DNA from: a virus
Length of the DNA stretch: 64,000 nt
Strand: one strand, 5' to 3'
IMG/VR virus record: IMGVR_UViG_3300029953_000001
The translations under genes and the position numbers were made by a program. The notes beneath the pieces were generated by a model. That model worked only from the letters and a program-made list of their open reading frames with translations. It was not told where the DNA came from and did no database searches. Positions 1-64,000 of the stretch are shown here, piece after piece. Position 1 is the first letter of the stretch. Every line of letters starts with the position of its first letter.

Positions 1-1
1 A

Positions 2-223
2 TTATCCCCTCTTAGTGGGCAAGTGGCTGGTACCGGTAAGGTACAACTCACTGATGGGTCGGGTATAAACACCCACATAGCTGTATTTGACGCTGCGGGA
101 ACTTTGGTTGATGGCGGACCTGTACCCAGCGGTGGTGGTAGCTTAGTTAGTTATGACTGCGGAAATTCCGCCACTTCGGGGAGCAGTTATGTGATTGAAC
201 TGGATATGGGAGCCTCAGCGTAA
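2..223 (+). CDS. Gly/Ser-rich hypothetical protein, 5' partial (frame open to window edge); likely structural, upstream of tail-fibre-like gene
   Basis: ORF 23..223 has GTG at 23 but frame stays open back to position 2; stop overlaps next start (TAATG). Composition GTGKVQLTDGSG..GGG typical of fibre proteins. Confidence 0.35.
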   Translation, partial: LSPLSGQVAGTGKVQLTDGSGINTHIAVFDAAGTLVDGGPVPSGGGSLVSYDCGNSATSGSSYVIELDMGASA

Positions 224-693
224 TGTCGGTCAATGCACGTTTTCAATTCCGTCGAGATACCGCTGCCAATTGGACAGCGAACAACCCCACCCTATTTTCA
301 GGTGAGATGGGGCTTGAAACGGATACGCGATACTTCAAACTGGGGGACGGAGCCACAGCTTGGATAAATCTAGGGTATGTAGGCGTAGGTCCGACTGGGG
401 CAACCGGAGCGAGTGCGGGTAATTTCGGATCATCCACACTAAATTTTGGTACCGGTTGCGGCGGTACGGATACCACAACCGTAGTTACAGGGCAAGCCGG
501 TATTCTTTCAACTTCCAAAATACAGTTATGGGTGGCCGGAGATACAACTACAGACCACTCACCCGATGAGCACTTACTAGCGGGACTTCAGGCAGTCGCT
601 CAGAACATAGTTGTAGGGACAGGATTTACCATTCGGGCGACTTCACAATTTTTTGTAACCGGGCACTTCACCATTCGGTGGGTGTGGAACTAA
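223..693 (+). CDS. Tail-fibre-like protein: N-terminal phage tail-fibre/HylP-type conserved motif followed by collagen-like G-x-x triplets
   Basis: Motif FRRDTAANWTANNPTLFSGEMGLETDTRYFKLGDGATAWINLGY matches the widespread phage tail fibre N-terminal repeat (R-R-x-T-x-A-x-W-x-x-x-N-P-x-L-x-x-GE-x-G-x-E-x-DT-x-x-x-K-x-GDG-x-T-x-W); then GPTGATGASAG collagen-like run. Confidence 0.6.
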   Translation: MSVNARFQFRRDTAANWTANNPTLFSGEMGLETDTRYFKLGDGATAWINLGYVGVGPTGATGASAGNFGSSTLNFGTGCGGTDTTTVVTGQAGILSTSKIQLWVAGDTTTDHSPDEHLLAGLQAVAQNIVVGTGFTIRATSQFFVTGHFTIRWVWN

Positions 694-706
694 GTTAGGA
701 GAACGT

Positions 707-2167
707 ATGCCATTTTCATTGCAAGGCGCAACATCAGGTAACGGAGCCGAGGTAGATACCCTCAATCGGCTGGAGACTGTAAGCCCAAAAACACAAGATG
801 TCAACAGCAACCCCACCAACATTGGCGGGGGCGACAGAATGGTTGTGGAAATTGATGCAGGTACGGTTACTGGGTCGCCAACAATCGTCTCTATCCTCAG
901 CAACGAGTTTCGGCGATTGAAAATCGGGTTGGAGTCTCTCCTCTTTCACGAGATGTTCAACGGTACAGCCATCAACACCTCACAGTGGTCAACAACTCTG
1001 ACGACGTTTACAAACACAGTCGCAGGGGGTAAGAGCGTATTAAACGCGGGTTCATCTGTTGCCACCAGCGCGGTTGCCGCAGTAAAGAGCTATAGGACGA
1101 TGCCTCTGTACTCGGGTTTTCCTACCATATTTGAAGCTGTGGCCTCGTATCAAGCCGCTATCTCTATCGTGCCAAACAATACCACTGAAATTGGACTGGG
1201 TTACACAGCTACAAACGCAGCACCTACGGATGGTGTGTTCTTTCGTTGGAACAACGCCGGAAACTTCGTTTGTGTTGTCAACTATGGAGGCACCGAAACT
1301 ATATCGTCCCCGTTGACCCCTCCTGTTCCAAACGACTCCCATGTATTTCGCATTGTTGTGGGGAGGCTGTATTGTTCCTTCTGGGTTGATGGCATCATGC
1401 AAGCGTATATAGCAACTCCCGCAGGAGCGGGGCTTCCTGTACAGACTCAAAATCTTCCGGTGTCCCTGCGCACCTACAACTCCACGACAAGCAGCCCCGT
1501 TTCGGCTGTACAGTTGGCCGTCTACTCTGTGAGTTGTTATTTGGGCGATCAAGACGTCAGCCGTTCGTACGAACTCGCCATGGCAGGTTTGGGTGCGAAC
1601 TCAATACAGGGTCAAACAAGTGGCACCGTTGGTACTACAGCTAACCATGCAAACTCGACAGCGGCCACAGCGGCAACCTTGTCAAACACCACGGCGGGTT
1701 ACGCAAAGCTTGGGGGTAAATTCCTCTTCTCCACCGTTGCAGGGGCTGTTACAGACTACGCCTTGTTTGCCTTTCAGGTTCCAGCGGCATCGGCAAACAC
1801 CCCCGGTAAGACTCTGTACATACGTGGGGTTCATGTTTCATCCATGAACATAGGAGCCGCCGTCGCCACTACAGCTACTGTGTTGCAGTGGGGTATCGGA
1901 GTAGGTGCTACGGCTGTCTCTTTGGCTACGGCTGAAGCGGCGACAACCAAGGCTCCTCGTGTGATTGACCTTGGATTACAGACCTTCCCAATTGGTGCTG
2001 CTATTGGGGCTATGCCTCAGAACGGTGACCTTGATGTCCAGTTTCCGTACCCGCTGATGTGTGAGGCTGGAAACTATGTTCACATCATCCTCTCCCTGCC
2101 TATTGGCACCGCAACCGCTTCTCAGCAAATTCAGGGTACTGTAGTGGTAAACGGAATGTTCGAGTAA
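707..2167 (+). CDS. Putative tail fibre / receptor-binding structural protein (486 aa, Ser/Thr/Ala/Gly-rich)
   Basis: Immediately follows tail-fibre-like gene in same orientation; beta-rich low-complexity composition; RBS-like GGAGAA before ATG; ends at strong hairpin terminator. Confidence 0.5.
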   Translation: MPFSLQGATSGNGAEVDTLNRLETVSPKTQDVNSNPTNIGGGDRMVVEIDAGTVTGSPTIVSILSNEFRRLKIGLESLLFHEMFNGTAINTSQWSTTLTTFTNTVAGGKSVLNAGSSVATSAVAAVKSYRTMPLYSGFPTIFEAVASYQAAISIVPNNTTEIGLGYTATNAAPTDGVFFRWNNAGNFVCVVNYGGTETISSPLTPPVPNDSHVFRIVVGRLYCSFWVDGIMQAYIATPAGAGLPVQTQNLPVSLRTYNSTTSSPVSAVQLAVYSVSCYLGDQDVSRSYELAMAGLGANSIQGQTSGTVGTTANHANSTAATAATLSNTTAGYAKLGGKFLFSTVAGAVTDYALFAFQVPAASANTPGKTLYIRGVHVSSMNIGAAVATTATVLQWGIGVGATAVSLATAEAATTKAPRVIDLGLQTFPIGAAIGAMPQNGDLDVQFPYPLMCEAGNYVHIILSLPIGTATASQQIQGTVVVNGMFE

Positions 2168-2189
2168 CCTCACCGCATCTCGTAACAGC

Positions 2190-2216
2190 TAAAGGGGCAC
2201 CTTATAGGTGCCCCTT
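2190..2216. terminator. Bidirectional rho-independent terminator hairpin (AAGGGGCACC-TTAT-AGGTGCCCCTT) between convergent genes
   Basis: Perfect 10-bp GC-rich stem with 4-nt loop seen in sequence directly after stop of 707..2167 and after stop of 2223..2537. Confidence 0.65.
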
Positions 2217-2222
2217 CTAAGC

Positions 2223-2537
2223 TTAAATAACCAATTTCCGTATCTCCCGGTACTCCAATAGACGTTGACGCTCCCGGTCGAACTTGAGTCCATGGGCCTC
2301 ACCCGTCTTGATGTGAATCATTTCGTGAAGTAAAGTACACTTGCATATAGCCCTCCAACCCCCCACAAAGGGGTTGATCCTGATCCTCCATATACCCTCA
2401 TCTTCCAAGTAGAGGCAGTCCCCCATGGTTGCACCACCAAGAGCCTCCCACCATACCTTAGCATCAGGCAACTCACTGTTGAAATACTTGCGATTGAAAG
2501 TGTTGTAGTAAGTTTTAAGCTGACGGTCAGATGGCAT
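2223..2537 (-). CDS. SprT-like zinc metallopeptidase domain protein
   Basis: HExxH motif in context CTLLHEMIHIKTGEAHG with preceding W/G-rich region resembling SprT/Wss1-like fold (from memory of family signature). Confidence 0.5.
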   Translation of the reverse strand: MPSDRQLKTYYNTFNRKYFNSELPDAKVWWEALGGATMGDCLYLEDEGIWRIRINPFVGGWRAICKCTLLHEMIHIKTGEAHGLKFDRERQRLLEYREIRKLVI

Positions 2538-2587
2538 TGTCCCTGCTCCTCGGCGTATAAGTGTTACTACCGAAGAATTGAGTAACT

Positions 2588-3685
2588 CTATGACTGCATC
2601 GACTGGAGAGCTTTCAGATAAGCTAACCCCGAACTTTTCGCAGTCATGGTGGGATTTCCTCTGTTGATAAATACGTCGGCTGGGGATTCGTCTGGGACAA
2701 ACCGGTCGTGGCTGGGGGAGTTGATAATTCCAGTGTTGTTGGAAATTTTCCCTCTGTAGTCCTCTGCCACGCTAATAGCCTTAGCCGGGATGTCCCGCAG
2801 GTAAGCAACCTGACCCGTCAAGTGCAAACTGACCGGCCATTCGCAGTACGCCCAGCTACTGTCGTCAAAGGCGTCACCAAATATAGTTTGAAGCTGAGCC
2901 TTCTCCTCATCCGGCAATTCATCGAACATAACCGGGAAGTCTGCATCGTCAGGGCGGAGGTCAGCCTTGTTCAGAAACTTGGTTGCGATTGCCAACGTGA
3001 CCTTGCCTGATTCTCTCTCGCCAGCTTCGTAGTGGTCGGGGTAGTTTCCGGTCATGTGCTTGTCGATAGCCAAGTAGACTGCACCACCGTCCCATTCGTT
3101 ATGGGACGAGGACTTGTCTGTCATCAGACCGTTGGCGAGGATGTCTTGCACCTTGGCCCCTACTGTACCGTGATAGAGATACGCTGGCAGCGTGTACCGC
3201 TTGTCAGCCGCAGTCTTCGGTGCGGGGTTCTCACCCTCGTTTTCTACCTGATTTTTTTCAATGGCATCGAAGGCGTAGTCGAAGGGGACTTCGAAGACCT
3301 CACCTACTCGGGAATCTTCCCAGTCATCGGGGTAGTGGGCTAGGTACATCTCAAAAGCAGAGTCCATGTCAGGGAACCCTAAAAGACACTTGTACTCGTC
3401 AAATTCCCCCTCGTCATCTAGCTGCTCCACGACGTACACATGGTCGGACTCCGTGTCCGGTCCTATGTAAACGTCAAGACCCTCGCCATCCCCAGCGGCC
3501 CTAGTTTCAGGTACAAACCCGTAATCACAAAGCATGGTTCTCTTCCATCCCTTGCCGTTATTATCCTTACCGGTGCGTACACTACCTTTCGGCCACTCAA
3601 GTACGATAGGTATTCCTCGGAATTCAGATGAGTGCATCTGAGGGAGTTTCTCGGCTCTGCGGAGGAATTTGGACTTGAAATTCAT
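2588..3685 (-). CDS. Two-domain protein: N-terminal family-I inorganic pyrophosphatase-like domain fused to C-terminal Tpt1/KptA-like (ADP-ribosyltransferase fold) domain
   Basis: N-term GIPIVLEWPKGS...MLCDYGFVPETRAAGDGEGLDVYIG matches PPase signature (xIEIPkgs..; NYGFIPqT; DGDPLDVlV). C-term YLYHGTVGAKVQDILANGL...GGAVYLAIDKH resembles KptA C-lobe FLYHGTASRFLDEIKKQGL...RHYVHLSAD (H-G-T...Y of ART fold). Confidence 0.55.
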   Translation of the reverse strand: MNFKSKFLRRAEKLPQMHSSEFRGIPIVLEWPKGSVRTGKDNNGKGWKRTMLCDYGFVPETRAAGDGEGLDVYIGPDTESDHVYVVEQLDDEGEFDEYKCLLGFPDMDSAFEMYLAHYPDDWEDSRVGEVFEVPFDYAFDAIEKNQVENEGENPAPKTAADKRYTLPAYLYHGTVGAKVQDILANGLMTDKSSSHNEWDGGAVYLAIDKHMTGNYPDHYEAGERESGKVTLAIATKFLNKADLRPDDADFPVMFDELPDEEKAQLQTIFGDAFDDSSWAYCEWPVSLHLTGQVAYLRDIPAKAISVAEDYRGKISNNTGIINSPSHDRFVPDESPADVFINRGNPTMTAKSSGLAYLKALQSMQS

Positions 3686-3810
3686 AAATGCCCTTGGTTA
3701 AAACAGAGTTAGGTGTGTCTCTACATTGGATTTCAGAGTCGAGAAATTGAAAACCTTCGTATTATCAGTCAATGGGTTCAGTGTATGAGTCCAGCCACAA
3801 AGAGTGAACT

Positions 3811-5208
3811 ATGAAGTTCACTAATGACGCGCACCGCGTAGTTACTTATATGCGCCATGTACGCGCACACGATGTTTGGAGGAAGACGCGATTGGCAACT
3901 AAAAAGAAAGACTCAAAGAAGCCCACAACGCCAGCCGATGCTGAGCCTAAACTTACTCAGAACCAGAGAGCTATGCTCTCGGAGCGTGGTAAGAAGTACG
4001 ACCCTGATGCAACCAAGGAAGACTGCATCAACGACCTGCGCGGTGTCCAGAAGGCAAACCCGGATAACTTCATCAGCCGTAACTTCTATCGGGTGACCGG
4101 TCGTTATTCTGAGAAAACTTGGAACCGGTACTTTGGTACCATGGAGGAGTTTCGTTCAGAAGCTGGCCTCCAGCTAAGCCGCAGTCAGCGACACCTTGAG
4201 AAGCACATCGCGAAGCACGCCTCCTTGGATGAGGCTCGTAAGTTCTACCGGGAGGAGATTGAGCCGTGGGTCGAAAAGTTCCCCAAGGCCAATCAAGCCA
4301 AACCGGGAATGAAGAAGATGGTTATCGCTTCGGACTTCCACGACATTGATGTAGACTTGTTCGTCCTCTCGGTCTTCCTTGACACTTGTCGAGTCGAGCA
4401 GCCGGACATCATTGTTCTGAACGGTGACATCTTCGACCTGTACGAGTTCTCCCACTTCGACCGTGACCCCCGTAAAATCAACATGAAGCTCCGTATGGAC
4501 TTTGTGCGTGAGAACATTTTCGCCCCCTTACGTAAGTATTGTCCCAACGCTCAGATTGACCTTATCATCGGAAACCACGAGCTTCGCATCCTGAAGCACA
4601 TGGCCTCCCGTACGGAGAACATGGCGGCGTTGATGGACTTCATGGGTCTGGACTTGGCGGCTCTGTTCGGCTTGCCCAAGTACGAAATCAACCTTGTCTC
4701 CAAAGGAAATACGGCAGCGTATCAGACCAAGGAAATCAAGGAAGAGATGGCGAAGAACTTCAAGCTGTACTTTAACTGCTTGGTTTGCAACCATACTGGT
4801 TACGAGAGCTTTGGCGTGACTACGGTAAGCGGACACACTCACCGGGCGGAGTTGACTTCGGAAGTTCATCTCATCCAAGGTCCCATCAACAAGTTGACCA
4901 CCGGCTGCATGTGCAAGCTGGATGCCGACTATACCAGCACCAAGACCAACTGGCAGAACTCCTTCTGCATCGCCTACATTGACCCCTTCGCAGAGAAGGT
5001 TCAGTTGAATCACGCGATGTTCACGGAGCCGTTCATCAACGTCAACGGTAGGTATTACTACCGCGATTATGAGAGCACGGAGCTTCGTGACTTGCAGTCT
5101 GCTGTTGACCGTATCAAGGAGCAAGAGATTCGCGGCTTCGTTCACAAGGATGAGGGCACCGCAATCGTCGCCGGTCTGAGTAAAGCAAAACGGGCCGGGG
5201 CTATATAG
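3811..5208 (+). CDS. Calcineurin-like metallophosphoesterase (phosphoesterase/nuclease) with basic N-terminal extension
   Basis: All metallophosphoesterase motifs present in order: VIASDFHD (DxH), LNGDIFD (GDxxD), IIGNHE (GNHE), VSGHTHR (GHxH). Confidence 0.85.
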   Translation: MKFTNDAHRVVTYMRHVRAHDVWRKTRLATKKKDSKKPTTPADAEPKLTQNQRAMLSERGKKYDPDATKEDCINDLRGVQKANPDNFISRNFYRVTGRYSEKTWNRYFGTMEEFRSEAGLQLSRSQRHLEKHIAKHASLDEARKFYREEIEPWVEKFPKANQAKPGMKKMVIASDFHDIDVDLFVLSVFLDTCRVEQPDIIVLNGDIFDLYEFSHFDRDPRKINMKLRMDFVRENIFAPLRKYCPNAQIDLIIGNHELRILKHMASRTENMAALMDFMGLDLAALFGLPKYEINLVSKGNTAAYQTKEIKEEMAKNFKLYFNCLVCNHTGYESFGVTTVSGHTHRAELTSEVHLIQGPINKLTTGCMCKLDADYTSTKTNWQNSFCIAYIDPFAEKVQLNHAMFTEPFINVNGRYYYRDYESTELRDLQSAVDRIKEQEIRGFVHKDEGTAIVAGLSKAKRAGAI

Positions 5209-5657
5209 TGCAGGGTCTTACAATCACGCACGGTTACAAGCCTAGTGACATCGACAGAATGTACGAGCTTGAGAAACTGGGCTTCAGCCGAATCTTCCGC
5301 TGGTCTAAAAAGGATTTCGTCTCAGCCATCAAAGACTGCGACGTTATAGCCGGGGTGTACGAGAATGAGATTATGGGGTATGTGCTCGGTGAAGTCCATG
5401 GCGACACCGGGCACATCGTCTCTCTTGTTGTAGACCCAGCCTATCAAGGTAGAGGTTTCGGTAGGATTCTGTTGGAAGAGGTAGAGAAGTTCTACGCTAC
5501 CAAGGACCTGAAGAAAATTAGGCTGGAAGTCCACATTGACAACCCAGCCCAGATGCTCTACTTCAAAGCTGGCTACCGCGTGGCCGGGTTCAAGCCAAAG
5601 TATTACTCCAACGGCTCCCCGGCCATCGCAATGAGCAAGTCTCTCAAGAAGCCTTAG
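5208..5657 (+). CDS. GNAT family N-acetyltransferase
   Basis: Acetyl-CoA binding motif VDPAYQGRGFGRILL (Q/R-x-x-G-x-G/A) in a ~150 aa protein; start overlaps upstream stop (ATAGTG/ATG coupling). Confidence 0.8.
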   Translation: MQGLTITHGYKPSDIDRMYELEKLGFSRIFRWSKKDFVSAIKDCDVIAGVYENEIMGYVLGEVHGDTGHIVSLVVDPAYQGRGFGRILLEEVEKFYATKDLKKIRLEVHIDNPAQMLYFKAGYRVAGFKPKYYSNGSPAIAMSKSLKKP

Positions 5658-6235
5658 TCAAGCTTCATCTCCTTCAACATCCGCTTCGTATCCTTGCAGT
5701 CCCCACACACGGGTTTTCCGCACCACCGCTTTGAATGGTGTTCAGCCAGCTTGTCGTTGTAGTCCCCATACTTCTTCAGGACGTTCTTGGCGAGGCGGAT
5801 GAGACCTTCATCGAAGGTGGAGCCCCCTGTGTCGAGGTCACTGTCGTGGCAGTGGTGGAGCAGAGTGGTATCGTCCCAATCACCCATGGGCTTATTGTCC
5901 CCCGAGTAGGCGTAGCCATAGTAGATGGGGCCGAACTCAAGCCAGCACTCGATGAACTTGTTCTTGCTCTTATCATCGTCCACCCGACCTCCCCTCTCCT
6001 TGTTGACTCTGGCGTAGAAGATGTCAAGATTATGGTCGAGAGCATGACACCACAGATGACGCCAGATGCGATAGCACTTGCCCCCGGTGTCACGGGTGAT
6101 GAGGAAGCCTTCGGCCTCCATCTTGTCAGCTTCCTCAGGTGTGACCTCGGAGCGGTCCTGTACGTTCAGCTTGGGGTGTGAGTAGATAAACCACCAAGCC
6201 TCGAAGCTGTTAGTTATTTTACGTTTTGTCCTCAT
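5654..6235 (-). CDS. Hypothetical protein (193 aa; His/Cys/Trp-rich)
   Basis: Long ORF, overlapping-stop coupling with neighbours; no recognised motif. Confidence 0.5.
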   Translation of the reverse strand: MRTKRKITNSFEAWWFIYSHPKLNVQDRSEVTPEEADKMEAEGFLITRDTGGKCYRIWRHLWCHALDHNLDIFYARVNKERGGRVDDDKSKNKFIECWLEFGPIYYGYAYSGDNKPMGDWDDTTLLHHCHDSDLDTGGSTFDEGLIRLAKNVLKKYGDYNDKLAEHHSKRWCGKPVCGDCKDTKRMLKEMKLD

Positions 6236-6594
6236 GGGTGTCGTCCTTTTCGAGATAGAACAAAGTCAATGTACTGGATGCCGCGACAGTATGCTCCCTG
6301 CTGCTGCACCATATGTTTGCGGGATTTTTGAAGGATGCGAATAGTCTCATCCCGAGCCTCCCGTTTCGTTTTCACGAGCGTGTTGTTGCAAGTGTGGATG
6401 TGACCGGGCTTATCGCCTTCTTCCCTCGGAGGATAGTTAGCCACCCACCAAGGACTGAAAGCGGAGTAGCCTTGTCCTTCGTCACACTCGCCAAGAATTG
6501 TCACAAGGTCGAAGACACCGTACGTCTCGTCCACAAGATAGTAGGCGGTGTCTCCTGTCTTGAGCTTGAGGTCTTCCCGCTGATGTTGAATCAC
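6232..6594 (-). CDS. Hypothetical protein (120 aa)
   Basis: ORF with GTG start overlapping upstream small ORF stop (GTGA). Confidence 0.45.
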   Translation of the reverse strand: MIQHQREDLKLKTGDTAYYLVDETYGVFDLVTILGECDEGQGYSAFSPWWVANYPPREEGDKPGHIHTCNNTLVKTKREARDETIRILQKSRKHMVQQQGAYCRGIQYIDFVLSRKGRHP

Positions 6595-6725
6595 GATGCC
6601 TCCTGACGAGCTTCAGCGATGTCCTTCTTGTTCTTACGGCGAATTTTCTTCCAGAATTTCTTCCGGCCTTTGGGACGAAGATGCTTCGCCCAGTCCACTG
6701 CGATTCCATACTTCGGGGTAGCCAT
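6591..6725 (-). CDS. Small highly basic protein (44 aa, MATPKYGIAVDWAKHLRPKGRKKFWKKIRRKNKKDIAEARQEAS) not in ORF track (<60 aa)
   Basis: ATG preceded by GGAGGA RBS (minus-sense GGAGGACATCATGGCT); stop overlaps next gene start by GTGA; fills the gap between 6232..6594 and 6735..7412. Confidence 0.45.
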   Translation of the reverse strand: MATPKYGIAVDWAKHLRPKGRKKFWKKIRRKNKKDIAEARQEAS

Positions 6726-6734
6726 GATGTCCTC

Positions 6735-7412
6735 CTAATCCCACAACGAATGAAAATTTTTGATAAACAACTCTGCACCCTCTTCAAAAATCTTCTGGTC
6801 ACGGGCTTCGAGAACGGGGAGGGCTGCGGTGCGGTTGTTCTTTACCTTGAGCCAAGCATCAGCGGATACGCCAGAGGGACGGTCAAGCGGGTACTCGCCG
6901 AGTTCTTCCTCGTAGAGACCCTCCTGAAGACGCTTGTTAGCCTCGAACCCGGCAATCATCTTGTCCATGATGATGTTCCAGCGGGTCTCGCCAGCCTTCA
7001 TACCAGCCTCAGAGGGGTTGCCGTGCTCGTCCATGTCCTCAGGCTCAAACATACCCATGGGGACGCCGTGCTTGTCCTTCTTGAGCTTGCGGAGGGCGTC
7101 AGGAAGCCAGCTATTGAGATAGGAATCTAAGCTCCAAACATCCCGGTCTGCCCACCCCCTCCGACCACGCTGGACGAATGCCCGAATGTCGTGGTAAATG
7201 TTGCGGGGGTCGCCGTAGCCATAGTGGAAAAAACGCCAGACAGCATAGTAGGCGTCCACCAGCTTAGAGCGGCGGTTGAAGTCTTCAGAGTTGAAGAGTT
7301 GGAAGTCCCAGAATGGGATGAGTTCGCGGATGTTGGTGTAGTTATCCTTGGTATCCTTACGGATACGCAGAAAGACCAGCACCTTGTGCAGAATGGTGTT
7401 GAGCATAGACAT
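6735..7412 (-). CDS. Hypothetical protein (225 aa)
   Basis: Long ORF with GGAGGA RBS upstream of ATG (minus-sense AGGAGGATTCCAATTCATG); no recognised motif. Confidence 0.55.
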   Translation of the reverse strand: MSMLNTILHKVLVFLRIRKDTKDNYTNIRELIPFWDFQLFNSEDFNRRSKLVDAYYAVWRFFHYGYGDPRNIYHDIRAFVQRGRRGWADRDVWSLDSYLNSWLPDALRKLKKDKHGVPMGMFEPEDMDEHGNPSEAGMKAGETRWNIIMDKMIAGFEANKRLQEGLYEEELGEYPLDRPSGVSADAWLKVKNNRTAALPVLEARDQKIFEEGAELFIKNFHSLWD

Positions 7413-7475
7413 GAATTGGAATCCTCCTTATGGTTTCCTAATGCACTGTCATATGGTCAACCCTCCTTGTGCCAG

Positions 7476-7495
7476 TTGTGTGGCTGGTTTAGTAT
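7476..7495 (+). promoter_or_regulatory. Sigma-70-like promoter-like element (TTGTGTGG-N9-TAGTAT) on plus strand inside ORF-free region
   Basis: Near-identical architecture to TTGTGTGG-N9-TATAAT at 24016..24038; followed within 3 nt by start of 18-bp inverted repeat. Confidence 0.3.
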
Positions 7496-7497
7496 AC

Positions 7498-7621
7498 GGC
7501 TGCAAGAAGTGCCCGTTATCCCCCGGCCTTACTGCCAGTAATCATCCGGGTAGTCAGTTCTCCCACACGCTGTGCAGTCGCTGGGGTTACACCCTAGATA
7601 CTCCGGGCACTTCTTGCAGCC
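7498..7621 (+). ncRNA. Candidate structured non-coding RNA: 18-bp perfect inverted repeat (GGCTGCAAGAAGTGCCCG ... CGGGCACTTCTTGCAGCC) closing an ~88-nt loop; downstream end undefined
   Basis: Seen in sequence: 7498..7515 is the exact reverse complement of 7604..7621; lies in 620-bp region without ORFs >60 aa, directly downstream of promoter-like element. Confidence 0.2.
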
Positions 7622-8035
7622 GGTGGCACCCAAAGACCAACACGTTTACACCGTGCTTAGGATACCCTTATTGAGGGCGTCCGGGCTTACTCAGGACTTA
7701 CGCTCACCGTCTACCTATAATACCCGAAGTTGGAAAAGTTGTATACATCAAAAATGAGGGCGGACAGAGGGGAGGTAAGTCCCACATCCATCCGCCCCCT
7801 GTGAAGGTTTGGGCTAAAATCCTCACTGATAATTTGCAACCCAGTGAGAGCGGCTGACCCGCGTTGGAACTTAATCCTGTGGGGTACAGCACCTTCGTGT
7901 TTCAAGGCAACCCAATTGTTGCCAATCAGTGGCTGTTGTGAGTTTACTTAGTTCCTCCTCACAATTGGCTGGTTCCACCTGACCAACGGTAGCCCAACAC
8001 CACATAAGCCACGAGTTCTATTCGTCGGTTGAAAT

Positions 8036-8953
8036 TCAAACTGATGGTTGGTGATGCTTCGGGGGCTTTAGGGGTGAAGGTTCCGGCTTGTGGCGCTTCT
8101 TCCACTCATCGACCAGCTTCCGCATCATCTCCGGCTTGTTCATACAGTAGTAATACCGATAACTGAGTTTGTTGTTGATAGTGGGGTCATCCTGCCCTTC
8201 CCACCGCCTGTCCTTCCAGCTTACCTGCCGCTTCACGCCGTCACTACCAATCATGGGATGCCAGACATGCAGCACAGATGTCGGGAGCGTCTTGTGAGGC
8301 CAGTACAGCGTGTCCATAGCCCTCATAGCAGCGTGATCTTCGCCACCCCATCCTCTGAAGGACTCATCCCAACCACCTACAAGCTCAAAAGCTTCGCGAG
8401 GAACGATATGAATCATCGCTCCATAGTGGTGACCCGTGCGAGGGTTGGTATCATTGATAGTTAGGCTCAGGTCAGGGGGTTCCCCCAATGGGTACGGGTT
8501 GGCAGGGCTACTGGCAAGAAGCCGTTCGCTGGCTTCCTCATTTAGACGATAGAACTGACGGTAGGGCACAAACCACAGACGACGGTCTCGCTCACGAGCA
8601 TGACGAATCTCATTGACGCAGTGCATCACATGGTCAATGGCGATAAAACCATCGGCGTCCACGATAACAAGCACATCTCCGGTAGACCGGGACACCGCAT
8701 CATTGATAGCCACGGACTTGCTGAAGGCTCTATGCGTTTCAGGGTCGTCTCCGAGTATCACCTCTGCTCCGGGAAGTTGAACCTCCCAATATTGCTTGAG
8801 CCACAGGACATTCCGTAGCCGTTCTTTAGCCTTCTCTGATGGACGAAAGGGAATGATGATACTGACCCCTTCCCCCTTCTTCTCGCGGCGGAACAAACCT
8901 AAACCCAACATAATCAGCATCGCTCCTAGAATAGTCAATATTGTTATTGTCAT
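8036..8953 (-). CDS. Membrane-anchored family-2 glycosyltransferase (GT-A fold)
   Basis: N-terminal TM helix (TITILTILGAMLIMLGLGLF), then IIIPFRPSE...VLVIVDADGF (DxD) and conserved C-terminal GWDE..F.GWGGED motif typical of GT2. Confidence 0.75.
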   Translation of the reverse strand: MTITILTILGAMLIMLGLGLFRREKKGEGVSIIIPFRPSEKAKERLRNVLWLKQYWEVQLPGAEVILGDDPETHRAFSKSVAINDAVSRSTGDVLVIVDADGFIAIDHVMHCVNEIRHARERDRRLWFVPYRQFYRLNEEASERLLASSPANPYPLGEPPDLSLTINDTNPRTGHHYGAMIHIVPREAFELVGGWDESFRGWGGEDHAAMRAMDTLYWPHKTLPTSVLHVWHPMIGSDGVKRQVSWKDRRWEGQDDPTINNKLSYRYYYCMNKPEMMRKLVDEWKKRHKPEPSPLKPPKHHQPSV

Positions 8954-9741
8954 ACTTTCAATAGACCTCCCAGCGAACGGTAGGCGTCGTAAACGTTGTA
9001 CTTGATTTCCTCAACATTGGTGCGCGTCGGCTCCTGCATCTTGCCGATGATGAACTGTGTGTTGATACTAGCACTGTAATCCCGGAACTTGAAGTCTCCC
9101 CCATCCTTATCCATCTTAGGGGTGTACTCTACCCGGCGAGGGATACCGAACGCATCGGCCACAATCATACCGTGAAGCGATGATGTGACGATACGACGAC
9201 ATGCCCCTATATCCTTGAGGACAGTGAGGGGGTCTCCGCTTGGGTGAATAACACGGACAGTGTATTTTTCAGGTACAACGGCTTTGAACTTGGGTACGAG
9301 AATGGTGTCGCTGAAGTGGGGGATGATACCCAAGTCCCATCGCTTCACCTGAGGTCCAACCAACTCATCCGCTAGAATTCCGGGATCGCCCAGCGCGTAA
9401 CTACCCGGTATTCCCCTAGCTGTGAGGGGACCACGAAGGGACAGAATCTTAGCTGTGATGCCACTCGTCATTTGTTGAATATGTAACCGGGAGGTTTCGA
9501 GCAGCCGCCCTGAACCCAAAATCACACCGTCCCACAATGGCGGAATATGCTCCAAGATTGACCCGACTGACGCTATCTGAGCATGGGATATAGTCCCCCA
9601 CTCAACTTCCAAATCAGCAAAATGCTCTAAAAGGAGGGGTGCCAAACCATCACCGAAGTTTGGCACTTCCCTCCACCAGTATGCCATTGTCTGTTGCTTG
9701 AATCGCGTCCCCATTTTACTTCTCCCGTTTTTGGTCTTCAC
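8950..9741 (-). CDS. Polysaccharide pyruvyl transferase family protein (WcaK/CsaB-like)
   Basis: N-terminal NFGDGLAPLLL (N-x-GD motif) and C-terminal VTSSLHGMIVADAFGIPRRVEYTPK resembling pyruvyl transferase signature (R/S-LH-x-x-I-x-A-x-x-G-x-P...Y-x-x-K). Confidence 0.6.
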   Translation of the reverse strand: MKTKNGRSKMGTRFKQQTMAYWWREVPNFGDGLAPLLLEHFADLEVEWGTISHAQIASVGSILEHIPPLWDGVILGSGRLLETSRLHIQQMTSGITAKILSLRGPLTARGIPGSYALGDPGILADELVGPQVKRWDLGIIPHFSDTILVPKFKAVVPEKYTVRVIHPSGDPLTVLKDIGACRRIVTSSLHGMIVADAFGIPRRVEYTPKMDKDGGDFKFRDYSASINTQFIIGKMQEPTRTNVEEIKYNVYDAYRSLGGLLKV

Positions 9742-9790
9742 TAACGAGGGGAAAAGCTTTCCTACACGATGATTATTTGATTTAGCTTTT

Positions 9791-9937
9791 TCATAGGGTG
9801 TTACAGCAGGTTTTACAGTTAAATTGAAGACCGTCTTTACTACATCTATTCTTATGGAATTGGGACGTAGGAAAGGGTTCTTGACACTTAGCGCAAATCT
9901 TATAATCCAACGCCAGTGCTTTCCTCGGCGATGACAT
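9791..9937 (-). CDS. Small Cys-rich zinc-ribbon ORF (…YKICAKCQEPFPTSQFHKNRCSKDGLQFNCKTCCNTL) resembling the N-terminal zinc finger of phage HNH endonucleases; possible remnant
   Basis: C-x2-C ... F-H-K-N ... K-D-G-L-Q ... C-x2-C pattern; start taken at internal Met of ORF 9791..10024 which otherwise overlaps 9900..10427. Confidence 0.3.
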   Translation of the reverse strand: MSSPRKALALDYKICAKCQEPFPTSQFHKNRCSKDGLQFNCKTCCNTL

Positions 9938-10427
9938 CCACGACCTCTGCATCTTCAACGTCCGCTTCAAATACTTCATCCGCAACCGGCTCAGATAATT
10001 CCACAGTGGTAGGGTCTCCTCCATCAGCCGGAGCCACAGTAATCTGCGGCTGACGAGCGTTGACCTCCTCCTGAGTCAGAGCCTCGTAACTGAAGATGAA
10101 CTCAGTTGCCTGACTTGCATCCGTGACGCCTTCGGGGAGTTCCCACTTGATGCTGAGAACCTTGGTCTCGAATGCATCGAGAGCGGATTTGGGGAGCGTT
10201 ACTTTCCCACCCTGTGCTTCGATGATGGAAGCACACAGAACCGACAGACGCTTGTTCTGCCCAACGGCCTCACGCATCTGAGGGATGAGTTGACCGAGAG
10301 CAGTCTCGGGGTCGGTGCGAAGCTTCTCATTCTCGGCCTCAAGCATGAGGATGTAGTGCATGGCCTTCTTATGAGTCTTGTTGGCGGACGGGCGGATGTT
10401 CTTGCGTTTTGCGTTGGCTGATGACAT
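9900..10427 (-). CDS. Hypothetical acidic protein (175 aa), basic N-terminus then Glu/Asp-rich tail
   Basis: ORF with good coding periodicity; no motif. Confidence 0.5.
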   Translation of the reverse strand: MSSANAKRKNIRPSANKTHKKAMHYILMLEAENEKLRTDPETALGQLIPQMREAVGQNKRLSVLCASIIEAQGGKVTLPKSALDAFETKVLSIKWELPEGVTDASQATEFIFSYEALTQEEVNARQPQITVAPADGGDPTTVELSEPVADEVFEADVEDAEVVDVIAEESTGVGL

Positions 10428-10468
10428 ACTTCCTCTTTCCTTTGGCCGGAGCCCTATTTGCGACCTTC

Positions 10469-10984
10469 TTAGCGGTCTTCTTCACTGGTTTTTGACATTG
10501 CCTCTACCCACCGAGATGTAACTAAGAAGTCACTAACGGCTTGCACAAGAGCGGGGTACACAGTCGAGTTGCCCACCAACCCAACGAGCTTGGTGAGTTC
10601 CCCCATGGCCTTGACAGCCGCGACAGCCTCGTCGCCCATGTAGGTGTAGTCTTCAGGACCACAGTCAAACTGAGCCGAACCCCACATCTCGGCGAAGGCT
10701 TCCTCGGCGAGGTTGTCTACTTTATAGTCGGGGTTCTTCTTCATCATGCGGGTCTGGGGGTCAACGATGTATGCTTCCGTGGAAGGGTTGTCCGCCTTCG
10801 GGGCAGCATCGGAGGAGAGGATGGTGGTGTCGAAGATAGGGCTCCAACCGGACTGAAGACCAACACCACTCAGCAGGTCTTCATAGTATAGGTCGTCAAT
10901 TTTGCGGTACTCTCCACTTGTAGTCTTGAAGATAGCGTTCATGGGAATCTGAGCAAATTTAGTAGGCATTATGGTCTCCATCAA
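10469..10984 (-). CDS. Hypothetical protein (171 aa)
   Basis: ORF; no motif. Confidence 0.5.
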   Translation of the reverse strand: MMETIMPTKFAQIPMNAIFKTTSGEYRKIDDLYYEDLLSGVGLQSGWSPIFDTTILSSDAAPKADNPSTEAYIVDPQTRMMKKNPDYKVDNLAEEAFAEMWGSAQFDCGPEDYTYMGDEAVAAVKAMGELTKLVGLVGNSTVYPALVQAVSDFLVTSRWVEAMSKTSEEDR

Positions 10985-11005
10985 GCTAATACTGGTTTTA
11001 CAAAA

Positions 11006-11191
11006 TTAGTGACCTATGTATCTGTCGGTTACATCCATCTCCTCGAAACGGCGGGTGATGCGCTGGCTCTTACTCGGGACGTTGAATTGTTCTCCAACAA
11101 ATGCCATCGCCGCTATCCGAGTATCCACCACGCCAACTAACTCCTCATCTTCTGAATAACCAAAATTGTCGAACAAACAATAGACCGTCAA
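11006..11191 (-). CDS. Small hypothetical protein (61 aa)
   Basis: Short ORF packed between neighbours; stop adjacent to next start. Confidence 0.35.
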   Translation of the reverse strand: MTVYCLFDNFGYSEDEELVGVVDTRIAAMAFVGEQFNVPSKSQRITRRFEEMDVTDRYIGH

Positions 11192-12286
11192 TTATTTCTC
11201 CAAGGTAATGATGCGGTTAGTGAGATCCAGTTCCTTAATGCACTTGATGACAGCATCCTTGCTCAACTGGGAGCAGACAAGGATAGGGACATTCTTTGGT
11301 GGGAAAAACTGATCGGGAGGGTAAACTATTGCATCCTCAAAGTTGTTCCAATGGTAGACCGGGTTGGAATCAGTAGCCCACAGGATTTCCACTCCTGCCG
11401 GGATGATGCCAGCAGGAACCAGCAGCCGAGTAGTCTGCCCCATCCCCCAGATGGCGAGGGCGCTGACTCCCTTTAACTCAGCGTGAAGGTGTTCCTTCAT
11501 GGTGGCAATCTGGGTGTTCAGTTTGAGGGCGTAGGCGGAGATGGCTTCACACACGTTAGAGGCGTGAGGATGAGCCAGAACCCAGATGACCGGGTAAAGT
11601 TGATTGCCTTCAGCGGTGGACTCATAGGAACTCTTGTCGTACACTTCCATGCCGACACACGCTCTGACCAAGTGGCTCAGGTCGAAGTGGTTGATGTGTT
11701 CAGCGTTGAACCCTTGACAGATGGAGTTGAAGTAGCTCACGTACTTCAAGGCGTTGGGGACTTCGATGTAGATGGAGCCGTGGGGCTTCACCCAACGCTT
11801 CAAATTGTGGAGAAAACCCTGCACGTCGGGGACATGTTCCAGCACGTGGGAAACGGTAATGAGGTCATACGTATTCGGGAGCCATGCTTCCACACCGCAG
11901 CACCGAGCCTTCAACCCTTTGGCTGTGCAGCAATCGACTTCGGCCTGAGAGAGGCTGATACCTTCCACGTTGGTAAATCCGGCTGCGATGAACGCCTCCA
12001 TAAGCCCACCAGTCGCACACCCCACGTCCAGTACCGACGTGTTTACGGTAGCTCCGGCTCTCATAGTGTTGGCTACGATGGCACGGTAGTGAGCCTTCTG
12101 GGCATTGTAGGTGCCGGAAGCATAGATGGATTCCTTGCCATAGTCGATTACAGGGGTGTGGGTGGCGTACACCATCTGGCACTTCTCACAGCTAACAATC
12201 TGCTGGCCGGTGGGAGTGGTGTACAGCAATTCATTCAAGGAGTAATCGCAGCAGGGACAATGTCGTTCAGGCTTACTTGGGTTCAT
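11192..12286 (-). CDS. SAM-dependent methyltransferase with N-terminal zinc-ribbon and C-terminal C-methyltransferase-like domain (NDP-sugar C-methyltransferase architecture, TylC3-like)
   Basis: CPCCDYS...SCEKCQ zinc ribbon; SAM motif I VLDVGCATGG; acidic D after beta2; ~120-aa C-terminal extra domain as in sugar C-methyltransferases. Confidence 0.7.
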   Translation of the reverse strand: MNPSKPERHCPCCDYSLNELLYTTPTGQQIVSCEKCQMVYATHTPVIDYGKESIYASGTYNAQKAHYRAIVANTMRAGATVNTSVLDVGCATGGLMEAFIAAGFTNVEGISLSQAEVDCCTAKGLKARCCGVEAWLPNTYDLITVSHVLEHVPDVQGFLHNLKRWVKPHGSIYIEVPNALKYVSYFNSICQGFNAEHINHFDLSHLVRACVGMEVYDKSSYESTAEGNQLYPVIWVLAHPHASNVCEAISAYALKLNTQIATMKEHLHAELKGVSALAIWGMGQTTRLLVPAGIIPAGVEILWATDSNPVYHWNNFEDAIVYPPDQFFPPKNVPILVCSQLSKDAVIKCIKELDLTNRIITLEK

Positions 12287-12827
12287 ACTTATCCTTCAGT
12301 ACCTTCATCCGGTATGCTTCCTGAGCCAGACCTAGATGTTCGAGGATGGGCATCACGTAATCGTTCGACCGCTCAAGGCGGATGGCATGGGGCGGGAGTA
12401 CGGCTTCAATCTTGGGGGCGAAGGAGTCCGACGCTTCTCTGTCCTGCTGCACCCTGCCGGTGCCGTGGAACTTGAAGTCGTCGTTGCGGGGAAGGTAGAA
12501 GACGATGTTGTCGTACTCGTTGAAGTAGGCGTGGACTACATCCACCAGTTCAGGCTTGGGGTCGGTCGCGTAGACGATGCCGAGAAGAAGGGACGTGTCA
12601 GTGACCGCGTAGTCGATGTTCTCCAGACGGGATAGCTTGCGGTTCTGCTTTGCCAGAATGTAAAGCTGGTCGGCAAGGATGTTTCCTCTGTGCTCATACA
12701 CCATATCCTTTGCATACTCGCTGGCGTACTCCACGCTCAAACCCATACGCTTCATGTAGTACAGGAGCCCGTAGACGGTGGTGGATTTGCCGGTGTTCGA
12801 TGCTCCGATGAGATTGATGACCTTCAT
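12273..12827 (-). CDS. P-loop kinase-like protein (T4 gp1 dNMP kinase / AAA_28-like)
   Basis: Walker A at extreme N-terminus MKVINLIGASNTGKST, comparable with T4 dNMP kinase MKLIFLSGVKRSGKDT; size 184 aa. Confidence 0.6.
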   Translation of the reverse strand: MKVINLIGASNTGKSTTVYGLLYYMKRMGLSVEYASEYAKDMVYEHRGNILADQLYILAKQNRKLSRLENIDYAVTDTSLLLGIVYATDPKPELVDVVHAYFNEYDNIVFYLPRNDDFKFHGTGRVQQDREASDSFAPKIEAVLPPHAIRLERSNDYVMPILEHLGLAQEAYRMKVLKDKYEPK

Positions 12828-13084
12828 TTTTTGCCCTCGGCCACATTACCCGGCCAGAGTTTGTGTTTGTTTCCACGGGCATGGTCAGCAGGGCAAGGCA
12901 ACTCCACCCCTTCTGGTTCCCAGCCAGTGAAAGCGATACCCCAAGCAGCGCGGAGAGCTTGCCAGTCCTTCTGCTTGTCGCAGTGTTCACACTCACCGGG
13001 AGCGTGAAGGATTCTCTGGTCACAGTGGGGGAATTGCTCGATGGAGTCGAGGATATTGATTTCGGTTTTGATTTTCTTGAACAT
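12824..13084 (-). CDS. Small Cys/His-rich protein (86 aa)
   Basis: ORF with HCDQ...ECEHCDKQ metal-binding-like pairs. Confidence 0.45.
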   Translation of the reverse strand: MFKKIKTEINILDSIEQFPHCDQRILHAPGECEHCDKQKDWQALRAAWGIAFTGWEPEGVELPCPADHARGNKHKLWPGNVAEGKK

Positions 13085-13272
13085 TAGCTCTCCAGACTAC
13101 ATACAACGTAACTTACCCTTGGTTCCATCATGTCAGTAAGATGGTTGCTGCAAACTACAAACTCCTCATAGTCGCTATCATCCTCGGCCTGATTGTTGAA
13201 CCGCCACTCAGCCGCTTCATTACACGGAAGGCCCAGACAAGTGCCATCGTCTTTAACATAGTCACACTTCAT
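13084..13272 (-). CDS. Small acidic hypothetical protein (62 aa)
   Basis: Short ORF, start/stop coupling with neighbours. Confidence 0.4.
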   Translation of the reverse strand: MKCDYVKDDGTCLGLPCNEAAEWRFNNQAEDDSDYEEFVVCSNHLTDMMEPRVSYVVCSLES

Positions 13273-13502
13273 AGTGAAGCTCCGAACCCTATGACCGCAG
13301 CTTCAATCTTGCGAAGACGTTCAATCTCGTCTCGAATGGAACAACCAAGGTTCCGGCTAAAGGTAATGGCGTCTTCCTCATCGGCGTTGACCCACGAGAT
13401 GAAGGCATCAAGAAGTAACCGACCCCTCTCCCTCTCCTGTACTGCGTATGGTGCTGTCCCCGTCGTCAGTGTCGGTGGTTGTAGCTTGTATGGTGTCATC
13501 AT
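13269..13502 (-). CDS. Small hypothetical protein (77 aa); 5' end overlaps 3' end of helicase gene by ~95 nt
   Basis: ORF only; overlap makes it uncertain. Confidence 0.3.
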   Translation of the reverse strand: MMTPYKLQPPTLTTGTAPYAVQERERGRLLLDAFISWVNADEEDAITFSRNLGCSIRDEIERLRKIEAAVIGFGASL

Positions 13503-15195
13503 GCTTAGGTATCTCGATTCCGTGGTCTGTTAGGAACTTGGTTGCCATCTTTTTGATGTAGTCGTCATCCGTTTGAAGCTCTTCTACTATAGTTTGGTGA
13601 GGGTTTATAATCCCTTCTAACTGTTGTTTCTTAATACCCAACCGATCTGACATCACTGGGTCAGAACCGTGCTCTGAGAGAAGATAGTAGGCAGTCACAG
13701 GGTCGTCTTGACCGTCACGATGTACACGACCTATGAATTGCTTTAGGGCTGACGGTGACCAATCCAACTCAGCAAATACAACTAGGTGACAAATATCTTG
13801 AAGTCCATCCATTCCGGCACCTGAACGAAGGGACAGAAGCATCACCTTAGACTCTCCACTGATGAATTTCTGCTTGGAAACTTCCTTTTGAACGGAGGAC
13901 TCTGACCCCGAGAACATAACAGGGTTCAAGTCTTTCAACTCTTCCATGAGGACAGAATAAACCTCCCTATGCCATAACCCAACGAGCACAGGCTCCCCCG
14001 AGGTTTCTATCAACATTCGAATGAACTCAGCGGCGTAAGGGCTCTTCGCCACCCCTGTATACTGACGCAACTTAAGGTCAAACTGACCCGCAGCTTGCAT
14101 CTTCTGCCCCTTGAAATCCTGTCCTCCCTGTTTCAGGATTAGTTTAGCCAGTTCAACCGCTTGACCCTTCATCGAGTCAAGCACCTTTAGATCAGCTTCG
14201 ATAAAGTGGGGAACTGAGGTGACCTCAGGAAGCTCTCGCTTCACATCTTTACGAGTGCGACGTAGCATAAGACCGGTGGCGGCGGCGTAACTGCCAAACG
14301 CCGAGGGGTCTTTGATCCTTGGCTTTTGATCCTGATAGGTACACCACTCCCGTTCAAATTCGGCCCAAGTACCCAAGGCACCGGGGCTAAGGATGTCGAT
14401 GACGTTGTAGATTTCTCCGCCGAAGTTAAAAATGGGGGTTGCTGAGAGACCCAACCTATACTCTACATTTTCTGAAATGTGTCTGGCCGCTTTGTACTTC
14501 TGAGAGTCTCGATGACGTAATTCGTGGCACTCATCAACCACTAACCCTTTTAATACAGGGGCCAGCGTCTCGGCCCATCCTGCCAGTTTGTGATAGTTGG
14601 TGATGAACACATCTGGCAATTTACCGTTGGTGTACTTTAGGATGTCGTACGGAGTACCCTTCTTCAGGATGTGGGTGGTCAGGTCGGAGAACTTGTGAAT
14701 CTCAGCCTCCCATTGCTTGGGGAGATGAGATAAGGTGACTACAAGAGCCGGACGGGTGCGAGGGTCGGTGAGCCCCGCGATTGATATTAGGGTTTTTCCT
14801 AAACCAACGTCGTCAGCCAACAGCAGACCATTATTCGCTAACCAGAGCGAAGTTCCAGTCACCTGATAGGGTCTAGGTGGGAGTTTTAGAGTGAAGGTAG
14901 ACAGGAGTTCCTGACCTGAAAGTAGCCGGTCTACCAATGCTACTTTTTCCTTGTACTTACCAGCCTCCCCCAGCATCCTTACTTCAGCTTCGGGGGATAG
15001 TAGGAGTGGGTGGCGTTCGATAAACCACTGTAGGTCTAGGCAGTTTTCGGGTGTGGCTGAAAGTGACTGGGTGCCATACTGCCACGTGTCTATCTTCGCG
15101 AACACCCGCTTGAGGCGGATGGCGATGTGTGGTTCACAGGTGATATCAAACCTGTTCTTCTTCTTGTTATAAGTTACCGAACCATATATTTTCAA
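13408..15195 (-). CDS. SNF2-family (superfamily 2) helicase / DNA-dependent ATPase
   Basis: Motif I LADDVGLGKT, motif II VVDECHELR (DEXH), motif III LSATP, motif VI QFIGRVHRDGQ. Confidence 0.9.
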   Translation of the reverse strand: MKIYGSVTYNKKKNRFDITCEPHIAIRLKRVFAKIDTWQYGTQSLSATPENCLDLQWFIERHPLLLSPEAEVRMLGEAGKYKEKVALVDRLLSGQELLSTFTLKLPPRPYQVTGTSLWLANNGLLLADDVGLGKTLISIAGLTDPRTRPALVVTLSHLPKQWEAEIHKFSDLTTHILKKGTPYDILKYTNGKLPDVFITNYHKLAGWAETLAPVLKGLVVDECHELRHRDSQKYKAARHISENVEYRLGLSATPIFNFGGEIYNVIDILSPGALGTWAEFEREWCTYQDQKPRIKDPSAFGSYAAATGLMLRRTRKDVKRELPEVTSVPHFIEADLKVLDSMKGQAVELAKLILKQGGQDFKGQKMQAAGQFDLKLRQYTGVAKSPYAAEFIRMLIETSGEPVLVGLWHREVYSVLMEELKDLNPVMFSGSESSVQKEVSKQKFISGESKVMLLSLRSGAGMDGLQDICHLVVFAELDWSPSALKQFIGRVHRDGQDDPVTAYYLLSEHGSDPVMSDRLGIKKQQLEGIINPHQTIVEELQTDDDYIKKMATKFLTDHGIEIPKHDDTIQATTTDTDDGDSTIRSTGEGEGSVTS

Positions 15196-15221
15196 GTTAG
15201 CTACCTTGCTTTTCTAAGCAC

Positions 15222-15491
15222 TCACGAATTCGGTACTTTAGTGCAGGGACACATGGGGTTCACACACGGAATCTCTTCCGGCTTATCCCGCATCTTCCGG
15301 TTGTATTCTGCCTTCTCCTTCGCATGGTTGCGTAGCCTCTGGATGGGTTCGGCAAGGGCTTGAACGAAGCTACCCCACTGCGACACTGACTCCAAGCAGG
15401 GGTCGCCGTCAGTCTCCCGGATGAACTTGAGTGCCTTGGTCGCCAGTGTGTCGGCAAACTCGAATATGTCAACGTCAATCTTTAGACCCAT
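15222..15491 (-). CDS. Small hypothetical protein (89 aa)
   Basis: ORF between helicase and NADAR genes. Confidence 0.4.
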   Translation of the reverse strand: MGLKIDVDIFEFADTLATKALKFIRETDGDPCLESVSQWGSFVQALAEPIQRLRNHAKEKAEYNRKMRDKPEEIPCVNPMCPCTKVPNS

Positions 15492-16102
15492 GCTGGCAAC
15501 TCGCTCCTCGTCTTGCTACAGGTTTTGCACTTGTGGGCGTTCTGCCGACAATCGGCATCACACTGCTGTGCGTCATCATTGCCGGGAGCGATGAATTCGT
15601 GGATGTGGAAGTCCGGGCTCTTTACTTCTTCACGGACTATCATCCAAAGCTTGCCCAGCATGTTGTGGCCGTTGCCGTCCTCTCCCCAGCCCCAAAATGA
15701 ATCCCGATAGGAGTCTTCAATCAACTCACGGGTACCGGTTTCCATGAGCTTACGACGCACGTACTCATGCTGATACGCCTTAGCCCTGAGCAAGTCCTGC
15801 ATGATGCCAGTCCTTACATCTTCCCAATCGGGACGACGGTACTCTGTGTACTGAGCGGCAGTCTTGAAGGCTTCGTGAGCAGAGGGAGCCTTGATGATGC
15901 TCTGTTGAATGCCGAACACGGTCAGTCTATCCAGAGCCCCCTCGGGTCTGTAGTTGAACTTCTCCCAGTGGTACGCTGCTTCAGACGTGTCGAAGCGGAT
16001 ACCCTTCCACTGAAGGGTGAAGGACGAGAAGTTGGACAGGACGTAGAAGTCCTGCTCGTAGAAGAATACCTGCTGGTCGGTGTCGAGTTTATGGTTCGCC
16101 AT
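15482..16102 (-). CDS. NADAR (YbiA-like, DUF1768) domain protein
   Basis: FFYEQDFYVLSNFSSF...TSEAAYHWEKF and DSFWGWGEDGNGHNMLGKLWM match E. coli YbiA blocks (FYS..fSNF..., tsEHYFQAqKF, dayWGdGghGkGkNrLG.lLM) from memory. Confidence 0.85.
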   Translation of the reverse strand: MANHKLDTDQQVFFYEQDFYVLSNFSSFTLQWKGIRFDTSEAAYHWEKFNYRPEGALDRLTVFGIQQSIIKAPSAHEAFKTAAQYTEYRRPDWEDVRTGIMQDLLRAKAYQHEYVRRKLMETGTRELIEDSYRDSFWGWGEDGNGHNMLGKLWMIVREEVKSPDFHIHEFIAPGNDDAQQCDADCRQNAHKCKTCSKTRSELPAWV

Positions 16103-16108
16103 ACTAAC

Positions 16109-16546
16109 CTAATACCCCGGAACGGGGGAAGGTCGGCCCAGATAGCTAAACTTTGCCTCCCCGGAGCGTTCATCCACATGGTCTAATTCGGCTAAGAAAG
16201 CCAGCACATCCCCATGGCACAGATACTTCGGCTTACACCAGCAGCCCAAGGTCTTCCCGCGTAACTCTGGGAGACGGACAACTAAGTTGGGCATGGATAG
16301 GACGTACCTACGGTACTTCTCAAGCACGACCTTGCGGTTGCCGTCGTAGCCAAGGCGGAAGGGATTGTGCCAGTCGGACTGGGAGAACTCCAAGAACGAC
16401 CGGCCAATGTAGATGTCAAACTGAGGGCTCTTCCTTACATGCACAACTGTTGTCAATTCGTTGTCCTCTAAATGAAAAATCTTCCATGCTATCCGCCGTA
16501 CATAGGGTTCTAATACTGGTGATTTTTGATTTTTGACAGTTGGCAC
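16109..16546 (-). CDS. DUF4326 domain protein
   Basis: FDIYIGR...W.NPFRLG...YRRYV...LPELRGKTLGCWCKPKYLCHGDVLAFLAEL matches DUF4326 consensus (YIGRGS.WGNPF...LRGK.LGCWC.P..CHGDVL). Confidence 0.75.
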   Translation of the reverse strand: MPTVKNQKSPVLEPYVRRIAWKIFHLEDNELTTVVHVRKSPQFDIYIGRSFLEFSQSDWHNPFRLGYDGNRKVVLEKYRRYVLSMPNLVVRLPELRGKTLGCWCKPKYLCHGDVLAFLAELDHVDERSGEAKFSYLGRPSPVPGY

Positions 16547-16566
16547 TTTATACTATCGTATATCAA

Positions 16567-16740
16567 CTATTTACCCATTCCTCCGAGCAAAAGCACAACC
16601 ATGGTAGCCGCGATGAGACCGCTGACGATGGCTGGGTGGCAGTTAGGGCAGATGGCACACACACCGAGGTTCAGCACCGTGGCGAGGAAGAACGCGACGG
16701 CGAAGACCATGACGGTGATGGCAAACTTACGTAGGCGCAT
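16567..16740 (-). CDS. Small two-TM membrane protein (57 aa, MRLRKFAITVMVFAVAFFLATVLNLGVCAICPNCHPAIVSGLIAATMVVLLLGGMGK), not in ORF track
   Basis: Read from minus strand; hydrophobic segments flank a CxxC pair. Confidence 0.35.
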   Translation of the reverse strand: MRLRKFAITVMVFAVAFFLATVLNLGVCAICPNCHPAIVSGLIAATMVVLLLGGMGK

Positions 16741-16762
16741 AGCGGCCTCATTCTAAACTTTC

Positions 16763-17131
16763 TTAGAGGAAGCTCAGCAAGAGATGGACTATGTATAGCG
16801 GTTTGTTATTCAGTGTTTCTGGTAGATTCTTGTGCTTGCTCATGGTCGTGAGAAGGACGAGTTCCTTGACCTTATCGGACTGAGCGTACCGCATGAGTTG
16901 ACGGGTGACGGCGGCGAGGCTGGTACCCCCGCTGGAGTCGTCTGCTTTGCATTCTATACCGAGCGTCCCGGCAAGGAAGTCGATGCGGTCGCGGGGAGTC
17001 AAGCTGACCTCTGGTTCGAACTCCAATCCGAGGCCAGTGAGAACGAGGTTGACGCCCTGCTGCAAGTCCTTCTCGTTTTTGTACCGATACCGACAAGAAT
17101 AGAGAGCTTCACATATTTCCCGTGGGTTCAC
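16763..17131 (-). CDS. Hypothetical protein with PD-(D/E)xK-like motif (…PRDRIDFLAG…LGIECK…)
   Basis: D...(I/L)-E-C-K spacing compatible with restriction-endonuclease-like fold; weak. Confidence 0.4.
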   Translation of the reverse strand: MNPREICEALYSCRYRYKNEKDLQQGVNLVLTGLGLEFEPEVSLTPRDRIDFLAGTLGIECKADDSSGGTSLAAVTRQLMRYAQSDKVKELVLLTTMSKHKNLPETLNNKPLYIVHLLLSFL

Positions 17132-17430
17132 ATTAGCCCCTCTTTTTGAATATGACGAGCGGCTCGAATAATGTACGAGATAAATTCAGCATAGGGAGTA
17201 TCGTTCTTAGCGTATTGACACTCAGAACAACATGAGACCACGTTTAGTTCGGTGTAACCAAGACTGCTATCTTTCCTGTCCACTCCATTGCATGTGGTTT
17301 TTATTTCCCGGTTCCCTTTCCATGATTTCTTAACTCGTTCACGAGGAGGACGCGAGGTTGGTTTTGGTCTTGGCACGGTGGCGGCTGTGGATGAATTTCT
17401 TCGCACCAGCAACATCCCTGCGTTCTCCAC
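17128..17430 (-). CDS. HNH-like endonuclease motif protein (catalytic His position occupied by Arg)
   Basis: CNGVDRKDSSLGYTELNVVSCCSECQYAKND aligns to HNH consensus vDHIiP.s.GG.d..NLq.lC..CN..K with H->R. Confidence 0.4.
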   Translation of the reverse strand: MENAGMLLVRRNSSTAATVPRPKPTSRPPRERVKKSWKGNREIKTTCNGVDRKDSSLGYTELNVVSCCSECQYAKNDTPYAEFISYIIRAARHIQKEGLM

Positions 17431-17498
17431 GCTTCCCGTTGCAGTAGTCCTTACCGGGAGGCGGGAACTTGATGTCAGCCTTGCCGTCTGTGCGGTGG

Positions 17499-17687
17499 TT
17501 AGTCTTGCTCATGTGGCCACGCATCCTCGGACTTGAGAAGGTCGATGAGTTCTTTGGCTAACTCAATCTGTCCGTCATGGTATCCATCATCGTACACGTC
17601 CTCAATATCGGACGAGGTCTCATTGATGTTGCAGGGCGTCTTCTCAGCCCAATACTTCAGCATCGTTACCAGCTTTGCATTCGTCAT
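17499..17687 (-). CDS. Small acidic hypothetical protein (62 aa)
   Basis: ORF only. Confidence 0.35.
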   Translation of the reverse strand: MTNAKLVTMLKYWAEKTPCNINETSSDIEDVYDDGYHDGQIELAKELIDLLKSEDAWPHEQD

Positions 17688-17690
17688 AAG

Positions 17691-17987
17691 TTAGTCCGTA
17701 TCCAGATTGTGTTCGCCGCACTTGGGGCACGCTGGCCACTTGCCTCCGTTAGCCGCGATAGCTTTCTTCCAGCTTGCGTGCGTCCACCACTTCTGAGTGA
17801 ATGGAGCCGAGAGCCGCCAGTAGATGCACCTAGCCAACACGACCCAACTGAATTCCTTCTTCTCGGTTCGCACCATCTTGGGAAACCAGAGCCACTTGAT
17901 GTCGCTCATCAGGACGGTGAAGGGGTTGTAGCTGGAAGTCCAGAAATCGTCTTGTTCCCACGGGCAGCTATGACAGTGTATGTACAT
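17691..17987 (-). CDS. Zinc-ribbon protein (98 aa; CHSCPW...CPKCGEH)
   Basis: Two C-x2-C pairs at termini; preceded by degenerate copy of conserved leaderless promoter motif. Confidence 0.5.
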   Translation of the reverse strand: MYIHCHSCPWEQDDFWTSSYNPFTVLMSDIKWLWFPKMVRTEKKEFSWVVLARCIYWRLSAPFTQKWWTHASWKKAIAANGGKWPACPKCGEHNLDTD

Positions 17988-18045
17988 ACCCTATAATACG
18001 CAACCTTGGCTTATAACCGCACAACAGAATATGCTTGTGGTTACG

Positions 18046-18420
18046 TTACTTACTCCAAGTGATGCCTAGTCTAGCGAGGAAGGTACGGTCGTCCATACTG
18101 ATGCAGTGCTTCTTGACACATACTTTACACTGGCATTTGAGGTCAAGAGCGTGCCCGGTCTTCTGAGCACGCGGCGTGGCTCTTACTTGACCAACGACGC
18201 CAATAACAGGGATGGCAAACGGTACCTTCATCTTCAGCGGGAACGCACCGGACTCGACAAAACGCTTATGTGCCACTGCAAGGGGAGCCATACGCTGGGC
18301 AAACTCTGCGTTAGAAATCATCTTCTTCGAGACATCCGAGTACAACTGGTACACCGCTTTGATGTGCTCGGTCAATTGCTGTTGAGAAGGTACCTGTTCC
18401 ATATCTATCAATACCGCCAT
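18046..18420 (-). CDS. Hypothetical protein (124 aa)
   Basis: ORF only. Confidence 0.45.
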   Translation of the reverse strand: MAVLIDMEQVPSQQQLTEHIKAVYQLYSDVSKKMISNAEFAQRMAPLAVAHKRFVESGAFPLKMKVPFAIPVIGVVGQVRATPRAQKTGHALDLKCQCKVCVKKHCISMDDRTFLARLGITWSK

Positions 18421-18575
18421 ATGTTACTTGGTTGTGGTTAGACAGCCGGTGACGCCTGATGTACGAGTAGGATGCGTGGGCTACGAGACCTATCCGGCAG
18501 CGAGGTCTTTCTCGAAAGCAATGAAGTTTGCAAACATAAATATGTCCCCCTAATTAGGGGGACGATATCTACGAA

Positions 18576-19970
18576 TTATCGGGTTGTAAGCGTCACAGCT
18601 ACCTTAGGCTTTTTCTTCACAAACGCGACGGCAAGCTGCTTCAACCGGTTACGGGCCTTGTTGAATTCCTTCTGGCTCATGCCAATCTCGTGGCCTTCGT
18701 GAAGCCCCTCCCTGACATCCTTAGTGGTTGCAAGCTTCTTGCAGGTCTGGCAGAACTCCTTCACTGTATCCGTCGCACTACCCGCCACATAGACAGCTTC
18801 AAGAACAGGAAACACATCCGGGTCAGTGTCATGCACATACTCGATGAACTTATGCGCAAAGAAACTGGTCTCAGCCTTCTTTTCCTCTCGGTGGGTAGCT
18901 TCAGTTAGGTAGCTCGACTTAGAGTAAGCGTACTCGTCAGTTACTTCACCGCGACTATCCGGGTTAGTCTCAGCTACCAAGGATACGTTACCAACCAGAC
19001 AGACAGGGTTTTTTTGCCGCTTACCAAAGATGGTATTGAACTTGTTGGTGAGACAATAGTTGACATAACTCCGCCAGCGGCGTTCGCTGGCTCCGTACTG
19101 AGCGAAGGGGTCGAAGGTCTGGATGACATCCTCCTTACCTGCCAAACGGTGCTTGGAGGTCTGAGGCAGATACTTCATGTGAATAATGAGTTCCTGCACC
19201 CAGTCTTCAATGTCTTCCTCAATACCCTTACCGCCCAGCCGCCGTCGCACCCAGTTTTCAAGATAACGGGGGTAGCGTTCAAAAAACTCGCTGAAGTTCT
19301 TCGGCACAACAAACCCGTCGTCACCAATGAATTGACCGCCTTCACTGATGTAGAAGTTGTCCCCCCTGTAGCCTTCACGCGCTGCCAGAGTAGCTTCCTT
19401 GGGAGTCTCGACTTCTACTACGACTGGATTGTTGGGCTGGCTTTGACTATCAGCCTCCGTAGCGGTCGAAGACTCGCAGGGAGTAGACTGGGTGATACCC
19501 TTCTTAGCTGACCATCGGGTCTTTTGTGCTTTCGAAATGCGCTCCTTGACCTCAGGACTCAGGTTACGAGTACGAGTCAACCAACGAGCCTTCTGAGAGT
19601 CGGAAATGCGCTTCCGAGCCTCAGGGCTAAGCTGACGCTTCTGTACCTTAGGCTCCGACGAAACTAAAGTAGAAGGTACAGCCCCGATACGAGCCAGTAC
19701 CTGACTGGTGATGGGCTCCAAAAGCTGAGCAGTGATAGTCTCAGCGAGGTAATTGAGGACGACCTTAAAAGCCGTATCAACTGATTCATTAGGAACAATA
19801 TTTGGTGTCTCTTTGGAGCCGACTGTCGAAGTTTCGACTTTGATTTCCGGCAACAGGTCAGGTACGCTATTCGAAACTGTAGACTGATGCATCCTGCCTC
19901 CACGGCAAAACAAAACCCACGGGTTGGTGGGACTAAGGGTTTCAACACTTCCACTACAATACCGCCGCAA
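18576..19970 (-). CDS. Hypothetical protein with two NUMOD3-like DNA-binding repeats and C-terminal alpha-helical domain (probable start at internal Met, ~19895)
   Basis: Repeats LSPEARKRISDSQKARW and LSPEVKERISKAQKTRW match NUMOD3 consensus (s.E.r.KIS.a.kg); no nuclease motif seen. Confidence 0.5.
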   Translation of the reverse strand: MRRYCSGSVETLSPTNPWVLFCRGGRMHQSTVSNSVPDLLPEIKVETSTVGSKETPNIVPNESVDTAFKVVLNYLAETITAQLLEPITSQVLARIGAVPSTLVSSEPKVQKRQLSPEARKRISDSQKARWLTRTRNLSPEVKERISKAQKTRWSAKKGITQSTPCESSTATEADSQSQPNNPVVVEVETPKEATLAAREGYRGDNFYISEGGQFIGDDGFVVPKNFSEFFERYPRYLENWVRRRLGGKGIEEDIEDWVQELIIHMKYLPQTSKHRLAGKEDVIQTFDPFAQYGASERRWRSYVNYCLTNKFNTIFGKRQKNPVCLVGNVSLVAETNPDSRGEVTDEYAYSKSSYLTEATHREEKKAETSFFAHKFIEYVHDTDPDVFPVLEAVYVAGSATDTVKEFCQTCKKLATTKDVREGLHEGHEIGMSQKEFNKARNRLKQLAVAFVKKKPKVAVTLTTR

Positions 19971-20209
19971 TCGTCATTGGACAAACAAAAAACGGTTTAC
20001 CGAAGCTTAAATTAGAGCTTCAGTAACCGTTTTAGACCGCACTCAGTTGTTGACTCAACCAATACTTCACCCTCTACCCAAGACGATTACAACGTAGACT
20101 GAAATTCTTCCCGGCTGAAAGGGGGAGCATCATCCACGTGTAGATTGGTTGTACTCTTATCTAAGACTGAAGTCAAGGGGGAGGTGGAAAGAAAAATTAG
20201 GGGTGAAAC

Positions 20210-20398
20210 TCAGTCGTCTTCGCAGCCATTAATGTTGACTTGTACATCGGCTAGACCCCGCTTCAGGCGGGACCTGAAAACTTCGGGAGGGAGTCTGGAT
20301 ACCTGCTGATCGAAACGAGCGAGTGTGTCCTCAAGTGTAACACGACTCGTGAGGATAGCGAGAATCGGGGTGTTTCCTGAGAACTTATCTACTGCCAT
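20210..20398 (-). CDS. Small hypothetical protein (62 aa)
   Basis: ORF only. Confidence 0.35.
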   Translation of the reverse strand: MAVDKFSGNTPILAILTSRVTLEDTLARFDQQVSRLPPEVFRSRLKRGLADVQVNINGCEDD

Positions 20399-20438
20399 AG
20401 ATTTTCATCCTTTAATAAGGGCATTCATATTGGAATTT

Positions 20439-20840
20439 TTATTCACGTAGAGCCCCGATCAACTGTTCCACGACACGTTGGAACCCATTCATAATAGTCA
20501 ACTGGTTGGCTGAAAGCACCCTCTGCTCCACCGCCATCTCCCGAATTAGGTTAAACTGTTCATGATGAACGTCTGCTTGTGTCTTGACGCTTTCCGCCAG
20601 TTGATGAACTGACTCCACGAGTTTATCCTGAGCAGCAGATTGTGCCTGTATGAGCCTTTTTAGGTCTTGGTTGCTCTCTGCGATGACCTTGGTGTTAGCA
20701 TCGACCGTCGTTTTGAAAGTCATAATTTGTACTTGTGACCAAATGAAAAGTCCCACACAAATGAAGGCCGAACCAGTTGCGGCACCGTATTGCCAGATGG
20801 GCGTAAGAGGATTTGTGGCTTGAAGCAGCATCATAAGCAT
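20439..20840 (-). CDS. N-terminal TM helix + coiled-coil protein (i-spanin-like topology, speculative)
   Basis: Hydrophobic stretch AFICVGLFIWSQVQI followed by heptad-rich region. Confidence 0.45.
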   Translation of the reverse strand: MLMMLLQATNPLTPIWQYGAATGSAFICVGLFIWSQVQIMTFKTTVDANTKVIAESNQDLKRLIQAQSAAQDKLVESVHQLAESVKTQADVHHEQFNLIREMAVEQRVLSANQLTIMNGFQRVVEQLIGALRE

Positions 20841-20902
20841 GTGACATTGACCCTCGGAAGAAATACACGACTACACTTATGAGTTGGGTATTGAGTATTT
20901 TC

Positions 20903-23900
20903 CTAACGGCCTCTCCTATGGAAGGGGTTTCGGACTACATCACCCATAGAACTTTCCGTAATTCTTTGAATTTTTCGCATCCGCTCAAGAATCTGGAGGT
21001 CCCGCAAGATAACACCGTCCATATTAATGATAGCCCCTGAAGGGAGGTTCATTTGCTGTGCGATGAGTAGTGACTGACCGGAGGGGTCAATTTTCAAACC
21101 ACCTTCTTCCATGAGCCACTTTTGAGCCTTCCATGCACAGAGTTGAGCCGCGTCCACCATGTCATCATGGCTACCCTTTTCAAGCGGAGCCGCGACCCGA
21201 ATCTGGTACTTGTTAACGTACTCAGCTTCGACCAACCGCAGTTCCTTGAGGAACTTTGGAACGTAGGGGAACCGGCAGCGGGTATCGCGGACATAACCTT
21301 GGAGCACGAAAGCCATCTGTGAGTTCAATGTCGCCGTGAGGTTCACGAGTTCAATGTTGTGAATCTTGTTGAGTTCGAGCAACTGCACAAGCTGCTGTCC
21401 CCCGTGTTGGTCGGTTGCACCACGCCAGCAGGGCATCAGTACATTCAGAGCCTTGAGCCACGCTAGGATGTCTTCCAGCGGGAGAGCCTTGAATCCGACG
21501 TACTTCTCCAATCCCTGTATGTGTCCCACACCGGGGCCTTCAAACTTCTCCCCGACCATCATACGGTCGATGTAGTCATAGACCAAGTGAATCGGCTGTG
21601 AACCCCCGACATACTCCAAGTGGCCGATTGCGACCGCCGTAGCGTCATGACTCATACCCAAGTCGATTGCCCAGAAATACTGGCGACCGATGTCCTTGGG
21701 ATGGAAGTGAGACAGGTTGAACCGAGCAGAAGTTTCGTCGGGCTCTTCAAAACCACCATTCGTCTTGACATACTTCACATCAGTGCAAGCCTGAATTTGT
21801 GCTTCAGTCAAGTACGATTCAGAAGACTCAAGGAAGTTACCCCCGTATTCAGCCTTGAACGTGAGTGGGTTCTTGGTATACTCCGAACGCAGGGTTTCGG
21901 ACAGGATGGTAGGGTTCATCTCCGCTGTGGATAGCCGGATGGTGAATACCTTAGTCTCCTTCGCACCACGCTCCATGGCGTCCTTGTGAATGTCGAACAT
22001 CTTACCGACCTTCGTCCAAGGGCTGGAGATGGAAAGCACAAGAGAGTCTTGGAAGGATTTGTATTCCTCCGGCTTCATAGTGGCCGCAGCGACGAGTTGG
22101 TCTACCCAGCCGCCCTTGAGGTCTTCCGCGTGCTTGAAGTTGACTGTAGACGGCGTGGCGGCTCCGTAGACCTCATCTGAGGATGAGCCCTTGGAGGAAC
22201 GGAAGTGAGCGAACTCGTCCAGAGCGAGGAAGATATTCGAAGGGCCACGGACGGCATTGGTTGTGCTGGCGTAGCTTTTGACGTTAATGGACGGAGTAAC
22301 GTCACGCTTGTGACGGTCAGCTTCAGACACGAAGCCCATCCATGATGAACTGGAAGCCTTCAGATACGGGTTGAAGAAAGGAGCCCGGTTGATGTCTTCG
22401 CGGAGCTTGTCGTAGAGACGGTTGGCACCCTCTTCGTCCTGAGCCATGAATGTGAAGTCGATGTGCGACCCGGCGATGAGGCCGAAGTATTCCTGAGGCG
22501 ACCGGATGTTTAGCAGTTTGTAGAGCTTGTAGGCACCGATGGCGGACACTACCTGAGAGTTGTGGGTGACATTGAAGTTCTTGCCGAACAAATACAGACT
22601 GGTAGGGTTGGTAGTGGTAATACACCGCATGGGCATCCTACCGACAGGTTGAATGTCAGTGATGAACCTCCATTTTTGAGTGGAGTTTACTGTACTAGGG
22701 AGTTCTGCCAATTTCCTTGGAAGACGGAAGACCGGTAGGGTGCCTGTCCATGTTACCCTGTATTTCTCGCCGCAATCCCGGTCATTTAGGATAGCTCTGC
22801 CCTCCCCCCAATAGGGTTTCAGTCCGAGTGAAGCAGCGAGGTGGTATACCCCCTCCGCCAAACTACGATTTGTGTTTGTGAAGTCACATCGGCTGCGGCT
22901 GCAACTCCCATCTGTGTCCATCAGCCCCTGCAACAGAGATAACCTTTGCGGCTCGGACGCCCATAGATATTGATGAGGGATGTGCTTGTTCTTCAAGACT
23001 CCAAGTTGACGCAAGGGAGAGAACAACCCCAGTACGTGCCACCGAGTGGGTGCTTTCTCGTTTTGGTAGAAAGTCATACCCGCCGATTCAAAGTAGGGTA
23101 GTATCTTGTCTGCATCTTCTGGGGCAGCGGTGATAATCCCGCAATCGCTATTTCCATCCCCCAGCCATACCCCCAAACAGTAAGGGTCGAGAAGCAGGTC
23201 AATGTCAGGACAGGTTACTGCCTTTGCAAGTGGGATGCAGTGGTTTGTTTCCTGTTTCTTACCCACCCTTAGAGTAGCTAGGAGTTCTTCGGTAGTGCGC
23301 GTAGTGCCCCCAATGGCGTGCTTAGAACACTTGGCGGCTTTCCGGTCAACCTTGGTTAGGGTGTTCCACAGGTGACCGCCATGGGCGAATACGTGTGTAC
23401 CATCATCAAAGGAGACCTTGAACGCCTCTAACTCTTCAACTGGATGAGCGTACTTTACTTTGTAAACCTGTCCATCCTCACCGAATACGGCGTCTCCTTC
23501 TTCTAAATCGCCGTTTCGCTTACATCCATCTGGTGTTGGGATAGGCTCATCAACGTGAAGCATCTTCCCGCCACGCCGACCCGCAAAAATCGCCGCCTCT
23601 GTGAAGCCCCTCTCCGGCATGTCCCGCCAGTCATTGACGTTGCAACGTCCTTCTTCATGAAGGATATGCAGGCACTCTTCCTCGCTGCACTCGCGAACAG
23701 GGTTCTCGCGGAACACATCCCACATCTGTACCTTAATAGGAGCGAAGTCAATTGGAACTGCGAAGATACACTTCACAATCAACCGCTGAAGCGGGTACAG
23801 TTTAATGTTCAGACCTTGTGGTGACTCGATAAATTCAATGGCATTGAGAAGTTTACTCGCATCTTCTATGGCTCCATCTATGACTTTTCCAAAAACACTA

Positions 23901-23938
23901 CTGTCTGTCGGTTTTGTAAAACGTTGCCCACGGGCCAT
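20903..23938 (-). CDS. terL: Terminase large subunit (ATPase + nuclease) interrupted by an intein
   Basis: Extein Walker A reconstituted as AGRRGGK|S across intein; Walker B-like LALDEFAHF; terminase-size C-extein (~550 aa); intein with Hint blocks and two LAGLIDADG motifs. Confidence 0.85.
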   Translation of the reverse strand: MARGQRFTKPTDSSVFGKVIDGAIEDASKLLNAIEFIESPQGLNIKLYPLQRLIVKCIFAVPIDFAPIKVQMWDVFRENPVRECSEEECLHILHEEGRCNVNDWRDMPERGFTEAAIFAGRRGGKMLHVDEPIPTPDGCKRNGDLEEGDAVFGEDGQVYKVKYAHPVEELEAFKVSFDDGTHVFAHGGHLWNTLTKVDRKAAKCSKHAIGGTTRTTEELLATLRVGKKQETNHCIPLAKAVTCPDIDLLLDPYCLGVWLGDGNSDCGIITAAPEDADKILPYFESAGMTFYQNEKAPTRWHVLGLFSPLRQLGVLKNKHIPHQYLWASEPQRLSLLQGLMDTDGSCSRSRCDFTNTNRSLAEGVYHLAASLGLKPYWGEGRAILNDRDCGEKYRVTWTGTLPVFRLPRKLAELPSTVNSTQKWRFITDIQPVGRMPMRCITTTNPTSLYLFGKNFNVTHNSQVVSAIGAYKLYKLLNIRSPQEYFGLIAGSHIDFTFMAQDEEGANRLYDKLREDINRAPFFNPYLKASSSSWMGFVSEADRHKRDVTPSINVKSYASTTNAVRGPSNIFLALDEFAHFRSSKGSSSDEVYGAATPSTVNFKHAEDLKGGWVDQLVAAATMKPEEYKSFQDSLVLSISSPWTKVGKMFDIHKDAMERGAKETKVFTIRLSTAEMNPTILSETLRSEYTKNPLTFKAEYGGNFLESSESYLTEAQIQACTDVKYVKTNGGFEEPDETSARFNLSHFHPKDIGRQYFWAIDLGMSHDATAVAIGHLEYVGGSQPIHLVYDYIDRMMVGEKFEGPGVGHIQGLEKYVGFKALPLEDILAWLKALNVLMPCWRGATDQHGGQQLVQLLELNKIHNIELVNLTATLNSQMAFVLQGYVRDTRCRFPYVPKFLKELRLVEAEYVNKYQIRVAAPLEKGSHDDMVDAAQLCAWKAQKWLMEEGGLKIDPSGQSLLIAQQMNLPSGAIINMDGVILRDLQILERMRKIQRITESSMGDVVRNPFHRRGR
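22559..23563 (-). mobile_element. Intein (~335 aa) with double LAGLIDADG homing-endonuclease domain inserted in TerL P-loop
   Basis: Begins immediately after GK of Walker A; LGVWLGDGNS and LLQGLMDTDGS (LAGLIDADG x2); C-terminal block G ...FNVTHN followed by +1 Ser; block F has Cys (MRCITT) at canonical Asp position; Trp in block B region. Confidence 0.75.
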
Positions 23939-24007
23939 TCAACATTCCTCTACTAGAAGAGGACAATATTGGCGAAATTACTGGAAATTTTTTAGGAAGA
24001 AAATCCC

Positions 24008-24038
24008 GTTGCAATTTGTGTGGAGTCTCTGGTATAAT
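24008..24038 (+). promoter_or_regulatory. Sigma-70-like promoter TTGCAA-N19-TATAAT (contains TTGTGTGG-N9-TATAAT) upstream of lone plus-strand gene
   Basis: Seen in sequence in divergent intergenic region between terL start and 24148 ORF. Confidence 0.4.
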
Positions 24039-24147
24039 TGGAGGATGCGGCTCGACTAGAATTTGCCAAAAAGAAGTAAGGCCACTAACCGCTCATGGCG
24101 GGGTCTGAACGGGAGCCTCAATTCTATGTCGGGCACTTGAGGGAGGG

Positions 24148-24390
24148 GTGATGGGTGGTATTGCCCCTCCCACTCACCTTTTTGGAGGAACTATGGCGAA
24201 GAGAGTATGGCAATGCGATTCATGCAAGAAGGCGAATGAACAGGAACCATGGGAGTGCCCCGGATGTGGGAACGAAACGTGTGACTCCTGCTTCGACCGT
24301 TATGCTCATTGCAGAGCGTGCTCTATGAACAAGCGTGATGAGGACTTACGGCTGGCAGCTAACGCTGCTGGGTACGACTTCGAAGCCTAA
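24148..24390 (+). CDS. Cys-rich zinc-ribbon protein (likely start MAKRVWQCDSCKK at ~24193)
   Basis: Four C-x2-C pairs (CDSC, CPGC, CDSC, CRAC); only plus-strand gene in a long minus-strand block. Confidence 0.5.
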   Translation: MMGGIAPPTHLFGGTMAKRVWQCDSCKKANEQEPWECPGCGNETCDSCFDRYAHCRACSMNKRDEDLRLAANAAGYDFEA

Positions 24391-24773
24391 CGACCGAGTT
24401 TCGCCAGAACATCACGGGCGTGAGCTTGAGCGTTCTTGAACTCAGAATCCCAGTTGGTTGCTGCTGCCTTTTTGGCAGGGATAGACCCGCCCCGCTGGAA
24501 GACACCAGAGGTTGTAGGAACACGACGTAGGGACGCGGAGACTGGTAAGGCACGGTGGGAGGTCTCGTCCACATCTTCGCCAGCTTCGATGGCCATCTCT
24601 TTGAGGGCTGATTGCACGGCAGCACGCTCTTCAGGAGAAGCGGTAGGTTCTACCGCCTCCAGAAGGTCATCAAAGCCGTCATCGGCATCAGCTTCAACGT
24701 CGATGAGGCTCAGGTGTTCCTGCCATGAGACCGAAGCTGTATCCGTTTTTACCCCACGACGTAGGTTAGCCAT
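24387..24773 (-). CDS. Hypothetical protein (128 aa); candidate terminase small subunit by position only
   Basis: Located immediately upstream of terL in transcription direction; no motif. Confidence 0.4.
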   Translation of the reverse strand: MANLRRGVKTDTASVSWQEHLSLIDVEADADDGFDDLLEAVEPTASPEERAAVQSALKEMAIEAGEDVDETSHRALPVSASLRRVPTTSGVFQRGGSIPAKKAAATNWDSEFKNAQAHARDVLAKLGR

Positions 24774-24785
24774 TCAGTGGAATCC

Positions 24786-25154
24786 TCAACTCAGCGGTAC
24801 TACTTCAATAGCTCCGTTAACAATCTGCAACTCATAGTTCGTTCCAGTAGTCGCATCTGTTATTGGTATGCTGGTATTACCCGTAGATGTCCCTGAGAAC
24901 AAGTTCTCCATGTCTGCCATAAACGCCTGAGCCACCGCATCATAAAGTATGTGAGGTTGAGAATTGGTGTTACCCGTGGTGGCGGCGTAGTATATCCAAA
25001 CCTGATTATGATTCAACAGAGTTTCTATTCTCTGTATAGCATTAATCTCAAGCATCATTTCCAAACCTTGGGGCGAAATGTCCGGGTCTGGTTTGTACCA
25101 CCAAAGAGAGGTGGTGAATGTAGGATTAAGTTGAAACCCAGATTGATTCGCCAT
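24786..25154 (-). CDS. Hypothetical protein (122 aa)
   Basis: ORF; no motif. Confidence 0.45.
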   Translation of the reverse strand: MANQSGFQLNPTFTTSLWWYKPDPDISPQGLEMMLEINAIQRIETLLNHNQVWIYYAATTGNTNSQPHILYDAVAQAFMADMENLFSGTSTGNTSIPITDATTGTNYELQIVNGAIEVVPLS

Positions 25155-25242
25155 TTACTCCGCCTTCTCCTTGCGCTTTCCAACTGAATTGAATTGATTT
25201 GATCTGATTTACCCTTGTTACAACGAGTTGTCTGAAAGGGCG

Positions 25243-28149
25243 TTAGTCGGAGTCCTTGGTTCCAGTCACAAATTTGTATTTTAGGAGCATAGATTCGGTG
25301 TCAATGGTCTCAGCACGGACAAAAACCTCATACACAAATCCGCCGTCTTTTGCTTCATGCCATACGGCTGCTTGTGCAAAAGCGTCATTAACACAATCCT
25401 GCACCTGACTATCCGTGAGCTTGTCCATGAGGTACTTGACACGAGAGCCGGTGTTGATGAGATTGTAGGCCGGGTTCATGGTGCTCGGCTGTTCAATCTG
25501 TGCCAACTGAATCTCACCGAGTCCCGGAATCTTGTTCATGGGCATACGAGTGGTGGCCTTGAAGGCACCGATGAAGGCAGCGGCAACTTCGCCCATGACC
25601 TTCTTGAGGAAGAGGCCAAACTGATTCTTCTCGTCACCAGCGGCAACCTTGGCCGTGAGCGATGCGAACGCTGAACCCGGAACCATGTCGGTGCCAGCGT
25701 AGAACTCTTCGGTGAACATCGGCCCCCGGATATCGTTCTCCTTGCGGAGGGGGGCACCTTCAAGAACCTGTGACTTACCGTCGCGACCGATACCCATACC
25801 ACCAGCCGGTGATGTGGAAACGTAGCCGATGCGAGTCATGCCTTCGAAGGCATCCTCAATGGCACCGGGCAGCATCTCTTCGCCGTTCTCATCGCCGGGA
25901 ACCGTGTGAGCGTCACCGGACATCTCTGCTGGCATAGGAGCGTTGCTGGCGTTCGGGTAGGAGATAAGCTCGTGCTGGAGTTGAGGGTAGAACTGCTCAA
26001 TCACCTGTCCACCAATCTGCTGGGGGGCAAAGCTGAATCCTGCTGACTTCATAGAACCTTCCTTCTTGGGTGAATCGCCTACATACTCTAAAAACCATGG
26101 TGGAACACTCGCGGAGCCCCAGTTGCCCTCCACCATTTTGTCTGTTCTGATATCAACAGACTGAATGGTGCTGTCTGGCTGGGCTTCTGCTTCCCGCTTA
26201 TGCGTGTAGCCAACGACGGTTGCAAGTTCGCCCGGTTTCATCAACCAACCATCAGTTTGACTGACCCGGACAAGTCGTACACGGTCGCCGGGTTCCAAAC
26301 GGGTAGAGCGGGAGCCGTCTCCATGCTCTTTAACGATACGGAAAGCTGTCTTTGCAGGAATAACACGAACTGGATTACCTCCCGACATTGTGCTCACCTT
26401 GATTTCCGCTGCGATTTCCTTGGCATCCTCGGTACCAAATTCACCGTCGAAGCGGGTTGCCTTCTCTTCTTCAGGGACGATACGGTAGGTTTGGTCAGGT
26501 GCAACCATCACGTACTGGTCACCAACCATGATGATGTACACACGCGAGGAAGGCTGAGTTTGACCTTGATATGGTTCCCGAAAGTCAAGGAACTTCGGGC
26601 CGGGGCCGTCGATGTCGGACATGCCGGAGGTGACAGGTTGGTCTTCCCCACCGATAGCTGGCGCGGCAGACTTGGGTAGATTGACAAATTTAAACGGCCA
26701 TTGCTTTCCACAATCATCACATTTGTTTATGTCCCATAGGGGCTGACCCTTCTGCCACGGGTCATAGCGACGACCGTCCTTGTAGTATGCTGTGTTGTCC
26801 AACGAGCCGCAGTCAGGGCACTGGTCAGGACGAACCACCTTGAATTTATCCCCAAACTTAGCTGATGCGCCTTTGATGAAGGCATTAGCCGTCGCCACGT
26901 TGGAGAACATTAGGGTCTTCTTTTTACCCGCGATGTTGATGATAAGTTGCGTCCCGCTACTCTTGTCCACGGTGATTTCCTTAACCTCGTTTTTAACTTC
27001 AGCTTGGGTCTGTTCAATCGGTTTGCCCACTTCCATCTCAACTTGGGTCTCAATGACTTCACGCATCGCGTTTACATTAGGACGTTCGGTGTGATGTACT
27101 GCTCCATCCAACACTTCCACTCCACCCTTGGTCGAAGCCGGAGAAGAGTTGATGCCGATATCATCCTTAGCCCCCCCTGTACCGGTAGGAGCAGGGGACA
27201 TCGTTTCGAGTTGTGCATCGCTGGTAATCATACCCTGCTTCTCTTGCTGGGCCTTGTACTTGTTGTACTTCGGATTCGTGCAGACAGCCAACGGGTCTCC
27301 ATCATTGAGCCTGTAGTGGTAGTACGTGCCACCGTTGCCCTTCACCGGGGCTTGCTCGGCGTAGGGCATCTTACCCGCACAGTATTCACATCCTTCAGCC
27401 GCTCCCTGCTTGAACGGGGCACGACGTGCCGCCTCATCCTGTGCTGACTCTTCCCTCTTTTTAGCCATAAGGGCTGAAGTGTCAGCCTTACGCTTATCAA
27501 GTTCACACTGAGAGTGGGTGGTGAAAATGTTGGTGTAGTCAGATGGGCTTCCTCCGTGGCGCTCAGCACGTTCCTTCGCCGATGGCGACAGGGTGATTGG
27601 CTTGTGGCAGATGGTGCAAAGCTTTGCTCCGGTCTTGGCAGCAAAGATTTCCGGGTGCCGTGCTCTGTCTTCAGGGGAGGGAACCGTACCACCAGTGCCG
27701 TGACAGATGTTACAAGTCTGCGGGATGCTGGAGTTGGGCTCCGTTGAACGGAACTTACCCTGTCCGTTGCAGTGCTTGCAAGCTCCGCTCGGATACATCG
27801 TTTGAGGGTTCCATGCACCAGTCTTGGTGCGGGGCGGCGGGAACTGTTTGCCGTTCTTGTCGTAGATAATGTACTCGTCTCCGTGTGCAGCCTCAGTCAA
27901 CTCCGCGATGTCCTGAGGAGTGAGGTAGGGCTCATCGGTGGGGTCGGCTTCTACAGTGTTGTACAACAGTTCATGGGAGGCACACCACGGGTCTTGGCTG
28001 AGACTGCTCATGTGGTTACCGCAAGAGTGGCCGTTAGCATTCTTGGCCTCGCACTCCGGCTGCTCTTCACCAAATGACCCAGCCCAATCCTCGTACTGCT
28101 GTGAGGTTGCACCGGGCATGTTGTAGTCGGATTTCTTATCGGTAGCCAT
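25243..28149 (-). CDS. Large hypothetical protein (968 aa) with N-terminal DnaJ-like C-x2-C-x-G-x-G zinc-finger repeats; probable virion-associated protein
   Basis: CKHCNGQGKF, CNICHGTGG, CEYCAGKMPY motifs; start coupled to upstream stop (ATG overlaps TAA at 28149). Confidence 0.6.
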   Translation of the reverse strand: MATDKKSDYNMPGATSQQYEDWAGSFGEEQPECEAKNANGHSCGNHMSSLSQDPWCASHELLYNTVEADPTDEPYLTPQDIAELTEAAHGDEYIIYDKNGKQFPPPRTKTGAWNPQTMYPSGACKHCNGQGKFRSTEPNSSIPQTCNICHGTGGTVPSPEDRARHPEIFAAKTGAKLCTICHKPITLSPSAKERAERHGGSPSDYTNIFTTHSQCELDKRKADTSALMAKKREESAQDEAARRAPFKQGAAEGCEYCAGKMPYAEQAPVKGNGGTYYHYRLNDGDPLAVCTNPKYNKYKAQQEKQGMITSDAQLETMSPAPTGTGGAKDDIGINSSPASTKGGVEVLDGAVHHTERPNVNAMREVIETQVEMEVGKPIEQTQAEVKNEVKEITVDKSSGTQLIINIAGKKKTLMFSNVATANAFIKGASAKFGDKFKVVRPDQCPDCGSLDNTAYYKDGRRYDPWQKGQPLWDINKCDDCGKQWPFKFVNLPKSAAPAIGGEDQPVTSGMSDIDGPGPKFLDFREPYQGQTQPSSRVYIIMVGDQYVMVAPDQTYRIVPEEEKATRFDGEFGTEDAKEIAAEIKVSTMSGGNPVRVIPAKTAFRIVKEHGDGSRSTRLEPGDRVRLVRVSQTDGWLMKPGELATVVGYTHKREAEAQPDSTIQSVDIRTDKMVEGNWGSASVPPWFLEYVGDSPKKEGSMKSAGFSFAPQQIGGQVIEQFYPQLQHELISYPNASNAPMPAEMSGDAHTVPGDENGEEMLPGAIEDAFEGMTRIGYVSTSPAGGMGIGRDGKSQVLEGAPLRKENDIRGPMFTEEFYAGTDMVPGSAFASLTAKVAAGDEKNQFGLFLKKVMGEVAAAFIGAFKATTRMPMNKIPGLGEIQLAQIEQPSTMNPAYNLINTGSRVKYLMDKLTDSQVQDCVNDAFAQAAVWHEAKDGGFVYEVFVRAETIDTESMLLKYKFVTGTKDSD

Positions 28150-31100
28150 TATTTCACCCCTACAACAATTCCGTCCTTAACCATAACTTCCGCGTACCAG
28201 CGATGGGGCTCTGGGTACCAAGGGCCTTCGACTGTTGCCCGACCATTCATTGGGGGTTCACCCATGCCGGGGTTATAGAGAGAAATCTGCTTGCCAGACA
28301 GAACAGCTTCCCTGAAGTCCTTCTTACTCTTGAAATTCTTGCTGGCGTAAGAGCCCGTCTTTGCACCAGCGGTAATCTGTGTCGGAAGATTGTCGGCGAG
28401 GTCGGCCAGTTCGCCAAAGGTGTCGCTCATCTCTACTGCCTCATCGTGCTCGTCACCAGCGGCGGCGAAGTGCTCTGGGTTCACGGTCTTGGTTGCTTCA
28501 GGGCTGTCGGCTAGTTCAGCCTTGGCACCAGCATCCAGTTCAGACTTCGCATCAGCAATGTCACCAGAAATAGCATCCGCCCTCTTACGAGCGATGGCAG
28601 CAAGTACCTTCACCTTTGCGGCTTCCTCAACCGACTTCACCGGCTGCTTGATGTCAGCATCGACCGATGCAGGGGACTCCACTTCGGCCTTAGCCTCAGA
28701 GATGTCCCCACTTATATCAGCAGCGGACTTGGACGCCTGTGCCTCTTCCTGCTTCTTCAACTGCTCCTGCTGCTTCACACGCTGCATCTCACGGTACTTG
28801 TCGTCTCCCGTGGAGTCCGTTTTAGCAACCTTATCGTCACGCAGACCGTCGTCGCAACCACCAACCTTAGCCGCTTCTTCAACGGTCTTGACCGGCTGCT
28901 TGATGTCGGCGTCAACTGTGGTCGGAGATACAACCTCAGCCTTGGCTTCGGAGATGTCTGCGCTCACGTCGTTGCCCGTCTTCGAGGGAGGGCAGTCACA
29001 CTGAGTGCTAATCTTGTTGCAACCACTGCACGAGTAGTAGTTGTCTTCCTCGCCTTCTCCGCCAATCAGCTTACGTCCGCACTTGCAAGGGAATAGGGCA
29101 GTCGCCTTCTTCGCCGCAGCCACCTTCTTCGAACTGATGACCAATGACGGCATGACCATACCAGCTTTGAGACCGCGACGGGTCATGAACGCCTTGATAG
29201 GTGCCATCGCCTTCTTGACATCTTCAACGGTGACGGGCACCTGACCCGGCATACTGTTGCGGCTGTTGTCCTTAGCCTTCTGTACCAGACCCATCAGCGA
29301 TGACGCAGCGTGAGCCGGAAGCGGCCACGAGTGCCAACCATCGGAGTTGCTGTTGACTTCATCAGCGAACGCGGCGAGGAAGTTGCACACCGGCCCGATG
29401 ATTGGGTCTTGAGCGAACCGACGCTGGGCGTCCTGAATCTCGTAGTCGTTCATCCAAGTAGCCATCTTAGCCGAGGCTGACTTGTCAGGGCGGTGTTCGT
29501 CGCAGTACATGCGTCCGTCAATCTTGACCGTCTCAGGCTTCATGCAGACCTGACCCGGACCTTTTGCCCGACCCTGAGTGTCTGTCTCGCCGACGTAAGT
29601 ACGGCAACCGTGTTCACCGGGATACTGGTCAAACGCAGCTTCCTTCGGAGTTTCCTTCTTCTCTTCCTTCGGCTCTTCAGCCTTGGGCTCCGCTGGCTTC
29701 TCGGCCTTGTCCTTGTTGAACATCTTGGACTTGAACCCGTCCTTCTTGGGAGCATCGGTCTTAGGTTCAGATTCGGAAACGCCGCTGTCGCCAGTCTCAT
29801 CGCCGCCCTTGGGAGCGGAGCCTTCACCCGGAAGTTCAACCTGCGGAGCCTCACCGAAGTCTTCGGTGATAGCATCCCAGATGCTATCTTCAGTCAGATT
29901 CACGTTGGCCTTCTTGCGACGGATGGCGTACTTGTTCAGGTGGTTCTCGTTCTTCACACGTGCGGCCTTGGCGTTGGTCGAGAGTGCGTCGGTGTCATCG
30001 GTCAAGTCCAAGTCGATGGCGTCAACCACCGCAGCCACGATGTCGAAGCTGGTCTTCTTCGCTGACTTTGCTGACTCCAATGGTCGTTCCCGCAACACGT
30101 GAGCCGGGAGACCCTCAAGCTTCTCCATCATGATGCCGCCCTTGGCTTCCCAGTAGCGGTTGGCATCCTCATAAGAAGTGCAGACTCGTCCATTCACGGT
30201 GTACTGTGGATATGACGCAGCAACCTTACGCTCTTCCTCAGCACGACGCGGCACACCGGTCTCGTCAATTGCGATACCGATAGGTGCGTCACCCTTGGTC
30301 GAGATGGTGTCAACTGCTACAGCGATAGCCTTGTTCGCATTGTCGTGAGCGGAGGTTCCCGGCCCGACGTTGGTGAACGGGGTCTCGAAAGGAGCCTCTG
30401 AGCCCATCTTCATGGCGTCTTCGTTCATCTCCTGCGTGTAGGAACCCTTCTCGCCGTAGTCAGGGCGATGACGCAGTTCTGTTCCGTCATCAAGAGCCGA
30501 AACCTTTGACAGACTATCTGCGGCCCTCTGGAGCACAGTCTTCTTTGTATTCTCATCAAAGCCCATAAATTCTTTGATGGACATACCCGCTTCTGCCAAT
30601 AACGAAGACATAGGGTACCGATTAGGGTTTGCCGCAGCAGTCTTCGGCTCATCCTCTTCCTTGGTGTTTTGGATGGAGTCCTTGATGTCGGCAATTTCTG
30701 GAATCTCAGCGTTGCCGTGGTTGGAACCGTCAGGCCCCTTGTAGTCGGCCACATCTTCCATCGCATCAACCGGAGGCATGGTGACTTCATTGAGAACCGC
30801 GTCGAGTTCATCGAACACGCTCAACTCCTGAGGCTCAAGCACTTCCTGAGTGATGGCGTCCGCCGTCTTGGCGGTGAGGAAAATCTTGGTCTTCGTCCAA
30901 CCACCCTGCTTCGAGAACTCAGGGTACGCAGTGAGCGGATTCTGAGTGAGGAAGGGGTAGGTCAGCTTCGGGGTGATGTCGGTAACGTCCAGCTTGTTGG
31001 TGTCCACCGTGGTCATCAATGCGTCGAACGCGGAGGAGACAGCCGGGTTGAAGTACGCCGAGAACACAAGGTGGCGGAGCAGGTTAGAGAGCTTATCGTC

Positions 31101-31565
31101 TTCGTCCGTGAACTTGAAGCCGATGTACTCGCGGATGTTCGACCAGTGAGGAGCGAAGATAACCAGCGAGGTTAAGTCGCCCTCCTCGTTCGTGAAGAAC
31201 TTGTCCTTGATAGCGGCGTAGTCAGCTTGGCTGTATTCATCAAATTCGGTGTCGCCCATTTTGTTGGTGATGAGGTCTGCGGTCTCTTCGCCGAGATTCA
31301 GTTCCTTGACCACAGTGCCGTAGAGCAGGGCAATGGGGAAGTTGTTACGAACGTCGCAGACCTTCGCCGGGACGATGAAGATGCGCCCGATGGAGATGTT
31401 CTGACGGAAACCTGAATAAAAAATCTCAAAAGATTTTACATCGCCAGACGTGCGTGCGTCTTTCTCACCAGCCTTGACGGCCTCTACGACCTTGGCGAGG
31501 AGCCCTTCGTTGACAACGAAGGACTGGAAAGATTTAATTGCGACTGAGTTCCCACTAGCGGCCAT
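28149..31565 (-). CDS. Large hypothetical protein (1138 aa) with internal 37-aa tandem-like repeats, Lys/Glu-rich linker and Cys clusters; probable virion/internal protein
   Basis: Repeated ADISEAKAEV(V/E)SP..VDADIKQPVK(T/S)VEEAAKV units; strong RBS AGGAG 8 nt before ATG. Confidence 0.65.
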   Translation of the reverse strand: MAASGNSVAIKSFQSFVVNEGLLAKVVEAVKAGEKDARTSGDVKSFEIFYSGFRQNISIGRIFIVPAKVCDVRNNFPIALLYGTVVKELNLGEETADLITNKMGDTEFDEYSQADYAAIKDKFFTNEEGDLTSLVIFAPHWSNIREYIGFKFTDEDDKLSNLLRHLVFSAYFNPAVSSAFDALMTTVDTNKLDVTDITPKLTYPFLTQNPLTAYPEFSKQGGWTKTKIFLTAKTADAITQEVLEPQELSVFDELDAVLNEVTMPPVDAMEDVADYKGPDGSNHGNAEIPEIADIKDSIQNTKEEDEPKTAAANPNRYPMSSLLAEAGMSIKEFMGFDENTKKTVLQRAADSLSKVSALDDGTELRHRPDYGEKGSYTQEMNEDAMKMGSEAPFETPFTNVGPGTSAHDNANKAIAVAVDTISTKGDAPIGIAIDETGVPRRAEEERKVAASYPQYTVNGRVCTSYEDANRYWEAKGGIMMEKLEGLPAHVLRERPLESAKSAKKTSFDIVAAVVDAIDLDLTDDTDALSTNAKAARVKNENHLNKYAIRRKKANVNLTEDSIWDAITEDFGEAPQVELPGEGSAPKGGDETGDSGVSESEPKTDAPKKDGFKSKMFNKDKAEKPAEPKAEEPKEEKKETPKEAAFDQYPGEHGCRTYVGETDTQGRAKGPGQVCMKPETVKIDGRMYCDEHRPDKSASAKMATWMNDYEIQDAQRRFAQDPIIGPVCNFLAAFADEVNSNSDGWHSWPLPAHAASSLMGLVQKAKDNSRNSMPGQVPVTVEDVKKAMAPIKAFMTRRGLKAGMVMPSLVISSKKVAAAKKATALFPCKCGRKLIGGEGEEDNYYSCSGCNKISTQCDCPPSKTGNDVSADISEAKAEVVSPTTVDADIKQPVKTVEEAAKVGGCDDGLRDDKVAKTDSTGDDKYREMQRVKQQEQLKKQEEAQASKSAADISGDISEAKAEVESPASVDADIKQPVKSVEEAAKVKVLAAIARKRADAISGDIADAKSELDAGAKAELADSPEATKTVNPEHFAAAGDEHDEAVEMSDTFGELADLADNLPTQITAGAKTGSYASKNFKSKKDFREAVLSGKQISLYNPGMGEPPMNGRATVEGPWYPEPHRWYAEVMVKDGIVVGVK
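28616..28960. repeat. Two ~110-bp imperfect direct repeats (~235 bp apart) inside the 1138-aa gene, encoding the 37-aa repeat
   Basis: cttcaccggctgcttgatgtcagcatcgaccgatgc...cagagatgtcccc vs cttgaccggctgcttgatgtcggcgtcaactgtggt...cggagatgtctgc seen in sequence. Confidence 0.6.
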
Positions 31566-31724
31566 TTTATGCTCCTACTTTCATACACTTCATATTATGA
31601 AGGTGGTTGTAAACTTGTGTTACATGCGCTTCGAACGCCTCAGTAGATAGGGCACTCTTCCAGCTATTGCAGCTACCGATTACGGTCAAGAGACCAAACC
31701 TGCGATTTGTCAAATCTATGAGTT

Positions 31725-32237
31725 TCATTTCTTACCTATAGCCATAGTTTCCTTACGAATTTTCGCCTCATTTATTTGCATTTCATCACGGTAGTGCCGC
31801 ATAATACTTGTTCGCAGGTCTTCTCCCACCCCAGCCTCTTTCAACGCTTTGACAAAGCTATCAACAATAACCCCCAATACATAGGTGAATTTTGCCCCGT
31901 CAAAGTTGAGAACGTCCTTCTTGCTCAAGTAGTCTGCGTCACCCAACTGCTTGCCGAGTTCACGCAACGCTCTCAGTTGCTGCTCGTAGACTTTCAACCG
32001 GGTGGTGTCCATTGGCCCATCGCCAAGGCAGTCGCTCAAGTCTTCGGCTACTCTGGCAATCTCTACGGCAATCATACGGCTGGCTTCAGCGGGGTCGTAG
32101 TTCGGGTTAGTAATGCTCTCCCGAATGTTCTCCACACGTTCCCTGCGGATACGGCGGTCTTTCTCCCGTTCCGATTCAAGCACCGTGATGCTGCCGTCTT
32201 CATTCACTTCTACACCGCTGGTATTCCTACCGCTCAT
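31725..32237 (-). CDS. Hypothetical protein (170 aa)
   Basis: ORF coupled to upstream HEG stop (ATGA). Confidence 0.5.
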   Translation of the reverse strand: MSGRNTSGVEVNEDGSITVLESEREKDRRIRRERVENIRESITNPNYDPAEASRMIAVEIARVAEDLSDCLGDGPMDTTRLKVYEQQLRALRELGKQLGDADYLSKKDVLNFDGAKFTYVLGVIVDSFVKALKEAGVGEDLRTSIMRHYRDEMQINEAKIRKETMAIGKK

Positions 32238-32791
32238 ACCTTCACCCTTCGCTTTTTATGAGATTCGGATATTTTTCTCCGCGTTTCATCAGACACCTTG
32301 TGCCCTAAAAGCTTACTTGAAATTCTTGCTCTCACTTCTTCCGTAACAACTTGCCCCACTAACTTACTTCGGTGGGAGGCACTCAGTTTACGCCCGGTTA
32401 GCTTCTGCGAGATTCTTGCTCTCAGTTGCTCATCCCTTACACCACCCTTATTTGCTATCCCAATCTTCCTTTTCGTTTCTTCTGAATGGCTCCAACCTGT
32501 GATGCCTTCTCCGCCAAGAGTAAGATTGTAGCCATACTCAGACTTTGAAGATTCAAACTGTTTAATAAACTGTTGCTCTAAAATAGACAACTGTTCATTT
32601 GAATCCGCTGATGCTAACTCTTCAACTACAAAAACCTCAGCACCGTACTTTCTTATGGCCTTATGGATGTACGTCCTACTACCGTGTTTTGCGGCGGACA
32701 CATGCTTAACCCATCGCGACCCGGTACTCTCAACGGTCTTACCTACATACACTTTGCCGTTGATAGTATTTCTTACGAGGTACACCTTCAT
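32234..32791 (-). CDS. GIY-YIG homing endonuclease with NUMOD3-like repeats
   Basis: KVYLVRNTINGKVYVGKT...EYGYNLTLGG (GIY-YIG + YGYN) then SEETKRKIG, SASHRSKL, SDETRRKISESHK repeats. Confidence 0.85.
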   Translation of the reverse strand: MKVYLVRNTINGKVYVGKTVESTGSRWVKHVSAAKHGSRTYIHKAIRKYGAEVFVVEELASADSNEQLSILEQQFIKQFESSKSEYGYNLTLGGEGITGWSHSEETKRKIGIANKGGVRDEQLRARISQKLTGRKLSASHRSKLVGQVVTEEVRARISSKLLGHKVSDETRRKISESHKKRRVKV

Positions 32792-34989
32792 AAGTCCCCT
32801 GCGTCCATCACGTTGTTCATCTGAATGTCCGCACGAGACGGAGCACTCATGTCAATGTCGCCCTGTGGCTTGCTACCCATCAAGTCGAACTCCTTCAATA
32901 TAGAACGTCCGTCTTCCGGGGCACCCGCTGCGACCTTGTGATTCGAGGCCGTCTGGTTCATGCCGGGAAAGTGGATGAGCGTACCACCTGTCATTCCGCA
33001 ATGCATACCATTGCGGAATGAGCAGGAGCCACACTTCTCTGCCCCAACGATGGCGTTCTGGCTACCCAGTTTGACGCCCATCTTGTTCAATACTGTGCAA
33101 TCAATCTGGCTGAGAGCAATCTTTGTGTTGGTGTTCTTAAGGTTGTGTGCCCAGTCGCGGATTGCCTTGGATGCCTGTGCCGAACCGAACTTGGCAGATG
33201 CAGCCTTGAGAATCTTCGGAATGCTGTGACCCGCCTTGTGGTACTTGTCCACGGAGGCAGAGTCAAAGTGAGTGGCAGCAGTGTGACGGGTTCCACGAAC
33301 CGAACCCATAGTTGTTTCCACGAACGGGTTAGTTGCACGGGTCACGCCTTCGACCGAAGCAGCCTTGTGAGTTTCCTTGCCGGTGTGAGCCTTGCAGGAA
33401 GCACACTTGGCAGCACCAACGATAGCCTCGTTGTGGATACCCACCTTCTTCAGGTAGTCCGCATCGGCCTTCGCCATGATAATCTTGCCCCGTTCCTTCT
33501 GGAGGCTGGCGACGAACTCACGGATACCGCGTGAAGCTTCGAGCGTGCCGTACTTCTTCTCGGCAGCGGCAGTTATCTGCTTCAGCGTGAAGCCCTTGAC
33601 GTGAGCCTTGTGTACAAGGTTGCCGCTGAAATGCTGGCCTTCCTTGAAGCCGTAGTTGCGTTCCTTAGTGAAGGACGACTGATGGACAATTGGAGCCTTA
33701 TCGGAAGCAGCCTTGGGGGTGACTTGCTGAGGGAGACGGTTGGCAATCTGCACCAACGCAGCCTTCTTGAGGTCGGAGGGAACGCCAGCGGTTAACTTAT
33801 TGACCACTGAGGTCAATTCTGAGGCCGAAGAGACAACAGGTAGTCCATAGAGACCGCAGGACTTGGTGGAGCCGTTCTTCTTGAAGTAGGAGCAGTCAGC
33901 GCAAGCGGTAATCTGCTTGACCGACTTGGCACGTGGGGTGATACCAGCGGACTTCCACGCCTTGTTCTGACGTACGCAGTCGTTGCTCGATGACTTCTTC
34001 GGAGCCTTCTTGACCTTGACGATATTCTCTGCATCCGCCATGCCCGGTGTACCGTGGGCTCCGCCCATGTTGAGAACCCAAGCGTGATGGTCGGCATTGA
34101 ACATAACCGCACGTCCCTTACGCTCCTGACCCTGAGGGGTGAGGATGGTAACGGTGTCGCCGGGTTCAATCTGACCTACGATGTTGCCCTCTTCCCTAAG
34201 CTGCTGCAAGACCTGCAACTCACGGTTGGAGTTGAAGAATGCGGTCTTGTCTTCAGAAGCGGTGCGACCGTACTGCGGGTTGTTGCCGTCCATGAATGTG
34301 TTCGGTTCGAGAATCTGCATCCCTGTTCCCCCGGCGTCGGAGTTGTTCAGGAACGAGTTGCTCATGTTGTTGCCCTTGTTGTAGAGTTCAATCTCGGCGG
34401 TCTTGTGGTTCGGCTCCAGATAAGCAACGCCAAGGATACCGGCGTTCTTGTGGAGGTACGTCGCAGCAGCCGTCACGTCAAACTTTTCAATCTTCGCCAG
34501 CTTCTTCAACTGTGCTGCAACCTTTGAGGGAGTAACCCCCTGATTCAAAAGCTGATGAACGTAACGCTGAATCTCTCCATCGGAACGGTTCTTCTTCTCT
34601 ACCTTGCCGCCCTTGGCAGCTTCTTCGAGAGTCTGAGTGACTTCCGCCATGAGAGAGTCGTCATCGCCCACGGCAGACTTGTAGTCGTCAGAGTTAGCAG
34701 CCTGACGCAGGTTTCCACCACGAGCACCAACGAGACGAGGAGCCGCAGTCTCTTTGTCCAGCAGACGGTTCTGAAGAGTGGCCCCCTTACTTGTCGGAGG
34801 CATGGCGGTATGCTTGCTCGACCCCTCGGCGATGGCATCCATGAAGTCGGTGTCGGCTTCGCCTCGTGTGCGTTCGAGCCAGTCGTCGCCGGAGTCCTTG
34901 GCGTCCTTCATCCCAAGGTCTTTCCAGTTAGGCTCACGGGAGTCTAAAAAGCTGTCGATAATACTAGAATACTTTGGTGTATCTGCCAT
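32788..34989 (-). CDS. Large hypothetical protein (733 aa) with internal repeated helical modules and Cys pairs; probable virion protein
   Basis: Repeated K-x-L-x-x-A-x-x-KFG/YG-x-x-A-x-x-IR-x-x modules; no enzymatic motif. Confidence 0.6.
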   Translation of the reverse strand: MADTPKYSSIIDSFLDSREPNWKDLGMKDAKDSGDDWLERTRGEADTDFMDAIAEGSSKHTAMPPTSKGATLQNRLLDKETAAPRLVGARGGNLRQAANSDDYKSAVGDDDSLMAEVTQTLEEAAKGGKVEKKNRSDGEIQRYVHQLLNQGVTPSKVAAQLKKLAKIEKFDVTAAATYLHKNAGILGVAYLEPNHKTAEIELYNKGNNMSNSFLNNSDAGGTGMQILEPNTFMDGNNPQYGRTASEDKTAFFNSNRELQVLQQLREEGNIVGQIEPGDTVTILTPQGQERKGRAVMFNADHHAWVLNMGGAHGTPGMADAENIVKVKKAPKKSSSNDCVRQNKAWKSAGITPRAKSVKQITACADCSYFKKNGSTKSCGLYGLPVVSSASELTSVVNKLTAGVPSDLKKAALVQIANRLPQQVTPKAASDKAPIVHQSSFTKERNYGFKEGQHFSGNLVHKAHVKGFTLKQITAAAEKKYGTLEASRGIREFVASLQKERGKIIMAKADADYLKKVGIHNEAIVGAAKCASCKAHTGKETHKAASVEGVTRATNPFVETTMGSVRGTRHTAATHFDSASVDKYHKAGHSIPKILKAASAKFGSAQASKAIRDWAHNLKNTNTKIALSQIDCTVLNKMGVKLGSQNAIVGAEKCGSCSFRNGMHCGMTGGTLIHFPGMNQTASNHKVAAGAPEDGRSILKEFDLMGSKPQGDIDMSAPSRADIQMNNVMDAGDL

Positions 34990-34994
34990 AGGGG

Positions 34995-35291
34995 TTATAC
35001 CACAGCCGAGGCTGCTTTCTCCTTCTTCAAGAGGGTTGTGAAACTCTTTACCTTATTAGCACAAGCGCGGCTACAATGCTTGCGATTGTATAGTTTGGTT
35101 ACCCACCGCTTGCTCTGTTGAGTAGATAATAACTGCACAGGGTTGCAGCAGACCTCGCAACGTGTCGGGTTCTGCCTGTACTCAGCTAGTGCTTGTTCAA
35201 ACTCTGTTTTAGTACTGGAACTACCCACATAGGACTTCCCTGTGACAGTATTCAGCCAACGATAGACACCGAGATTGAAGGGGTTAGCCAT
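34995..35291 (-). CDS. Small GIY-YIG domain protein with C-terminal zinc finger (98 aa)
   Basis: LGVYRWLNTVTGKSYVGSS (GIY-YIG-like) and CEVCCN...HCSRAC. Confidence 0.5.
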   Translation of the reverse strand: MANPFNLGVYRWLNTVTGKSYVGSSSTKTEFEQALAEYRQNPTRCEVCCNPVQLLSTQQSKRWVTKLYNRKHCSRACANKVKSFTTLLKKEKAASAVV

Positions 35292-35293
35292 CG

Positions 35294-35629
35294 TCAGAAC
35301 GAAAGGTCGTCCAGTATCGCAGCTAGGAAACTCGCAGGATTATCCACAGGAGCAGCTTTCAAGCTTTCTCCATTATCTACCTCGTCCCCTGAAAGTCTCA
35401 TGACCTTGTTTCCTTGTACTACCCAGAAATCACGTGAAGACTCACAGATAAATTGGTTCCCTGCGACCCTTGTTAAACCAAGCGAGGCAATCTTTTGGCG
35501 AACCTCCGGCGACAGCGTAGTCTCCGAAGAAAAGTGGTTTTTGGAAAAGACGGACTCTGTGGTTTTACTCCCACCTAGTCCGAAAGATGCAGTAGCACGA
35601 AGCTTAGCCATTTTTAGTACCCTCACCAA
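35294..35629 (-). CDS. Hypothetical protein (111 aa)
   Basis: ORF only. Confidence 0.45.
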   Translation of the reverse strand: MVRVLKMAKLRATASFGLGGSKTTESVFSKNHFSSETTLSPEVRQKIASLGLTRVAGNQFICESSRDFWVVQGNKVMRLSGDEVDNGESLKAAPVDNPASFLAAILDDLSF

Positions 35630-35689
35630 TAGAGGTTCATAGTTCTAAAACTTTTCCCAAGAAAAACCCCGAATTATGATTTACAAACT

Positions 35690-36481
35690 ATGACCCTCTA
35701 TATCAGAGGGATTCTCATGCAAACGGCGAATAATACAATCTTCAGTTCCCAAGCCGCGCTTTCTGGTGCGTGGCGGAACATCAACAACTGGTTCAATTTC
35801 TCCCTACACATCACCGGGCTCGAAGGAAACGTGTGGGTGGAAGCCTCGAATGACCCCACCGTCATGACGGACGGTCCTACCATCAGTGCTCCGGGAACTC
35901 CTGTGTTGACCCAGTACACCCCAACAGCAGACAGCCACAAGCAGGGCATCGCTACCACGACCACCTTCTACGTGAAGAACACCTTCGTGACCGTGAACGG
36001 TGAGACTGTTGCCAGTGCAGAGGCCAACCTGTCCGTGTTAGCGGGTAACCTTCTCGTAGTTGCATCACCGGTTAAAGACGCTGGCGGATACGCCACCTCG
36101 TGGAATACCTATATCAGCACGACCAGCGGTGCTGAAGTCCTCCAGAATCTAGAAGACGGTGCTGTCATCGCACCCCTTGCCTTTGGTAAGACCTTCATTC
36201 TCTTGAACGGGGTTCAAAACAGTGGCATTACGGTACCGGGCTCCAACACTTCAGGCTCCCCCAACTCGGGTGTCAGCATCACCGGCAACTTGGCCGCTGT
36301 CAGCTATACTCCTCCGGCCCCGGCTGCGGAGTTCAACCAGCTTCAGGTCATCATTGACGCCACGAACCACCAAGCCATGATTAACCCATCGGGTATTATC
36401 TGGAATTACATCCGGGTGTGCAAAGACAGCACCGCCAACACGCGGGTGACTACAGGGAATTTGTTTGGTCAGATTGGATGA
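35690..36481 (+). CDS. Ser/Thr/Gly-rich structural-like protein (probable start MQTANN at 35717)
   Basis: Beta-rich low-complexity composition similar to 39122..39886 and 707..2167; palindrome CCCTCTATATCAGAGGG directly upstream doubles as RBS. Confidence 0.55.
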   Translation: MTLYIRGILMQTANNTIFSSQAALSGAWRNINNWFNFSLHITGLEGNVWVEASNDPTVMTDGPTISAPGTPVLTQYTPTADSHKQGIATTTTFYVKNTFVTVNGETVASAEANLSVLAGNLLVVASPVKDAGGYATSWNTYISTTSGAEVLQNLEDGAVIAPLAFGKTFILLNGVQNSGITVPGSNTSGSPNSGVSITGNLAAVSYTPPAPAAEFNQLQVIIDATNHQAMINPSGIIWNYIRVCKDSTANTRVTTGNLFGQIG

Positions 36482-36676
36482 TTAAACAAAAGCTTTTCTG
36501 ACTTCTCAGTATTATAGAACTACCAAATAAAACCAGTATTATAGCTATGCCGGTTAGCCGGTTAAAGACCATGATGGCTGAGTTGAAAGCAGGCACGTAC
36601 AAGCATTGGGTTTCTGATCCTGATGCTGTGGGTAGCCTACAAAAAGAAAAGAAGTAGCTAGGCAAATTTCTAACAC

Positions 36677-36707
36677 AAGGGCAGCAACTTCGGTTGCTGC
36701 CCTTTTT
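36677..36707 (+). terminator. Rho-independent terminator (AAGGGCAGCAAC-TTCG-GTTGCTGCCCTT + TTTTT)
   Basis: 12-bp perfect stem, tetraloop, T-run on plus strand; between convergent genes. Confidence 0.7.
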
Positions 36708-38307
36708 ACCTATCCACAATAAATATGATGCGGCTACCCTCTGGTGTCTCCACTACCTCTTCCATGTGCTCAGGGTAAATCTTGCACAGGGATTTGTAAT
36801 GCGAAGAGCCCGGAACCGTAGCTACCACATATCGGAACTTTTGGAAAAGAACTTTTACTTTAGATTCCAAGAACGTGGACTTCCATTGAGTGGGGGGCTC
36901 GTGGTACATCGGGGCATGGGTCTGTGGTGAATTGACGACGGTCGGAGATAGAGGCAGAGCGTTGTTCAACGCTACCGACCCTCCAAACTCAAACCCTTCC
37001 TCAATCATAGGCATTGTCACGTTAGGGTGGCAGATGCAAGCCGTAACCGCAGTGTTCCATTCCGGCTGATGGTAGATGATGAGGGAGTAACGCAGGTCGT
37101 TATGTACATTAATTCCCTGCTTGTGCAAAGCATGAGAGCACCAGCGGTCCTCCGCCGTGTCCGATGTCAGTGGTGCAGCGGCGACGATCTGCATAGCACG
37201 CTTGCTCAACCAGTAAGCCGCACCTGAAGCCCACGAGGGATTCCCCCCACGGTTCTCCCTACCTGTATAGTCATGCTGCTGCCAGCCAGCTTGAACCAGA
37301 CGCGGGACTTCTACATAAGTATCGTCGTCCACCTTGCACACATACTCATAGCCGTTGTCGAGCACCCACTGATAGATAGCCTTCATTTTTGCCGGGAGAC
37401 CAAGGTACCCGTCGTCCACATCGAGGAACACTTCATCCTCCAGCGGTTCACGAGTTGCACCGTTGCCGTAGAATATTTTGTAGTCCACCTTGTACATCGA
37501 CTTAAGCCACGTCTTGCGAATCTCATCTACCCGATGCTGGTACTTATGGCACGCGACCACCGCCACGATGAACTTAGGGAGAGGTAGGGGAGCCGGAGGC
37601 GTGGACTCAGAGCCGAAGAACTCAGAGACCCCGCGCTTACGCAAGAAAATGCGATGACCCAGAGCTTTGGCACGTCCACGGAACGAAGCGTAGCGAGGGT
37701 CTTCCTTATCCCGGTTGTAGGGCAGGGTGGTGATATTCACATCGGAGACGGCGACTACCTTCAACTCATGGTCTTTCAGGGTGAGGAACCAGTCACCATG
37801 TTCCCCCCCAATTTTCATCCGCTCGTCCCATGGGTATGGACGGATAGATTCTGTACGGGCGAGGAAATAGTTCACTACGAGGTCACATTGGGTGATGTTC
37901 CTCGTAATGTTGAGTTTAGTCTGGGCGATATACTGGCCGGGTGCGACAATCAGGTCACCCTCGTACACGTTTCCATCCACGTGTCCGCCAGCCACGTCGA
38001 TGCTCGGGTCAGCGTCAAGTACCGAGAGCAGGCGTTCGATGCCTCGACGTGCCTCGTCGGTAGAGAAGTCGAAGTCGTCGGAGCCCATCAAAAGGTATTT
38101 TGTACGTGTAGCAGCTACCCCGTGGTTTCGTTTCACCGACAGTCCCGAGTCAAACTTTAGGGATATGGTAGCTCCGGCTATGCCGCTGTCGTCTACAACC
38201 ACCACCTGACATTCAGGAAGGTTCTTTTTGATACCTGCCAAGCAGTCCGCCAAATATCCCGGACGCAGAAAAGATGTAATGAGAATTGTTACATTAGATA
38301 GACTCAA
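36706..38307 (-). CDS. Two-domain glycosyltransferase (N-terminal GT2-like; C-terminal GT with DDD motif, Fringe/GT31-like)
   Basis: VTILITSFLRPGYL...QVVVVDDSG; second half KIFYGNG...KVDDDTYV. Confidence 0.7.
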   Translation of the reverse strand: MSLSNVTILITSFLRPGYLADCLAGIKKNLPECQVVVVDDSGIAGATISLKFDSGLSVKRNHGVAATRTKYLLMGSDDFDFSTDEARRGIERLLSVLDADPSIDVAGGHVDGNVYEGDLIVAPGQYIAQTKLNITRNITQCDLVVNYFLARTESIRPYPWDERMKIGGEHGDWFLTLKDHELKVVAVSDVNITTLPYNRDKEDPRYASFRGRAKALGHRIFLRKRGVSEFFGSESTPPAPLPLPKFIVAVVACHKYQHRVDEIRKTWLKSMYKVDYKIFYGNGATREPLEDEVFLDVDDGYLGLPAKMKAIYQWVLDNGYEYVCKVDDDTYVEVPRLVQAGWQQHDYTGRENRGGNPSWASGAAYWLSKRAMQIVAAAPLTSDTAEDRWCSHALHKQGINVHNDLRYSLIIYHQPEWNTAVTACICHPNVTMPMIEEGFEFGGSVALNNALPLSPTVVNSPQTHAPMYHEPPTQWKSTFLESKVKVLFQKFRYVVATVPGSSHYKSLCKIYPEHMEEVVETPEGSRIIFIVDR

Positions 38308-38972
38308 ATCAACAACCCCTTAGTGACCTTCTCTATATCTTCCCACTCAGTCTCAATATAGGACATGCTAGGCAAATATTTCTTTGACGCATTTTCAGGG
38401 TGGATTGTAGCCACCATCAAATCCAATGTGTTAAGGTCTTTCCAGTGCTCTTGCGGGATGCTGCGAAGGAACTTGCAGTCAGCACCGGAGGGTATGTCTT
38501 CGAACGGTTGCTTCTCCCACACGCTCCTTCGAGTAGCGAAGGCACCTATCCATGGCTGAGAAGTCCAATTCTGGTAGCGGTAGGCCGTCTCCGTCCCATG
38601 GATGTAGTAATACAGGCGGCTGGTTCCGGTTACCCACACATTGGGGTCAGCGAACGGTGCCACTTGTCTAGACACCCTGTCACAACGATAGATGTCATCG
38701 TCGTCTACCACAATCAGGAACTCACCTTTGGCAAGCGCACAGCCCTCATTCATCAACTGACCGTGGTTCAATTTCACATTCGGCATCGAAACATACCGGA
38801 TGCGAGGGTCCTCAGGTAGGAGGTCTTTAATTTGGTCTGTCCCATTATCAACAATTACCCACTCAAGATTTGGGTAGTCCTGTGACAAAAAATACCCCAC
38901 ACAGCGCGGCCAGAACTCGCGGCGGTTGTAGGTGGGGGTGATACACGAGACGAGGGGTTTAGTACCTTCCAC
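38304..38972 (-). CDS. Family-2 glycosyltransferase
   Basis: VSCITPTYNRREF ... LIVVDDDDIY (DxD) classic GT2 N-terminal half. Confidence 0.75.
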   Translation of the reverse strand: MEGTKPLVSCITPTYNRREFWPRCVGYFLSQDYPNLEWVIVDNGTDQIKDLLPEDPRIRYVSMPNVKLNHGQLMNEGCALAKGEFLIVVDDDDIYRCDRVSRQVAPFADPNVWVTGTSRLYYYIHGTETAYRYQNWTSQPWIGAFATRRSVWEKQPFEDIPSGADCKFLRSIPQEHWKDLNTLDLMVATIHPENASKKYLPSMSYIETEWEDIEKVTKGLLI

Positions 38973-39121
38973 CTAACCCCTCCATATAAGCCGCAATAGC
39001 CCTACGGTACTCTGCTTGGTACCTATCTGTTTTTTCTTCGTGTGACATATGCAGTAAATACCCAAAATTCTAACTACCAAATACTAGGTAGAAACGAAAC
39101 TCTCTTTAGGAGACCCCTCAG

Positions 39122-39886
39122 ATGGCAATTTCAGTTGTTCAGAAAGCAAAGAATTTTTCAGCGTATCAGGTAAAGCCGCTGACGGTGACCCTCCCAGCAG
39201 GGACAACCGCAGGTTCGTACCTCGCTGTTGTTGTTGAAGCATCGAAGAGCGGGGCTCCCTTCAACCTTGGCTCCTTTGGTGCCCACATCCCCAACCCTAT
39301 CGTCACCGACGACAAGAGCAACGTCTACACGACTGTTGACAGCATCGTAGGCGTGTCGCAGGAAGCGAACGGTATCAACAACCCTGATGCGTCGGGCTTC
39401 TTCCCTTCGGCCTACATCTATGTCGTTGCCGCCGCGACTGGTACTCAGAACATCTCCATTGGTGCCTTCTACCCGGACGAATACATCTCGCCTATTCAGC
39501 CGGGTGGCAACCTCGCTTCGCCGCCTAACGTCAACGGTCGCCCGGTGTTCGACGGTGGTCTGCACGCTCAGGTGTTCGAGGTAGCTGGTCTTGCGACCGG
39601 TGTTGACGTTCACGGGCATGGTACCACGTATGGCTCAACTCCGCTTGGTGCTGGGTTATTCACTACTTCTGCCGTCGCTGGTATCATCATCGAAGCTGGT
39701 ATCCTGATTGACTCGGCGACCATCTCCCCAGACACCAACGTCAACTCCGTATTGCAGTATTCGCAGCGGCTCAACGCTTCAACCTTCATGGTTCAGACCC
39801 GCATCACGGGTGGAGCCGTGACAAATGCTGGCTTCGGCAACGCGCTGAAGTATGGCGGAGCGGTCGTGGGCGTGGCTCTGAAATAG
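39122..39886 (+). CDS. Ser/Thr/Gly/Ala-rich structural-like hypothetical protein (254 aa)
   Basis: Composition and strong terminator immediately downstream; RBS GGAGA before ATG. Confidence 0.55.
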   Translation: MAISVVQKAKNFSAYQVKPLTVTLPAGTTAGSYLAVVVEASKSGAPFNLGSFGAHIPNPIVTDDKSNVYTTVDSIVGVSQEANGINNPDASGFFPSAYIYVVAAATGTQNISIGAFYPDEYISPIQPGGNLASPPNVNGRPVFDGGLHAQVFEVAGLATGVDVHGHGTTYGSTPLGAGLFTTSAVAGIIIEAGILIDSATISPDTNVNSVLQYSQRLNASTFMVQTRITGGAVTNAGFGNALKYGGAVVGVALK

Positions 39887-39908
39887 CCTGTTATAAGTTC
39901 TCACAAAA

Positions 39909-39945
39909 TAGCCCCCTATAATAAGGGGGCTATTTTTTCATGTAC
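39909..39945 (+). terminator. Rho-independent terminator (ATAGCCCCCTATAATAAGGGGGCTAT + TTTTT)
   Basis: Perfect GC-rich hairpin followed by T-run, seen in sequence. Confidence 0.75.
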
Positions 39946-40032
39946 ATACAAGCTAAAAGTACAGTATTTAGGTAGTGTAGGTGATTACAGGCACACTTCG
40001 ACTTATTACTAATCTACCTGTAATTTTTAGAT

Positions 40033-40794
40033 TTGTCAATAACAAAGGAAAAAATGGCGGGAGTGGCGGGGGTTTACATATGGTTGAACTTGGTGAACGG
40101 TAAAGTATACGTCGGGTCAGCCAAATTTATACCCAGAAGAAAGTCCGCTCACCTTAGAGCCCTGAAGTTGGGGAAGCATCATAGCCCTCATTTTCAAGCG
40201 GCGTGGGATAAGTATGGTGAAGCTGCGTTCCAATTTGGAATCGTGGAAGAAGTCCTTGATGAGCTTTGGCTCCGGGCGAGAGAGACGGTTTGGATTAAAC
40301 AGCTACGGTCAGCCGAGTCTGTCTATGGGTACAACATCGCTCGTGACGGCTGGACTGCGGCTCAGCTTGAGCCCACAGAACGTCGCCGGGAAGCATGGAA
40401 GAAGAATGGTGAGCGTAAGAGGGGTGTTCAGGACCCACCTGAGGTTAGAGCTAGAAAGAAAGCGGCAAGTCAGGGTAGAACGCCCCCAAGTCACCTGAAC
40501 CATAAACACAGCGAAGAAACCAGAGCTAAAATGCGTGCTGCATGGGCGCGAAAGAAAGCTCGTGGGTATACGTCACCTGTAACTTTTACAACAGCCGGGA
40601 GACCCTCTTGGAATAAAGGAATACCCCCTTCCAAGGAATCCCGTCAGAAACTATCCATTTCACTAAGACTAAGCTGGACTCCTGAACGCCGCGCTGCACA
40701 AGCAGAACGGGCACGCAAACAAGGCTTAGCAAATTCAAAAAACCAACACAAAATCGGAGCTACGGAGCCGCGTTGTGTTGTGGAGGTGTCGTGA
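40033..40794 (+). CDS. GIY-YIG homing endonuclease with NUMOD3-like repeats (likely start MAGVAGVYIW ~40054)
   Basis: GVYIWLNLVNGKVYVGSA ... YGYN; HSEETRAKMRAAW and SKESRQKLSISL repeats. Confidence 0.8.
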   Translation: MSITKEKMAGVAGVYIWLNLVNGKVYVGSAKFIPRRKSAHLRALKLGKHHSPHFQAAWDKYGEAAFQFGIVEEVLDELWLRARETVWIKQLRSAESVYGYNIARDGWTAAQLEPTERRREAWKKNGERKRGVQDPPEVRARKKAASQGRTPPSHLNHKHSEETRAKMRAAWARKKARGYTSPVTFTTAGRPSWNKGIPPSKESRQKLSISLRLSWTPERRAAQAERARKQGLANSKNQHKIGATEPRCVVEVS

Positions 40795-40797
40795 TGA

Positions 40798-41559
40798 GTG
40801 AAAATACTCCTTACTTTCGATAGCGTGACCAGTGCCAGAGCTATGCTTCTGAGCGAGGATGAGCAACTAGAAGGCGCGACCACCATTAGCTTGGAGACGC
40901 AAGCCGACCTAGCTGAGGAAGACATCCTCAGTTTCATTAGCGAGAACTTTGAACGATTCCTGCGGACGCTCCGCTTCCTGAAGAAAGAAGACCAAGAACT
41001 TCTCCTCAGCTACTATCTGCTGTCGAAGACTCAGTCCACCCTCGCCCTCATCCACAAGTCAACGCAGACCGTTTGCAGCTTCCGTATCCGCATGGCGGTG
41101 AAAACGCTGGGCACATTCATGATGGTGGGGGAGCCCACCGAAGAACTACTACATGAGGTCTTGGAAAAGGCTGGGCTGGAGAACTCACTGGAGCCGCTAG
41201 GCATCGAATCCCCGTCGCCGAAACCCCGACTCTCCACGGTTGTGATGGAGTATGTCAGGACTCGCAACTTCCAACAGGTAGCAAATCACTTCGGGCTACA
41301 CCGACCAGATGTACGTCGGGCTATGAGCAGGGCATCCAAGGCTCTCATGGACTCCAAGGACGGCAAGGAAGCTGCTGTGGCAGCGTGGCTACACTCACTC
41401 ATCGACAAGGTATCACCGGTTGGAACCGGGTTCTCTAAACGCAAGGCACAGAAGATGGGGCACATATACATGAAATCTAGTGCAGTTCTCGGTCAGTTTA
41501 GGGTGAATATCGAGGACCCTGACTTTTCACAATGGTTCGTTTCGAGAGCCAGCAGGTAG
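40798..41559 (+). CDS. Sigma-70 region-4-like HTH protein (candidate phage sigma factor / transcription regulator)
   Basis: LKKEDQELLLSYYLLSKTQSTLALIHKSTQTVCSFRIRMAVKTL resembles sigma r4.2 (L..rEr.vl.l.y.l..t...iA...g.s...V......A..kL); second HTH-like TRNFQQVANHFGLHRPDVRRAMSRASKAL. Confidence 0.45.
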   Translation: MKILLTFDSVTSARAMLLSEDEQLEGATTISLETQADLAEEDILSFISENFERFLRTLRFLKKEDQELLLSYYLLSKTQSTLALIHKSTQTVCSFRIRMAVKTLGTFMMVGEPTEELLHEVLEKAGLENSLEPLGIESPSPKPRLSTVVMEYVRTRNFQQVANHFGLHRPDVRRAMSRASKALMDSKDGKEAAVAAWLHSLIDKVSPVGTGFSKRKAQKMGHIYMKSSAVLGQFRVNIEDPDFSQWFVSRASR

Positions 41560-41610
41560 ACATATTTCCGACTGACCTCGCTCGAACTCCGAGTCGAGTG
41601 TCGGGTTTGG

Positions 41611-41640
41611 TGGACTGGGGCGGAGTCGAACCGCCATCGG
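41611..41640 (-). other. tRNA 3'-end-like fragment (T-arm GGCGG-TTCGACT-CCGCC + 7-nt acceptor strand + A + CCA); no complete tRNA
   Basis: Minus-strand reads GGCGGTTCGACTCCGCCCCAGTCCACCA; no complementary 5' acceptor strand (GGACTGG) within 120 nt upstream. Confidence 0.25.
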
Positions 41641-41668
41641 GTCCCTGTCATCCCCATAGACAAGCCAT

Positions 41669-41932
41669 CTAGCCGTTCACTTTCCGTTTCTTCTTGTCGA
41701 TTCCCGGCCCTGCTTCGGCGGACGGGTTGATCTTCTCTGCCTTGGCTATCTCTTCCACCGCGAAGTATGCTCCGGCCATCGAACCTTCATAGCAGTTGAT
41801 GCCGATGGGATTCCGTCTCTTCATCTCCGTCCAGAGGGCTCGGATGCAGCACGCCAGTTCGAACCATGTCATGTCTTGGCACTGGGTGAGGAAGGCATCG
41901 ACCTTCTCACCTACTACGATTTCGCTAGGCAT
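41669..41932 (-). CDS. Hypothetical protein (87 aa)
   Basis: ORF preceded by conserved 21-nt RBS-containing motif. Confidence 0.45.
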   Translation of the reverse strand: MPSEIVVGEKVDAFLTQCQDMTWFELACCIRALWTEMKRRNPIGINCYEGSMAGAYFAVEEIAKAEKINPSAEAGPGIDKKKRKVNG

Positions 41933-41944
41933 GGTGTGCGCCTC

Positions 41945-42355
41945 CTAAAGACGCGGGAAATCGAATATGTTGTTGTTCGTGCGCGACCATCCACAATCGC
42001 AGATAGAGTCGTGGAAAGCGATGAGTTTTTCGTCGCGCTGCTTCAACTTCAACAGGTCGTTGCGCTGCTTCCACAGGTCGTTGCGCTGCTTCCACAGGTC
42101 GTTGCGCTGCTTCAACAGGTCGTCGCGCTGCTTCAACAGGTCGTCGCTCTGCTTCCACAGGTCGGCCAACCAAGTTGGCATATCGGCAGGAAGAATTTCA
42201 CGAAACAGTTTCTTCCGCAGTTCGATCTGCCAAGGCTCTTCTACTCTCGCCTTTGTTGTGTTGATGGTTTCGAGCCGTGAAGCATAGGACTCACCTAAAA
42301 GCTCGATAGGGAGACTCGCTTCGTGATGCGCGTGCAATGCTACGCAGGTTGCCAT
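41945..42355 (-). CDS. Heptad-repeat (coiled-coil) protein; start taken at MATCVALH with AGGAGG RBS
   Basis: DDLLKQR/NDLWKQR x6 encoded by 21-bp tandem repeats; RBS AGGAGG 9 nt upstream of ATG at 42355. Confidence 0.5.
   Translation of the reverse strand: MATCVALHAHHEASLPIELLGESYASRLETINTTKARVEEPWQIELRKKLFREILPADMPTWLADLWKQSDDLLKQRDDLLKQRNDLWKQRNDLWKQRNDLLKLKQRDEKLIAFHDSICDCGWSRTNNNIFDFPRL
42031..42165. repeat. 21-bp tandem repeat x~6 (CAGGTCGTTGCGCTGCTTCCA and variants)
   Basis: Seen in sequence 42053..42157 as five contiguous near-identical 21-mers plus degenerate flanks. Confidence 0.85.
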
Positions 42356-42393
42356 TGGTTTGCGCCTCCTAAAGACGCGGGGGTGGTGCGGGG

Positions 42394-42795
42394 CTAGGCG
42401 GCGATATTGGAGTAAGTGATGTGGTTGGCCAGGTCGGAGATTTCCTTCTGCCACCCTTCGTCAGCGATGAGTCGGGCCACCAAGAGAAGAATGCGGATCA
42501 CAAGTTTTTGGCGGGATGTCATTCTGTAACGCCTCCTAGCGTTGGGGTGATGCTGTTGCTTTTGTATTCCTAGCGGGATTCGAGCCTTCGCTGCAAATTG
42601 TTCTTTACTCAGTCTGAGTTTGAGTCGTGCAAGCTCAACAAAACGTGCAAACGAAACCCGTGCAGCCAGAGCATCCGTCCCGACCAAACTTGTGTTCTCG
42701 ATGGCCGGGATGCCCATATGTCCTGCGGCGATGAATGCTCCATCTTCCTCTGCCGCCATCTGGATGATCCATGCATCCTCCTCATCCCTCCTCAT
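42394..42795 (-). CDS. Putative HTH (XRE-like) DNA-binding protein
   Basis: LSKEQFAAKARIPLG helix-turn-helix-like segment; weak. Confidence 0.4.
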   Translation of the reverse strand: MRRDEEDAWIIQMAAEEDGAFIAAGHMGIPAIENTSLVGTDALAARVSFARFVELARLKLRLSKEQFAAKARIPLGIQKQQHHPNARRRYRMTSRQKLVIRILLLVARLIADEGWQKEISDLANHITYSNIAA

Positions 42796-42966
42796 GACGT
42801 TCCTCCCTTCGTCAAAAACTCGGTTGCTTTCTCTGGGGTCAGCTCGAAATACAGCAATCCTTCACCGTCGCGCTCTGCTTCTATCGGCTGCATCTTGCAG
42901 GTATTTCCATAAAACCATTCCGGCTCACCCTTGTTCTGCCCCTTCGGGATCGAATGTGTGCATCAA

Positions 42967-43320
42967 TCAATCCCACCTCGCGGTTTCGGTATCTAGCAGG
43001 TGGATGTGCATATCCTTGAGATCGCCAGCCAAAAGCAGTAAGCCGTTCTTGACCGCTTCGATGCGCTCGCGCTCCTTCTTGGTTCTCGCTGTGGCCAGTG
43101 CGGAGTTACGTAATTCGGCTTGAAACTCAATGTAGCGGATCACCTCCGCTTTTATGGCTGTTCCCTTGATGAAAATCATTGCGTCTCCATTCGGTTGGGT
43201 GCGTTCTTGATTGTTGGTTGACTCGGTGCTGCGGTGTCGCCTGTCCAGCCCCATGCACGAGCCATAGCTACAAGCTTGGGGAAGGAGGGTGCTGTTACTC
43301 GCTTGGTTGTCGGGTTCCAC
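42967..43320 (-). CDS. Hypothetical protein (likely shorter, from MIFIKG)
   Basis: ORF; 5' part overlaps next gene. Confidence 0.3.
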   Translation of the reverse strand: MEPDNQASNSTLLPQACSYGSCMGLDRRHRSTESTNNQERTQPNGDAMIFIKGTAIKAEVIRYIEFQAELRNSALATARTKKERERIEAVKNGLLLLAGDLKDMHIHLLDTETARWD

Positions 43321-43523
43321 TTGTGCAGCTTCGCCAGTGGGAGAGCCCTATAGTCCACGAAGACTGTCTCGTTCAGAACTGCATTGTATCCGACCCAGCC
43401 TGTCAGCAGCCAGAAGCACTGGTTGGCACATACTCCGAATCCGATGGTACGCTTCGAGCCGCAGAGCACGCAATGTGATACTTCGATGTTCCTGCGACCG
43501 ACCGGGCGTACTGTAATCCTCAT
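43176..43523 (-). CDS. Hypothetical protein (115 aa)
   Basis: ORF only. Confidence 0.45.
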   Translation of the reverse strand: MRITVRPVGRRNIEVSHCVLCGSKRTIGFGVCANQCFWLLTGWVGYNAVLNETVFVDYRALPLAKLHKWNPTTKRVTAPSFPKLVAMARAWGWTGDTAAPSQPTIKNAPNRMETQ

Positions 43524-43645
43524 AAAAGCATCTCCTACTTCTCAGTATACCAAGCACATCGCTCTTTTGGTTAGTTTTTTTTGAAAACTATTTTCTCGGT
43601 CGTACCGTTAACCTTTCTGACTATTGACCTCTTTAGTAGAGGTTC

Positions 43646-44296
43646 ATGATGACAATGCGCTATACAGTGTACCGAACACAGAACATCGCTAATGGCAGGT
43701 ACTACTTTGGGGTTCACAAAACGAGAGCCCCCTATGATGGATACTTAGGGTCAGGTACGATATTGATGGGTGCAGTGAAGAAGTATGGCAAACAGGCGTT
43801 CATCAAGAACGTGTGCTTCGTCTTTGACAACGCAGAGGAAGCTTTTGCAAAAGAGTTCGAACTGATTGAGACGTACAGGGAAGACCCGCTCTGCTACAAC
43901 CTGAGACAGGGAGGAAGTGGAGGTTTCGACTACATTAACACCCATGAGTTGAGACAAGGCACCCCTTATCTCGGGAAAACTCACTCTAAGGAAAGCAAGA
44001 AACTCATGAGCGATACTAAGAAAGGAAAACCCAGTCCATTTATCAATAGGTATCATACGGAGGGGGCTAGAGCAAAGAACCGTAAAGCGCATACGATTAA
44101 TCTACAGGGGCAACATTTTGGCGATGTCACCGCTATTTCCATTGTTAGCTACTCATCTACTAGAGCTAATTGGAGGGTTAAATGTGGGGTATGCGGGGAA
44201 GAAGGGATTGTGCGGAGTAGCCGGGTGCTAAATGGAGACTCCAGCTTTATGAAGCAACACAATACTTGCGAAGACCCTCCACTTCAGATGCGATAG
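43646..44296 (+). CDS. GIY-YIG homing endonuclease with NUMOD3-like motif
   Basis: YTVYRTQNIANGRYYFGVH ... CYNLRQGG; HSKESKKLMSDTKKG. Confidence 0.8.
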   Translation: MMTMRYTVYRTQNIANGRYYFGVHKTRAPYDGYLGSGTILMGAVKKYGKQAFIKNVCFVFDNAEEAFAKEFELIETYREDPLCYNLRQGGSGGFDYINTHELRQGTPYLGKTHSKESKKLMSDTKKGKPSPFINRYHTEGARAKNRKAHTINLQGQHFGDVTAISIVSYSSTRANWRVKCGVCGEEGIVRSSRVLNGDSSFMKQHNTCEDPPLQMR

Positions 44297-44583
44297 CCGT
44301 AGGCGTCGTAACGCTCACCGGGGGTGTGGTAGTTGGCGTAGCCATAGTTGGCGATGTGTCCCTCGTGGCCGGGGACAACCTTCCATACGGTGGCGGTCTC
44401 GGGCTTGCCCTTCTCATCCAGCTTGCCGGTCGGGGCGTACCCGGCGTGGTACTCATGGCGGTCACAGGCGAGGCAGTGACGCTCGTCGCGGTAATCCCAC
44501 CCGCGCTCTTTGTTGTAGAGACCATTGTTACTTGCACAGGTGCGTTGACCGGGTAGGTTCACTGCGTCACGACCACACGCCAT
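44284..44583 (-). CDS. Hypothetical protein (99 aa; His/Tyr/Gly-rich)
   Basis: ORF only. Confidence 0.4.
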   Translation of the reverse strand: MACGRDAVNLPGQRTCASNNGLYNKERGWDYRDERHCLACDRHEYHAGYAPTGKLDEKGKPETATVWKVVPGHEGHIANYGYANYHTPGERYDAYGYRI

Positions 44584-45190
44584 GGCCTTCGAGGACGATG
44601 CGGGTGTTGGTCACGCGAACGACCTTCTTCACCTTATCGCGGGGCGTGTAGCGGTTGCCCACCCAAATGTCGTCGCCCTCTTTGATTTTGATGATGCGGG
44701 TTGCGTCCATAACAGCCATGACAGGTCTCCTAGAAACGAAAGTTCACAGATTGTGAAGCATTACATCTTGATGTCTTCGATGCTGTCGAACAGGTGGACA
44801 CCGGGCTCCAGCTTGTTGATGTCAGCGGTGGGCTCTGGCTTGACTCGGTGGTCAATGACCTCAGGGCCTCCCGTGATGACTACTAGGAACTCGTTGTCGT
44901 CTTCAAGTGCAGTTGCTTTGATTACGATTGGGTCTTGCATGGTTTTACCTCACTTCATGGATACAACCGGAAAAGACCACCCGGTCGCCGGATTTTCATT
45001 CCAACCTACAGCCTTGCCGTTCTCAAGTTCCCACCAGCAGTGGACGTTCATCTGAGGGCCGGGGAACTCTTTCCAGCCGTCTTCCTCGCGAACCCGGCTG
45101 TATTCTTTCACCACCGGGACATCCCACGTACTAGCTCGACGTTGCTGATGAGCTTCTTGATGCCGTCGTTGATAGTCTTCAGGCTCATGG

Positions 45191-45451
45191 TTAGCTCACG
45201 TAGGCGGTGATTTCATAGTCGCCCGATACTTCCATTTTGTACCACGACAGGCAGAGCCAAGTGTTGACACCGACCTGCTCGTTTACCCGGCCTTCACGAC
45301 CGCAGTAGATTCCCTCTTCCATGCCCTTGAGACCAGCCTGATTCAGGATGGCGTCGATGTCGGCGATGGGGATGAAGCGGTGGTAGGTCGCCATCGCGGC
45401 GAGAAGCTTGTTCGCAATCTTACGGGCTCGGGTTTCGTTCACGTTTGCCAT
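45191..45451 (-). CDS. Hypothetical protein (86 aa)
   Basis: ATG 6 nt downstream of conserved TATACT element. Confidence 0.5.
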   Translation of the reverse strand: MANVNETRARKIANKLLAAMATYHRFIPIADIDAILNQAGLKGMEEGIYCGREGRVNEQVGVNTWLCLSWYKMEVSGDYEITAYVS

Positions 45452-45510
45452 GTCTGTAGTATACGGGACTAACCACGGTTATGAACAACTATTTTGGAAA
45501 TTTTTACTGT
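45452..45510 (-). promoter_or_regulatory. Conserved promoter motif copy A (AT-rich UP – TTGTTC – 19 nt – TATACT – 6 nt – ATG)
   Basis: Minus-sense GTAAAAATTTCCAAAATAGTTGTTCATAACCGTGGTTAGTCCCGTATACTACAGACATG. Confidence 0.55.
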
Positions 45511-45766
45511 CCGCCGTTCTTGGCGACCATGATGGGTGGGACTCGCAAAGGACATCAATCTCTTCGAGGCCGTTGCTGCCGTCCAGATATGCCCAAACCT
45601 GCTCAGCGTCATCGTCGGACAGGCCGGTGAGGAACTTGCGGAGGACATCCGGCATGGTGGAGGTCTCAGCGGCTGCGTCGGCGAGGTCGGCATCCTTGGC
45701 GTCTTTCGCCCACTGCGGGGCTGGTGTCCATCCAAACGGGGCGGGGACTGCGACGGGCTGTTTCAT
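45479..45766 (-). CDS. Hypothetical protein (start MKQPVAV)
   Basis: ORF 45479..45835 trimmed to first ATG. Confidence 0.4.
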   Translation of the reverse strand: MKQPVAVPAPFGWTPAPQWAKDAKDADLADAAAETSTMPDVLRKFLTGLSDDDAEQVWAYLDGSNGLEEIDVLCESHPSWSPRTADSKNFQNSCS

Positions 45767-45910
45767 GGTGGCTCCTAGCGGGTGTGGCGGGGCTTCAGGC
45801 GGCTGAGGCGGGTTGGGTGGAGGGCTCGGTAGCAAACATCCTCTACAGAGCCCCTACGGGCGACCAGAACGGCGGTAATCGTGAGATAAAGACCAAGTAT
45901 GTGCATGGGA

Positions 45911-46387
45911 TTAGGCGTGCATAATCTGGCTGTTGAGGCTGGCCTTGCGGTCAGCGTTCATGGAAGGGTAGTAGGTGGCCCGGATGCCCTCGATGGGGTT
46001 GAAGGTCAGCTTGTAATCCGGGTGGAGACGGCTAGTGTCGGTGACCGCAGGGCAGGTCGTGATACTCAGAACTTCCGCACGGGCAGCAGCCTCAACCTCA
46101 GGCGTCACGTCGTATTTGAAGGACTGGAGCGTGTCCGACTTGACCGGGCTGGCATTGAGCAACGCGGCCCAATCCTCAGGCTTGATGTGAGCCGACCCGT
46201 TGTAGCTGTACAGGGCCTTGACCCAAATGTAGCCAGTCATGGCGGTAATGGTGAGAAGCTGAGATTTCCGGCAACCCGGCAGGATGCCCCATACCCGGTG
46301 GCTGGCGTAGTAACCAGTCTTGGAGTGGCTGTTGGCCGAGACTTCAATCTTGGAGGCGGTAATTTGGAGTGCGGTAGACTTCTTCAT
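45911..46387 (-). CDS. Hypothetical protein (158 aa, start MKKSTAL)
   Basis: ATG 6 nt downstream of conserved TATACT element. Confidence 0.5.
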   Translation of the reverse strand: MKKSTALQITASKIEVSANSHSKTGYYASHRVWGILPGCRKSQLLTITAMTGYIWVKALYSYNGSAHIKPEDWAALLNASPVKSDTLQSFKYDVTPEVEAAARAEVLSITTCPAVTDTSRLHPDYKLTFNPIEGIRATYYPSMNADRKASLNSQIMHA

Positions 46388-46447
46388 ACCCACAGTATAC
46401 CGGGGCGACAGGTCTTTCGAACAACTATTTTAGGAATTTTTTACCTG
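46388..46447 (-). promoter_or_regulatory. Conserved promoter motif copy B
   Basis: Minus-sense GGTAAAAAATTCCTAAAATAGTTGTTCGAAAGACCTGTCGCCCCGGTATACTGTGGGTATG. Confidence 0.55.
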
Positions 46448-46656
46448 TCCATCGCTTCCATGGCACGGTCTTGGGCGGCTTCCCGGCGACGGGCGAGGTA
46501 ACGGGGGTCGTACTCCCAGTACCGGCCATCGAGGATGCCGAACTCAATACCGGAGTCGATGTAGTTGGCGGTCAGGATGTCCCGGCCATACCCCATGAGG
46601 AACATAGGGCGGCAGTCACCATGGACGGCTAGGGAGCGTGAGGTCTTGAGGGACAT
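46441..46656 (-). CDS. Hypothetical protein (71 aa)
   Basis: ORF only. Confidence 0.35.
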   Translation of the reverse strand: MSLKTSRSLAVHGDCRPMFLMGYGRDILTANYIDSGIEFGILDGRYWEYDPRYLARRREAAQDRAMEAMDR

Positions 46657-46939
46657 GGTTAGCCCACCAGCAGGAAGGCGATGCTGCCAAGGATGGCACC
46701 CAAGGCTATGCCGTCCGCGATGACGCGAGACATCGAGGGTGTTTCTTTGTAGAAGAGTTTCATGGTGGTCTCCTATTTCGGGAATTGAAGTACGGTGAGG
46801 TACAGGGCGTCGAAGAACACGAAGATGTGTGCGGCGAGTAGCACCATGCTACCAGCGAAAGACTTCAGGCGGAACCGGCTGACCATCAGGTGGTAGTCGG
46901 CGTAGAAGAATGCGGCCCACAGGGCGATGGTGAACCGGA

Positions 46940-47806
46940 TTAGCATTTGGTGTTCTCCAGAACGTCGTGAGCCATGGCTTCCACGAGGGCTTCCTCGTAC
47001 AGCTTGCGTGCCTTGGCGATGTGCTCTTCGGTCTGAGGTACACCGCCAACGTTGACCGAGAGGAACAGCCAGAGAACGTCCGACCGCTTGACCCGGCTGG
47101 CTTGCAGCTTGGCGTACTGCACACCCAAGTCCGTGAACGAGTGCTTGTCGCCCCGGCTGAACTGGAACCACGTCTTGCCCTTGAACGTGAAGCGGCCCTC
47201 CATGAACTCGATGATGGCGTTCATACGCTGCTTGCCGTCGATGACTTCCAGACGGTAGTCCTCGTCACGTTCGAGGAACACAAACTTGCCGATGTCCGTC
47301 CTGTCCATGATGGAGTGGATGAGACGCTGCTTGTCTTCGAGCGACCACACGTAGTCACGCTGGTAGTCCGGCGATGTGATGAAGCCCCGGTGATACGCCA
47401 TGTGAACCAGTGAGTCCAGCGAGGTAGAGAGGTAGGAGGTCTGAAGGGACTCCCGGCCAAAGTTGGTGTCTTCTTCGGTGACGAGAGGCTCGACATCGTG
47501 CCACCAGCGATAGAGCGGGAGACGGCGGTTGTTGTCGAACGGCTTGCCATACTCCTGACCCACGTCTGAGCGGCTGATGTGAATCACCTTGCCGTCCATG
47601 AGAACCTCTTCGACCGTGCAGTCCACGAGGTTGCCGATGCGAACCTTCTCACCAACCTTGAAGTCGTAGTTGGGGGGGTTGACCTGAGCAAGTTGGTCGC
47701 GGATGTCACGCTGGAATGAACCCCACTCGTGGACGCGGAAATCCTCGTAGGTCTCAGGTGCCTTGGGTGCCTTGGGTGCCTTCGGCTTACGTGTCTTTGT
47801 AGTCAT
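46940..47806 (-). CDS. DUF262 / ParB-like nuclease domain protein with N-terminal KAPKAPKAP repeat
   Basis: YQRDYVWS...QRLIHSI...IGKFVF...EVIDGKQRMNAI matches DUF262 (QR..VW, DGQQR) as in GmrSD N-domain. Confidence 0.65.
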   Translation of the reverse strand: MTTKTRKPKAPKAPKAPETYEDFRVHEWGSFQRDIRDQLAQVNPPNYDFKVGEKVRIGNLVDCTVEEVLMDGKVIHISRSDVGQEYGKPFDNNRRLPLYRWWHDVEPLVTEEDTNFGRESLQTSYLSTSLDSLVHMAYHRGFITSPDYQRDYVWSLEDKQRLIHSIMDRTDIGKFVFLERDEDYRLEVIDGKQRMNAIIEFMEGRFTFKGKTWFQFSRGDKHSFTDLGVQYAKLQASRVKRSDVLWLFLSVNVGGVPQTEEHIAKARKLYEEALVEAMAHDVLENTKC

Positions 47807-47809
47807 GAC

Positions 47810-48406
47810 CTAACTCCGGTAGTAATGGTTCTGGCTGATGTAGGCGAAGGCTTCCTTCATGTTCTTGTACGTGCGCGAACTACCGAAGCGGGTGGAGATG
47901 ACCCAATACTCCCCCGTGAAGTAGAACTGCTCCACTTCGGTACACTCATCACACGTAAAGACGCCGAAGTGCTTGTGCCCAAAGTCATTCTTGGTGACAT
48001 AGAGTAGCAGGGTCTTTATCGCCTGACGCTGCCGCTCGTTGTGCTTGAGACCCTCAGGGCTACGTTGCAAGTCAATCGTAATGACCCGTTGTTGGGTATC
48101 CTTCCAGACGTTGCCACAGAATACCGCCGTCAGACCTAAGTCCGTGAGGGTCTTGACGAAAGCTGTGTACTTAGCGTCCGAGGTAGGGTACGCTGCCAGC
48201 AGGAACTTCCAGTCGAGCTTCTTCTTGGCAAGGGTGAGGCGATGGGCATGTTCGATGAGGTCGTTCATGTTTGCCTGAGTCACAGCAATCTGTGCCTCAA
48301 GGGGCTTGGTCATACGCTTGATTTCCTTGTCGAGAGCCTCGACCTGCTTCTGCTCAGCCATCGCCAGAGCCATCAGGGACTTCGCGGTATGTGTCTTGAT
48401 TGCCAT
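47810..48406 (-). CDS. Hypothetical protein (198 aa, start MAIKTHT)
   Basis: ATG 6 nt downstream of conserved TATACT element. Confidence 0.5.
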   Translation of the reverse strand: MAIKTHTAKSLMALAMAEQKQVEALDKEIKRMTKPLEAQIAVTQANMNDLIEHAHRLTLAKKKLDWKFLLAAYPTSDAKYTAFVKTLTDLGLTAVFCGNVWKDTQQRVITIDLQRSPEGLKHNERQRQAIKTLLLYVTKNDFGHKHFGVFTCDECTEVEQFYFTGEYWVISTRFGSSRTYKNMKEAFAYISQNHYYRS

Positions 48407-48472
48407 GGGTACAGTATACCTGACGTGACACGAAGTTGAACAAGAATTTCGGTAATTTTTTACGATGTCGGG
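48407..48472 (-). promoter_or_regulatory. Conserved promoter motif copy C
   Basis: Minus-sense CGTAAAAAATTACCGAAATTCTTGTTCAACTTCGTGTCACGTCAGGTATACTGTACCCATG. Confidence 0.55.
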
Positions 48473-48477
48473 AAAGC

Positions 48478-48540
48478 GACACAATGTTACCGGTTAAGAG
48501 CTTTTTAGCGGATAAGCGGCACAACGTTACCGGTTAGAGG
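48478..48540. promoter_or_regulatory. Two 21–25-bp direct repeats (GCGACACAATGTTACCGGTTAAGAG / GCGGCACAACGTTACCGGTTAGAGG), candidate operator/iteron in divergent promoter region
   Basis: Seen in sequence, 40-bp periodicity, each contains palindromic cores AACGTT and ACCGGT. Confidence 0.45.
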
Positions 48541-48655
48541 GTTCTATCCCTATATGCTTTTGGGGGATTGTGAGCGCACACTAAAGTGAAATAGTTGAAC
48601 TTTTTGGTAACAATGTGGGGTTCTCGGCTCCTATAGGGTTAAGGAGGCAATTAAT

Positions 48656-48820
48656 ATGGAGAAGTTTTTGGTTGGATTTGAAGACACCGCAGCACTGGCC
48701 GTTCCCCCTGAGATTTACGAGGTCCGGAAGCAGCGGATGAAGAGGCTCATTGAACTGGGAGCCCCTATGGTAGTCATTCGGAACGAGGCGGTCATTCTCT
48801 TGACTTGCTTCAAAACGTAA
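48656..48820 (+). CDS. Small protein (54 aa, MEKFLVGFEDTAALAVPPEIYEVRKQRMKRLIELGAPMVVIRNEAVILLTCFKT) with very strong RBS; not in ORF track
   Basis: TTAAGGAGGCAATTAATATG; followed by terminator hairpin. Confidence 0.45.
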   Translation: MEKFLVGFEDTAALAVPPEIYEVRKQRMKRLIELGAPMVVIRNEAVILLTCFKT

Positions 48821-48822
48821 GG

Positions 48823-48855
48823 AGGGGAGCCTTTACTGGCTCCCCTTCTCTAACT
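48823..48855. terminator. Bidirectional terminator hairpin (GGGGAGCC-TTTACT-GGCTCCCC + T-rich)
   Basis: 8-bp GC stem seen between convergent genes 48656..48820(+) and 48905..49717(-). Confidence 0.6.
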
Positions 48856-48904
48856 CATGAGGGCACACGCCCCCATTATTCACTCGACCACAGTTGCAGT
48901 GTGA

Positions 48905-49717
48905 TTATAGCTCGATGCCGTACCGCTTGGCAATACGGTTGCGGGTACGCTCACGAACGGATGCGGCCTTGTTCTCTTCAGAGCTTCCCTGTGCTTCGGG
49001 AATCTCCAGCTTGGCTGGTGCCTCAGGCTTGGCGTTGTTGTCGCGGTCAGTGATGAACGGGACGGAGCCATCGGCCTTTTTTTCCTTCTTAGTATGAATC
49101 GGGTCTTTCTCTTTCTTATGGCACTCTTCGCAGAAATCTGTGCTGTGACCTGCCGCAAACGGGGTCATTTTGTAAGCGTGAGGTTTAGTTTTAATCTTGG
49201 CTTCCTTGTCGAAAGCTTCCTCAGCCGGTTTGGCTTCAGAAGACTCAAGTTCCTTTTCGCCTTCCTCGAACTTCTCCTCGTCAACGGTAATCTTCTCTTC
49301 AGGATGTTCCTTCTCGCCTTCGACAACTTCCTTCTCACCCTCTTCGGCGAAAGCATCTTCGACCGGGGTCAGGTCGAGGTCAATACCCATGTTCTCGGCG
49401 AGAGCTTCAATCGCACCGGCAACATCATCGAGTGAGTGATAAACCTCGCTGATAGCGTCGGCCACAACTTCAGGGGCCTCTTCAGCGATACGCTTGAACG
49501 CGGTCGCGTACTTCTTGGTGGTAGCAAGACGGACTTGGATGGAGGCAGTCTTCGGAGCCTCGATGAGGTCGAGATTGTCACGCAGGTTCGACAAGGCGTC
49601 GGCCATAGTGCCAAGAGCGTCGGCTACTTCCGCGAGAGCCACATCAGCTTCTTTCGGCTCCTCGCCAGCTACCTGACGGAGACGAGCCCACTTCGATTGT
49701 TCATTCTTACTAGCCAT
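48905..49717 (-). CDS. Acidic Glu/Lys/Ala-rich protein (270 aa); scaffold-like composition, function unknown
   Basis: Low-complexity helical composition; no motif. Confidence 0.5.
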   Translation of the reverse strand: MASKNEQSKWARLRQVAGEEPKEADVALAEVADALGTMADALSNLRDNLDLIEAPKTASIQVRLATTKKYATAFKRIAEEAPEVVADAISEVYHSLDDVAGAIEALAENMGIDLDLTPVEDAFAEEGEKEVVEGEKEHPEEKITVDEEKFEEGEKELESSEAKPAEEAFDKEAKIKTKPHAYKMTPFAAGHSTDFCEECHKKEKDPIHTKKEKKADGSVPFITDRDNNAKPEAPAKLEIPEAQGSSEENKAASVRERTRNRIAKRYGIEL

Positions 49718-49761
49718 GATTCCTCCACTGCACTTTTTGCAGTCTACAGATGGTTTCTAAA

Positions 49762-50232
49762 TTACTTTTTCTTCAACAACGGATTCTTGTAAGAGGCCGC
49801 TATAGCTACTGGTGGAGTATAAGTCGGCTGGGTGGGTTCTTCCACTTCTTCCACAGGAGTTACAGGTTCAGTAGTAACTCCCTCCCTGATTTCCTTAGCC
49901 TTCTTCTTAGCCCCACGCATCGTTCGCTCTTCGTAGGACTCACCCGTCTCCAAATCCTTCAACATGAAAGTCTTGATGCGACGGGTAGGGTCAATCTGAG
50001 TGATGGTGAAACGCTTGTCGTCGCTTTGCACTGTGTTCATCGAGACGCGGTTCCAGCCACCCCAGCCAGCCATGTGGAACAAGGCATTGGGGAGTTCTGG
50101 GACGACTGTGTGCTTCTCCTGCTCTGGCTCCTCATTGACCGCCATGGATTCCCCCATAGGGGTAGGGGCACCCGGTGCAGGAGGTACAGTCGGGGTAGTT
50201 TGCTGACGAACTGGCATGAAAGGTACGGACAT
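49762..50232 (-). CDS. Hypothetical protein (156 aa)
   Basis: ORF only. Confidence 0.45.
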   Translation of the reverse strand: MSVPFMPVRQQTTPTVPPAPGAPTPMGESMAVNEEPEQEKHTVVPELPNALFHMAGWGGWNRVSMNTVQSDDKRFTITQIDPTRRIKTFMLKDLETGESYEERTMRGAKKKAKEIREGVTTEPVTPVEEVEEPTQPTYTPPVAIAASYKNPLLKKK

Positions 50233-50234
50233 TG

Positions 50235-51665
50235 TTAGTTCCCCACTCGATCATGAGAGGGATTATTAGCATGATGGTTAAGAACGCAATCGCCGCAGAA
50301 GAGACCCTTACATGCGGGGCACTCCGTGGGGTTGTTGCCCTTGCCACAACCCTTGCAGGTCGGGCTCTCCCACATCTTCGCGGTGTGAGCAGAAGCAGCC
50401 AACGCCATACCACCAAGTTCTGCAAGTGTGTCGCCCCCGATAGCACCTATAGCCCCTTCACCTTCGCCACTGATAGGAGCTTGCATGTTGAAGCTCTTAC
50501 CCTTATCATCCTGTGAGCCGCTGTCGGGAGGGGGGTTGAGGAAGTCTGCTACCGGACCCGCTACCTTCTTGTCAGGGGTACGATGGCAGCTACAGCAGTT
50601 GGAGTTACACTTGTGACCCTTATTTGATGTACGGGTCTCGCCGCACAGAGCACACTTGTCTTCAGCCGTCTTAGCCGAAGCTGCTACTGCCATGGCTTTC
50701 TGCTTTTTGCCAATCTGCCGCATGATTTCGAGGAAGGGGTTCGGACGGTAGCCCTTGCCCTGACGCTTGATGGCGATGTCAATCAGCTTGGGGAAGTCAC
50801 GCCAGACCTTCTTGAAGACAACTGGGTCTGCACCAATCTCAGCGTTCCATTCTTCGAAAAGGGTGGACTGCTTGACCGACTCCGATGCCTTGAATGCATC
50901 GTAAATCAAATCGAACAGCACCACGTAACGAGTAGCCTGAGATTCGCCGATGTTGGTGTTAAGCCAGTTGACGAAGAAGCTGCGGAAGTGGTTGATGTCG
51001 ATGTCGGTTTCGACAGCTTCATACTCACCCTCACTCGCGTGCTCTTCCGTGTCCAACACATTAACTTCCTTGCTGTCGTCATTACCCGGCGACCACATGG
51101 AGTCCGTGTTCTCTTGACGCATGACCTTCTTGATGTAGTTGTTGGCTTCTTCCACACGCCACATAAAAGTCTGAATCAGGAACAACGTGACCTGACGTTC
51201 TAGAGTTTCGGATTGTGTCTTCTCGGGGAAGGAGTGGATGCGTTCTTCGAACCGGCTAAGCACCTTGCGCTTTGCCAGCGCGTTAATGATGATATGGTGG
51301 ATGGCCTCGTCCTGCTCTTCCTCATCGCGAGACATAAGTTTGGGAGCGATTACTGCCGCGAACCACTTAGCCCAGTTCATGGTTTCGTCAACCGGCAGAC
51401 CGGACTCACGTATGTATTCCTTTACATACTGATCGAAGTCTTTGTTGAAAGCAACAATGTAACGCATCCAAGCAGCGTGACGTGCAAGGGCGGCAGTGAC
51501 TGGAAAAAAATCAGTTGGTGGTTGGACAGGCTTGCCCTGCAAGTCGGCGAAACAGTAACGTACCGTTCCTTCGGATGCCAATTTAGACGTGCAGCGAAAG
51601 ACACTCCCGTCAGCAGAATGGACGATAGCACCAGCACGGATGAGAGGGGAGAATTTGGCGTTCAT
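50235..51665 (-). CDS. Hypothetical protein (476 aa) with C-terminal multi-Cys zinc-finger cluster
   Basis: CALCGETRTSNKGHKCNSNCCSCH and CKGCGKGNNPTECPACKGLFCGDC; RBS AGGTGA before ATG. Confidence 0.55.
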   Translation of the reverse strand: MNAKFSPLIRAGAIVHSADGSVFRCTSKLASEGTVRYCFADLQGKPVQPPTDFFPVTAALARHAAWMRYIVAFNKDFDQYVKEYIRESGLPVDETMNWAKWFAAVIAPKLMSRDEEEQDEAIHHIIINALAKRKVLSRFEERIHSFPEKTQSETLERQVTLFLIQTFMWRVEEANNYIKKVMRQENTDSMWSPGNDDSKEVNVLDTEEHASEGEYEAVETDIDINHFRSFFVNWLNTNIGESQATRYVVLFDLIYDAFKASESVKQSTLFEEWNAEIGADPVVFKKVWRDFPKLIDIAIKRQGKGYRPNPFLEIMRQIGKKQKAMAVAASAKTAEDKCALCGETRTSNKGHKCNSNCCSCHRTPDKKVAGPVADFLNPPPDSGSQDDKGKSFNMQAPISGEGEGAIGAIGGDTLAELGGMALAASAHTAKMWESPTCKGCGKGNNPTECPACKGLFCGDCVLNHHANNPSHDRVGN

Positions 51666-51736
51666 GCTTTTTCACCTACTGTAGGTTTAGAAAATATTTA
51701 CCCGTGACATGGTTGACAATCAAATAAATGAACATA

Positions 51737-51767
51737 CGAATAACCCTCTAGTATAGAGGGTTATTCG
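51737..51767. promoter_or_regulatory. 31-nt perfect palindrome CGAATAACCCTCTA-GTA-TAGAGGGTTATTCG (recurring CCTCTA..TAGAGG motif)
   Basis: Seen in sequence in intergenic region. Confidence 0.5.
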
Positions 51768-51786
51768 TAGTTGACATTTCGACTGG

Positions 51787-52008
51787 TCAATCCGTGAGAG
51801 GATCGTTAGGTGCTCCGTCAGTCTTCTTATCTTCTGACATCACTGCCTTCAAAGTTTCGAGGTACTCGCTGTGATCCTCGAATGCTTGTGGGTCGTGGGG
51901 AGCACCCTTGTCGTCGGAAGCAGCGTACTTGACGCCCATGCGGTTCAATTCCGAACCGTAAAGTGAGTTCATCGCGTCTGCGTCGGACTTTGCGATTTTC
52001 TTAGCCAT
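51787..52008 (-). CDS. Hypothetical protein (73 aa from MAKKIAKSD; ORF track 51787..52035 uses upstream TTG)
   Basis: AGGAGA RBS 9 nt before ATG at 52008. Confidence 0.45.
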   Translation of the reverse strand: MAKKIAKSDADAMNSLYGSELNRMGVKYAASDDKGAPHDPQAFEDHSEYLETLKAVMSEDKKTDGAPNDPLTD

Positions 52009-52043
52009 GGTAACTTTTCTCCTGTTTGAGGTCAAAATGAAAT

Positions 52044-52060
52044 CCTCTATATAATAGAGG
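52044..52060. promoter_or_regulatory. Palindrome CCTCTATATAATAGAGG (third copy of motif family; contains TATAAT)
   Basis: Seen in sequence ~36 nt upstream of ATG at 52008. Confidence 0.45.
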
Positions 52061-52087
52061 CTTTCATAGTTGAAAATTAGAGGTTAT

Positions 52088-52495
52088 TCACTTCTTTGGC
52101 GTTGCTGGTGGTGCTGGTGTTGCCGCGGGTGGTGCTGGTGGTGCAGCCGTTTTGTACCACGCATCCTTGCTCTGGTCATACACATAACTGGTATCCCAGC
52201 CATTGTCCTTGCGAACACGTTCGACCCATGCGGCCTCCTGCCCTTCAAGGACAGCGTACTGAGCCTTCATTTCGGACATTTTCTCCTTGTACTCTCCGCT
52301 CATGGCAGCGGCGGAGAGAGTCAAAGTCGTTTCCTTCTCGATAGCGAGAAGAACCTGAGCATGGGCAAGGGGGTCAAGCACTTTGGCCGTCACTTCAGTA
52401 GGAGTGACTGTCGGGGTCGGGGTTGGCGGTGGGGTTGACTGAGCAAGGATGCTGGTGGACACCATTGCTAAAGTAAGTAGACCGATTAGCTTCAC
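52088..52495 (-). CDS. Secreted Pro/Thr-rich protein with N-terminal signal peptide
   Basis: MKLIGLLTLAMVSTSILAQS signal-like N-terminus; PPPTPTPT and APPAPPAATPAPPATP tracts. Confidence 0.5.
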   Translation of the reverse strand: MKLIGLLTLAMVSTSILAQSTPPPTPTPTVTPTEVTAKVLDPLAHAQVLLAIEKETTLTLSAAAMSGEYKEKMSEMKAQYAVLEGQEAAWVERVRKDNGWDTSYVYDQSKDAWYKTAAPPAPPAATPAPPATPKK

Positions 52496-52836
52496 TGTGG
52501 GGGTTCTCCTTGGGGGGGTACTGTAGTTGTAGGTACTGTGCTCTGCTGGTTATTCTCTGCCCAGCTAGACACTTTGTTAATACCGTACAAAGCCCCACAA
52601 GTAGTGACAATAAACGTTGCTCCAGAAGTAAGAAATGCATCGAACTGTTCGATGGTAACGTACTTGTGATGAACTGAAACAGCGAAGGAGATACCGACGC
52701 CGAGAATAAAGGCAATAAGACCAGCCATGTGAACTCGGGTTGAAGAGCCGGAACCATCCGACTCGCTATAGACAGACCTCAGCCAGCTAAACAAGGAAGA
52801 AAGAAACTTAAGTATGTAGGTAAATGCAGTGTTCAT
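52492..52836 (-). CDS. Membrane protein with two predicted TM helices (holin-like topology, speculative)
   Basis: Hydrophobic segments MAGLIAFILGVGISFAVSV and ATFIVTTCGALYG. Confidence 0.45.
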   Translation of the reverse strand: MNTAFTYILKFLSSLFSWLRSVYSESDGSGSSTRVHMAGLIAFILGVGISFAVSVHHKYVTIEQFDAFLTSGATFIVTTCGALYGINKVSSWAENNQQSTVPTTTVPPQGEPPQ

Positions 52837-52872
52837 GGAAGCTCTCCTTACTATGGAGTTTAAAGTCCAACT

Positions 52873-55800
52873 TTATTGAATGTAGCCTTTCAGAGTTCCC
52901 CCGTTAAGGGAGCTTCCCTTATGTGCAGTTACCCCCGATGATTCCACCCCGCCTATCGATGGCGGATTTGGCCGTGTGGTGCCATAGTAATCGGTCGTCA
53001 GCCCAGTGTAGATTCCGGTGTATATTGCTGGGCTTATCCCACTGAGGTAGAAACTATTGCCAGAGCCTGCGAACGGGTTGTATACATCAAACGCTGCTTC
53101 TGAAACCCAAGTTTGCGACGGCTCACTCAACATGAGCGGGTCGGCACAGAGGATGTGGTTCGTCCCGCAGGTATCCCCGCTTTGAACGCCGTACTCGATG
53201 TTGTACGAGGACACCATATCAACCGGATTCGTATCATCGAAGTAGTACATATCGGGCGGGTTGCCGGGGTTGAACGGAGACGCCGTGTATGGCGAGGTGT
53301 AGCCGAGAACGATGTTGTTTGTGAAGTTGTACGGCGTCGTCGTGCAGGCTCCGACCGTGTTGCATCCCGGCTCAAAGAAAATAGGCTGATAGCTAACGAA
53401 CGTGTTGTTTGTGAAGTTGACCGTGGCCCCCGCGTCCGCAAAGTAGTCGAACAGCGGACCACCGGCGCGGCAGTAGGTTGAGAGATATGAGCCGGGAAGC
53501 CCAGTCGTGATGTTGAAGTTCTGCGCCGCCCCGGTGAGCTGGACGGACAGCCTCATGCAGTTGCCCATCATCAGGTTGTTGTCGAAGACGAGCGTAGAGT
53601 TTGCGTCCTGCCCCCACTTCCCACTCTGTCCCATGTTGCCAATCCAAACGGAGTCTGTCAGGTTCAGATTGTGGATGAGCGTGTGTGGGCCCATGGCGCC
53701 GTCCTTCACGTTGTAGCCGATGTAGCAATGGTCGCAGGTAAAGGTATTGAGCAGAGAACCTTGCCCAGACCACGCATCGCCAAACCCGCCACTTCCTTGG
53801 TCCCAGCACGACTTCGCCGGATACGCGGTGTTGACGATTGGATACTGCTCCAGGCATCCGTTTCCGACCATGGTCACGTAGTGCTGCGTCAGTGTTGAAC
53901 CAGAAGCGTCTGGAGTCGCGTACCTTTGATAGGTTCCGCTGGTTGTAGCGGAGTCGTTTGCGTGAGTGAGTGGTCCGGTGATGGTTGTTGATGTCGCGCC
54001 CGTGATGATAATGGTCTGAGCGTTGAGGTAGGTGTACGGCGCGGAGAATCCTTCCAGTTGAATGAGGTTTCCTGCAACCAAGGTATTGCTCGCTGTCAGA
54101 GTGATGACGTTACTGGTGATGGAAAATGCAGTGACTGGTTCAGCCCCTCCACCTCCGTCATCGAAGTTCCAGCCAGCGAAGGCATTGAAGTCTACGGAGA
54201 CTCTGTTCAGGGTCGTAGGACCACCCAAGGGTCCACCGATCCCAAGGTTTGTGAAGCCGTGGATGTATAAATCCTGTAGTAGGATATTTGACGTAGCTTG
54301 GTTGATGATGACACCCCAGTTGGCGTAGTCACTTGCTGGTGAGCCGGAGCTACAAGTCGATGGATACTGCTGACCTCCTCCACCAATCGTCGTACACGCA
54401 CCATTGTGTGAGGTAATCTCCAGACCTTCTACATCAACGTATGAGCTACCACTCAAGTACAAGACTGCTCCTACTCCGAATCCTCCGAATAGCTGAGTTT
54501 CGTTACCGGAGAAAGGGTATCCAATCACAGGAGTGCAGTCCCCATCATAGGCACACCCTCCGAAGATTCTAGTAGGTTGCCCCGACGTTCCATTTTTGGG
54601 TGGAGGAATAGAGCACCCGTAGGAGGTTGTAACTCCATGACACAGGCCGTAGGTATTATTTGGATCGACTTGACCGATTCGGCAGGCCGGTGACGCCGGG
54701 TTGACTTCATTCGGCTGGTTAGCGCAGCTACGGATGACGTACGTGTCACCGCCGTTTCCAACCCACGCTTGATTGCCATACCCGCCTGTCGTGTATAGAT
54801 AGGGGGCTTCATTGAATGCACAGTGCTGATTCGGGGTTGAGCCTATAGGCGCTGTGTCCGCCGTACCATCGCAGGTACCGGTGGGGTTGTCCGTAGCATC
54901 ATAGCGAGGTCCACCATTTGATCGTACGAACCATGTCTGGGCTCCGACAAGGGTGTAAACCGCACTCACTACTGAAGAGTTCGTAAGCCCAGATTTAGTA
55001 CCTATAGCCTTCACAGTCTGTGTGGAAGAGACTGTGATCGGAGCAGAGTATGTAGACCCGCTTGAGCAGGTTCCGGGAGTTAATGCTGCGGGGGTTGAAC
55101 CATCAGTCGTGTAGCAGATCGTCGCGCCACTGGTAGAATCGCTGATCGTTACTGTCTGAGTGGATGTGTATGTGCCTGTCCCCGGCGAAAAGGTTGGGTT
55201 GGCGACCGGGGTTCCTACGTCGTCGGCCACATAAGGCGACCCAATTGAGTCGCTTGGATAGATAAACATAGCAGGCATAAGCCCAGAGACGGCGTTGTTT
55301 GACCCCGAGGTGCCCGAGCAGATGGTTGTGCTGGTGGTCACATCGGTGACTATATAACTATTTGGGGATGACCCTACCGTACCCGGCGTGAATTGAAATT
55401 TAATCGTGTGGCCTGACGCCGGTGCGGTCGAGCACCCGCCTAAATCTGCTCTAGAACCGCTACCCGCGACGATGTAGAAGACAGACCCGATATTGGGAAT
55501 GTAAAAATACCCATCGCCGGTTGTGTCGGCTACGCCTAGTCCAGAATATCCGCCCCCAGACCAATTCAAAACTGCCTGACTATAGTAGGGGTTGGTGAAC
55601 GTCAGACTATTGAGTGAAACCATGCAATAGCTGCCGCCCGATGTTACAGCGGTGCCAGAAGATGCTATGCAGGTTGACGGAGCAGTGCTGTCCTGAGTCC
55701 AATGGGAGCCAAGTGTTGAGCCTGTAAAGTTGTCCGTGTAAATCGGACCAGTAGCCCATGTGTACGTGGTCATCGAGAACGGGGGGAGCGTGTCGCCGGA

Positions 55801-58257
55801 CGGATTGCTCAACGTCGTAGGCGTAGGCTGGACGATGGGGGGCGTTCCGCTGCTGATTACAGTGCTCTCATTGTTGTCCGTGATGTTCGTGCTGGTAAAT
55901 ACGGTCTTCGTGACTGTCCCGGTTGGAGCCGCCGCGCCTGCAAAGGTCACCGCCTCGCTGCTGGTCAGGTTCAAGTTGTAGACGATGAGCGAGTAGTTCC
56001 CCGCCCCATCCCCGAATCCAAATGCCTGCACATACGGAACAGCGGGGTTAGCCACGATTTGATACGTGAGCGTCGTCCAGCCGGGATTGGGCTGCGCCGC
56101 TGGTGAACTGTAGGTCGGGGTTCCCGTCTGCGTGACGGCAAGCAGATTCGGCAGCATGGCGGCGTTGACCATATTCAGCGCGATTCCAGACGGCCTGTCC
56201 ACCACGCTTGCATTCGTCGGCCCCGGCATGATGCGATTAAAACCCCACAAGGGAGACTTGAGCGCACTGGAGGTACCGCAGGCTCCCGCCGTGTCGCTGG
56301 TCGCTGTATAAAAGGCGTTGGCGTCTTCCGGCAACGCAAAGGCGTTCTGTACCAGTACACCAGCATCGCGCACGCCGAGCAACATATTGAGCGTTGCATC
56401 CAAGCCTGAACCAATACCAGCTACCACGCCGTTGATGGTGCCTTGGGTGACTCCAGCCAGTCCGCATTGGGTGCCGAGGTTGGTCTCGTAGATCGCTCCC
56501 TGCACGCCGAAGTTTGATTGCGAATAGTGCTGGAGGAAGTAGGTATAGCCTGTGCCGGGAATATTAGACGACACCGAATTATAGTTTGAAAGCTCGGCGA
56601 ACATCGGTCCAAAAATGTTGGCATTGGAACTGGTGTCGGTCATGATGTTGAAGACATATGGAGCGCCGTCAATGTAATCGGGGGCAGAGCCCGAACTGGC
56701 GGCTTGCGTCAAGACGTTCTGGTTCCAGCCGCCGTTATCGTTCGACTCCAACACGAAGCCGGAACCAACCATCTTCATCTTTGAGTTGTAAAAGGACGAA
56801 TCCCTGAAAATCGCCGTATTCTCGCCGAGAAGGGTGCCGTAGACTAAGCCCTGATTCGCATACAGGTTCTGCCCGTTCGGGCCATTCCAAATCTCATTAC
56901 CCATCTCCAGATAGATGTGGTTAAAAACCGAAGTCCATGGGGTAATCTGCCCCGAGTTGCAACGGATAGTAGTGTAAGCATTGCCATTGCCGCACGTGCC
57001 TGACAGATATGCCTCAAGACTCTGCACGTCATAAGGGGTTGCGTAGGCGGAGAATGTTATCCACGGGTCAGCACCAATTGCAGACGCCAGTTGTAGTTGC
57101 TCTGGCCATCCAATGTCGATGATCCCGCCGTACTGACCAAAAGTACTCGCTGCGCACATCGCACGCGACTCGTAGGGAAGCATGACATTCTCGACTGTGC
57201 ATCCCCAGATGCCTCCCGTCATCAGACGTAGAATCCCCGGCTTCAACGCTAGAAGCCGCTGGTAGACGGCGTTGCGGAACGGTGTTGTGTTGCCACCGGT
57301 GGGTGCTTCGGTGAGCGCCACGTCCTGCACAATGACTGTGCCGCTGGCGACCGTGAGTTGGACGTTGATTCCTTCGGTTACTTGAGAGCCTGTCTCAGAC
57401 GCTGTGAAGGTCTCGGTGTAGTTCGTCCACCCGGCTCCGGCAGTTGCATTAACTGTGGGAGTCACTGTCCCAGTGGTGAAATATGTACCGCCAATTCGGT
57501 TTACCTGATACGAAATCGTCGGGGTTCCTGTGGTGCCCTTGGCACGGAAGCTCAGCGTATACGACCCATTCAGGTTGATCCACACGTTACCAAGGGCAGG
57601 CTGATCGGCCTGCATGGTCAGCGTATTTGGCGCGACCATATGGAGAGCCTGCGGGGCGGTAGAAGATGGCGACAGGTCTGTGGTCTCGAAAGAGCCGTTG
57701 GCTGTGCTGCTCAAGCCAAAGTAACCCGCTGAACTCGCCGCCGTCGATGTATACCCACCGGCGCAGGTGCTGAGAGCCGACGTACACCGCACGATCATCA
57801 AATCGCCGTTCGAGCATCCTGTTCCCCATGTGCCATGGAGAGTCTGCCCGTTGGACCCGGAGGCTGCGTCGCTTGACGTGATCGTTCCTGTCTCACCCGT
57901 GTCTGCGCCGTAAACAACCTGAAAAGTAGCTCCCTGCCAGAAGTTCGCAGGCTGTGGGGAGTACTGGTTCTGGTCAACCCATGTCGATGTGGTTCCCGAA
58001 AGGCAGGTTGTTGCCATGTTCCACATCTGCGGGTTAAAAGAACCACCCGCAGCGGCCAGCAGATTTGCCGACATCTGACCGTTGAGATAGAGCGCGCCAT
58101 CGTCAAGATTGACGCCAAAGACGTGCCCATTTGGACCTGTTGGCAGGACGGATTGGATACCGCCGCCCGACGCCACGGGAATCGTGATCGTCGTCTGGGC
58201 AAAAAGAGCCCCTGAAAACAATAAAACCAAAAATAGAACTAGGTTTTTACTTAGCAT
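52873..58257 (-). CDS. Giant (1794 aa) signal-peptide-bearing Ser/Thr/Gly/Asn-rich protein with predicted right-handed beta-helix (pectate-lyase-like) repeats; candidate tailspike/depolymerase or adhesin
   Basis: N-terminus MLSKNLVLFLVLLFSGALFAQTT; repetitive G/N/T/S beta-helix-like segments (e.g. NNLMMGNCMRLS, HNLNLTDSVWIGNMG). Confidence 0.65.
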   Translation of the reverse strand: MLSKNLVLFLVLLFSGALFAQTTITIPVASGGGIQSVLPTGPNGHVFGVNLDDGALYLNGQMSANLLAAAGGSFNPQMWNMATTCLSGTTSTWVDQNQYSPQPANFWQGATFQVVYGADTGETGTITSSDAASGSNGQTLHGTWGTGCSNGDLMIVRCTSALSTCAGGYTSTAASSAGYFGLSSTANGSFETTDLSPSSTAPQALHMVAPNTLTMQADQPALGNVWINLNGSYTLSFRAKGTTGTPTISYQVNRIGGTYFTTGTVTPTVNATAGAGWTNYTETFTASETGSQVTEGINVQLTVASGTVIVQDVALTEAPTGGNTTPFRNAVYQRLLALKPGILRLMTGGIWGCTVENVMLPYESRAMCAASTFGQYGGIIDIGWPEQLQLASAIGADPWITFSAYATPYDVQSLEAYLSGTCGNGNAYTTIRCNSGQITPWTSVFNHIYLEMGNEIWNGPNGQNLYANQGLVYGTLLGENTAIFRDSSFYNSKMKMVGSGFVLESNDNGGWNQNVLTQAASSGSAPDYIDGAPYVFNIMTDTSSNANIFGPMFAELSNYNSVSSNIPGTGYTYFLQHYSQSNFGVQGAIYETNLGTQCGLAGVTQGTINGVVAGIGSGLDATLNMLLGVRDAGVLVQNAFALPEDANAFYTATSDTAGACGTSSALKSPLWGFNRIMPGPTNASVVDRPSGIALNMVNAAMLPNLLAVTQTGTPTYSSPAAQPNPGWTTLTYQIVANPAVPYVQAFGFGDGAGNYSLIVYNLNLTSSEAVTFAGAAAPTGTVTKTVFTSTNITDNNESTVISSGTPPIVQPTPTTLSNPSGDTLPPFSMTTYTWATGPIYTDNFTGSTLGSHWTQDSTAPSTCIASSGTAVTSGGSYCMVSLNSLTFTNPYYSQAVLNWSGGGYSGLGVADTTGDGYFYIPNIGSVFYIVAGSGSRADLGGCSTAPASGHTIKFQFTPGTVGSSPNSYIVTDVTTSTTICSGTSGSNNAVSGLMPAMFIYPSDSIGSPYVADDVGTPVANPTFSPGTGTYTSTQTVTISDSTSGATICYTTDGSTPAALTPGTCSSGSTYSAPITVSSTQTVKAIGTKSGLTNSSVVSAVYTLVGAQTWFVRSNGGPRYDATDNPTGTCDGTADTAPIGSTPNQHCAFNEAPYLYTTGGYGNQAWVGNGGDTYVIRSCANQPNEVNPASPACRIGQVDPNNTYGLCHGVTTSYGCSIPPPKNGTSGQPTRIFGGCAYDGDCTPVIGYPFSGNETQLFGGFGVGAVLYLSGSSYVDVEGLEITSHNGACTTIGGGGQQYPSTCSSGSPASDYANWGVIINQATSNILLQDLYIHGFTNLGIGGPLGGPTTLNRVSVDFNAFAGWNFDDGGGGAEPVTAFSITSNVITLTASNTLVAGNLIQLEGFSAPYTYLNAQTIIITGATSTTITGPLTHANDSATTSGTYQRYATPDASGSTLTQHYVTMVGNGCLEQYPIVNTAYPAKSCWDQGSGGFGDAWSGQGSLLNTFTCDHCYIGYNVKDGAMGPHTLIHNLNLTDSVWIGNMGQSGKWGQDANSTLVFDNNLMMGNCMRLSVQLTGAAQNFNITTGLPGSYLSTYCRAGGPLFDYFADAGATVNFTNNTFVSYQPIFFEPGCNTVGACTTTPYNFTNNIVLGYTSPYTASPFNPGNPPDMYYFDDTNPVDMVSSYNIEYGVQSGDTCGTNHILCADPLMLSEPSQTWVSEAAFDVYNPFAGSGNSFYLSGISPAIYTGIYTGLTTDYYGTTRPNPPSIGGVESSGVTAHKGSSLNGGTLKGYIQ

Positions 58258-58591
58258 TGGTTACCCGAACTCCTGAAAGACCGTGTTGAACGGCGGGGAT
58301 TATTATGGTTTTACCGTCCACTTTTACTCTCTGTTCATTACCAGTTTGCCTAATTTGCACGTAGGTTCCCGTTCCCGTAGCACAGGTTGAAGGCGACCCT
58401 GTGAGCGTTACCGAGTCAGCACAGGTACCAATTTTATGATGTGCCCCGTGTGGTAGAACTATCTTATTCAGCTTCGTGTCCCCTACTATAACGTAGAGGG
58501 GGGTGAATACGATGGTCTGAGCCATCGCGGGGAGGCAGAATAGGAACAGTAGTAATCGAATATTCTTCACTGGTCGTGCTCCTTCTTCCAA
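58247..58591 (-). CDS. Small secreted protein with signal peptide (114 aa)
   Basis: LLLFLFCLPAMAQT signal-like N-terminus. Confidence 0.4.
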   Translation of the reverse strand: MEEGARPVKNIRLLLFLFCLPAMAQTIVFTPLYVIVGDTKLNKIVLPHGAHHKIGTCADSVTLTGSPSTCATGTGTYVQIRQTGNEQRVKVDGKTIIIPAVQHGLSGVRVTNAK

Positions 58592-58773
58592 TTAATACCC
58601 GCGTCCCAGAATAAGACTGCGAAAGCACGCATCTTTTCTTCCCCTGCAATTACCGGGAGCGAATCGGCGACAGGAGAAATGTGTCGCGACTTCCACCGCT
58701 CCCACTGCTTGTTGAAATGTAACCTGCTGTTGAACTGCAATCTGCTCTGCTGTTCATCCATGCCATACCCCTC

Positions 58774-61700
58774 TTAGTTAGCCTGTGTAAGAGTACAGTC
58801 CACCGTGTACCCACCGACAGTACCCGATGTTGATACAGCATAGGTGAAGTTATTAGTCGCGAACGTTGCTACGGTGGATACCTGAATCGGTGATCCGTTG
58901 AGGTTCGGGTGCCCTGTCGTCGTGTTTAGCGCCGGGTAGGAGTAGGACTGCGCATTTCCGGCTGGGTCTGTATACCCAAGGGTAACTGTCGCTGTACCAG
59001 CCCAAGCTGTGGTAACCCAAAGAGAACAACCGTAATACCATGGCCCACTCTGGTTCTGCGAATCGTTGAACAAGGTAGTTGTGCCTATTGGACCTGTAGC
59101 AGCTATCTGACCTGTGTCGGCACGGTCTGCTGATGTCCCGACGCCAACCGTTGGGAATCCTTCCAGATTGTTGATTGCGCCCGGTATACCCAAGTGTCCA
59201 TATAGGTCGAAGTGGAAGGAATACCCGTTAGGCAGCTTAATGTCGAGAGGGTCACCCAACTGTCCGGGACCAGAAAGAATTCGTACGGCGGTGTTCCCAG
59301 TTCCAGACGTTGTATCCTGTATGTCCAAAGTATCTGTTGGCACAAATGTAGTTGGACCAATTCCAAGGGAGCCTGCGTTAGTGTATAGGTTGCTTACACT
59401 ACCGCCTGCCGCAGCGCAAGCCCCGTCGCCGCGTAGGAAGGTTGACGATGAGCAGGAACCAGACCACAACCCGTACACGTCAGCCGCTACCGCATCCGAG
59501 ATTGCTCCGGTCGTAGTCGTGTTCTTGACGATACCTGTAGCCAGAGTAGCCCAATTCTGGTTGCTCGTTCCGAGTGTGAGAGTTGCTGTGTTAGCTACCC
59601 CCGAGCCGCCCTGAGCAGGACTCCATATGCTTGTCTCACCCGCCGCACCCACATCCCACGTTACCTTTCCGGTTGAAATTGGAACATACATATAGAACTG
59701 ACCCACCGTCGGAGTACCTGACCCCGTAGCCTCGTTCAGCCCTAAACACCCGCCCGTGATTGTAGAGCATCCCGTAGGAGGAGAGACCCCTGATGAGAGG
59801 GAACCGGTGGCCGTGAGAGCTACAAACGTTGCGTCGCCACTGGCATCGATCTGCGCCGGGCATGTCCCAACTACAGTGGTGCTCGACCCGGAGCATCCGA
59901 ATCCTGCGATGCCATGCACTGACAGTGGGTACGGAACGGCATTTCCAGCCGTCCAGTTCAGCCCTACGTTGCCAACGTGGGCAGGCCACAGGCTGTAAGG
60001 GTTGTAACTATCAATCCAGACCATTCCGGTATTGGGTCCGTTCTCGCCTCTTAGCGCGACGCCACCGGCAAAGGAATTTACCGAAGGGTAGCCAAAACCG
60101 CTTGCGTACAAGTCGATTCGGTCTGAAGTTGAACCAATGCTGGCGAAAGACTCTCCGCTCATAAGCAGATGTCCGGCTGTGCTGCTATTGCCGAAAACAC
60201 CATCCAGCGGCGCAAATGGAGCGTTCGCTGAAATCACACCACCTTGCGTCACTCCATAATCGAGATAGCTACTGTTACAAAATGTTCCACCTGAGAAGCA
60301 AGCCGAGTTACCGTTAAACAACCACTGGCCACTTGTGTTGCTGCTGATTGTATTTCCAGCAGGGTCTTTGAACTCCGTCATACTGGTTTGTCCGGTAGCC
60401 CAGTTGTTCCACTGAAAGGCAATACCATATGGAGATAAATTACTGATGAAGTCGGACCCAAACAGTCCAGATGTCGATCCTCCAAATCCCTCAGTTCCAG
60501 CACTCATAAAGGTTGGAGGAGCGGCTCCTTTTAGCGAACCGTCAGCGTTTAGGTAAAAACTCTCATCGTTTGCATTTTCGATATCAATAGCACCACCGTT
60601 ACTAGCAGTCGCTCCGAGACCAGATTCCTGAAAAAAGAACCCTTGGCATCCGGCTTCACCAGCAGTAAGGCACCGATTTGTCCCTTGTATGAATGCGGTG
60701 CCTTGTTCATCGAAGTTAGTGTCAGAGACTACCTCTGCTGACCACGTCCCACCGTTAGGTCCTAGCTGAAAAGTAGACGGAGGAGTTCCTGACCCAGACT
60801 TCACAATTCTTGCGGCAGGATAAAGGGTGACGTTCGATGGCGTTGTTCCCCGGTTGGCAAAGGTACAGGTTCCCCACGTTGTGTGTCCATTCAGAGAGCT
60901 ATTCCAAGCTGGGAAAGTGCTGCCAGAGGTGCAAGATGAGGTAGTAATATTTTGCTGATCGTTCACACCATCAAACACGTAGGTGTTTGTGTAGTTGTAC
61001 ACAAATGACGTAGTAGCAGGTAGAGACACTTGCATTTGTTCAGAGTATTGTTGCGGAAGTTGAAATGGGTTGACCGACGAAGTACCTTCAGTCATATAGA
61101 TAAGGTTTGTCCCATCAAGAGAATCTGTCGCCCAGTACCCCGTACGCAAGTTGTAAGGCGAGGCAAGGTCGGCTGCTGATGTTAGGTTGTGAAGATGGCT
61201 TTTCAGGACGACGACACTGACGTTCGGACGAGTAATTGGCAACGTGATTGTCTGAGTCGGAGCCGAGCCGGATACACCTGTGATTTTGGACTCTTCAAGA
61301 AACTGATTACCAATTACTGCAACGGAGTCTCCTATGCTAAAAGTACCTGACCCTCCTTGCATGGCGATGGATGTGGACACAGGAGCATCTGGCGTTGTGT
61401 TAGGCTCCAGATTCACGTTAATTGCGCATCCACCAACTGAAGTGGTGGGAAGACCACCAGAAGTCGCCATCTGGTACATCCAATAAAGGGCTGCTGTATT
61501 GCATGGTGCAGACCACGCAGTGAATCCCGTCGAATATCCTCGCAACTGAGTAGTAACAATTGGTGCAGTAGTTTCCACAAGCTGTGATCCCGCCGAAGGC
61601 CAGCACTGCTGAGGAATACCGGGTCCACCACAATTATGTGCCGAGAAGGTTATGTTCGGTGCTGAGTAGGTTCCAACGGTAGGTGAGTCGGGGACTGCTT

Positions 61701-62553
61701 CACCACCCAATTCGTGAAATGCGACATTGCCTTCGTCACTGGAATAAGCCCTTCCAGCTTGCGATGCATTGTAGAGATATATCCCTCCGGTATCACCTAC
61801 ACTAGGGGCAAAGTGCCAGATAGTCAAAGCCTGCTTTGTCGAAGCCGCCGACATATTGTCATAAATTTGAACCGTGGTGGCAGACGTTCCTTCTGCGGCT
61901 AATAGCCCATTCGATAAAGAGTAAGGTCCATACGAGGTCATATTAAATGTATGACCTGATGTCCCATTTGTGAGTGGAGGTTGCAAGGTGTAGTTTTCCT
62001 CAAAAGCGGACAGACCTCCGTAGATCGCCCCCGGTTGAGTGAAGAATGACGCATTGGGTGCTGTGAGATTCTGAGTCGAGGTGCCCAGCGTCTGTGTAAC
62101 CTGCGTAATACCCGCCGTGCTTTCGTTGATGTGTGAGGGACCACCAATAGTGTTAGCATTAGTTGCCAGACCTACATAATTGGGGGTTTGACCTACGACC
62201 GAGCCACTGCCCCCACTCCCGCTACAGGAGAGCACTCCCGCTGAAACCGTGCAGGAAGTTCCGTCTGGCTTCATAAGTCCAAGGGTTGAGTTAGTTGCGA
62301 CTGGAGCATTGGAGGACAGTGCATCCCAATAGGAGGATAGAGATGCCGGAGTGTGCCCCGAGTTATTGGCGACCTTGGAGATGTAAGTCAACCCACCATA
62401 GGTAACCATGTCGTTGACGTTATAGGATATTGAGCCACTCCACGCCCCCAGATATACTACCAGCGTACGTGTAATTTGGGCGGAAAGGGGGGTGGGGGCG
62501 GCTACACCCAGTCCAACAGCCATCGCCAATATTACCAACAAAAGTCGCTTCAT
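58774..62553 (-). CDS. Giant (1259 aa) signal-peptide protein with N-terminal CBM5/12-like carbohydrate-binding module and Ser/Thr/Gly-rich beta-rich body; candidate fibre/adhesin
   Basis: MKRLLLVILAMAVGLGVAAPTPLSAQ; W..G..YNVNDMVTYGGLTYISKVANNSGHTP....YWDAL resembles CBM5/12 (W..G..Y..GD.V.Y.G..Y.......G..P....W). Confidence 0.65.
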   Translation of the reverse strand: MKRLLLVILAMAVGLGVAAPTPLSAQITRTLVVYLGAWSGSISYNVNDMVTYGGLTYISKVANNSGHTPASLSSYWDALSSNAPVATNSTLGLMKPDGTSCTVSAGVLSCSGSGGSGSVVGQTPNYVGLATNANTIGGPSHINESTAGITQVTQTLGTSTQNLTAPNASFFTQPGAIYGGLSAFEENYTLQPPLTNGTSGHTFNMTSYGPYSLSNGLLAAEGTSATTVQIYDNMSAASTKQALTIWHFAPSVGDTGGIYLYNASQAGRAYSSDEGNVAFHELGGEAVPDSPTVGTYSAPNITFSAHNCGGPGIPQQCWPSAGSQLVETTAPIVTTQLRGYSTGFTAWSAPCNTAALYWMYQMATSGGLPTTSVGGCAINVNLEPNTTPDAPVSTSIAMQGGSGTFSIGDSVAVIGNQFLEESKITGVSGSAPTQTITLPITRPNVSVVVLKSHLHNLTSAADLASPYNLRTGYWATDSLDGTNLIYMTEGTSSVNPFQLPQQYSEQMQVSLPATTSFVYNYTNTYVFDGVNDQQNITTSSCTSGSTFPAWNSSLNGHTTWGTCTFANRGTTPSNVTLYPAARIVKSGSGTPPSTFQLGPNGGTWSAEVVSDTNFDEQGTAFIQGTNRCLTAGEAGCQGFFFQESGLGATASNGGAIDIENANDESFYLNADGSLKGAAPPTFMSAGTEGFGGSTSGLFGSDFISNLSPYGIAFQWNNWATGQTSMTEFKDPAGNTISSNTSGQWLFNGNSACFSGGTFCNSSYLDYGVTQGGVISANAPFAPLDGVFGNSSTAGHLLMSGESFASIGSTSDRIDLYASGFGYPSVNSFAGGVALRGENGPNTGMVWIDSYNPYSLWPAHVGNVGLNWTAGNAVPYPLSVHGIAGFGCSGSSTTVVGTCPAQIDASGDATFVALTATGSLSSGVSPPTGCSTITGGCLGLNEATGSGTPTVGQFYMYVPISTGKVTWDVGAAGETSIWSPAQGGSGVANTATLTLGTSNQNWATLATGIVKNTTTTGAISDAVAADVYGLWSGSCSSSTFLRGDGACAAAGGSVSNLYTNAGSLGIGPTTFVPTDTLDIQDTTSGTGNTAVRILSGPGQLGDPLDIKLPNGYSFHFDLYGHLGIPGAINNLEGFPTVGVGTSADRADTGQIAATGPIGTTTLFNDSQNQSGPWYYGCSLWVTTAWAGTATVTLGYTDPAGNAQSYSYPALNTTTGHPNLNGSPIQVSTVATFATNNFTYAVSTSGTVGGYTVDCTLTQAN

Positions 62554-62603
62554 TTGTCCTCCATCTTGTATATAAGAATCTCGTAGTCTGTTTTTATCTT
62601 TGA

Positions 62604-63500
62604 CTACAAAGAGATGAGGTCAAAGGCACCATTGGTGATATAAAGCTTATAGGGGAGATTGGTTTCAATGTCAGTAAACGGCAGGTAGGGAACCCCCACT
62701 CCACTCAGCACTGGGATAAACTCCAATGCACCACTCGTGACTTGAAGCTGGTACAAGCTGCTCGTAACCGAGTCAATCAGTATCACCTCACTCACGCCTG
62801 CTGCCACTACAACAGGGATGACAGTCACTGCTCCATCTGCAACTACAACGTTATAGGCACCCTCTGTAACGGTATCCACAAATGTGAATACAAGCACCGT
62901 AACTTGAGCCGTTGTAGTAAGTGCGAGGTGCCCCACCACGTCATAGGCGTCCAACGTAAAGAGAGTTGTTGTAGACACTCCTTCTGGAAAGAACACACTC
63001 CCAACGCCCCCTGTATCGATGAGCCCAGAGTCATACCCCGTCGCCGTTATTCTAATTTGAACAATACCCGTGGTCTCCCAGATAAGGGTGAGGGGGACGT
63101 AAAGGGCTGTGACCGAGTTAGGGATAGCTCTAAGGATTGCAGTTGGGGTGGGGTTTGTTCCTACGTCTCCTGCGCTACTGTACCCTGCTATCAAAGCGAA
63201 GCTGGGTAACCCCCTCACCCCTGAGTCTATAAAGAAGGGTCTGGGCATGTGGTGTATGGCTTGAATCACTCCCTGTAGGTTGATTGAAGTGTCCATATAG
63301 AGCAGGTACCTATTATTTTCGACATCGAACGCGAATGTACGTACCGGGGTGAGGTACCCATCCACATACACTTCAAGGTCGCGGCGAGGGTCGAACTCCC
63401 CTAGAGGTCCTTCCTGCACAAATGGACCGAGGTAGTCATTCAGAATCCACTGGATGCGGTCAGGGTAGGGGGTATTGGTTTCAAAACTAAACATCGTCAT
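62604..63500 (-). CDS. Hypothetical beta-rich protein (298 aa), probably part of fibre module
   Basis: ORF; Val/Thr/Gly-rich composition. Confidence 0.5.
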   Translation of the reverse strand: MTMFSFETNTPYPDRIQWILNDYLGPFVQEGPLGEFDPRRDLEVYVDGYLTPVRTFAFDVENNRYLLYMDTSINLQGVIQAIHHMPRPFFIDSGVRGLPSFALIAGYSSAGDVGTNPTPTAILRAIPNSVTALYVPLTLIWETTGIVQIRITATGYDSGLIDTGGVGSVFFPEGVSTTTLFTLDAYDVVGHLALTTTAQVTVLVFTFVDTVTEGAYNVVVADGAVTVIPVVVAAGVSEVILIDSVTSSLYQLQVTSGALEFIPVLSGVGVPYLPFTDIETNLPYKLYITNGAFDLISL

Positions 63501-63978
63501 CCCCCACCAACATAGACAGCAGTTTCATCTCTAGTGAAGTCTGCTTGCGTTTCTTCATCTTCTGTTCAACCTGTTCTTTGGTTTTACGCATGGTGCTCAA
63601 CAGGTCGTCGTCCGTTGGAACGTTGTGTCCATGCTCTGCCTTCTCAGCCTCAGTCTCATAGGGGAGCCCCTTATGCAAGTGGGGTTCCTTCTTTATCTTG
63701 TCGTGCTCCTGTTGCTCAAGCTTATGTTCTTCGTTCTCCACCATAGCGTTGAGGTCGTCTTCCCCCTCCGGCTCTTCCTTGGACACATCCTCAGTCTTCG
63801 GCGTGTCCACAACCAAGGGTTCTGTCGCGTTCTCATTACGTTCGACAACACCGGGGACTTCTTCCTCTTCGGGAGCCTTCTTACCTTCTTCCTGTTCACG
63901 CAGGGCATCGATGAGCTTTTGTTGGATGCTCTTGTTTTTCTTCTCGCGGAGCTTCTTTATCTCCTGACGCTTCTTCAT
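63487..63978 (-). CDS. Glu/Lys-rich hypothetical protein; may extend beyond window end
   Basis: ORF reaches within 22 nt of window edge. Confidence 0.4.
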   Translation of the reverse strand: MKKRQEIKKLREKKNKSIQQKLIDALREQEEGKKAPEEEEVPGVVERNENATEPLVVDTPKTEDVSKEEPEGEDDLNAMVENEEHKLEQQEHDKIKKEPHLHKGLPYETEAEKAEHGHNVPTDDDLLSTMRKTKEQVEQKMKKRKQTSLEMKLLSMLVGDDDV

Positions 63979-64000
63979 CGCGTCCTGTTCCTTCTTCAGT

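Follow-up and report, generated by a model that had tools for sequence, protein, structure and literature searches.

Proteins of the NADAR superfamily remove ADP-ribose from guanine (PMC11543638). Every subtype tested to date, including YbiA and gp30.3 of phage T4, does so in vitro (PMC11125620), and the tested subtypes hydrolyse guanine-N2-ADP-ribose on single-stranded DNA (PMC11543638, PMC11125620). The range of substrates extends to guanosine in RNA (PMC11833690) and, for some members, the YbiA type included, to cytidine (PMC12945103). The catalytic residues established by experiment are a Glu and a Lys: E88/K95 in the Escherichia coli C7 protein, K50 in PnNADAR and E36/K43 in T4 AdfN (PMC11543638, PMC11825919). 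Three phage NADARs that are unrelated to one another enable plating on DarTG1 hosts again: the characterized AdfN enzymes work as single proteins, and those of Bas32 and Bas60 need no further phage factor (PMC11825919). E. coli YbiA, though active in vitro, affords no protection against DarT1 in vivo, and a myxobacterial NADAR of the YbiA type is the antitoxin that neutralizes another ADP-ribosyltransferase (ART), YarT (PMC11125620). Phage T4 carries ARTs together with a NADAR (PMC9503650).

The second domain considered here, DUF4326, was reported by Iyer et al. to occur in phages and giant viruses in fusion with, or linked to, NADAR, Macro and SLOG domains (PMC7824862, PMC9503650) and to be fused to components of replication or restriction-modification systems (PMC7824862). 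The family was assigned to the rhodanese-phosphatase superfamily and predicted to process the terminal ribose phosphates of ADP-ribose products (PMC9503650). Homologues of the LOG-like anti-Avs protein ORF83 in amoeba viruses also carry DUF4326 (bioRxiv 10.1101/2025.06.06.658234). An earlier note on the DNA examined here had invoked part of this background. The guanine activity of NADARs and the precedent of a phage NADAR as counter-defence, in which an orphan AdfN defeats DarTG1 (PMC11825919), are both in print; the association of DUF4326 with NADAR is likewise published and its neighbourhood is reproduced below, the 'polyvalent proteins' of that note not being the literature's description.

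The window, by which the whole stretch of 64,000 nucleotides that was analysed is meant, is phage DNA with several GIY-YIG/NUMOD3 homing endonucleases and many open reading frames (ORFs) that have no family match. A megablast search of the interval 14.5–17.5 kb against 50,697 phage records returned no match, which points to a phage without a close cultured relative. Metagenomes contain a DUF4326 protein (P0001) with 99% identity to that of the window, the contigs bearing it reaching 183,684 bases; the source is a large uncultured phage. Two adjacent genes had been reported at 15482–16546, and both ORFs are found there, on the minus strand. They and their neighbours are the following.

13408..15195, minus strand: SNF2-family helicase (PF00176, E=2.5e-25, plus Helicase_C), the downstream neighbour of the pair
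15222..15491, minus strand: ORF of 89 aa whose start overlaps the 3' end of the NADAR gene by 10 nt
15482..16102, minus strand: NADAR gene, 206 aa, with the domain at aa 12–165
16109..16546, minus strand: DUF4326 gene, whose longest ORF has 145 aa from GTG 16546
16567..16740, minus strand: small hydrophobic protein of 57 aa, directly upstream of DUF4326
20903..23938: large terminase with a LAGLIDADG intein, ∼5 kb from the pair

Six nucleotides lie between the DUF4326 stop codon and the NADAR ATG, and a search for a terminator-like site between the two genes found none. The tight spacing and the overlap with the 89-aa ORF suggest that the genes belong to one long minus-strand unit running into the SNF2 helicase, and DUF4326 is probably translationally coupled to NADAR. 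The start of DUF4326 itself is ambiguous. About 30 aligned homologues, the 84%-identical P0002 among them, begin at M-T-x-VVHVRK, and the matching position in the window is TTG 16456, with GAGGA 7 nt upstream. Since the homologues start there, this TTG is probably the true start, giving a product of 115 aa; AF2 models the additional 30 residues at the N-terminus of the long ORF with low confidence. For P0001, the copy with 99% identity, the public gene call has the long form. A tblastn match to Kuttervirus phages continues in frame beyond the start annotated for Det7 gene 67, on its upstream side; it is uninformative on the start, the homologue majority favouring 16456.

The genes on either side of the pair are also found in some related loci. 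Two membrane-spanning segments are apparent in the 57-aa hydrophobic protein, a homologue of which precedes DUF4326 in L001 (74% identity) and L166 (E=6e-6); the homologue in L164 is weak (E about 1e-3 in a tiny database). This protein may be co-transcribed with DUF4326, and its membership of the pair is uncertain. The 89-aa ORF is lineage-specific, being kept only in L002 (100%) and L001 (58%); it was not found after NADAR in L164 and L166, and Pfam and NCBIfam searches gave no match. It was considered as a third member of the module and rejected because only the closest relatives conserve it. The SNF2 helicase follows NADAR in L001, L166/L167, L168, L004/L084 and L086, but not in L164.

The 206-aa protein matches the NADAR profile PF08719 at positions 1–162 of 163 (E=1.2e-26; 94.3 bits, the curated cut-off being 35.1), TIGR02464 at 88.7 bits against 73.7, and phrog_1017 with E=4e-34. 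It has the alpha+beta NADAR fold, and its nearest relative by sequence is YbiA (E=2.8e-13); E. coli YbiA is a neighbour in structure as well. TIGR02464 is an 'equivalog_domain' model for the riboflavin-intermediate N-glycosidase, the name that an annotation pipeline would assign. Against the model of the DS-32 NADAR anti-phage protein (NF053876) the score is 78.6 bits, below the cut-off of 240. The motifs LSNFS, TSEAAYHWEKF and FWGWGEDGNGHNMLGKL are literally present. The catalytic Glu/Lys pair corresponds to E41 and K48, seven residues apart in TSEAAYHWEKF, which align with the catalytic residues of T4 gp30.3 and with the Salvo NADAR and which, together with E129 and D134, are invariant in an alignment of 30 homologues. 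On these points the earlier note fared unevenly. Its assignment of both domains is borne out by profile searches, which recover NADAR and DUF4326 above their cut-offs, and its proposed alignment check finds the catalytic residues retained. The motifs that it quoted are there as written save for 'EHYFQ', which is the YbiA consensus, the window reading SEAAYHWEKF; and the conserved E/H that it regarded as catalytic give way to the Glu and Lys defined by experiment.

The C-terminal tail (aa 166–206) is poorly modelled and carries a C-x3-C-x7-C-x2-C pattern that, within the 30-homologue alignment, is common only to the window NADAR and its two closest relatives. The clade is strongly conserved, the best 120 of 2,585 matches (E<=0.001) being 55–96% identical and mostly 60–70%, and it is scattered over highly different phage contexts, with members in proteobacterial and Saccharibacteria genomes as well. 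Judged by its residues, the protein is predicted to be a catalytically competent N-glycosidase of the YbiA or stand-alone type. No ART-family match is present among the ORFs scanned from 8036 to 20840 (∼7 kb on each side of the pair): the NADAR is an orphan, phage-encoded, as the large terminase in the window shows, and without an adjacent ART toxin among the scanned ORFs. PADLOC gave only a weak PDC-M42C match for the NADAR, and nothing for DUF4326 or for an ART-like protein encoded at 2588..3685. An AAA_28 protein (12273..12827) was entertained as a NadR-type nicotinamide-riboside kinase and rejected, NCBIfam and PDB support being absent.

The DUF4326 protein matches PF14216 with E=1.8e-21 (77 bits against a cut-off of 25) and phrog_464 with E=8e-25, and contains YIGR, WHNPF and LRGKTLGCWCKPKYLCHGDVL literally. 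The family is large, with 20,666 clusters at 50% identity matched at E<=1e-3, and occurs in phages, bacteria and giant viruses. We know of no member to which a function has been assigned by experiment. Invariant or nearly so in ∼30 homologues are Y46, G48, R49, W59, N61, P62, R71, Y78, C102, W103, C104, K105, C110, H111, G112 and D113, and these residues (YIGR, W.NPF, CWC, CHGD) point to an enzyme or a metal site; the four Cys/His residues may do no more than coordinate zinc. The core of the AF2 model (aa 31–125) has a pLDDT above 93 and runs from a strand through short strands, the NPF loop and two helices to a strand ending in C-W-C and a helix starting with H-G-D. Strand 99–102 ends in Cys (C102, C104) and is followed by a loop, C-K-P-x-x-(x)-C-H, that has no Arg, and by a helix from residue 111; the canonical C-X5-R phosphatase loop is absent. 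As modelled, the layout of strand-end Cys, loop and helix is compatible with the published rhodanese-phosphatase assignment. A search of the profile against solved structures by sequence gave no match (best E=0.21, spurious), Foldseek of the model against the PDB nothing significant, and a profile-profile comparison with NADAR no match.

The commonest companions of DUF4326 are concerned with DNA. In 80 loci its top neighbours are a DUF2800/PD-(D/E)XK nuclease (11/80), an Enc34-type ssDNA-binding protein (7/80) and PolA with UDG (6/80); NADAR ranks high too, behind these three. Ten sampled multidomain DUF4326 proteins comprise fusions to PHP, DnaQ-like exonuclease, AAA_25 and SLOG domains, the last being cpYpsA in P0344; none of the ten is fused to NADAR. 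PF10686 in P0113 is a further partner of the SLOG/LOG type. The strongest contextual links seen for the family are to DNA replication and repair proteins, matching PMC7824862.

Whether the two genes form a unit can be judged from their co-location elsewhere. The pair is adjacent in relatives of this phage: L001 (1 nt apart), L002, L164/L165 (3 nt) and L166/L167 (136 nt); in L004/L005 the two genes are 1.4 kb apart, and in L168 an ORF of 771 aa comes between them. In L164/L165 the pair is adjacent but the downstream genes are different and the SNF2 helicase is lacking. L164 nevertheless has the p122 gene in common with the window and is not fully independent, so part of the conservation of the pair is plain synteny. 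These relatives provide the clearest adjacent examples. Divergent DUF4326 genes of the 'GKNLACWC..PCHADVL' type also flank NADAR directly on unrelated viral contigs and in both gene orders, with NADAR first in L088/L097, DUF4326 first in L123 and a gap of 225 nt in L125/L127; two further loci (L112, L147) have a divergent DUF4326 within 2.5 kb of NADAR. Adjacency is seen in at least three unrelated types of viral contig.

For this NADAR clade DUF4326 is the most frequent neighbour family, present in 9–10 of 80 viral loci, the next family reaching 6/80. Reciprocally, seven of 80 DUF4326 loci have a NADAR and 73 do not, and among bacterial NADAR loci the association is found in one of 44 and missing from 43. 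Only ∼1% of phage records (568/50,697) carry a detectable DUF4326, and under a rough chance model that places this gene at random, the number of NADAR loci having it within 2.5 kb would be well below one in 80. The non-redundant loci observed number six, so the link appears real, insofar as such a rough estimate allows. It is facultative: co-location is recurrent but confined to a minority, ∼88–91% of viral loci having one gene without the other nearby. Neighbourhoods are highly variable besides, the largest neighbour cluster covering 11/80 loci for DUF4326 and 6/80 for NADAR. These counts lend no support to a tight module.

The reading preferred here, tentatively and as quite possibly correct, is that the NADAR is a counter-defence protein erasing ADP-ribose from nucleic-acid bases and that DUF4326 assists it enzymatically, with DNA or ribose-phosphate as substrate. 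The NADAR would hydrolyse the bond between C1'' of ADP-ribose and the exocyclic amino group of guanine, possibly also of cytosine, its most likely substrate being base ADP-ribose in single-stranded DNA or RNA. It would erase marks put on phage nucleic acid by a host ADP-ribosyltransferase, be it DarT1, a pierisin/ScARP-like toxin or YarT, and would work like AdfN as an orphan, antitoxin-like counter-defence enzyme. DUF4326, a predicted small alpha/beta domain with an invariant Cys-x-Cys at a strand end, a short loop, a Cys-His-Gly-Asp helix start and conserved Arg, Asn and Lys residues, may be an accessory enzyme for the same class of substrate at replicating DNA, for example a cysteine-dependent phosphatase for the ribose-linked phosphate of ADP-ribose remnants. 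In its favour are the retained catalytic residues, the activities published for the family, the orphan status, the gene spacing, the recurrence of the pair and the DNA context of DUF4326. Counting against this reading are the many loci with only one of the genes, the share of synteny in the clearest examples, the YbiA type of the NADAR, which passes the riboflavin-named TIGR02464, the failure of E. coli YbiA to protect against DarT1 in vivo, and, for DUF4326, the lack of C-X5-R and the possible zinc site. A more specific proposal, distinctly unlikely, is that DUF4326 is an as yet uncharacterized enzyme acting on DNA alongside NADAR; at replication forks it might, for instance, take away phosphoribosyl remnants or ADP-ribose adducts of a second type. 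Were this so, the pair would constitute a two-step module for de-ADP-ribosylation and repair of nucleic acids, with a broader coverage of toxins than the single-gene AdfN.

The pair might instead degrade soluble molecules derived from ADP-ribose rather than adducts on nucleic acids, the targets being immune signals or toxins from host TIR, SIR2 or ART enzymes, or by-products of RNA repair; NADAR would cut the N-glycosidic bond and DUF4326 would take off the terminal phosphate on ribose. Iyer et al. proposed exactly this for phage NADAR and DUF4326 (PMC9503650), and the DUF4326-SLOG/LOG fusions and the ORF83 homologues lend it substance: as NADAR and LOG are both ribosyl N-glycosidases, a shared partner working on their ribose-phosphate product is plausible. 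All NADAR activities demonstrated by experiment, however, are on base-linked ADP-ribose or riboflavin intermediates, and none on cyclic or signalling ADP-ribose (PMC11543638, PMC11125620, PMC11833690). The replication and repair context of DUF4326 argues in the same direction, as does the lack of Macro, Nudix, SLOG and NAD-salvage Pfam domains in the ∼60 window ORFs scanned, and this account is judged unlikely, while still claiming serious attention. A similar standing, doubtful though real, belongs to the view that the adjacency is meaningless and that two independent mobile accessory genes each work alone. The prevalence of loci with a single gene, the variable surroundings of both, the 771-aa ORF that separates them in L168 and the sufficiency of AdfN NADARs on their own (PMC11825919) are what such a view would predict. 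It sits poorly with an adjacency that recurs with divergent DUF4326 subtypes, in both orders and on unrelated contigs, with the published domain fusions (PMC7824862, PMC9503650) and with the excess of six loci over well under one expected of 80, rough as that estimate is.

The remaining alternatives bear on NADAR alone. The earlier note had suggested a partnership with the phage's own ART-like protein (2588..3685), whose ADP-ribosylation the NADAR would regulate or reverse for self-immunity or for the timing of host take-over. In this 365-aa protein an InPase domain (E=1.7e-34) comes before a weakly PARP-like region (E=0.0045) that includes LYHGT and GGAVYLA; the InPase portion is similar to the C-terminal end of a phage portal protein (9b41, E=1.4e-19), as would suit an effector packaged in the head, and both T4, with its ARTs and NADAR (PMC9503650), and the YarT antitoxin of YbiA type (PMC11125620) offer precedents. 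Yet ∼12 kb and many unrelated genes separate the two, the putative ART assignment is a sequence match that falls short of the Pfam threshold, and no homologue occurs in ∼170 related loci, which span only 5–10 kb on each side; the partnership has become very unlikely. Most improbable is a purely metabolic clean-up role like that of E. coli YbiA, acting on riboflavin-pathway intermediates or similar ribosylamines and taking no part in conflict. Riboflavin genes were not found among the ∼60 scanned window ORFs, the clade stands alone across very diverse phage contexts, and YbiA-type enzymes also strip ADP-ribose from guanine and cytidine (PMC11125620, PMC12945103).

A compact NADAR-DUF4326 pair with intact catalytic residues is a convenient system in which to find the function of DUF4326, and it could reveal whether phage NADARs of the YbiA type protect against defence toxins that ADP-ribosylate DNA or RNA.

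The kind of system is already known, since both the counter-defence role of phage NADARs (2025) and the DUF4326-NADAR association (2021–2022) have been published, and the present results stay within that knowledge. Like the AdfN proteins of T4 (gp30.3), Bas32 and Bas60 (PMC11825919), the window NADAR is a phage-encoded orphan without an adjacent toxin, has E41/K48 at the same spacing as E36/K43 of T4 and, by analogy, would be expected to remove ADP-ribose from guanine. Its sequence relatedness to a tested anti-DarT factor is nonetheless confined to motifs, with just LSNF..E..K in common with T4 AdfN (BLASTP E=0.08); gp30.3 is devoid of the WG.G..G.N.LG block that the window protein has, whereas the latter has a DUF4326 partner and a Cys-rich tail. 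From the stand-alone enzymes E. coli YbiA (2B3W) and Phytophthora nicotianae NADAR (8BAU) it differs in being phage-encoded, neither part of the LexA-controlled dinG-ybiB operon nor eukaryotic, and in the extra C-terminal Cys4 tail. With DarG1, the DarT1-linked antitoxin of G. lovleyi (8BAT) and E. coli C7, it shares the superfamily and the catalytic Glu/Lys pair, but it is found outside a DarT1 operon and is not closely similar to DarT1-linked NADARs. The closest correspondence is to the linkages described by Iyer et al. (PMC7824862, PMC9503650): both domains, the large-phage genome and the link to replication and repair are reproduced, and where those authors reported fused proteins the window has separate genes that are probably translationally coupled.

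The NADAR protein, whose gene adjoins that of the DUF4326 protein, ends in a C-x3-C-x7-C-x2-C tail (amino acids 166-206; 15482..15610 on the minus strand), which is modelled with low confidence in the predicted structure and may constitute a zinc- or nucleic-acid-binding appendage. This tail is shared solely with two homologues of the same clade, P0121 and P0122; a further clade member, P0143, also carries a Cys-rich tail, but a different one. The NADAR/DUF4326 pair is flanked on both sides by genes that recur in other loci:

13408..15195, minus strand, SNF2 helicase, adjoining the pair
16567..16740, minus strand, hydrophobic protein of 57 amino acids, immediately upstream of DUF4326
16763..17131, minus strand, protein of 122 amino acids without a family match

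The helicase travels with NADAR in the relatives L001, L166, L168, L084 and L086. Its top PADLOC models are DpdE and ZorD (E ~1e-30), scores that probably reflect generic SNF2 similarity. The 57-aa protein apparently contains two membrane-spanning segments, and a similar small ORF lies 5' of DUF4326 in L001 and L166, with a weak match in the differently organized locus L164. The 122-aa protein is present in L164 as well and shows 67-79% identity in the relatives of this phage; its conserved D..GIECK...T motif makes it look like a candidate small nuclease of the PD-(D/E)XK type.

The gene for the ADP-ribosyltransferase (ART)-like protein, suggested earlier as an alternative partner of NADAR, is located elsewhere in the window, between two others:

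2223..2537, minus strand, SprT-like protease
2588..3685, minus strand, InPase-domain protein of 365 amino acids (InPase E=1.7e-34)
3811..5208, plus strand, metallophosphoesterase of 465 amino acids

The InPase domain is similar to the C-terminal part of a phage portal protein (9b41_L, E=1.4e-19); behind it lies a weakly PARP-like region (E=0.0045) with the motifs LYHGT and GGAVYLA. The protein, whose gene is flanked by the other two, may be a head-packaged effector with putative ART activity.

The window further contains a set of sugar and methyl transfer genes (8036..12286 and 38304..38972, both minus strand), which may act on DNA, on the virion or on the host surface and of which the pyruvyl transferase and a family-2 glycosyltransferase are syntenic in L001, as well as the other genes listed here:

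8036..8953, minus strand, family-2 glycosyltransferase
8950..9741, minus strand, polysaccharide pyruvyl transferase
11192..12286, minus strand, SAM methyltransferase
38304..38972, minus strand, family-2 glycosyltransferase
20903..23938, minus strand, large subunit of the terminase, matching several terminase families of PHROG (lowest E=2.6e-32)
32234..32791 (minus), 40033..40794 (plus), 43646..44296 (plus) and 46940..47806 (minus), several free-standing homing endonucleases (GIY-YIG, NUMOD3) and a GmrSD_N (DUF262) protein
223..693, plus strand, protein of 156 amino acids that matches the N-terminal domain of the Major tropism determinant (Mtd_N, E=1.6e-14)

The terminase is split at approximately amino acids 324-375 by a LAGLIDADG/Hom_end homing-endonuclease domain, an interruption that indicates an intein. 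The density of selfish and nuclease genes in the window is unusually high. Mtd_N is a domain characteristic of receptor-binding proteins whose diversity is generated by retroelements.

Follow-up and report, generated by a model that had tools for sequence, protein, structure and literature searches.

A probable class 3 intein with a double-LAGLIDADG endonuclease in the Walker A motif of a jumbo-phage terminase

In an uncultivated giant phage from soil, the large terminase subunit (TerL) is very probably interrupted, within its Walker A motif, by a class 3 (WCT) intein that carries an in-frame double-LAGLIDADG homing endonuclease. The gene lies in a 64,000-nucleotide stretch of viral DNA (IMG/VR record IMGVR_UViG_3300029953_000001; hereafter the window), and all features described below are on its minus strand. 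The TerL precursor reading frame (20903..23938, stop codon included), recognized by its extein and PHROG matches, encodes 1011 aa (113.6 kDa). The N-extein (23564..23938, aa 1-125) ends in ...AGRRGGK, the first part of Walker A, and aligns collinearly with the N-terminal parts of relatives that lack the intein. The intein itself (22559..23563, 1005 nt; MLHVDEP...FNVTHN) comprises 335 aa (37.4 kDa, precursor residues 126-460) inserted between the Lys and Ser of the Walker A motif, with a Hint splicing domain that is split by the LAGLIDADG endonuclease domain. The 551-aa C-extein (20903..22558, including the stop codon) supplies the rest of the ATPase, with the Walker B motif FLALDE, and the nuclease domain. 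This Tunturi_5-like jumbo phage terminase should accordingly be annotated as a spliced protein of 676 aa and an intein of 335 aa.

Fold and homing endonuclease domain

An AlphaFold model of the intein (pLDDT 96.3, pTM 0.93) was matched by Foldseek to PI-SceI (E = 4e-20, TM 0.79) and to class 3 DnaB mini-inteins (target TM 0.80-0.87), and also to I-DmoI and the TliVMA and PhoVMA inteins. In this model, the N- and C-terminal parts of the insert are predicted to form a Hint fold. A previous reading of the sequence alone had proposed a Hint fold with a double-LAGLIDADG endonuclease and had suggested modeling as a check; the confident model and its intein matches agree with that proposal. The same reading held that an insert without resemblance to Hint or LAGLIDADG domains would speak against an intein, and resemblance was found both by Foldseek and by a match to PF14528. 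Pfam detected only this second LAGLIDADG half (E = 2e-6, aa 207-250) and its Hint models gave no score on the splicing domain, so that profile libraries alone under-call the intein. NCBIfam contained no significant match for the precursor or the insert.

The endonuclease domain spans approximately aa 120-275 (22739..23206), limits that derive from alternating helix and strand elements of the model (H127-245) and from I-DmoI fold matches over about 174 aligned columns. LAGLIDADG motif 1 (LGVWLGDGNS, aa 130-139, 23147..23176), containing the catalytic Asp136, is placed by the PI-SceI and I-DmoI folds and by an alignment of relatives in which G131, W133, L134, G135, D136 and G137 are invariant. 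Motif 2 (LLQGLMDTDGS, aa 210-220, 22904..22936), containing Asp216 and Asp218, is placed by PF14528 and the alignment. The two motifs with D136 and D218 and the fold matches to I-DmoI and PI-SceI agree with a monomeric, two-motif LAGLIDADG enzyme, in which two helices each end in a catalytic acidic residue within an alpha-beta-beta-alpha-beta-beta-alpha pseudo-dimer. Such an enzyme would presumably cut terminase alleles that lack the intein, at the conserved sequence coding for the P-loop, and so lead to the intein being copied into them (homing). The candidate homing target is GCGGGTCGGCGTGGCGGGAAG|TCTCAGGTAGTGTCCGCC, the junction as it reads without the intein; around this point, 48 of 60 nt agree with the intein-free allele on L008.

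Endonuclease activity is uncertain. It is possible, though on the doubtful side, that splicing works while the endonuclease is already inactive, leaving the intein to vertical inheritance only, late in its homing cycle. The 40-60-aa CxCGCG insertion carried by the nearest orthologs is absent, and a database protein (P0121) that is otherwise identical is missing 14 aa directly after LAGLIDADG motif 2, a deletion which hints at decay of the endonuclease in the population. The GC content of the intein (51.0%) is also near that of the exteins (50.1% and 53.1%), so it does not have the look of a recent import. However, both catalytic aspartates (D136 and D218) and the family-invariant residues, including K193, are retained, the endonuclease domain is modeled at high confidence, and the intein is scattered patchily among relatives whose TerLs are 75-79% identical, a pattern that suggests it is still being gained and lost.

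Signature residues and predicted splicing

The residues that define class 3 inteins, for which both definition and mechanism have been described (PMC2807308; PMC4031507), are all found in the insert or directly after it. Residue 1 (block A:1, 23561..23563) is Met, encoded by ATG, which is non-nucleophilic and varies among relatives. Block B contains His64-Leu65-Trp66 (23366..23374, within HGGHLW), providing the B:10 His and the B:12 Trp of WCT, with His64 and Trp66 invariant (n=50). The predicted first nucleophile is Cys314 at block F:4 (TGT, 22622..22624), whose context PMRCITT aligns with VPVRCVEV of 6RIX and 6BS8, Cys314 falling on their RC. Block G ends the intein with Thr333-His334-Asn335 (22559..22567), which are the G:5 Thr of WCT, the penultimate His and the terminal Asn. 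The Walker A Ser then follows as Ser+1 (TCT, 22556..22558), the first C-extein residue, as placed by alignment to intein-free relatives. The codons for Met1, Asn335 (AAC, 22559-22561) and Ser+1 were read directly from the DNA.

In an alignment with 50 relatives (38-61% identical), His64, Trp66, Cys314, Thr333, His334, Asn335 and Asp136 are invariant. Across 115 full-length family members drawn from 50%-identity representatives, the W, C and T of the signature are found in 114, 115 and 113 members, respectively, while 67 members have Ser at +1 and 44 have Thr (Ser or Thr in 111/115); over hundreds of relatives, the signature positions vary hardly or not at all. A phmmer search of PDB sequences returned the class 3 DnaB mini-inteins (E = 1e-10) with W, C and THN aligned. 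The class 3 assignment made by the sequence-only reading from the block B Trp, the block F Cys (MRCITT) and Ser+1 therefore stood once the comparison with class 3 inteins that it called for was made, the solved matches being 6RIX, 6RIY and 6BS8. When all six reading frames of the window were scanned with a family HMM, the TerL ORF alone was detected (E = 1e-127) and no other intein.

By analogy with the described mechanism, Cys314 would attack the Lys125-Met1 peptide bond after translation to form a branched thioester, an attack expected to be aided by the block B residues His64 and Trp66. The N-extein would then be passed onto the side chain of Ser+1. Cyclization of Asn335, helped by His334, would release the 37-kDa intein, and an O-to-N acyl shift would yield a TerL of 676 aa whose GRRGGKS P-loop is intact. 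Met1 would take part in this chemistry through its backbone nitrogen only.

From the sequence we infer that the intein is active in splicing, because the insert splits the P-loop of an essential protein, TerL, and nevertheless an identical 1011-aa gene is present on 18 contigs. It is very unlikely that the insert is instead a decayed, non-splicing remnant and the terminase gene therefore dead. The intein is the shortest of its orthologous group, the 14-aa deletion variant is known as a protein sequence, and an inactive class 3-like intein has a precedent in the intein pseudogene Arth_1007 of Arthrobacter FB24 (PMC3196547). However, the Arthrobacter case has WDT rather than WCT, and here W66, C314, T333, H334, N335, H64 and S+1 are all intact in an uninterrupted frame of 1011 codons with a very confident model. 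The genes adjoining the terminase are also intact and syntenic with those of Tunturi_5, and the four of the 18 loci that were read are 100% identical in DNA and each come from a different JGI metagenome sample.

A splicing route other than that of class 3, whether class 2-like direct attack by Ser+1 or class 1 with shifted boundaries, is scarcely credible given the complete WCT signature. Class 2 inteins likewise have a non-nucleophilic residue 1, but they are KlbA orthologs with Ala1, Asp F:4, Ser G:6 and Cys+1 (PMC4031507), none of which fits here. For a class 1 route, no Cys, Ser or Thr adjoins the N-junction (GGK|MLH), and boundaries shifted to give a class 1 intein are ruled out by the intein-free alleles.

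The sequence-only reading had singled out Met1 within what we take to be a class 3 intein. The residue is indeed Met and non-nucleophilic, but it is not an oddity: Met occupies position 1 in about 9-10% of family members, alongside Ala, Leu, Pro, Gln and more, and in related TerLs the orthologous inteins at the same insertion site have Met, Leu, Ala or Glu as residue 1. Judged by these sequences, Met is a less common but regular residue at this position and not exceptional. The free variability of this position in class 3 can now be given numbers, with Ala most frequent, then Leu, Met, Pro and others. Among the papers that could be searched, none was found on class 3 inteins with Met1. Nothing supports Met1 as an internal translation start, the product of which would be a terminase without its N-extein.

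Insertion site and host phage

The precursor contains no [AG]xxxxGK[ST] Walker A motif at all. In the predicted spliced product (76.2 kDa) a single copy is formed at residue 119 (AGRRGGKS), and Walker B (FLALDE) lies at residue 235. The claim that removal of the insert restores Walker A is thus upheld, and the anticipated spliced length of ~676 aa matches the 676 aa computed. The boundaries proposed at GGK/S are likewise exact, with GRRGGK|SQVV continuous in intein-free homologs. Among 120 relatives, 93 are without the insert and read AGRRGGK|S[QE]VV continuously over the junction, as does the TerL of the cultured phage Tunturi_5 (AGRRGGK|SQVVSAI). The insertion is therefore precise, in frame and at a conserved site for which continuous intein-free alleles exist. 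At the same K|T position, homologous inteins are present in the TerLs of mycobacteriophage cluster E and Krischvirus, and the same element is found after GK in unrelated host proteins, namely dCTP deaminase, DNA methylase and AAA-type ATPases. Sister copies of the intein also occur at a second, non-P-loop TerL site (EEGR|CNV) with Cys+1, which is rare for class 3. That the insert is a native, non-excised terminase domain with a P-loop elsewhere, a case raised by the sequence-only reading, is already refuted by the 93 insert-free relatives with a continuous P-loop, the lack of another Walker A in the precursor and the occurrence of the element in unrelated hosts, and no point in support of it was found.

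Over the exteins there is 45% identity to gp1 of Tunturiibacter phage Tunturi_5, which is annotated as a terminase large subunit, and PHROG terminase families match the precursor. Together with the restored Walker A, Walker B and the position of the gene in a phage genome, this homology identifies the host protein as a jumbo-phage large terminase of the Tunturi_5 type. The 20 kb around the gene had no match by megablast against 50,697 phage records.

Relation to described inteins

The intein is unremarkable in kind, belonging to a very large family that has been described before. The TerL K|S/T P-loop site is a documented location of class 3 inteins (PMC2807308, Tori 2010; PMC5050341, Kelley 2016; Gosselin 2025 bioRxiv), TerL1-a being the “classic P-loop” site (PMC5050341). 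Among the closest described counterparts are inteins at the TerL “a” site of actinobacteriophages (cluster E Cjw1, Easy2Say), which share the insertion point between the Walker A Lys and the next Ser/Thr, the Hint domain with in-frame LAGLIDADG endonuclease, and the same WCT, His and Asn. The cluster E TerL is about 34% identical over a stretch that includes the intein, but it belongs to a different terminase family and has Ala1 and Thr+1 in place of Met1 and Ser+1. The best solved relatives of the splicing domain are the DnaB-1 mini-inteins of M. smegmatis (6BS8) and M. chimaera (6RIX, 6RIY), which also lie in a P-loop after GK but, unlike the TerL intein, are without an endonuclease, start with Ala1 and reside in a bacterial helicase.

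The class 3 prototype, the DnaB intein of mycobacteriophage Bethlehem (PMC2807308), shares a non-nucleophilic residue 1, WCT, Ser/Thr+1 and the P-loop location. It differs in its Pro1 and helicase host, and its mechanism was shown by experiment whereas that of the TerL intein is deduced. The best overall fold match is PI-SceI, the yeast VMA1 intein, in which a double-LAGLIDADG endonuclease is likewise inserted into a Hint domain; PI-SceI, however, is a class 1 intein (Cys1) of 454 aa with only 16-18% sequence identity to the TerL intein.

This intein adds a compact, endonuclease-bearing example of class 3 from a phage group in which none had been described. It neither raises a new question nor answers an old one, TerL P-loop class 3 inteins having been known since 2010. 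A bolder view, which we consider unlikely, is that the lineage provides a natural experiment on class 3 position 1 and the homing cycle, in which Met1 or trimming alters the rate or regulation of splicing; if so, the intein would be a new functional variant. Without the CxCGCG insertion, the TerL intein is a naturally trimmed version. It contains ten Cys residues, and redox control through them would be one example of altered regulation.

Anatomy of the TerL intein and its predicted splicing

The TerL precursor is encoded by an ORF of 1011 codons (20903..23938, minus strand), within which the flanks ...AIFAGRRGGK and SQVVSAIG... are separated by the 335-aa insert MLHVDEP...FNVTHN (23563..22559, minus strand; 1005 nt). 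Read directly from the DNA, the insert begins with an ATG codon for Met1 (23561-23563, -), ends with AAC for Asn335 (22559-22561, -) and is directly followed by TCT for Ser+1 (22556-22558, -). A pattern search with [AG]xxxxGK[ST] returned no Walker A motif across the whole precursor and exactly one, AGRRGGKS at residue 119, in the 676-aa insert-free TerL; the Walker B motif of the spliced protein is FLALDE at residue 235. The coordinates and residues of the sequence-only reading, including Met as residue 1 and a Walker A motif rebuilt on removal of the insert, are all correct.

Among solved structures, the insert is best matched by the DnaB-1 mini-inteins (class 3) from Mycobacterium chimaera (6RIX, 6RIY) and M. 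smegmatis (6BS8), with E ~1e-10. Each match comes in two pieces, one per half of the Hint domain (N- and C-terminal); HGGHLW, PMRCITT and VTHN of the insert align with AAHQW, VPVRCVEV and PTHN. Among 50 aligned relatives (38-61% identical), His64, Trp66, Cys314, Thr333, His334 and Asn335 are invariant, as are G131, W133, L134, G135, D136 and G137 of LAGLIDADG motif 1 and D216 and G219 of motif 2, with D218 retained in at least 90%. An AlphaFold2 model from this alignment (mean pLDDT 96.3, pTM 0.93) matched PI-SceI first in a Foldseek search of the PDB (E = 4e-20, query TM 0.79), with further matches to other endonuclease-containing inteins, to the monomeric double-LAGLIDADG enzyme I-DmoI, and to class 3 DnaB mini-inteins (target TM 0.80-0.87). 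In Pfam, the second LAGLIDADG half alone was detected in the insert (PF14528, E = 2e-6) with no match to a Hint model, and NCBIfam gave nothing significant for precursor or insert. The structural matches and the conservation of both motifs confirm a Hint-like insert with a double-LAGLIDADG endonuclease.

Class 3 inteins are defined by a non-nucleophilic residue 1, co-varying Trp B:12, Cys F:4 and Thr G:5, and Ser or Thr at +1, and most reside in the P-loop of a helicase or phage terminase ATPase (Tori et al., PMC2807308). The insert carries all five sequence features (Met1, Trp66, Cys314, Thr333 and Ser+1), which, with the alignment to the DnaB-1 mini-inteins, bear out the class 3 (WCT) assignment made from the sequence alone; that finding is real and its interpretation right. 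The sixth feature of the class, splicing through a block F branched thioester, is predicted for this intein. By analogy with the family, Cys314 would attack the Lys125-Met1 peptide bond to form the branched thioester, the N-extein would be moved onto Ser+1, and cyclisation of Asn335 and an O-to-N acyl shift would follow, leaving a TerL of 76.2 kDa whose P-loop is whole again and a separate intein of 37.4 kDa (computed masses).

The anatomy, exact junction, conserved catalytic set and fold of the intein are established. A dead intein or pseudogene is unlikely, because the catalytic residues are intact, the reading frame is open and exactly the same gene recurs in different samples; four loci were read, each from a different JGI sample, and their TerL gene DNA is 100% identical. 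As TerL is an essential protein whose ATP-binding loop is interrupted here, and this exact gene nonetheless recurs on 18 contigs, we infer that the intein is active. Class 2 or class 1 splicing chemistry does not fit, as the residues disagree and the intein boundaries are fixed. The reading of the insert as a native, non-excised terminase domain with a P-loop elsewhere, named beforehand as what would speak against an intein, is refuted: intein-free relatives exist, the precursor has no other P-loop, and the element also turns up in unrelated proteins.

Terminase relatives and the intein family

Among 50,697 phage records, the best tblastn match of TerL is Tunturiibacter phage Tunturi_5 (PP885688.1, 308.7 kb); the match is split in two around the insert and lies over a gene annotated as the large subunit of terminase. 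Multiple alignment shows the Tunturi_5 protein (637 aa) running unbroken across the junction, IYAGRRGGK/SQVVSAIA (here and below a slash marks the junction), and both exteins are matched by PHROG terminase families. The spliced TerL, searched against a large protein collection, retrieved 276 relatives, many on 200-465 kb contigs; of the best 120, 93 are short with a continuous GRRGGKS P-loop and 21 are long with the P-loop interrupted. The closest relatives without the intein (P0122 and P0123; 78-79% identical) lie at the same distance as the closest with it (P0124; 77-79%), a patchy distribution as expected of a mobile element. The phage collection (50,697 records) held no near-identical DNA. 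For the genes neighboring TerL, Tunturi_5 is the best or sole match and gene order is preserved, which together with the TerL relatedness places the window in an uncultivated Tunturi_5-like jumbo phage. A 1138-aa ORF (28149-31565, -) has its N-terminal 250 aa 46% identical to the Tunturi_5 DarB-like antirestriction protein, a 464-aa ORF (18576-19970, -) is 34% identical to the Tunturi_5 RNA polymerase sigma factor, and a 968-aa ORF (25243-28149, -) with many CxxC pairs has only a weak DnaJ zinc-finger match and a 45-aa PHROG match. ORFs of 1794 aa (52873-58257, -) and 1259 aa (58774-62553, -), with matches only to carbohydrate-binding or chitobiase C-terminal domains, are possible genes for tail fibres or for host recognition. 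The 64-kb window has no tRNA genes, and inteins of the TerL intein's family are absent from its SNF2-family helicase (13408-15195, -; PF00176, E = 2.5e-25), metallophosphoesterase (3811-5208, +; phrog_20266, E = 4e-59) and glycosyltransferase-like (36706-38307, -) ORFs.

The intein belongs to a well-known kind. Its insertion site is that treated by Kelley et al. (PMC5050341), and homologous inteins align at the same TerL site in the cluster E mycobacteriophage Easy2Say (GK/ALDVETPILT...VCIQ...PTHN/T) and in Krischvirus Ec_Makalu_003 (GK/ALDVNTPIPT...KCIQ...PTHN/T). In actinobacteriophages, 287 class 3 inteins have been counted, chiefly in TerL and Cas4 (Gosselin et al., bioRxiv 2025), and the jumbo phages Rak2 and K64-1 are likewise reported to carry TerL inteins that include a LAGLIDADG endonuclease (PMC5259590). 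At E <= 0.001 an exhaustive search returned 17,417 cluster representatives, and at E <= 1e-30 it returned 3,700; the intein family is very large. Of 115 full-length members, 114 retain Trp, 115 Cys and 113 Thr. Inteins of this family with 38-46% identity (P0002-P0120) also follow GK in host proteins of widely differing kinds, among them an actinobacterial dCTP deaminase (RLEGK/...THN/SSLGRLGL), an N6/N4 DNA methylase (RRAYGK/.../SHDYLF), AAA/DnaC-like ATPases, and 580-aa proteins with no Pfam domain (LSYYLLGK/.../TQTTLA).

Variation at position 1

The chief value of the finding is correct annotation; secondarily, it offers a tidy natural series for position 1 and for endonuclease decay in class 3 inteins. 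Residue 1 of the best 120 intein homologs is Ala in 81, Met in 11, Gln in 11, Leu in 6, Arg in 3, Gly in 2 and Lys in 1, and in 110 full-length members drawn from 50%-identity cluster representatives it is Ala (65), Leu (16), Met (10), Pro (8), Gly (3), His, Ser or Glu (2 each), and Cys or Arg (1 each). Met1 inteins follow GK in many different P-loop proteins. Orthologous inteins at the window's TerL site all end in FGKNFNVTHN/S and vary at residue 1, with Met in P0121, P0124 and P0128, Leu in four, Ala in eight and Glu in P0180. Judged from these sequences, Met1 is a common minority state and nothing special, and the literature searched, exclusive of the key table of Tori and Perler 2011, contained no mention of it in a class 3 intein. 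Replacing Pro1 lowers splicing of the Bethlehem DnaB intein (Tori et al., PMC2807308), so position 1 is not wholly neutral within one intein, though freely variable family-wide.

Endonuclease and other intein sites

Both catalytic Asp residues are kept in the endonuclease. The intein-free allele at the locus encoding P0126 (L008) shares 48/60 nt around the junction with the window's joined exteins, making it a plausible target of the predicted homing endonuclease. The nearest orthologous inteins (P0124, P0128, P0132, P0137, P0138, P0142, P0162 and P0194) carry an extra 40-60 aa after block B with a GxCxCGCG...GH motif, possibly a module that binds zinc and contacts DNA; it is missing at the corresponding position (about 23317-23335) from the window's intein, which is the shortest of the orthologous group's full-length members. 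P0121 (JGI, 997 aa) matches the window's TerL precursor at 100% identity save for a 14-aa in-frame deletion (SCSRSRCDFTNTNR) directly after LAGLIDADG motif 2, at intein aa 221-234 (window 22862-22903, -; approximate owing to an AGTT repeat). The 42-nt segment deleted is bordered by AGTT microhomology in the window's DNA, and P0121, known from its protein sequence, may be an endonuclease-inactivated allele from the same phage population. The missing 40-60-aa insertion and the P0121 deletion call the current activity of the window's endonuclease into question.

Two TerL relatives, P0136 and P0147, have an intact P-loop and a sister class 3 intein (ALEVNEPIPT...VRCISxKHPSGLFLFGKNFNVTHN) at the non-P-loop site EEGR/CNV, with a Cys+1 that is reported to be exceptional for class 3 (PMC2807308). 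The sister intein appears to have moved ectopically inside the gene; the matching empty site in the window lies at R98/C99 (23645/23644, -). A third intein site of the terminase family is seen in the relative P0170, whose insert of ~400 aa (CLDENELIW...GVTHN/C) looks like class 1 and adjoins the conserved TTNAVRG motif, at a position that maps to ~aa 221-224 of the window's spliced TerL (SYA/STTNAVRG).

Follow-up and report, generated by a model that had tools for sequence, protein, structure and literature searches.

Copies of the proposed promoter in the window

Three minus-strand genes in the window, that is, the whole 64-kb stretch of DNA that was analysed, are each preceded by the same arrangement of an A/T-rich block, a TTGTTC box, a TATACT hexamer and an immediately adjacent ATG, which raises the question of whether these repeated elements are promoters and, if so, what reads them. 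The DNA belongs to a soil phage of roughly 430 kb. How transcription proceeds in huge soil phages, and especially in phages of Acidobacteriota, is essentially uncharted, and the answer offered here is a specific promoter model in which start sites are predicted, 29 of them in the laboratory-growable phage Tunturi_5.

A search for TTGTTC-N19-TATACT returned exactly three matches in the 64-kb window, all on the minus strand and each followed by 6 nt and an ATG (48406, 46387 and 45451; n = 3/3), compared with about 0.008 matches calculated to arise by chance in 128,000 positions for a pair of exact hexamers a fixed distance apart. The A/T block together with TTGTTC, AAAWWTNCCNAAAWTNNTTGTTC, searched with up to 3 mismatches, likewise gave three matches where shuffles predict 0.07, and none of 100 shuffled sequences reached three. 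The three exact copies described by an earlier sequence-only reading are thus far beyond chance. Copy 1 (48404..48463, minus strand) consists of the A/T block GTAAAAAATTACCGAAATTC (48463..48444), TTGTTC (48443..48438), the 19-nt spacer, TATACT (48418..48413), 6 nt and the ATG at 48406. The corresponding elements of copy 2 (46385..46444, minus strand) are at 46444..46425, 46424..46419, 46399..46394 and 46387, and those of copy 3 (45449..45508, minus strand) at 45508..45489, 45488..45483, 45463..45458 and 45451. A leadered copy 4 (43521..43594, minus strand) carries an A-tract, CTAACC (43574..43569), 19 nt, TATACT (43549..43544) and the ATG at 43523, with a predicted +1 near 43537/43536 and the Shine-Dalgarno (SD) sequence AGGAG at 43536..43532; this site with its short SD leader was absent from the earlier list. 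The degenerate fourth copy listed there instead, before the gene starting at 17987, does have the letters described (TTGTGC-N20-TATTAT-N5-ATG), but its A/T block is missing and both hexamers and spacings differ, so that we do not count it as a copy. We also ruled out a TAGATT-N6-ATG candidate at 44092, which lies antisense within a homing-endonuclease gene. The window total is hence four copies in 64 kb, with TTGTTC as the box in three and CTAACC in one, and since three of them lie within 3 kb, local duplication contributes to their resemblance.

The possibility that the motif is part of a repeated coding element was checked and did not hold. Copy 1, which heads the array, is located within a divergent intergenic region; the A-tract of copy 2 begins with the stop codon TAA of the upstream ORF; and the 95-aa ORF upstream of copy 3 terminates within the 19-nt spacer. 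The motif therefore occurs in different frames and contexts. A small divergent ORF and operator-like repeats were additionally noticed upstream of copy 1. No RNA family was detected by an Rfam search of the whole window, no match was obtained in a near-identity search of the region against known phages, and the exact window motif is absent from Tunturi_5 and from IMG/VR.

Start codons and predicted leaderless transcripts

The ATGs at 48406, 46387 and 45451 are the starts picked by a coding-potential model, and metagenome gene callers, working independently on six further contigs of this phage, chose these three as well (198, 158 and 86 aa). Most other window genes carry SDs of the GGAG/GAGG type. 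At the three TTGTTC-type genes none was found, in agreement with what had been proposed: the 6 nt preceding the ATG cannot accommodate GGAG, GAGG or AGGA, and the 25 nt upstream contain none. Gene-start expectations are corrected accordingly at these genes, where no SD is to be looked for. Bacterial leaderless genes have been recognised by a TANNNT whose first T lies about 12 bp 5' of the start codon (PMC3160421), and experiments in Deinococcus have demonstrated promoter activity for a -10 motif located 6-7 bp upstream of the ORF (PMC12340547). In the three window copies the first T of TANNNT is exactly 12 nt before the start codon, and this geometry, which places the predicted +1 on the A of ATG, supports leaderless mRNAs.

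The hexamers agree only in part with a host-type promoter. TATACT, the -10 of all four window copies, is of the TAnnnT type and matches TATAAT at 5/6 positions, and by sequence the start region also looks like that of sigma70, with the predicted +1 about 7 nt past the -10, a purine at +1 and a pyrimidine at -1. A sigma70 -35 would lie near TTGACA at 17 +/- 1 nt, and TTGTTC matches it at 3/6 at 19 nt; in a scan for consensus promoters the sites did not come up in the form given by the sequence-only reading. Against the E. coli UP-element consensus, the A/T block agrees at 11/15 specified positions in register, with AAAA at -44..-41.

Genes behind the proposed promoters

Copy 1 precedes gene 1 (47810..48406, minus strand, 198 aa), for which we found no known family and no homologue in the phage database, and which shares its transcription unit with a gene for a GmrSD_N/DUF262 protein with a ParB-like nuclease domain (46940..47806, minus strand). 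The latter is the orthologue of Tunturi_5 gp317, and gp318, the head of that operon, has the leaderless promoter in its Tunturi_5 form. The gene behind copy 2 (45911..46387, minus strand, 158 aa) has orthologues in the metagenomic relatives L126, L146 and L148 that are leaderless too, with the same architecture upstream. Of the orthologues of the gene behind copy 3 (45191..45451, minus strand, 86 aa, MANVNET...), that of L146 is leaderless and that of L148 has an SD leader beginning at the predicted +1. Copy 4 is followed by a 'MARITVR' orthologue (43176..43523, minus strand). PHROG and Pfam searches of the nearby proteins were mostly empty.

The proposed promoter class in Tunturi_5 and metagenomic relatives

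The nearest cultured relative is the Tunturiibacter jumbo phage Tunturi_5 (34-56% aa identity), and judging solely from this kinship the host of the window phage would belong to the Acidobacteriota. Tunturi_5 contains 29 copies of TCA[TG]CT-N18-TAGGTT dispersed over 300 kb, in all of which (29/29) the base at the predicted +1, 7 nt past TAGGTT, is a purine. An ATG stands exactly at the predicted +1 in 9 copies and only once over the next 7 offsets; from offset 15 onwards ATGs reappear, preceded by SDs of the GAGG type that begin at +1. ATG placement is thus bimodal, either at +1 or at least 15 nt downstream behind an SD. When TAnnnT before gene starts was counted in this genome, 13 cases fell at exactly N6, compared with about 1-5 at most other spacings. 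We rejected the idea that CCAAAG-TCAT-CTTTGG at the box of Tunturi_5 is a hairpin or dyad, because its left arm shows weak conservation and no covariation with the right arm. The words promoter, sigma and leaderless are absent from the paper describing Tunturi_5.

Further copies were recovered from metagenomes, which include relatives closer than Tunturi_5. Among the matches listed, a pattern scan gave mostly random single ones, the informative contigs being L058 and L108 (same phage), L126 and L092; the IMG/VR relatives L016-L029 were covered as 8.8-kb pieces. The A/T block, the -10 and N6-ATG are kept in L146, L148, L147, L126, L092 and L018/L028, and the spacers and the 6-nt gap of the relatives vary in sequence while constant in length. 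The -10 is TATACT in L146, L147, L148, L126 and L092, TAGGTT in Tunturi_5 and TAGAAT in L018. Of the 16 copies in the TATACT group, 14 are leaderless, each of these with a pyrimidine at -1, and a purine occupies the predicted +1 in 15/16; a pyrimidine at -1 is found in 23/23 leaderless copies. The proposed leaderless geometry thus recurs in relatives whose spacers vary freely. Each genome has its own box among TTGTTC, GTGGCT and CTAGCC before orthologous genes, and the orthologous genes that share the promoter with their own genome's box are 57-89% identical at the aa level. GTGGCT, CTAGCC and TCATCT are no closer to TTGACA than TTGTTC. The box is without dyad symmetry, and its asymmetry would suit a sigma-4-like reader that acts as a monomer. 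What these genomes show directly is the anatomy of the sequence and how it is conserved, together with its link to start codons and the genome-specific box, and the comparative data support a conserved phage promoter class.

Proposed mechanism and its alternatives

The sites are probably copies of a clade-wide phage promoter that is read by a bacterial-type multisubunit RNA polymerase. With the A of ATG as +1, such a promoter would comprise a UP-element-like A/T block at about -57..-38, an asymmetric box of 6-10 nt at -37..-28 (TTGTTC three times and CTAACC in copy 4) and the -10 hexamer TATACT at -12..-7, then six bases ending with a pyrimidine and a +1 purine. The transcription start itself is predicted from this layout. 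In three window copies it would coincide with the A of the start codon, leaving a zero-length 5' UTR, so that translation would follow the leaderless route; copy 4 would have a 14-nt leader whose first bases are the SD. The host core enzyme is presumably used, its alpha-CTD contacting the A/T block, and the promoters would drive small early- or middle-type genes, including the GmrSD_N nuclease-domain gene, which occupy a variable insertion between conserved structural-type genes.

With respect to what recognises the box, its sequence at the -35 position is particular to each genome, which makes a phage factor, as the sequence-only reading had suggested, plausible. We tentatively prefer a phage-encoded specificity factor that would recognise the genome-specific box, with a sigma-2-type domain reading the conserved -10. 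The two box types in the window weaken a simple model of one factor and one box per genome. A bolder reading, less likely than not, is that huge phages of this clade encode a specificity determinant that evolves fast: the box at -37..-28 (TTGTTC, GTGGCT, CTARCC, TCATCT) would change in concert with it before orthologous genes, with no change in A/T block, -10 or leaderless start. If this reading is true, these phages would provide a natural series of orthogonal promoter/reader pairs on one host polymerase, tied to leaderless translation. The genome-specific boxes before orthologous genes are a testable case of promoter/reader co-evolution, and the box series would be a ready-made orthogonal promoter set once the reader is found.

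Less likely is the view that these are ordinary promoters of the host primary sigma, which would work through a UP-like block and a good -10, the box being only a weak -35 at an 18-19 nt spacing and its uniformity within each genome a result of duplication or gene conversion among the copies rather than of a phage factor. In addition to its 5/6 match, TATACT has the critical bases A2 and T6, the A/T block is in the UP-element register, and all box variants have T at position 2 and match TTGACA at 3/6, so that host primary sigma plus the UP element might suffice. Moreover, a phage without a virion RNA polymerase requires early promoters read by the host, and none of the Tunturi_5 genes is annotated as a phage RNA polymerase; no reader protein covaries with the box either. 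However, Tunturi_5 keeps TCATCTTTGG in 29 copies over 300 kb though the spacers have fully diverged, which argues for selection on the box itself. Since -35 recognition by primary sigma is highly conserved in bacteria, genome-specific boxes would be unexpected, and the Tunturi_5 core is not found beyond chance in Acidobacteriota genomes: a search of bacterial genomes gave 12 scattered matches compared with about 17 by chance, hence no enrichment, and the sole Acidobacteriota match lies inside a coding sequence. Few canonical sigma70 promoters occur in these phages, a scan of 308 kb of Tunturi_5 giving none that reaches 11/12.

We consider it unlikely, although compatible with the main explanation, that the units of about 60 nt are mainly recombination cassettes that shuffle small genes, with a secondary promoter role. 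Such promoter-early stem-loop (PeSL) cassettes are documented in T4-type phages (PMC2839356, PMC4122927). In the window the copies lie beside small ORFan genes, within a block inserted with respect to the gp345-gp347 synteny of Tunturi_5; the gene content of this block differs among relatives, the promoter units persisting. Nevertheless, the PeSL combination of an early promoter with a stem-loop or terminator is not present here: neither accompanies copies 2 and 3, and the terminator-like hairpin nearest to copy 1 is about 380 nt upstream of it. Exact N6-ATG coupling and a +1 purine are unnecessary for recombination, and boxes that stay while spacers diverge are a pattern of functional selection rather than of mere repeat homogenisation.

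The sequence-only reading had suggested a sigma-like protein (40798..41559, plus strand) as a possible reader, which we now regard as quite improbable. This core huge-phage protein does contain two sigma-region-4/antiterminator-Q-like HTHs, which bears out part of the proposal, but no region 2 domain is detectable in it, and phages with TTGTTC, GTGGCT, CTAGCC and ATAGCC boxes have the same two recognition helices; since these do not vary with the box, the protein is improbable as its reader. The Tunturi_5 orthologue is gp346, annotated as 'exonuclease'. The window protein gave no PDB or Pfam match above threshold, and its structure model is of moderate confidence (pLDDT 69). The window's actual sigma-family gene is probably that of a divergent sigma70-family factor (18576..19970, minus strand; start at 19892, ATG, or 19970, TTG), the orthologue of Tunturi_5 gp3 and a candidate holoenzyme subunit for the phage promoters; these two regulator candidates can now be told apart. 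The sequence-only reading did not mention this gene. Covariation of the box with recognition helices was found neither for the 40798..41559 protein nor for the putative sigma-4 helix of the gp3-like sigma. The ECF-type sigma gp211, the only other annotated sigma of Tunturi_5, was discarded as a clade-wide reader, having only two close homologues and no conservation in the clade. Finally, it is highly improbable that the box is the operator of a phage repressor shutting off early transcription over a -35-less promoter: it is genome-specific and overlaps the -35 position, and copy 1 has the operator-like repeats and small divergent ORF upstream, but the boxes lack dyad symmetry, the left arm in Tunturi_5 being poorly conserved without covariation with the right.

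Comparison with known systems

Middle promoters of phage T4 combine a MotA box at -30 with a sigma70 -10 and depend on sigma appropriation by MotA/AsiA. Like the promoters described here, they pair a host-like -10 with an asymmetric, phage-specific element that replaces the -35, and they serve early/middle genes. The differences concern the sequence and position of the box, its variation between related phages and the many transcripts that are predicted to be leaderless; the window boxes do not look like the MotA box. Phage sigma factors with promoters of their own include SPO1 gp28 and gp33/34 and T4 gp55. As in those systems, there are many near-identical promoters per genome and a divergent sigma-family gene is present (18576..19970), whereas here this gene is only a candidate for these promoters and its putative sigma-4 helix shows no covariation with the box.

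The Thermus phage P23-45, which depends on the host RNA polymerase, re-targets it through gp39 to phage promoters without a canonical -35 (PMC3950348, PMC4124052), much as is proposed here. The protein does so by displacing sigma region 4 and switching to extended -10 promoters, whereas the promoters here have no TGn extension and carry a conserved box. PeSL cassettes share the repeated promoter units before small ORFans in variable regions, and differ in that the units here have no accompanying stem-loop, are coupled to the start codon at a fixed distance and belong to another clade and host. A similar layout is that of TA-led leaderless genes of Actinobacteria and Deinococcus-Thermus (PMC3160421, PMC12340547), in which TANNNT also lies 12 nt before the start without an SD, and transcription and translation begin at the same A, as is predicted here. 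The present elements differ in belonging to phages and in having a long, conserved upstream region of A/T block and box, which the Deinococcus motif does not have; moreover, this phage uses SDs for most of its genes, and leadered and leaderless versions of one promoter coexist.

Predicted promoter copies in the window

Exactly three minus-strand sites in the 64-kb window match TTGTTC-N19-TATACT with zero mismatches, at 48443..48413 (copy 1), 46424..46394 (copy 2), and 45488..45458 (copy 3), each followed by 6 nt and then an ATG (48406, 46387, and 45451, respectively). A 20-nt A/T block with the consensus GTAAAAAATTnCCnAAAATAG lies directly 5' of TTGTTC in 3/3 copies, and the pattern AAAWWTNCCNAAAWTNNTTGTTC was observed three times versus 0.07 expected in the shuffled window; the A/T block-TTGTTC pattern was also returned as a family by a direct-repeat finder. 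The architecture described in the sequence-only reading was refound, and TAnnnT at N6 before a gene start occurs in the window only at these sites. The three ATGs were also selected by a self-trained coding-potential model and were called in six independent metagenome assemblies of this phage, with products of 198, 158, and 86 aa. When the gene starts of the window were inspected for GGAG/GAGG/AGGAG, most other genes were found to carry such a motif 5' of the start, while none precedes these three ATGs, where no SD is possible because only 6 nt separate TATACT from ATG; the earlier statement that no SD fits therefore holds. A repeated coding element, one of the refuting cases named in that reading, was ruled out: copy 1 is intergenic, and copies 2 and 3 overlap the ends of the upstream ORFs differently (the stop coincides with the start of the A-tract in copy 2 and falls within the spacer in copy 3), so that frame and context differ from copy to copy.

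If TATACT is numbered -12..-7, the predicted +1 would fall, after the gap of 6 nt, on the A of the start codon. Such a geometry fits the signature that has been published for leaderless genes in bacteria (PMC3160421) and agrees with that of Deinococcus, where a -10 motif 6-7 bp before ORFs was shown experimentally to have promoter activity (PMC12340547). On the same numbering, the A/T block occupies -57..-38. Its sequence fits the UP-element consensus in register, including AAAA at -44..-41, which argues for a promoter that would be read by a core enzyme of bacterial type, alpha subunits included; Tunturi_5, the nearest cultured relative, has no annotated phage RNA polymerase. The box at -37..-28 is the unusual part: the -10 is too distant and the likeness to TTGACA too low for a standard -35. 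It is asymmetric, strongly conserved inside one genome, and different between related genomes, and would be the target of a putative phage-specified, monomeric, sigma-4-like reader.

A fourth copy was found through the window's MARITVR orthologue (43176..43523). It consists of an A-tract, CTAACC (43574..43569), 19 nt, TATACT (43549..43544), and a 14-nt leader with AGGAG. Since the window mixes two box types, the simple picture of one box per genome is incomplete.

The DNA just upstream of copy 1 contains a pair of 28-nt direct repeats, CCGGTAAC(G/A)TTGTG.CGCTT..CCG, beside an inverted partial copy, GGTAACAATGTG (repeats and copy at 48469..48536 and 48606..48617), adjoined by a divergent 54-aa ORF (48656..48820, +) with a strong SD, AAGGAGG. 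L146, a related metagenomic locus, has a matching layout of a small divergent ORF and an CACTTTGTTAC site. The repeats and the ORF may be an operator with its regulator, acting on the head of the array. Farther upstream, gene 48905..49717 has at its 3' end a near-consensus sigma70 promoter (TTGCCA-18-TATAAT, 11/12), followed after about 50 nt by a strong hairpin terminator (48846..48823); this region (48933..48823, -) has no Rfam match and may give rise to a short non-coding transcript or just serve as a two-way terminator.

Genome-specific boxes in related phages

A comparison of the 10 kb to either side of ORF 40798 homologues gave three loci with conserved synteny (L146, L147, and L148), whose gene arrays have the same promoter architecture. 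L146 contains four copies of AAAAATTT..AATT-GTGGCTAA-...-TATACT-N6-ATG, L147 one copy with ATAGCCAAAT, and L148 three copies with CTAGCCAAA, two of them predicted to be leaderless and the third with an SD starting at the predicted +1 (TATACT-agatgt-GTGGAGGATTCACCC-ATG). The downstream genes are orthologues at 57-89% identity (BLASTP), each with its own genome's box: the 158-aa and 86-aa families are both preceded by TTGTTC in the window, GTGGCT in L146, and CTAGCC in L148 (not found in L147), and the MARITVR family by CTAACC, GTGGCT, CTAGCC, and, in L147, ATAGCC. Among the matches listed by a metagenome pattern scan, most of them random, a relative with 78% DNA identity to the window (L126) retains the copy 2 and copy 3 boxes, its spacer and 6-nt gap being altered in sequence and constant in length, and L092 carries the TTGTTC version in another gene context. 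On the latter, a 1-kb contig of another relative (VFSW01531358.1), a LuxR/GerE-type HTH gene and a terminator hairpin precede the leaderless promoter. The CTAACC-AAAA box of copy 4 recurs, at N19 from TAGAAT-N6-ATG, in L018/L028, taken from IMG/VR contigs that are 105 and 455 kb long. Box position 2 is T in all variants, and an A-rich run follows the box in all except Tunturi_5 (TTTGG there). Copies predicted to be leaderless make up 14/16 of the TATACT group, all 14 with a pyrimidine at -1.

In Tunturi_5, TAnnnT hexamers were tallied at each distance 5' of gene starts, and a sharp peak was found at exactly 6 nt (13 versus about 1-5 at most other spacings). It derives from a highly conserved unit made up of an A/T-rich stretch, cAAAG-TCATCTTTGG, about 14 nt, and YG-TAGGTT-GA; TCA[TG]CT-N18-TAGGTT occurs in 29 copies (e.g., 18164, 53556, 54754, and 260308), with the conserved form TCATCTTTGG-N14-TAGGTTGA. 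The genes that follow them are of early/middle type and include DNA ligase, PAPS reductase, and a RecT-like gene. One leaderless copy heads gp318-gp317, and gp317 is orthologous to the GmrSD_N gene of the window. A purine stands 7 positions after TAGGTT in 29/29 copies. The ATG lies at the predicted +1 in nine copies, only one ATG occurs across the next seven offsets, and ATGs reappear from offset 15, where GAGG-type SDs begin at the predicted +1. Such bimodal spacing is what a fixed transcription start would predict, with either no leader or an SD-sized one. The word promoter is absent from the paper describing Tunturi_5. TACACT-N6-ATG, found at 104456(+), 110292(-), and 112838(+) with no shared upstream box, is a possible second leaderless class.

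Candidate readers of the promoter

The sequence-only reading had nominated the sigma region-4-like protein of ORF 40798..41559 (+) as the reader. Searched singly, it has no Pfam, PHROG, or PDB match; its family, encoded on huge-phage contigs, numbers about 300 proteins at 60-85% identity, and members scanned singly gave a weak Phage_antitermQ match (22/22, residues about 55-109) and a Sigma70_r4_2 match (13/22). The region-4 likeness is thus borne out, but the ORF has no sigma-2 domain and is a poor candidate for reading the box, because both recognition helices are identical across phages with TTGTTC, GTGGCT, CTAGCC, and ATAGCC boxes. It may bind an invariant partner instead, be it polymerase, A/T block, or -10. 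Tunturi_5 gp346 (301753..302487), annotated 'exonuclease', is an orthologue of this sigma-4/antiterminator-Q-like HTH family; the annotation is unsupported by these data and probably wrong. Directly upstream of ORF 40798..41559, a 254-aa ORF without assigned function (39122..39886, +) is kept in the window, L146, L147, and L148, and its own conserved upstream sequence, TAAATACCCAAAA.TT...GTAGAA...SD, common to at least the window and L148, is of a promoter type distinct from the leaderless class.

The window's real sigma gene would be ORF 18576..19970, matched by Tunturi_5 gp3 ('RNA polymerase sigma factor') at 34% identity (tblastn, E=5e-37). This family has no Pfam or PDB sequence match, and its C-terminal helix, KEFNxARNRLKQLA, does not covary with the box in the four closer phages, as it is nearly invariant there. 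Conservation across the clade is lacking for gp211, the second sigma of Tunturi_5.

There are few canonical sigma70 promoters: the window has seven that score at least 10/12, Tunturi_5 has none that reaches 11/12, and in 596 Gb of bacterial genomes the Tunturi_5 core occurs at chance level only, with no enrichment in Acidobacteriota; together, these results favour a phage-specific promoter class. They leave room for the host primary sigma acting via the UP-like block and the -10 alone.

Genomic setting

The phage collection contains no near match to the window, in which few proteins belong to PHROG or Pfam families and no tRNAs or Rfam families were found. Protein searches identified the jumbo myovirus Tunturiibacter phage Tunturi_5 (PP885688.1, 308,711 bp, host in Acidobacteriota) as the closest cultured relative, at 34-56% aa identity. 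A contig of 431,749 bp encodes a protein identical to that of ORF 40798..41559, so the window represents 64 kb of a huge phage of about 430 kb, present in several metagenomes. Compared with Tunturi_5, the promoter-bearing block (~41.6-48.5 kb) lies within an insertion between the gp345 and gp347 homologues; it holds small genes and a GmrSD_N/DUF262 gene and has a slightly higher G+C. The insertion also contains glycosyltransferase and homing-endonuclease genes, the latter at 40033..40794 (+) and, directly upstream of copy 4, 43646..44296 (+), both on the strand opposite to their neighbours; one of the pair is a GIY-YIG enzyme with NUMOD3, the other has a weak NUMOD3 match. A different gene replaces the first in L148, with an HNH-like cysteine/histidine pattern by eye.

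Elsewhere, the large terminase homologue (Tunturi_5 gp1; 20903..23938, -) is interrupted by a LAGLIDADG domain that is probably an intein. Six tandem 21-nt repeats, CTTC(A/C)ACAGGTCGT(T/C)GCGCTG (42026..42185), inside ORF 41945..42355 (-) encode a seven-residue protein repeat. The protein at 2588..3685 (-), in which an inorganic-pyrophosphatase-like domain (InPase, E=2e-34) is joined to a weak PARP-catalytic-like region, is a homologue of part of Tunturi_5 gp272, and a 95-nt internal repeat (28612..28706 and 28864..28958; 76% identity, 252 nt apart) lies inside a 1138-aa homologue of a DarB-like protein.

Comparison with known systems

Leaderless transcripts from ORF-abutting promoters are well known, as are phage-specific promoter classes and sigma appropriation. 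So are the gp39 switch of a Thermus phage (PMC3950348) and, in T4-type phages, promoter cassettes present as repeats (PMC2839356). The combination found here, in a scarcely studied huge-phage clade, is new; so too are a long composite promoter with strict coupling of the predicted +1 to AUG, the use of one promoter in both leadered and leaderless forms, and the placing of genome-specific boxes before orthologous genes.
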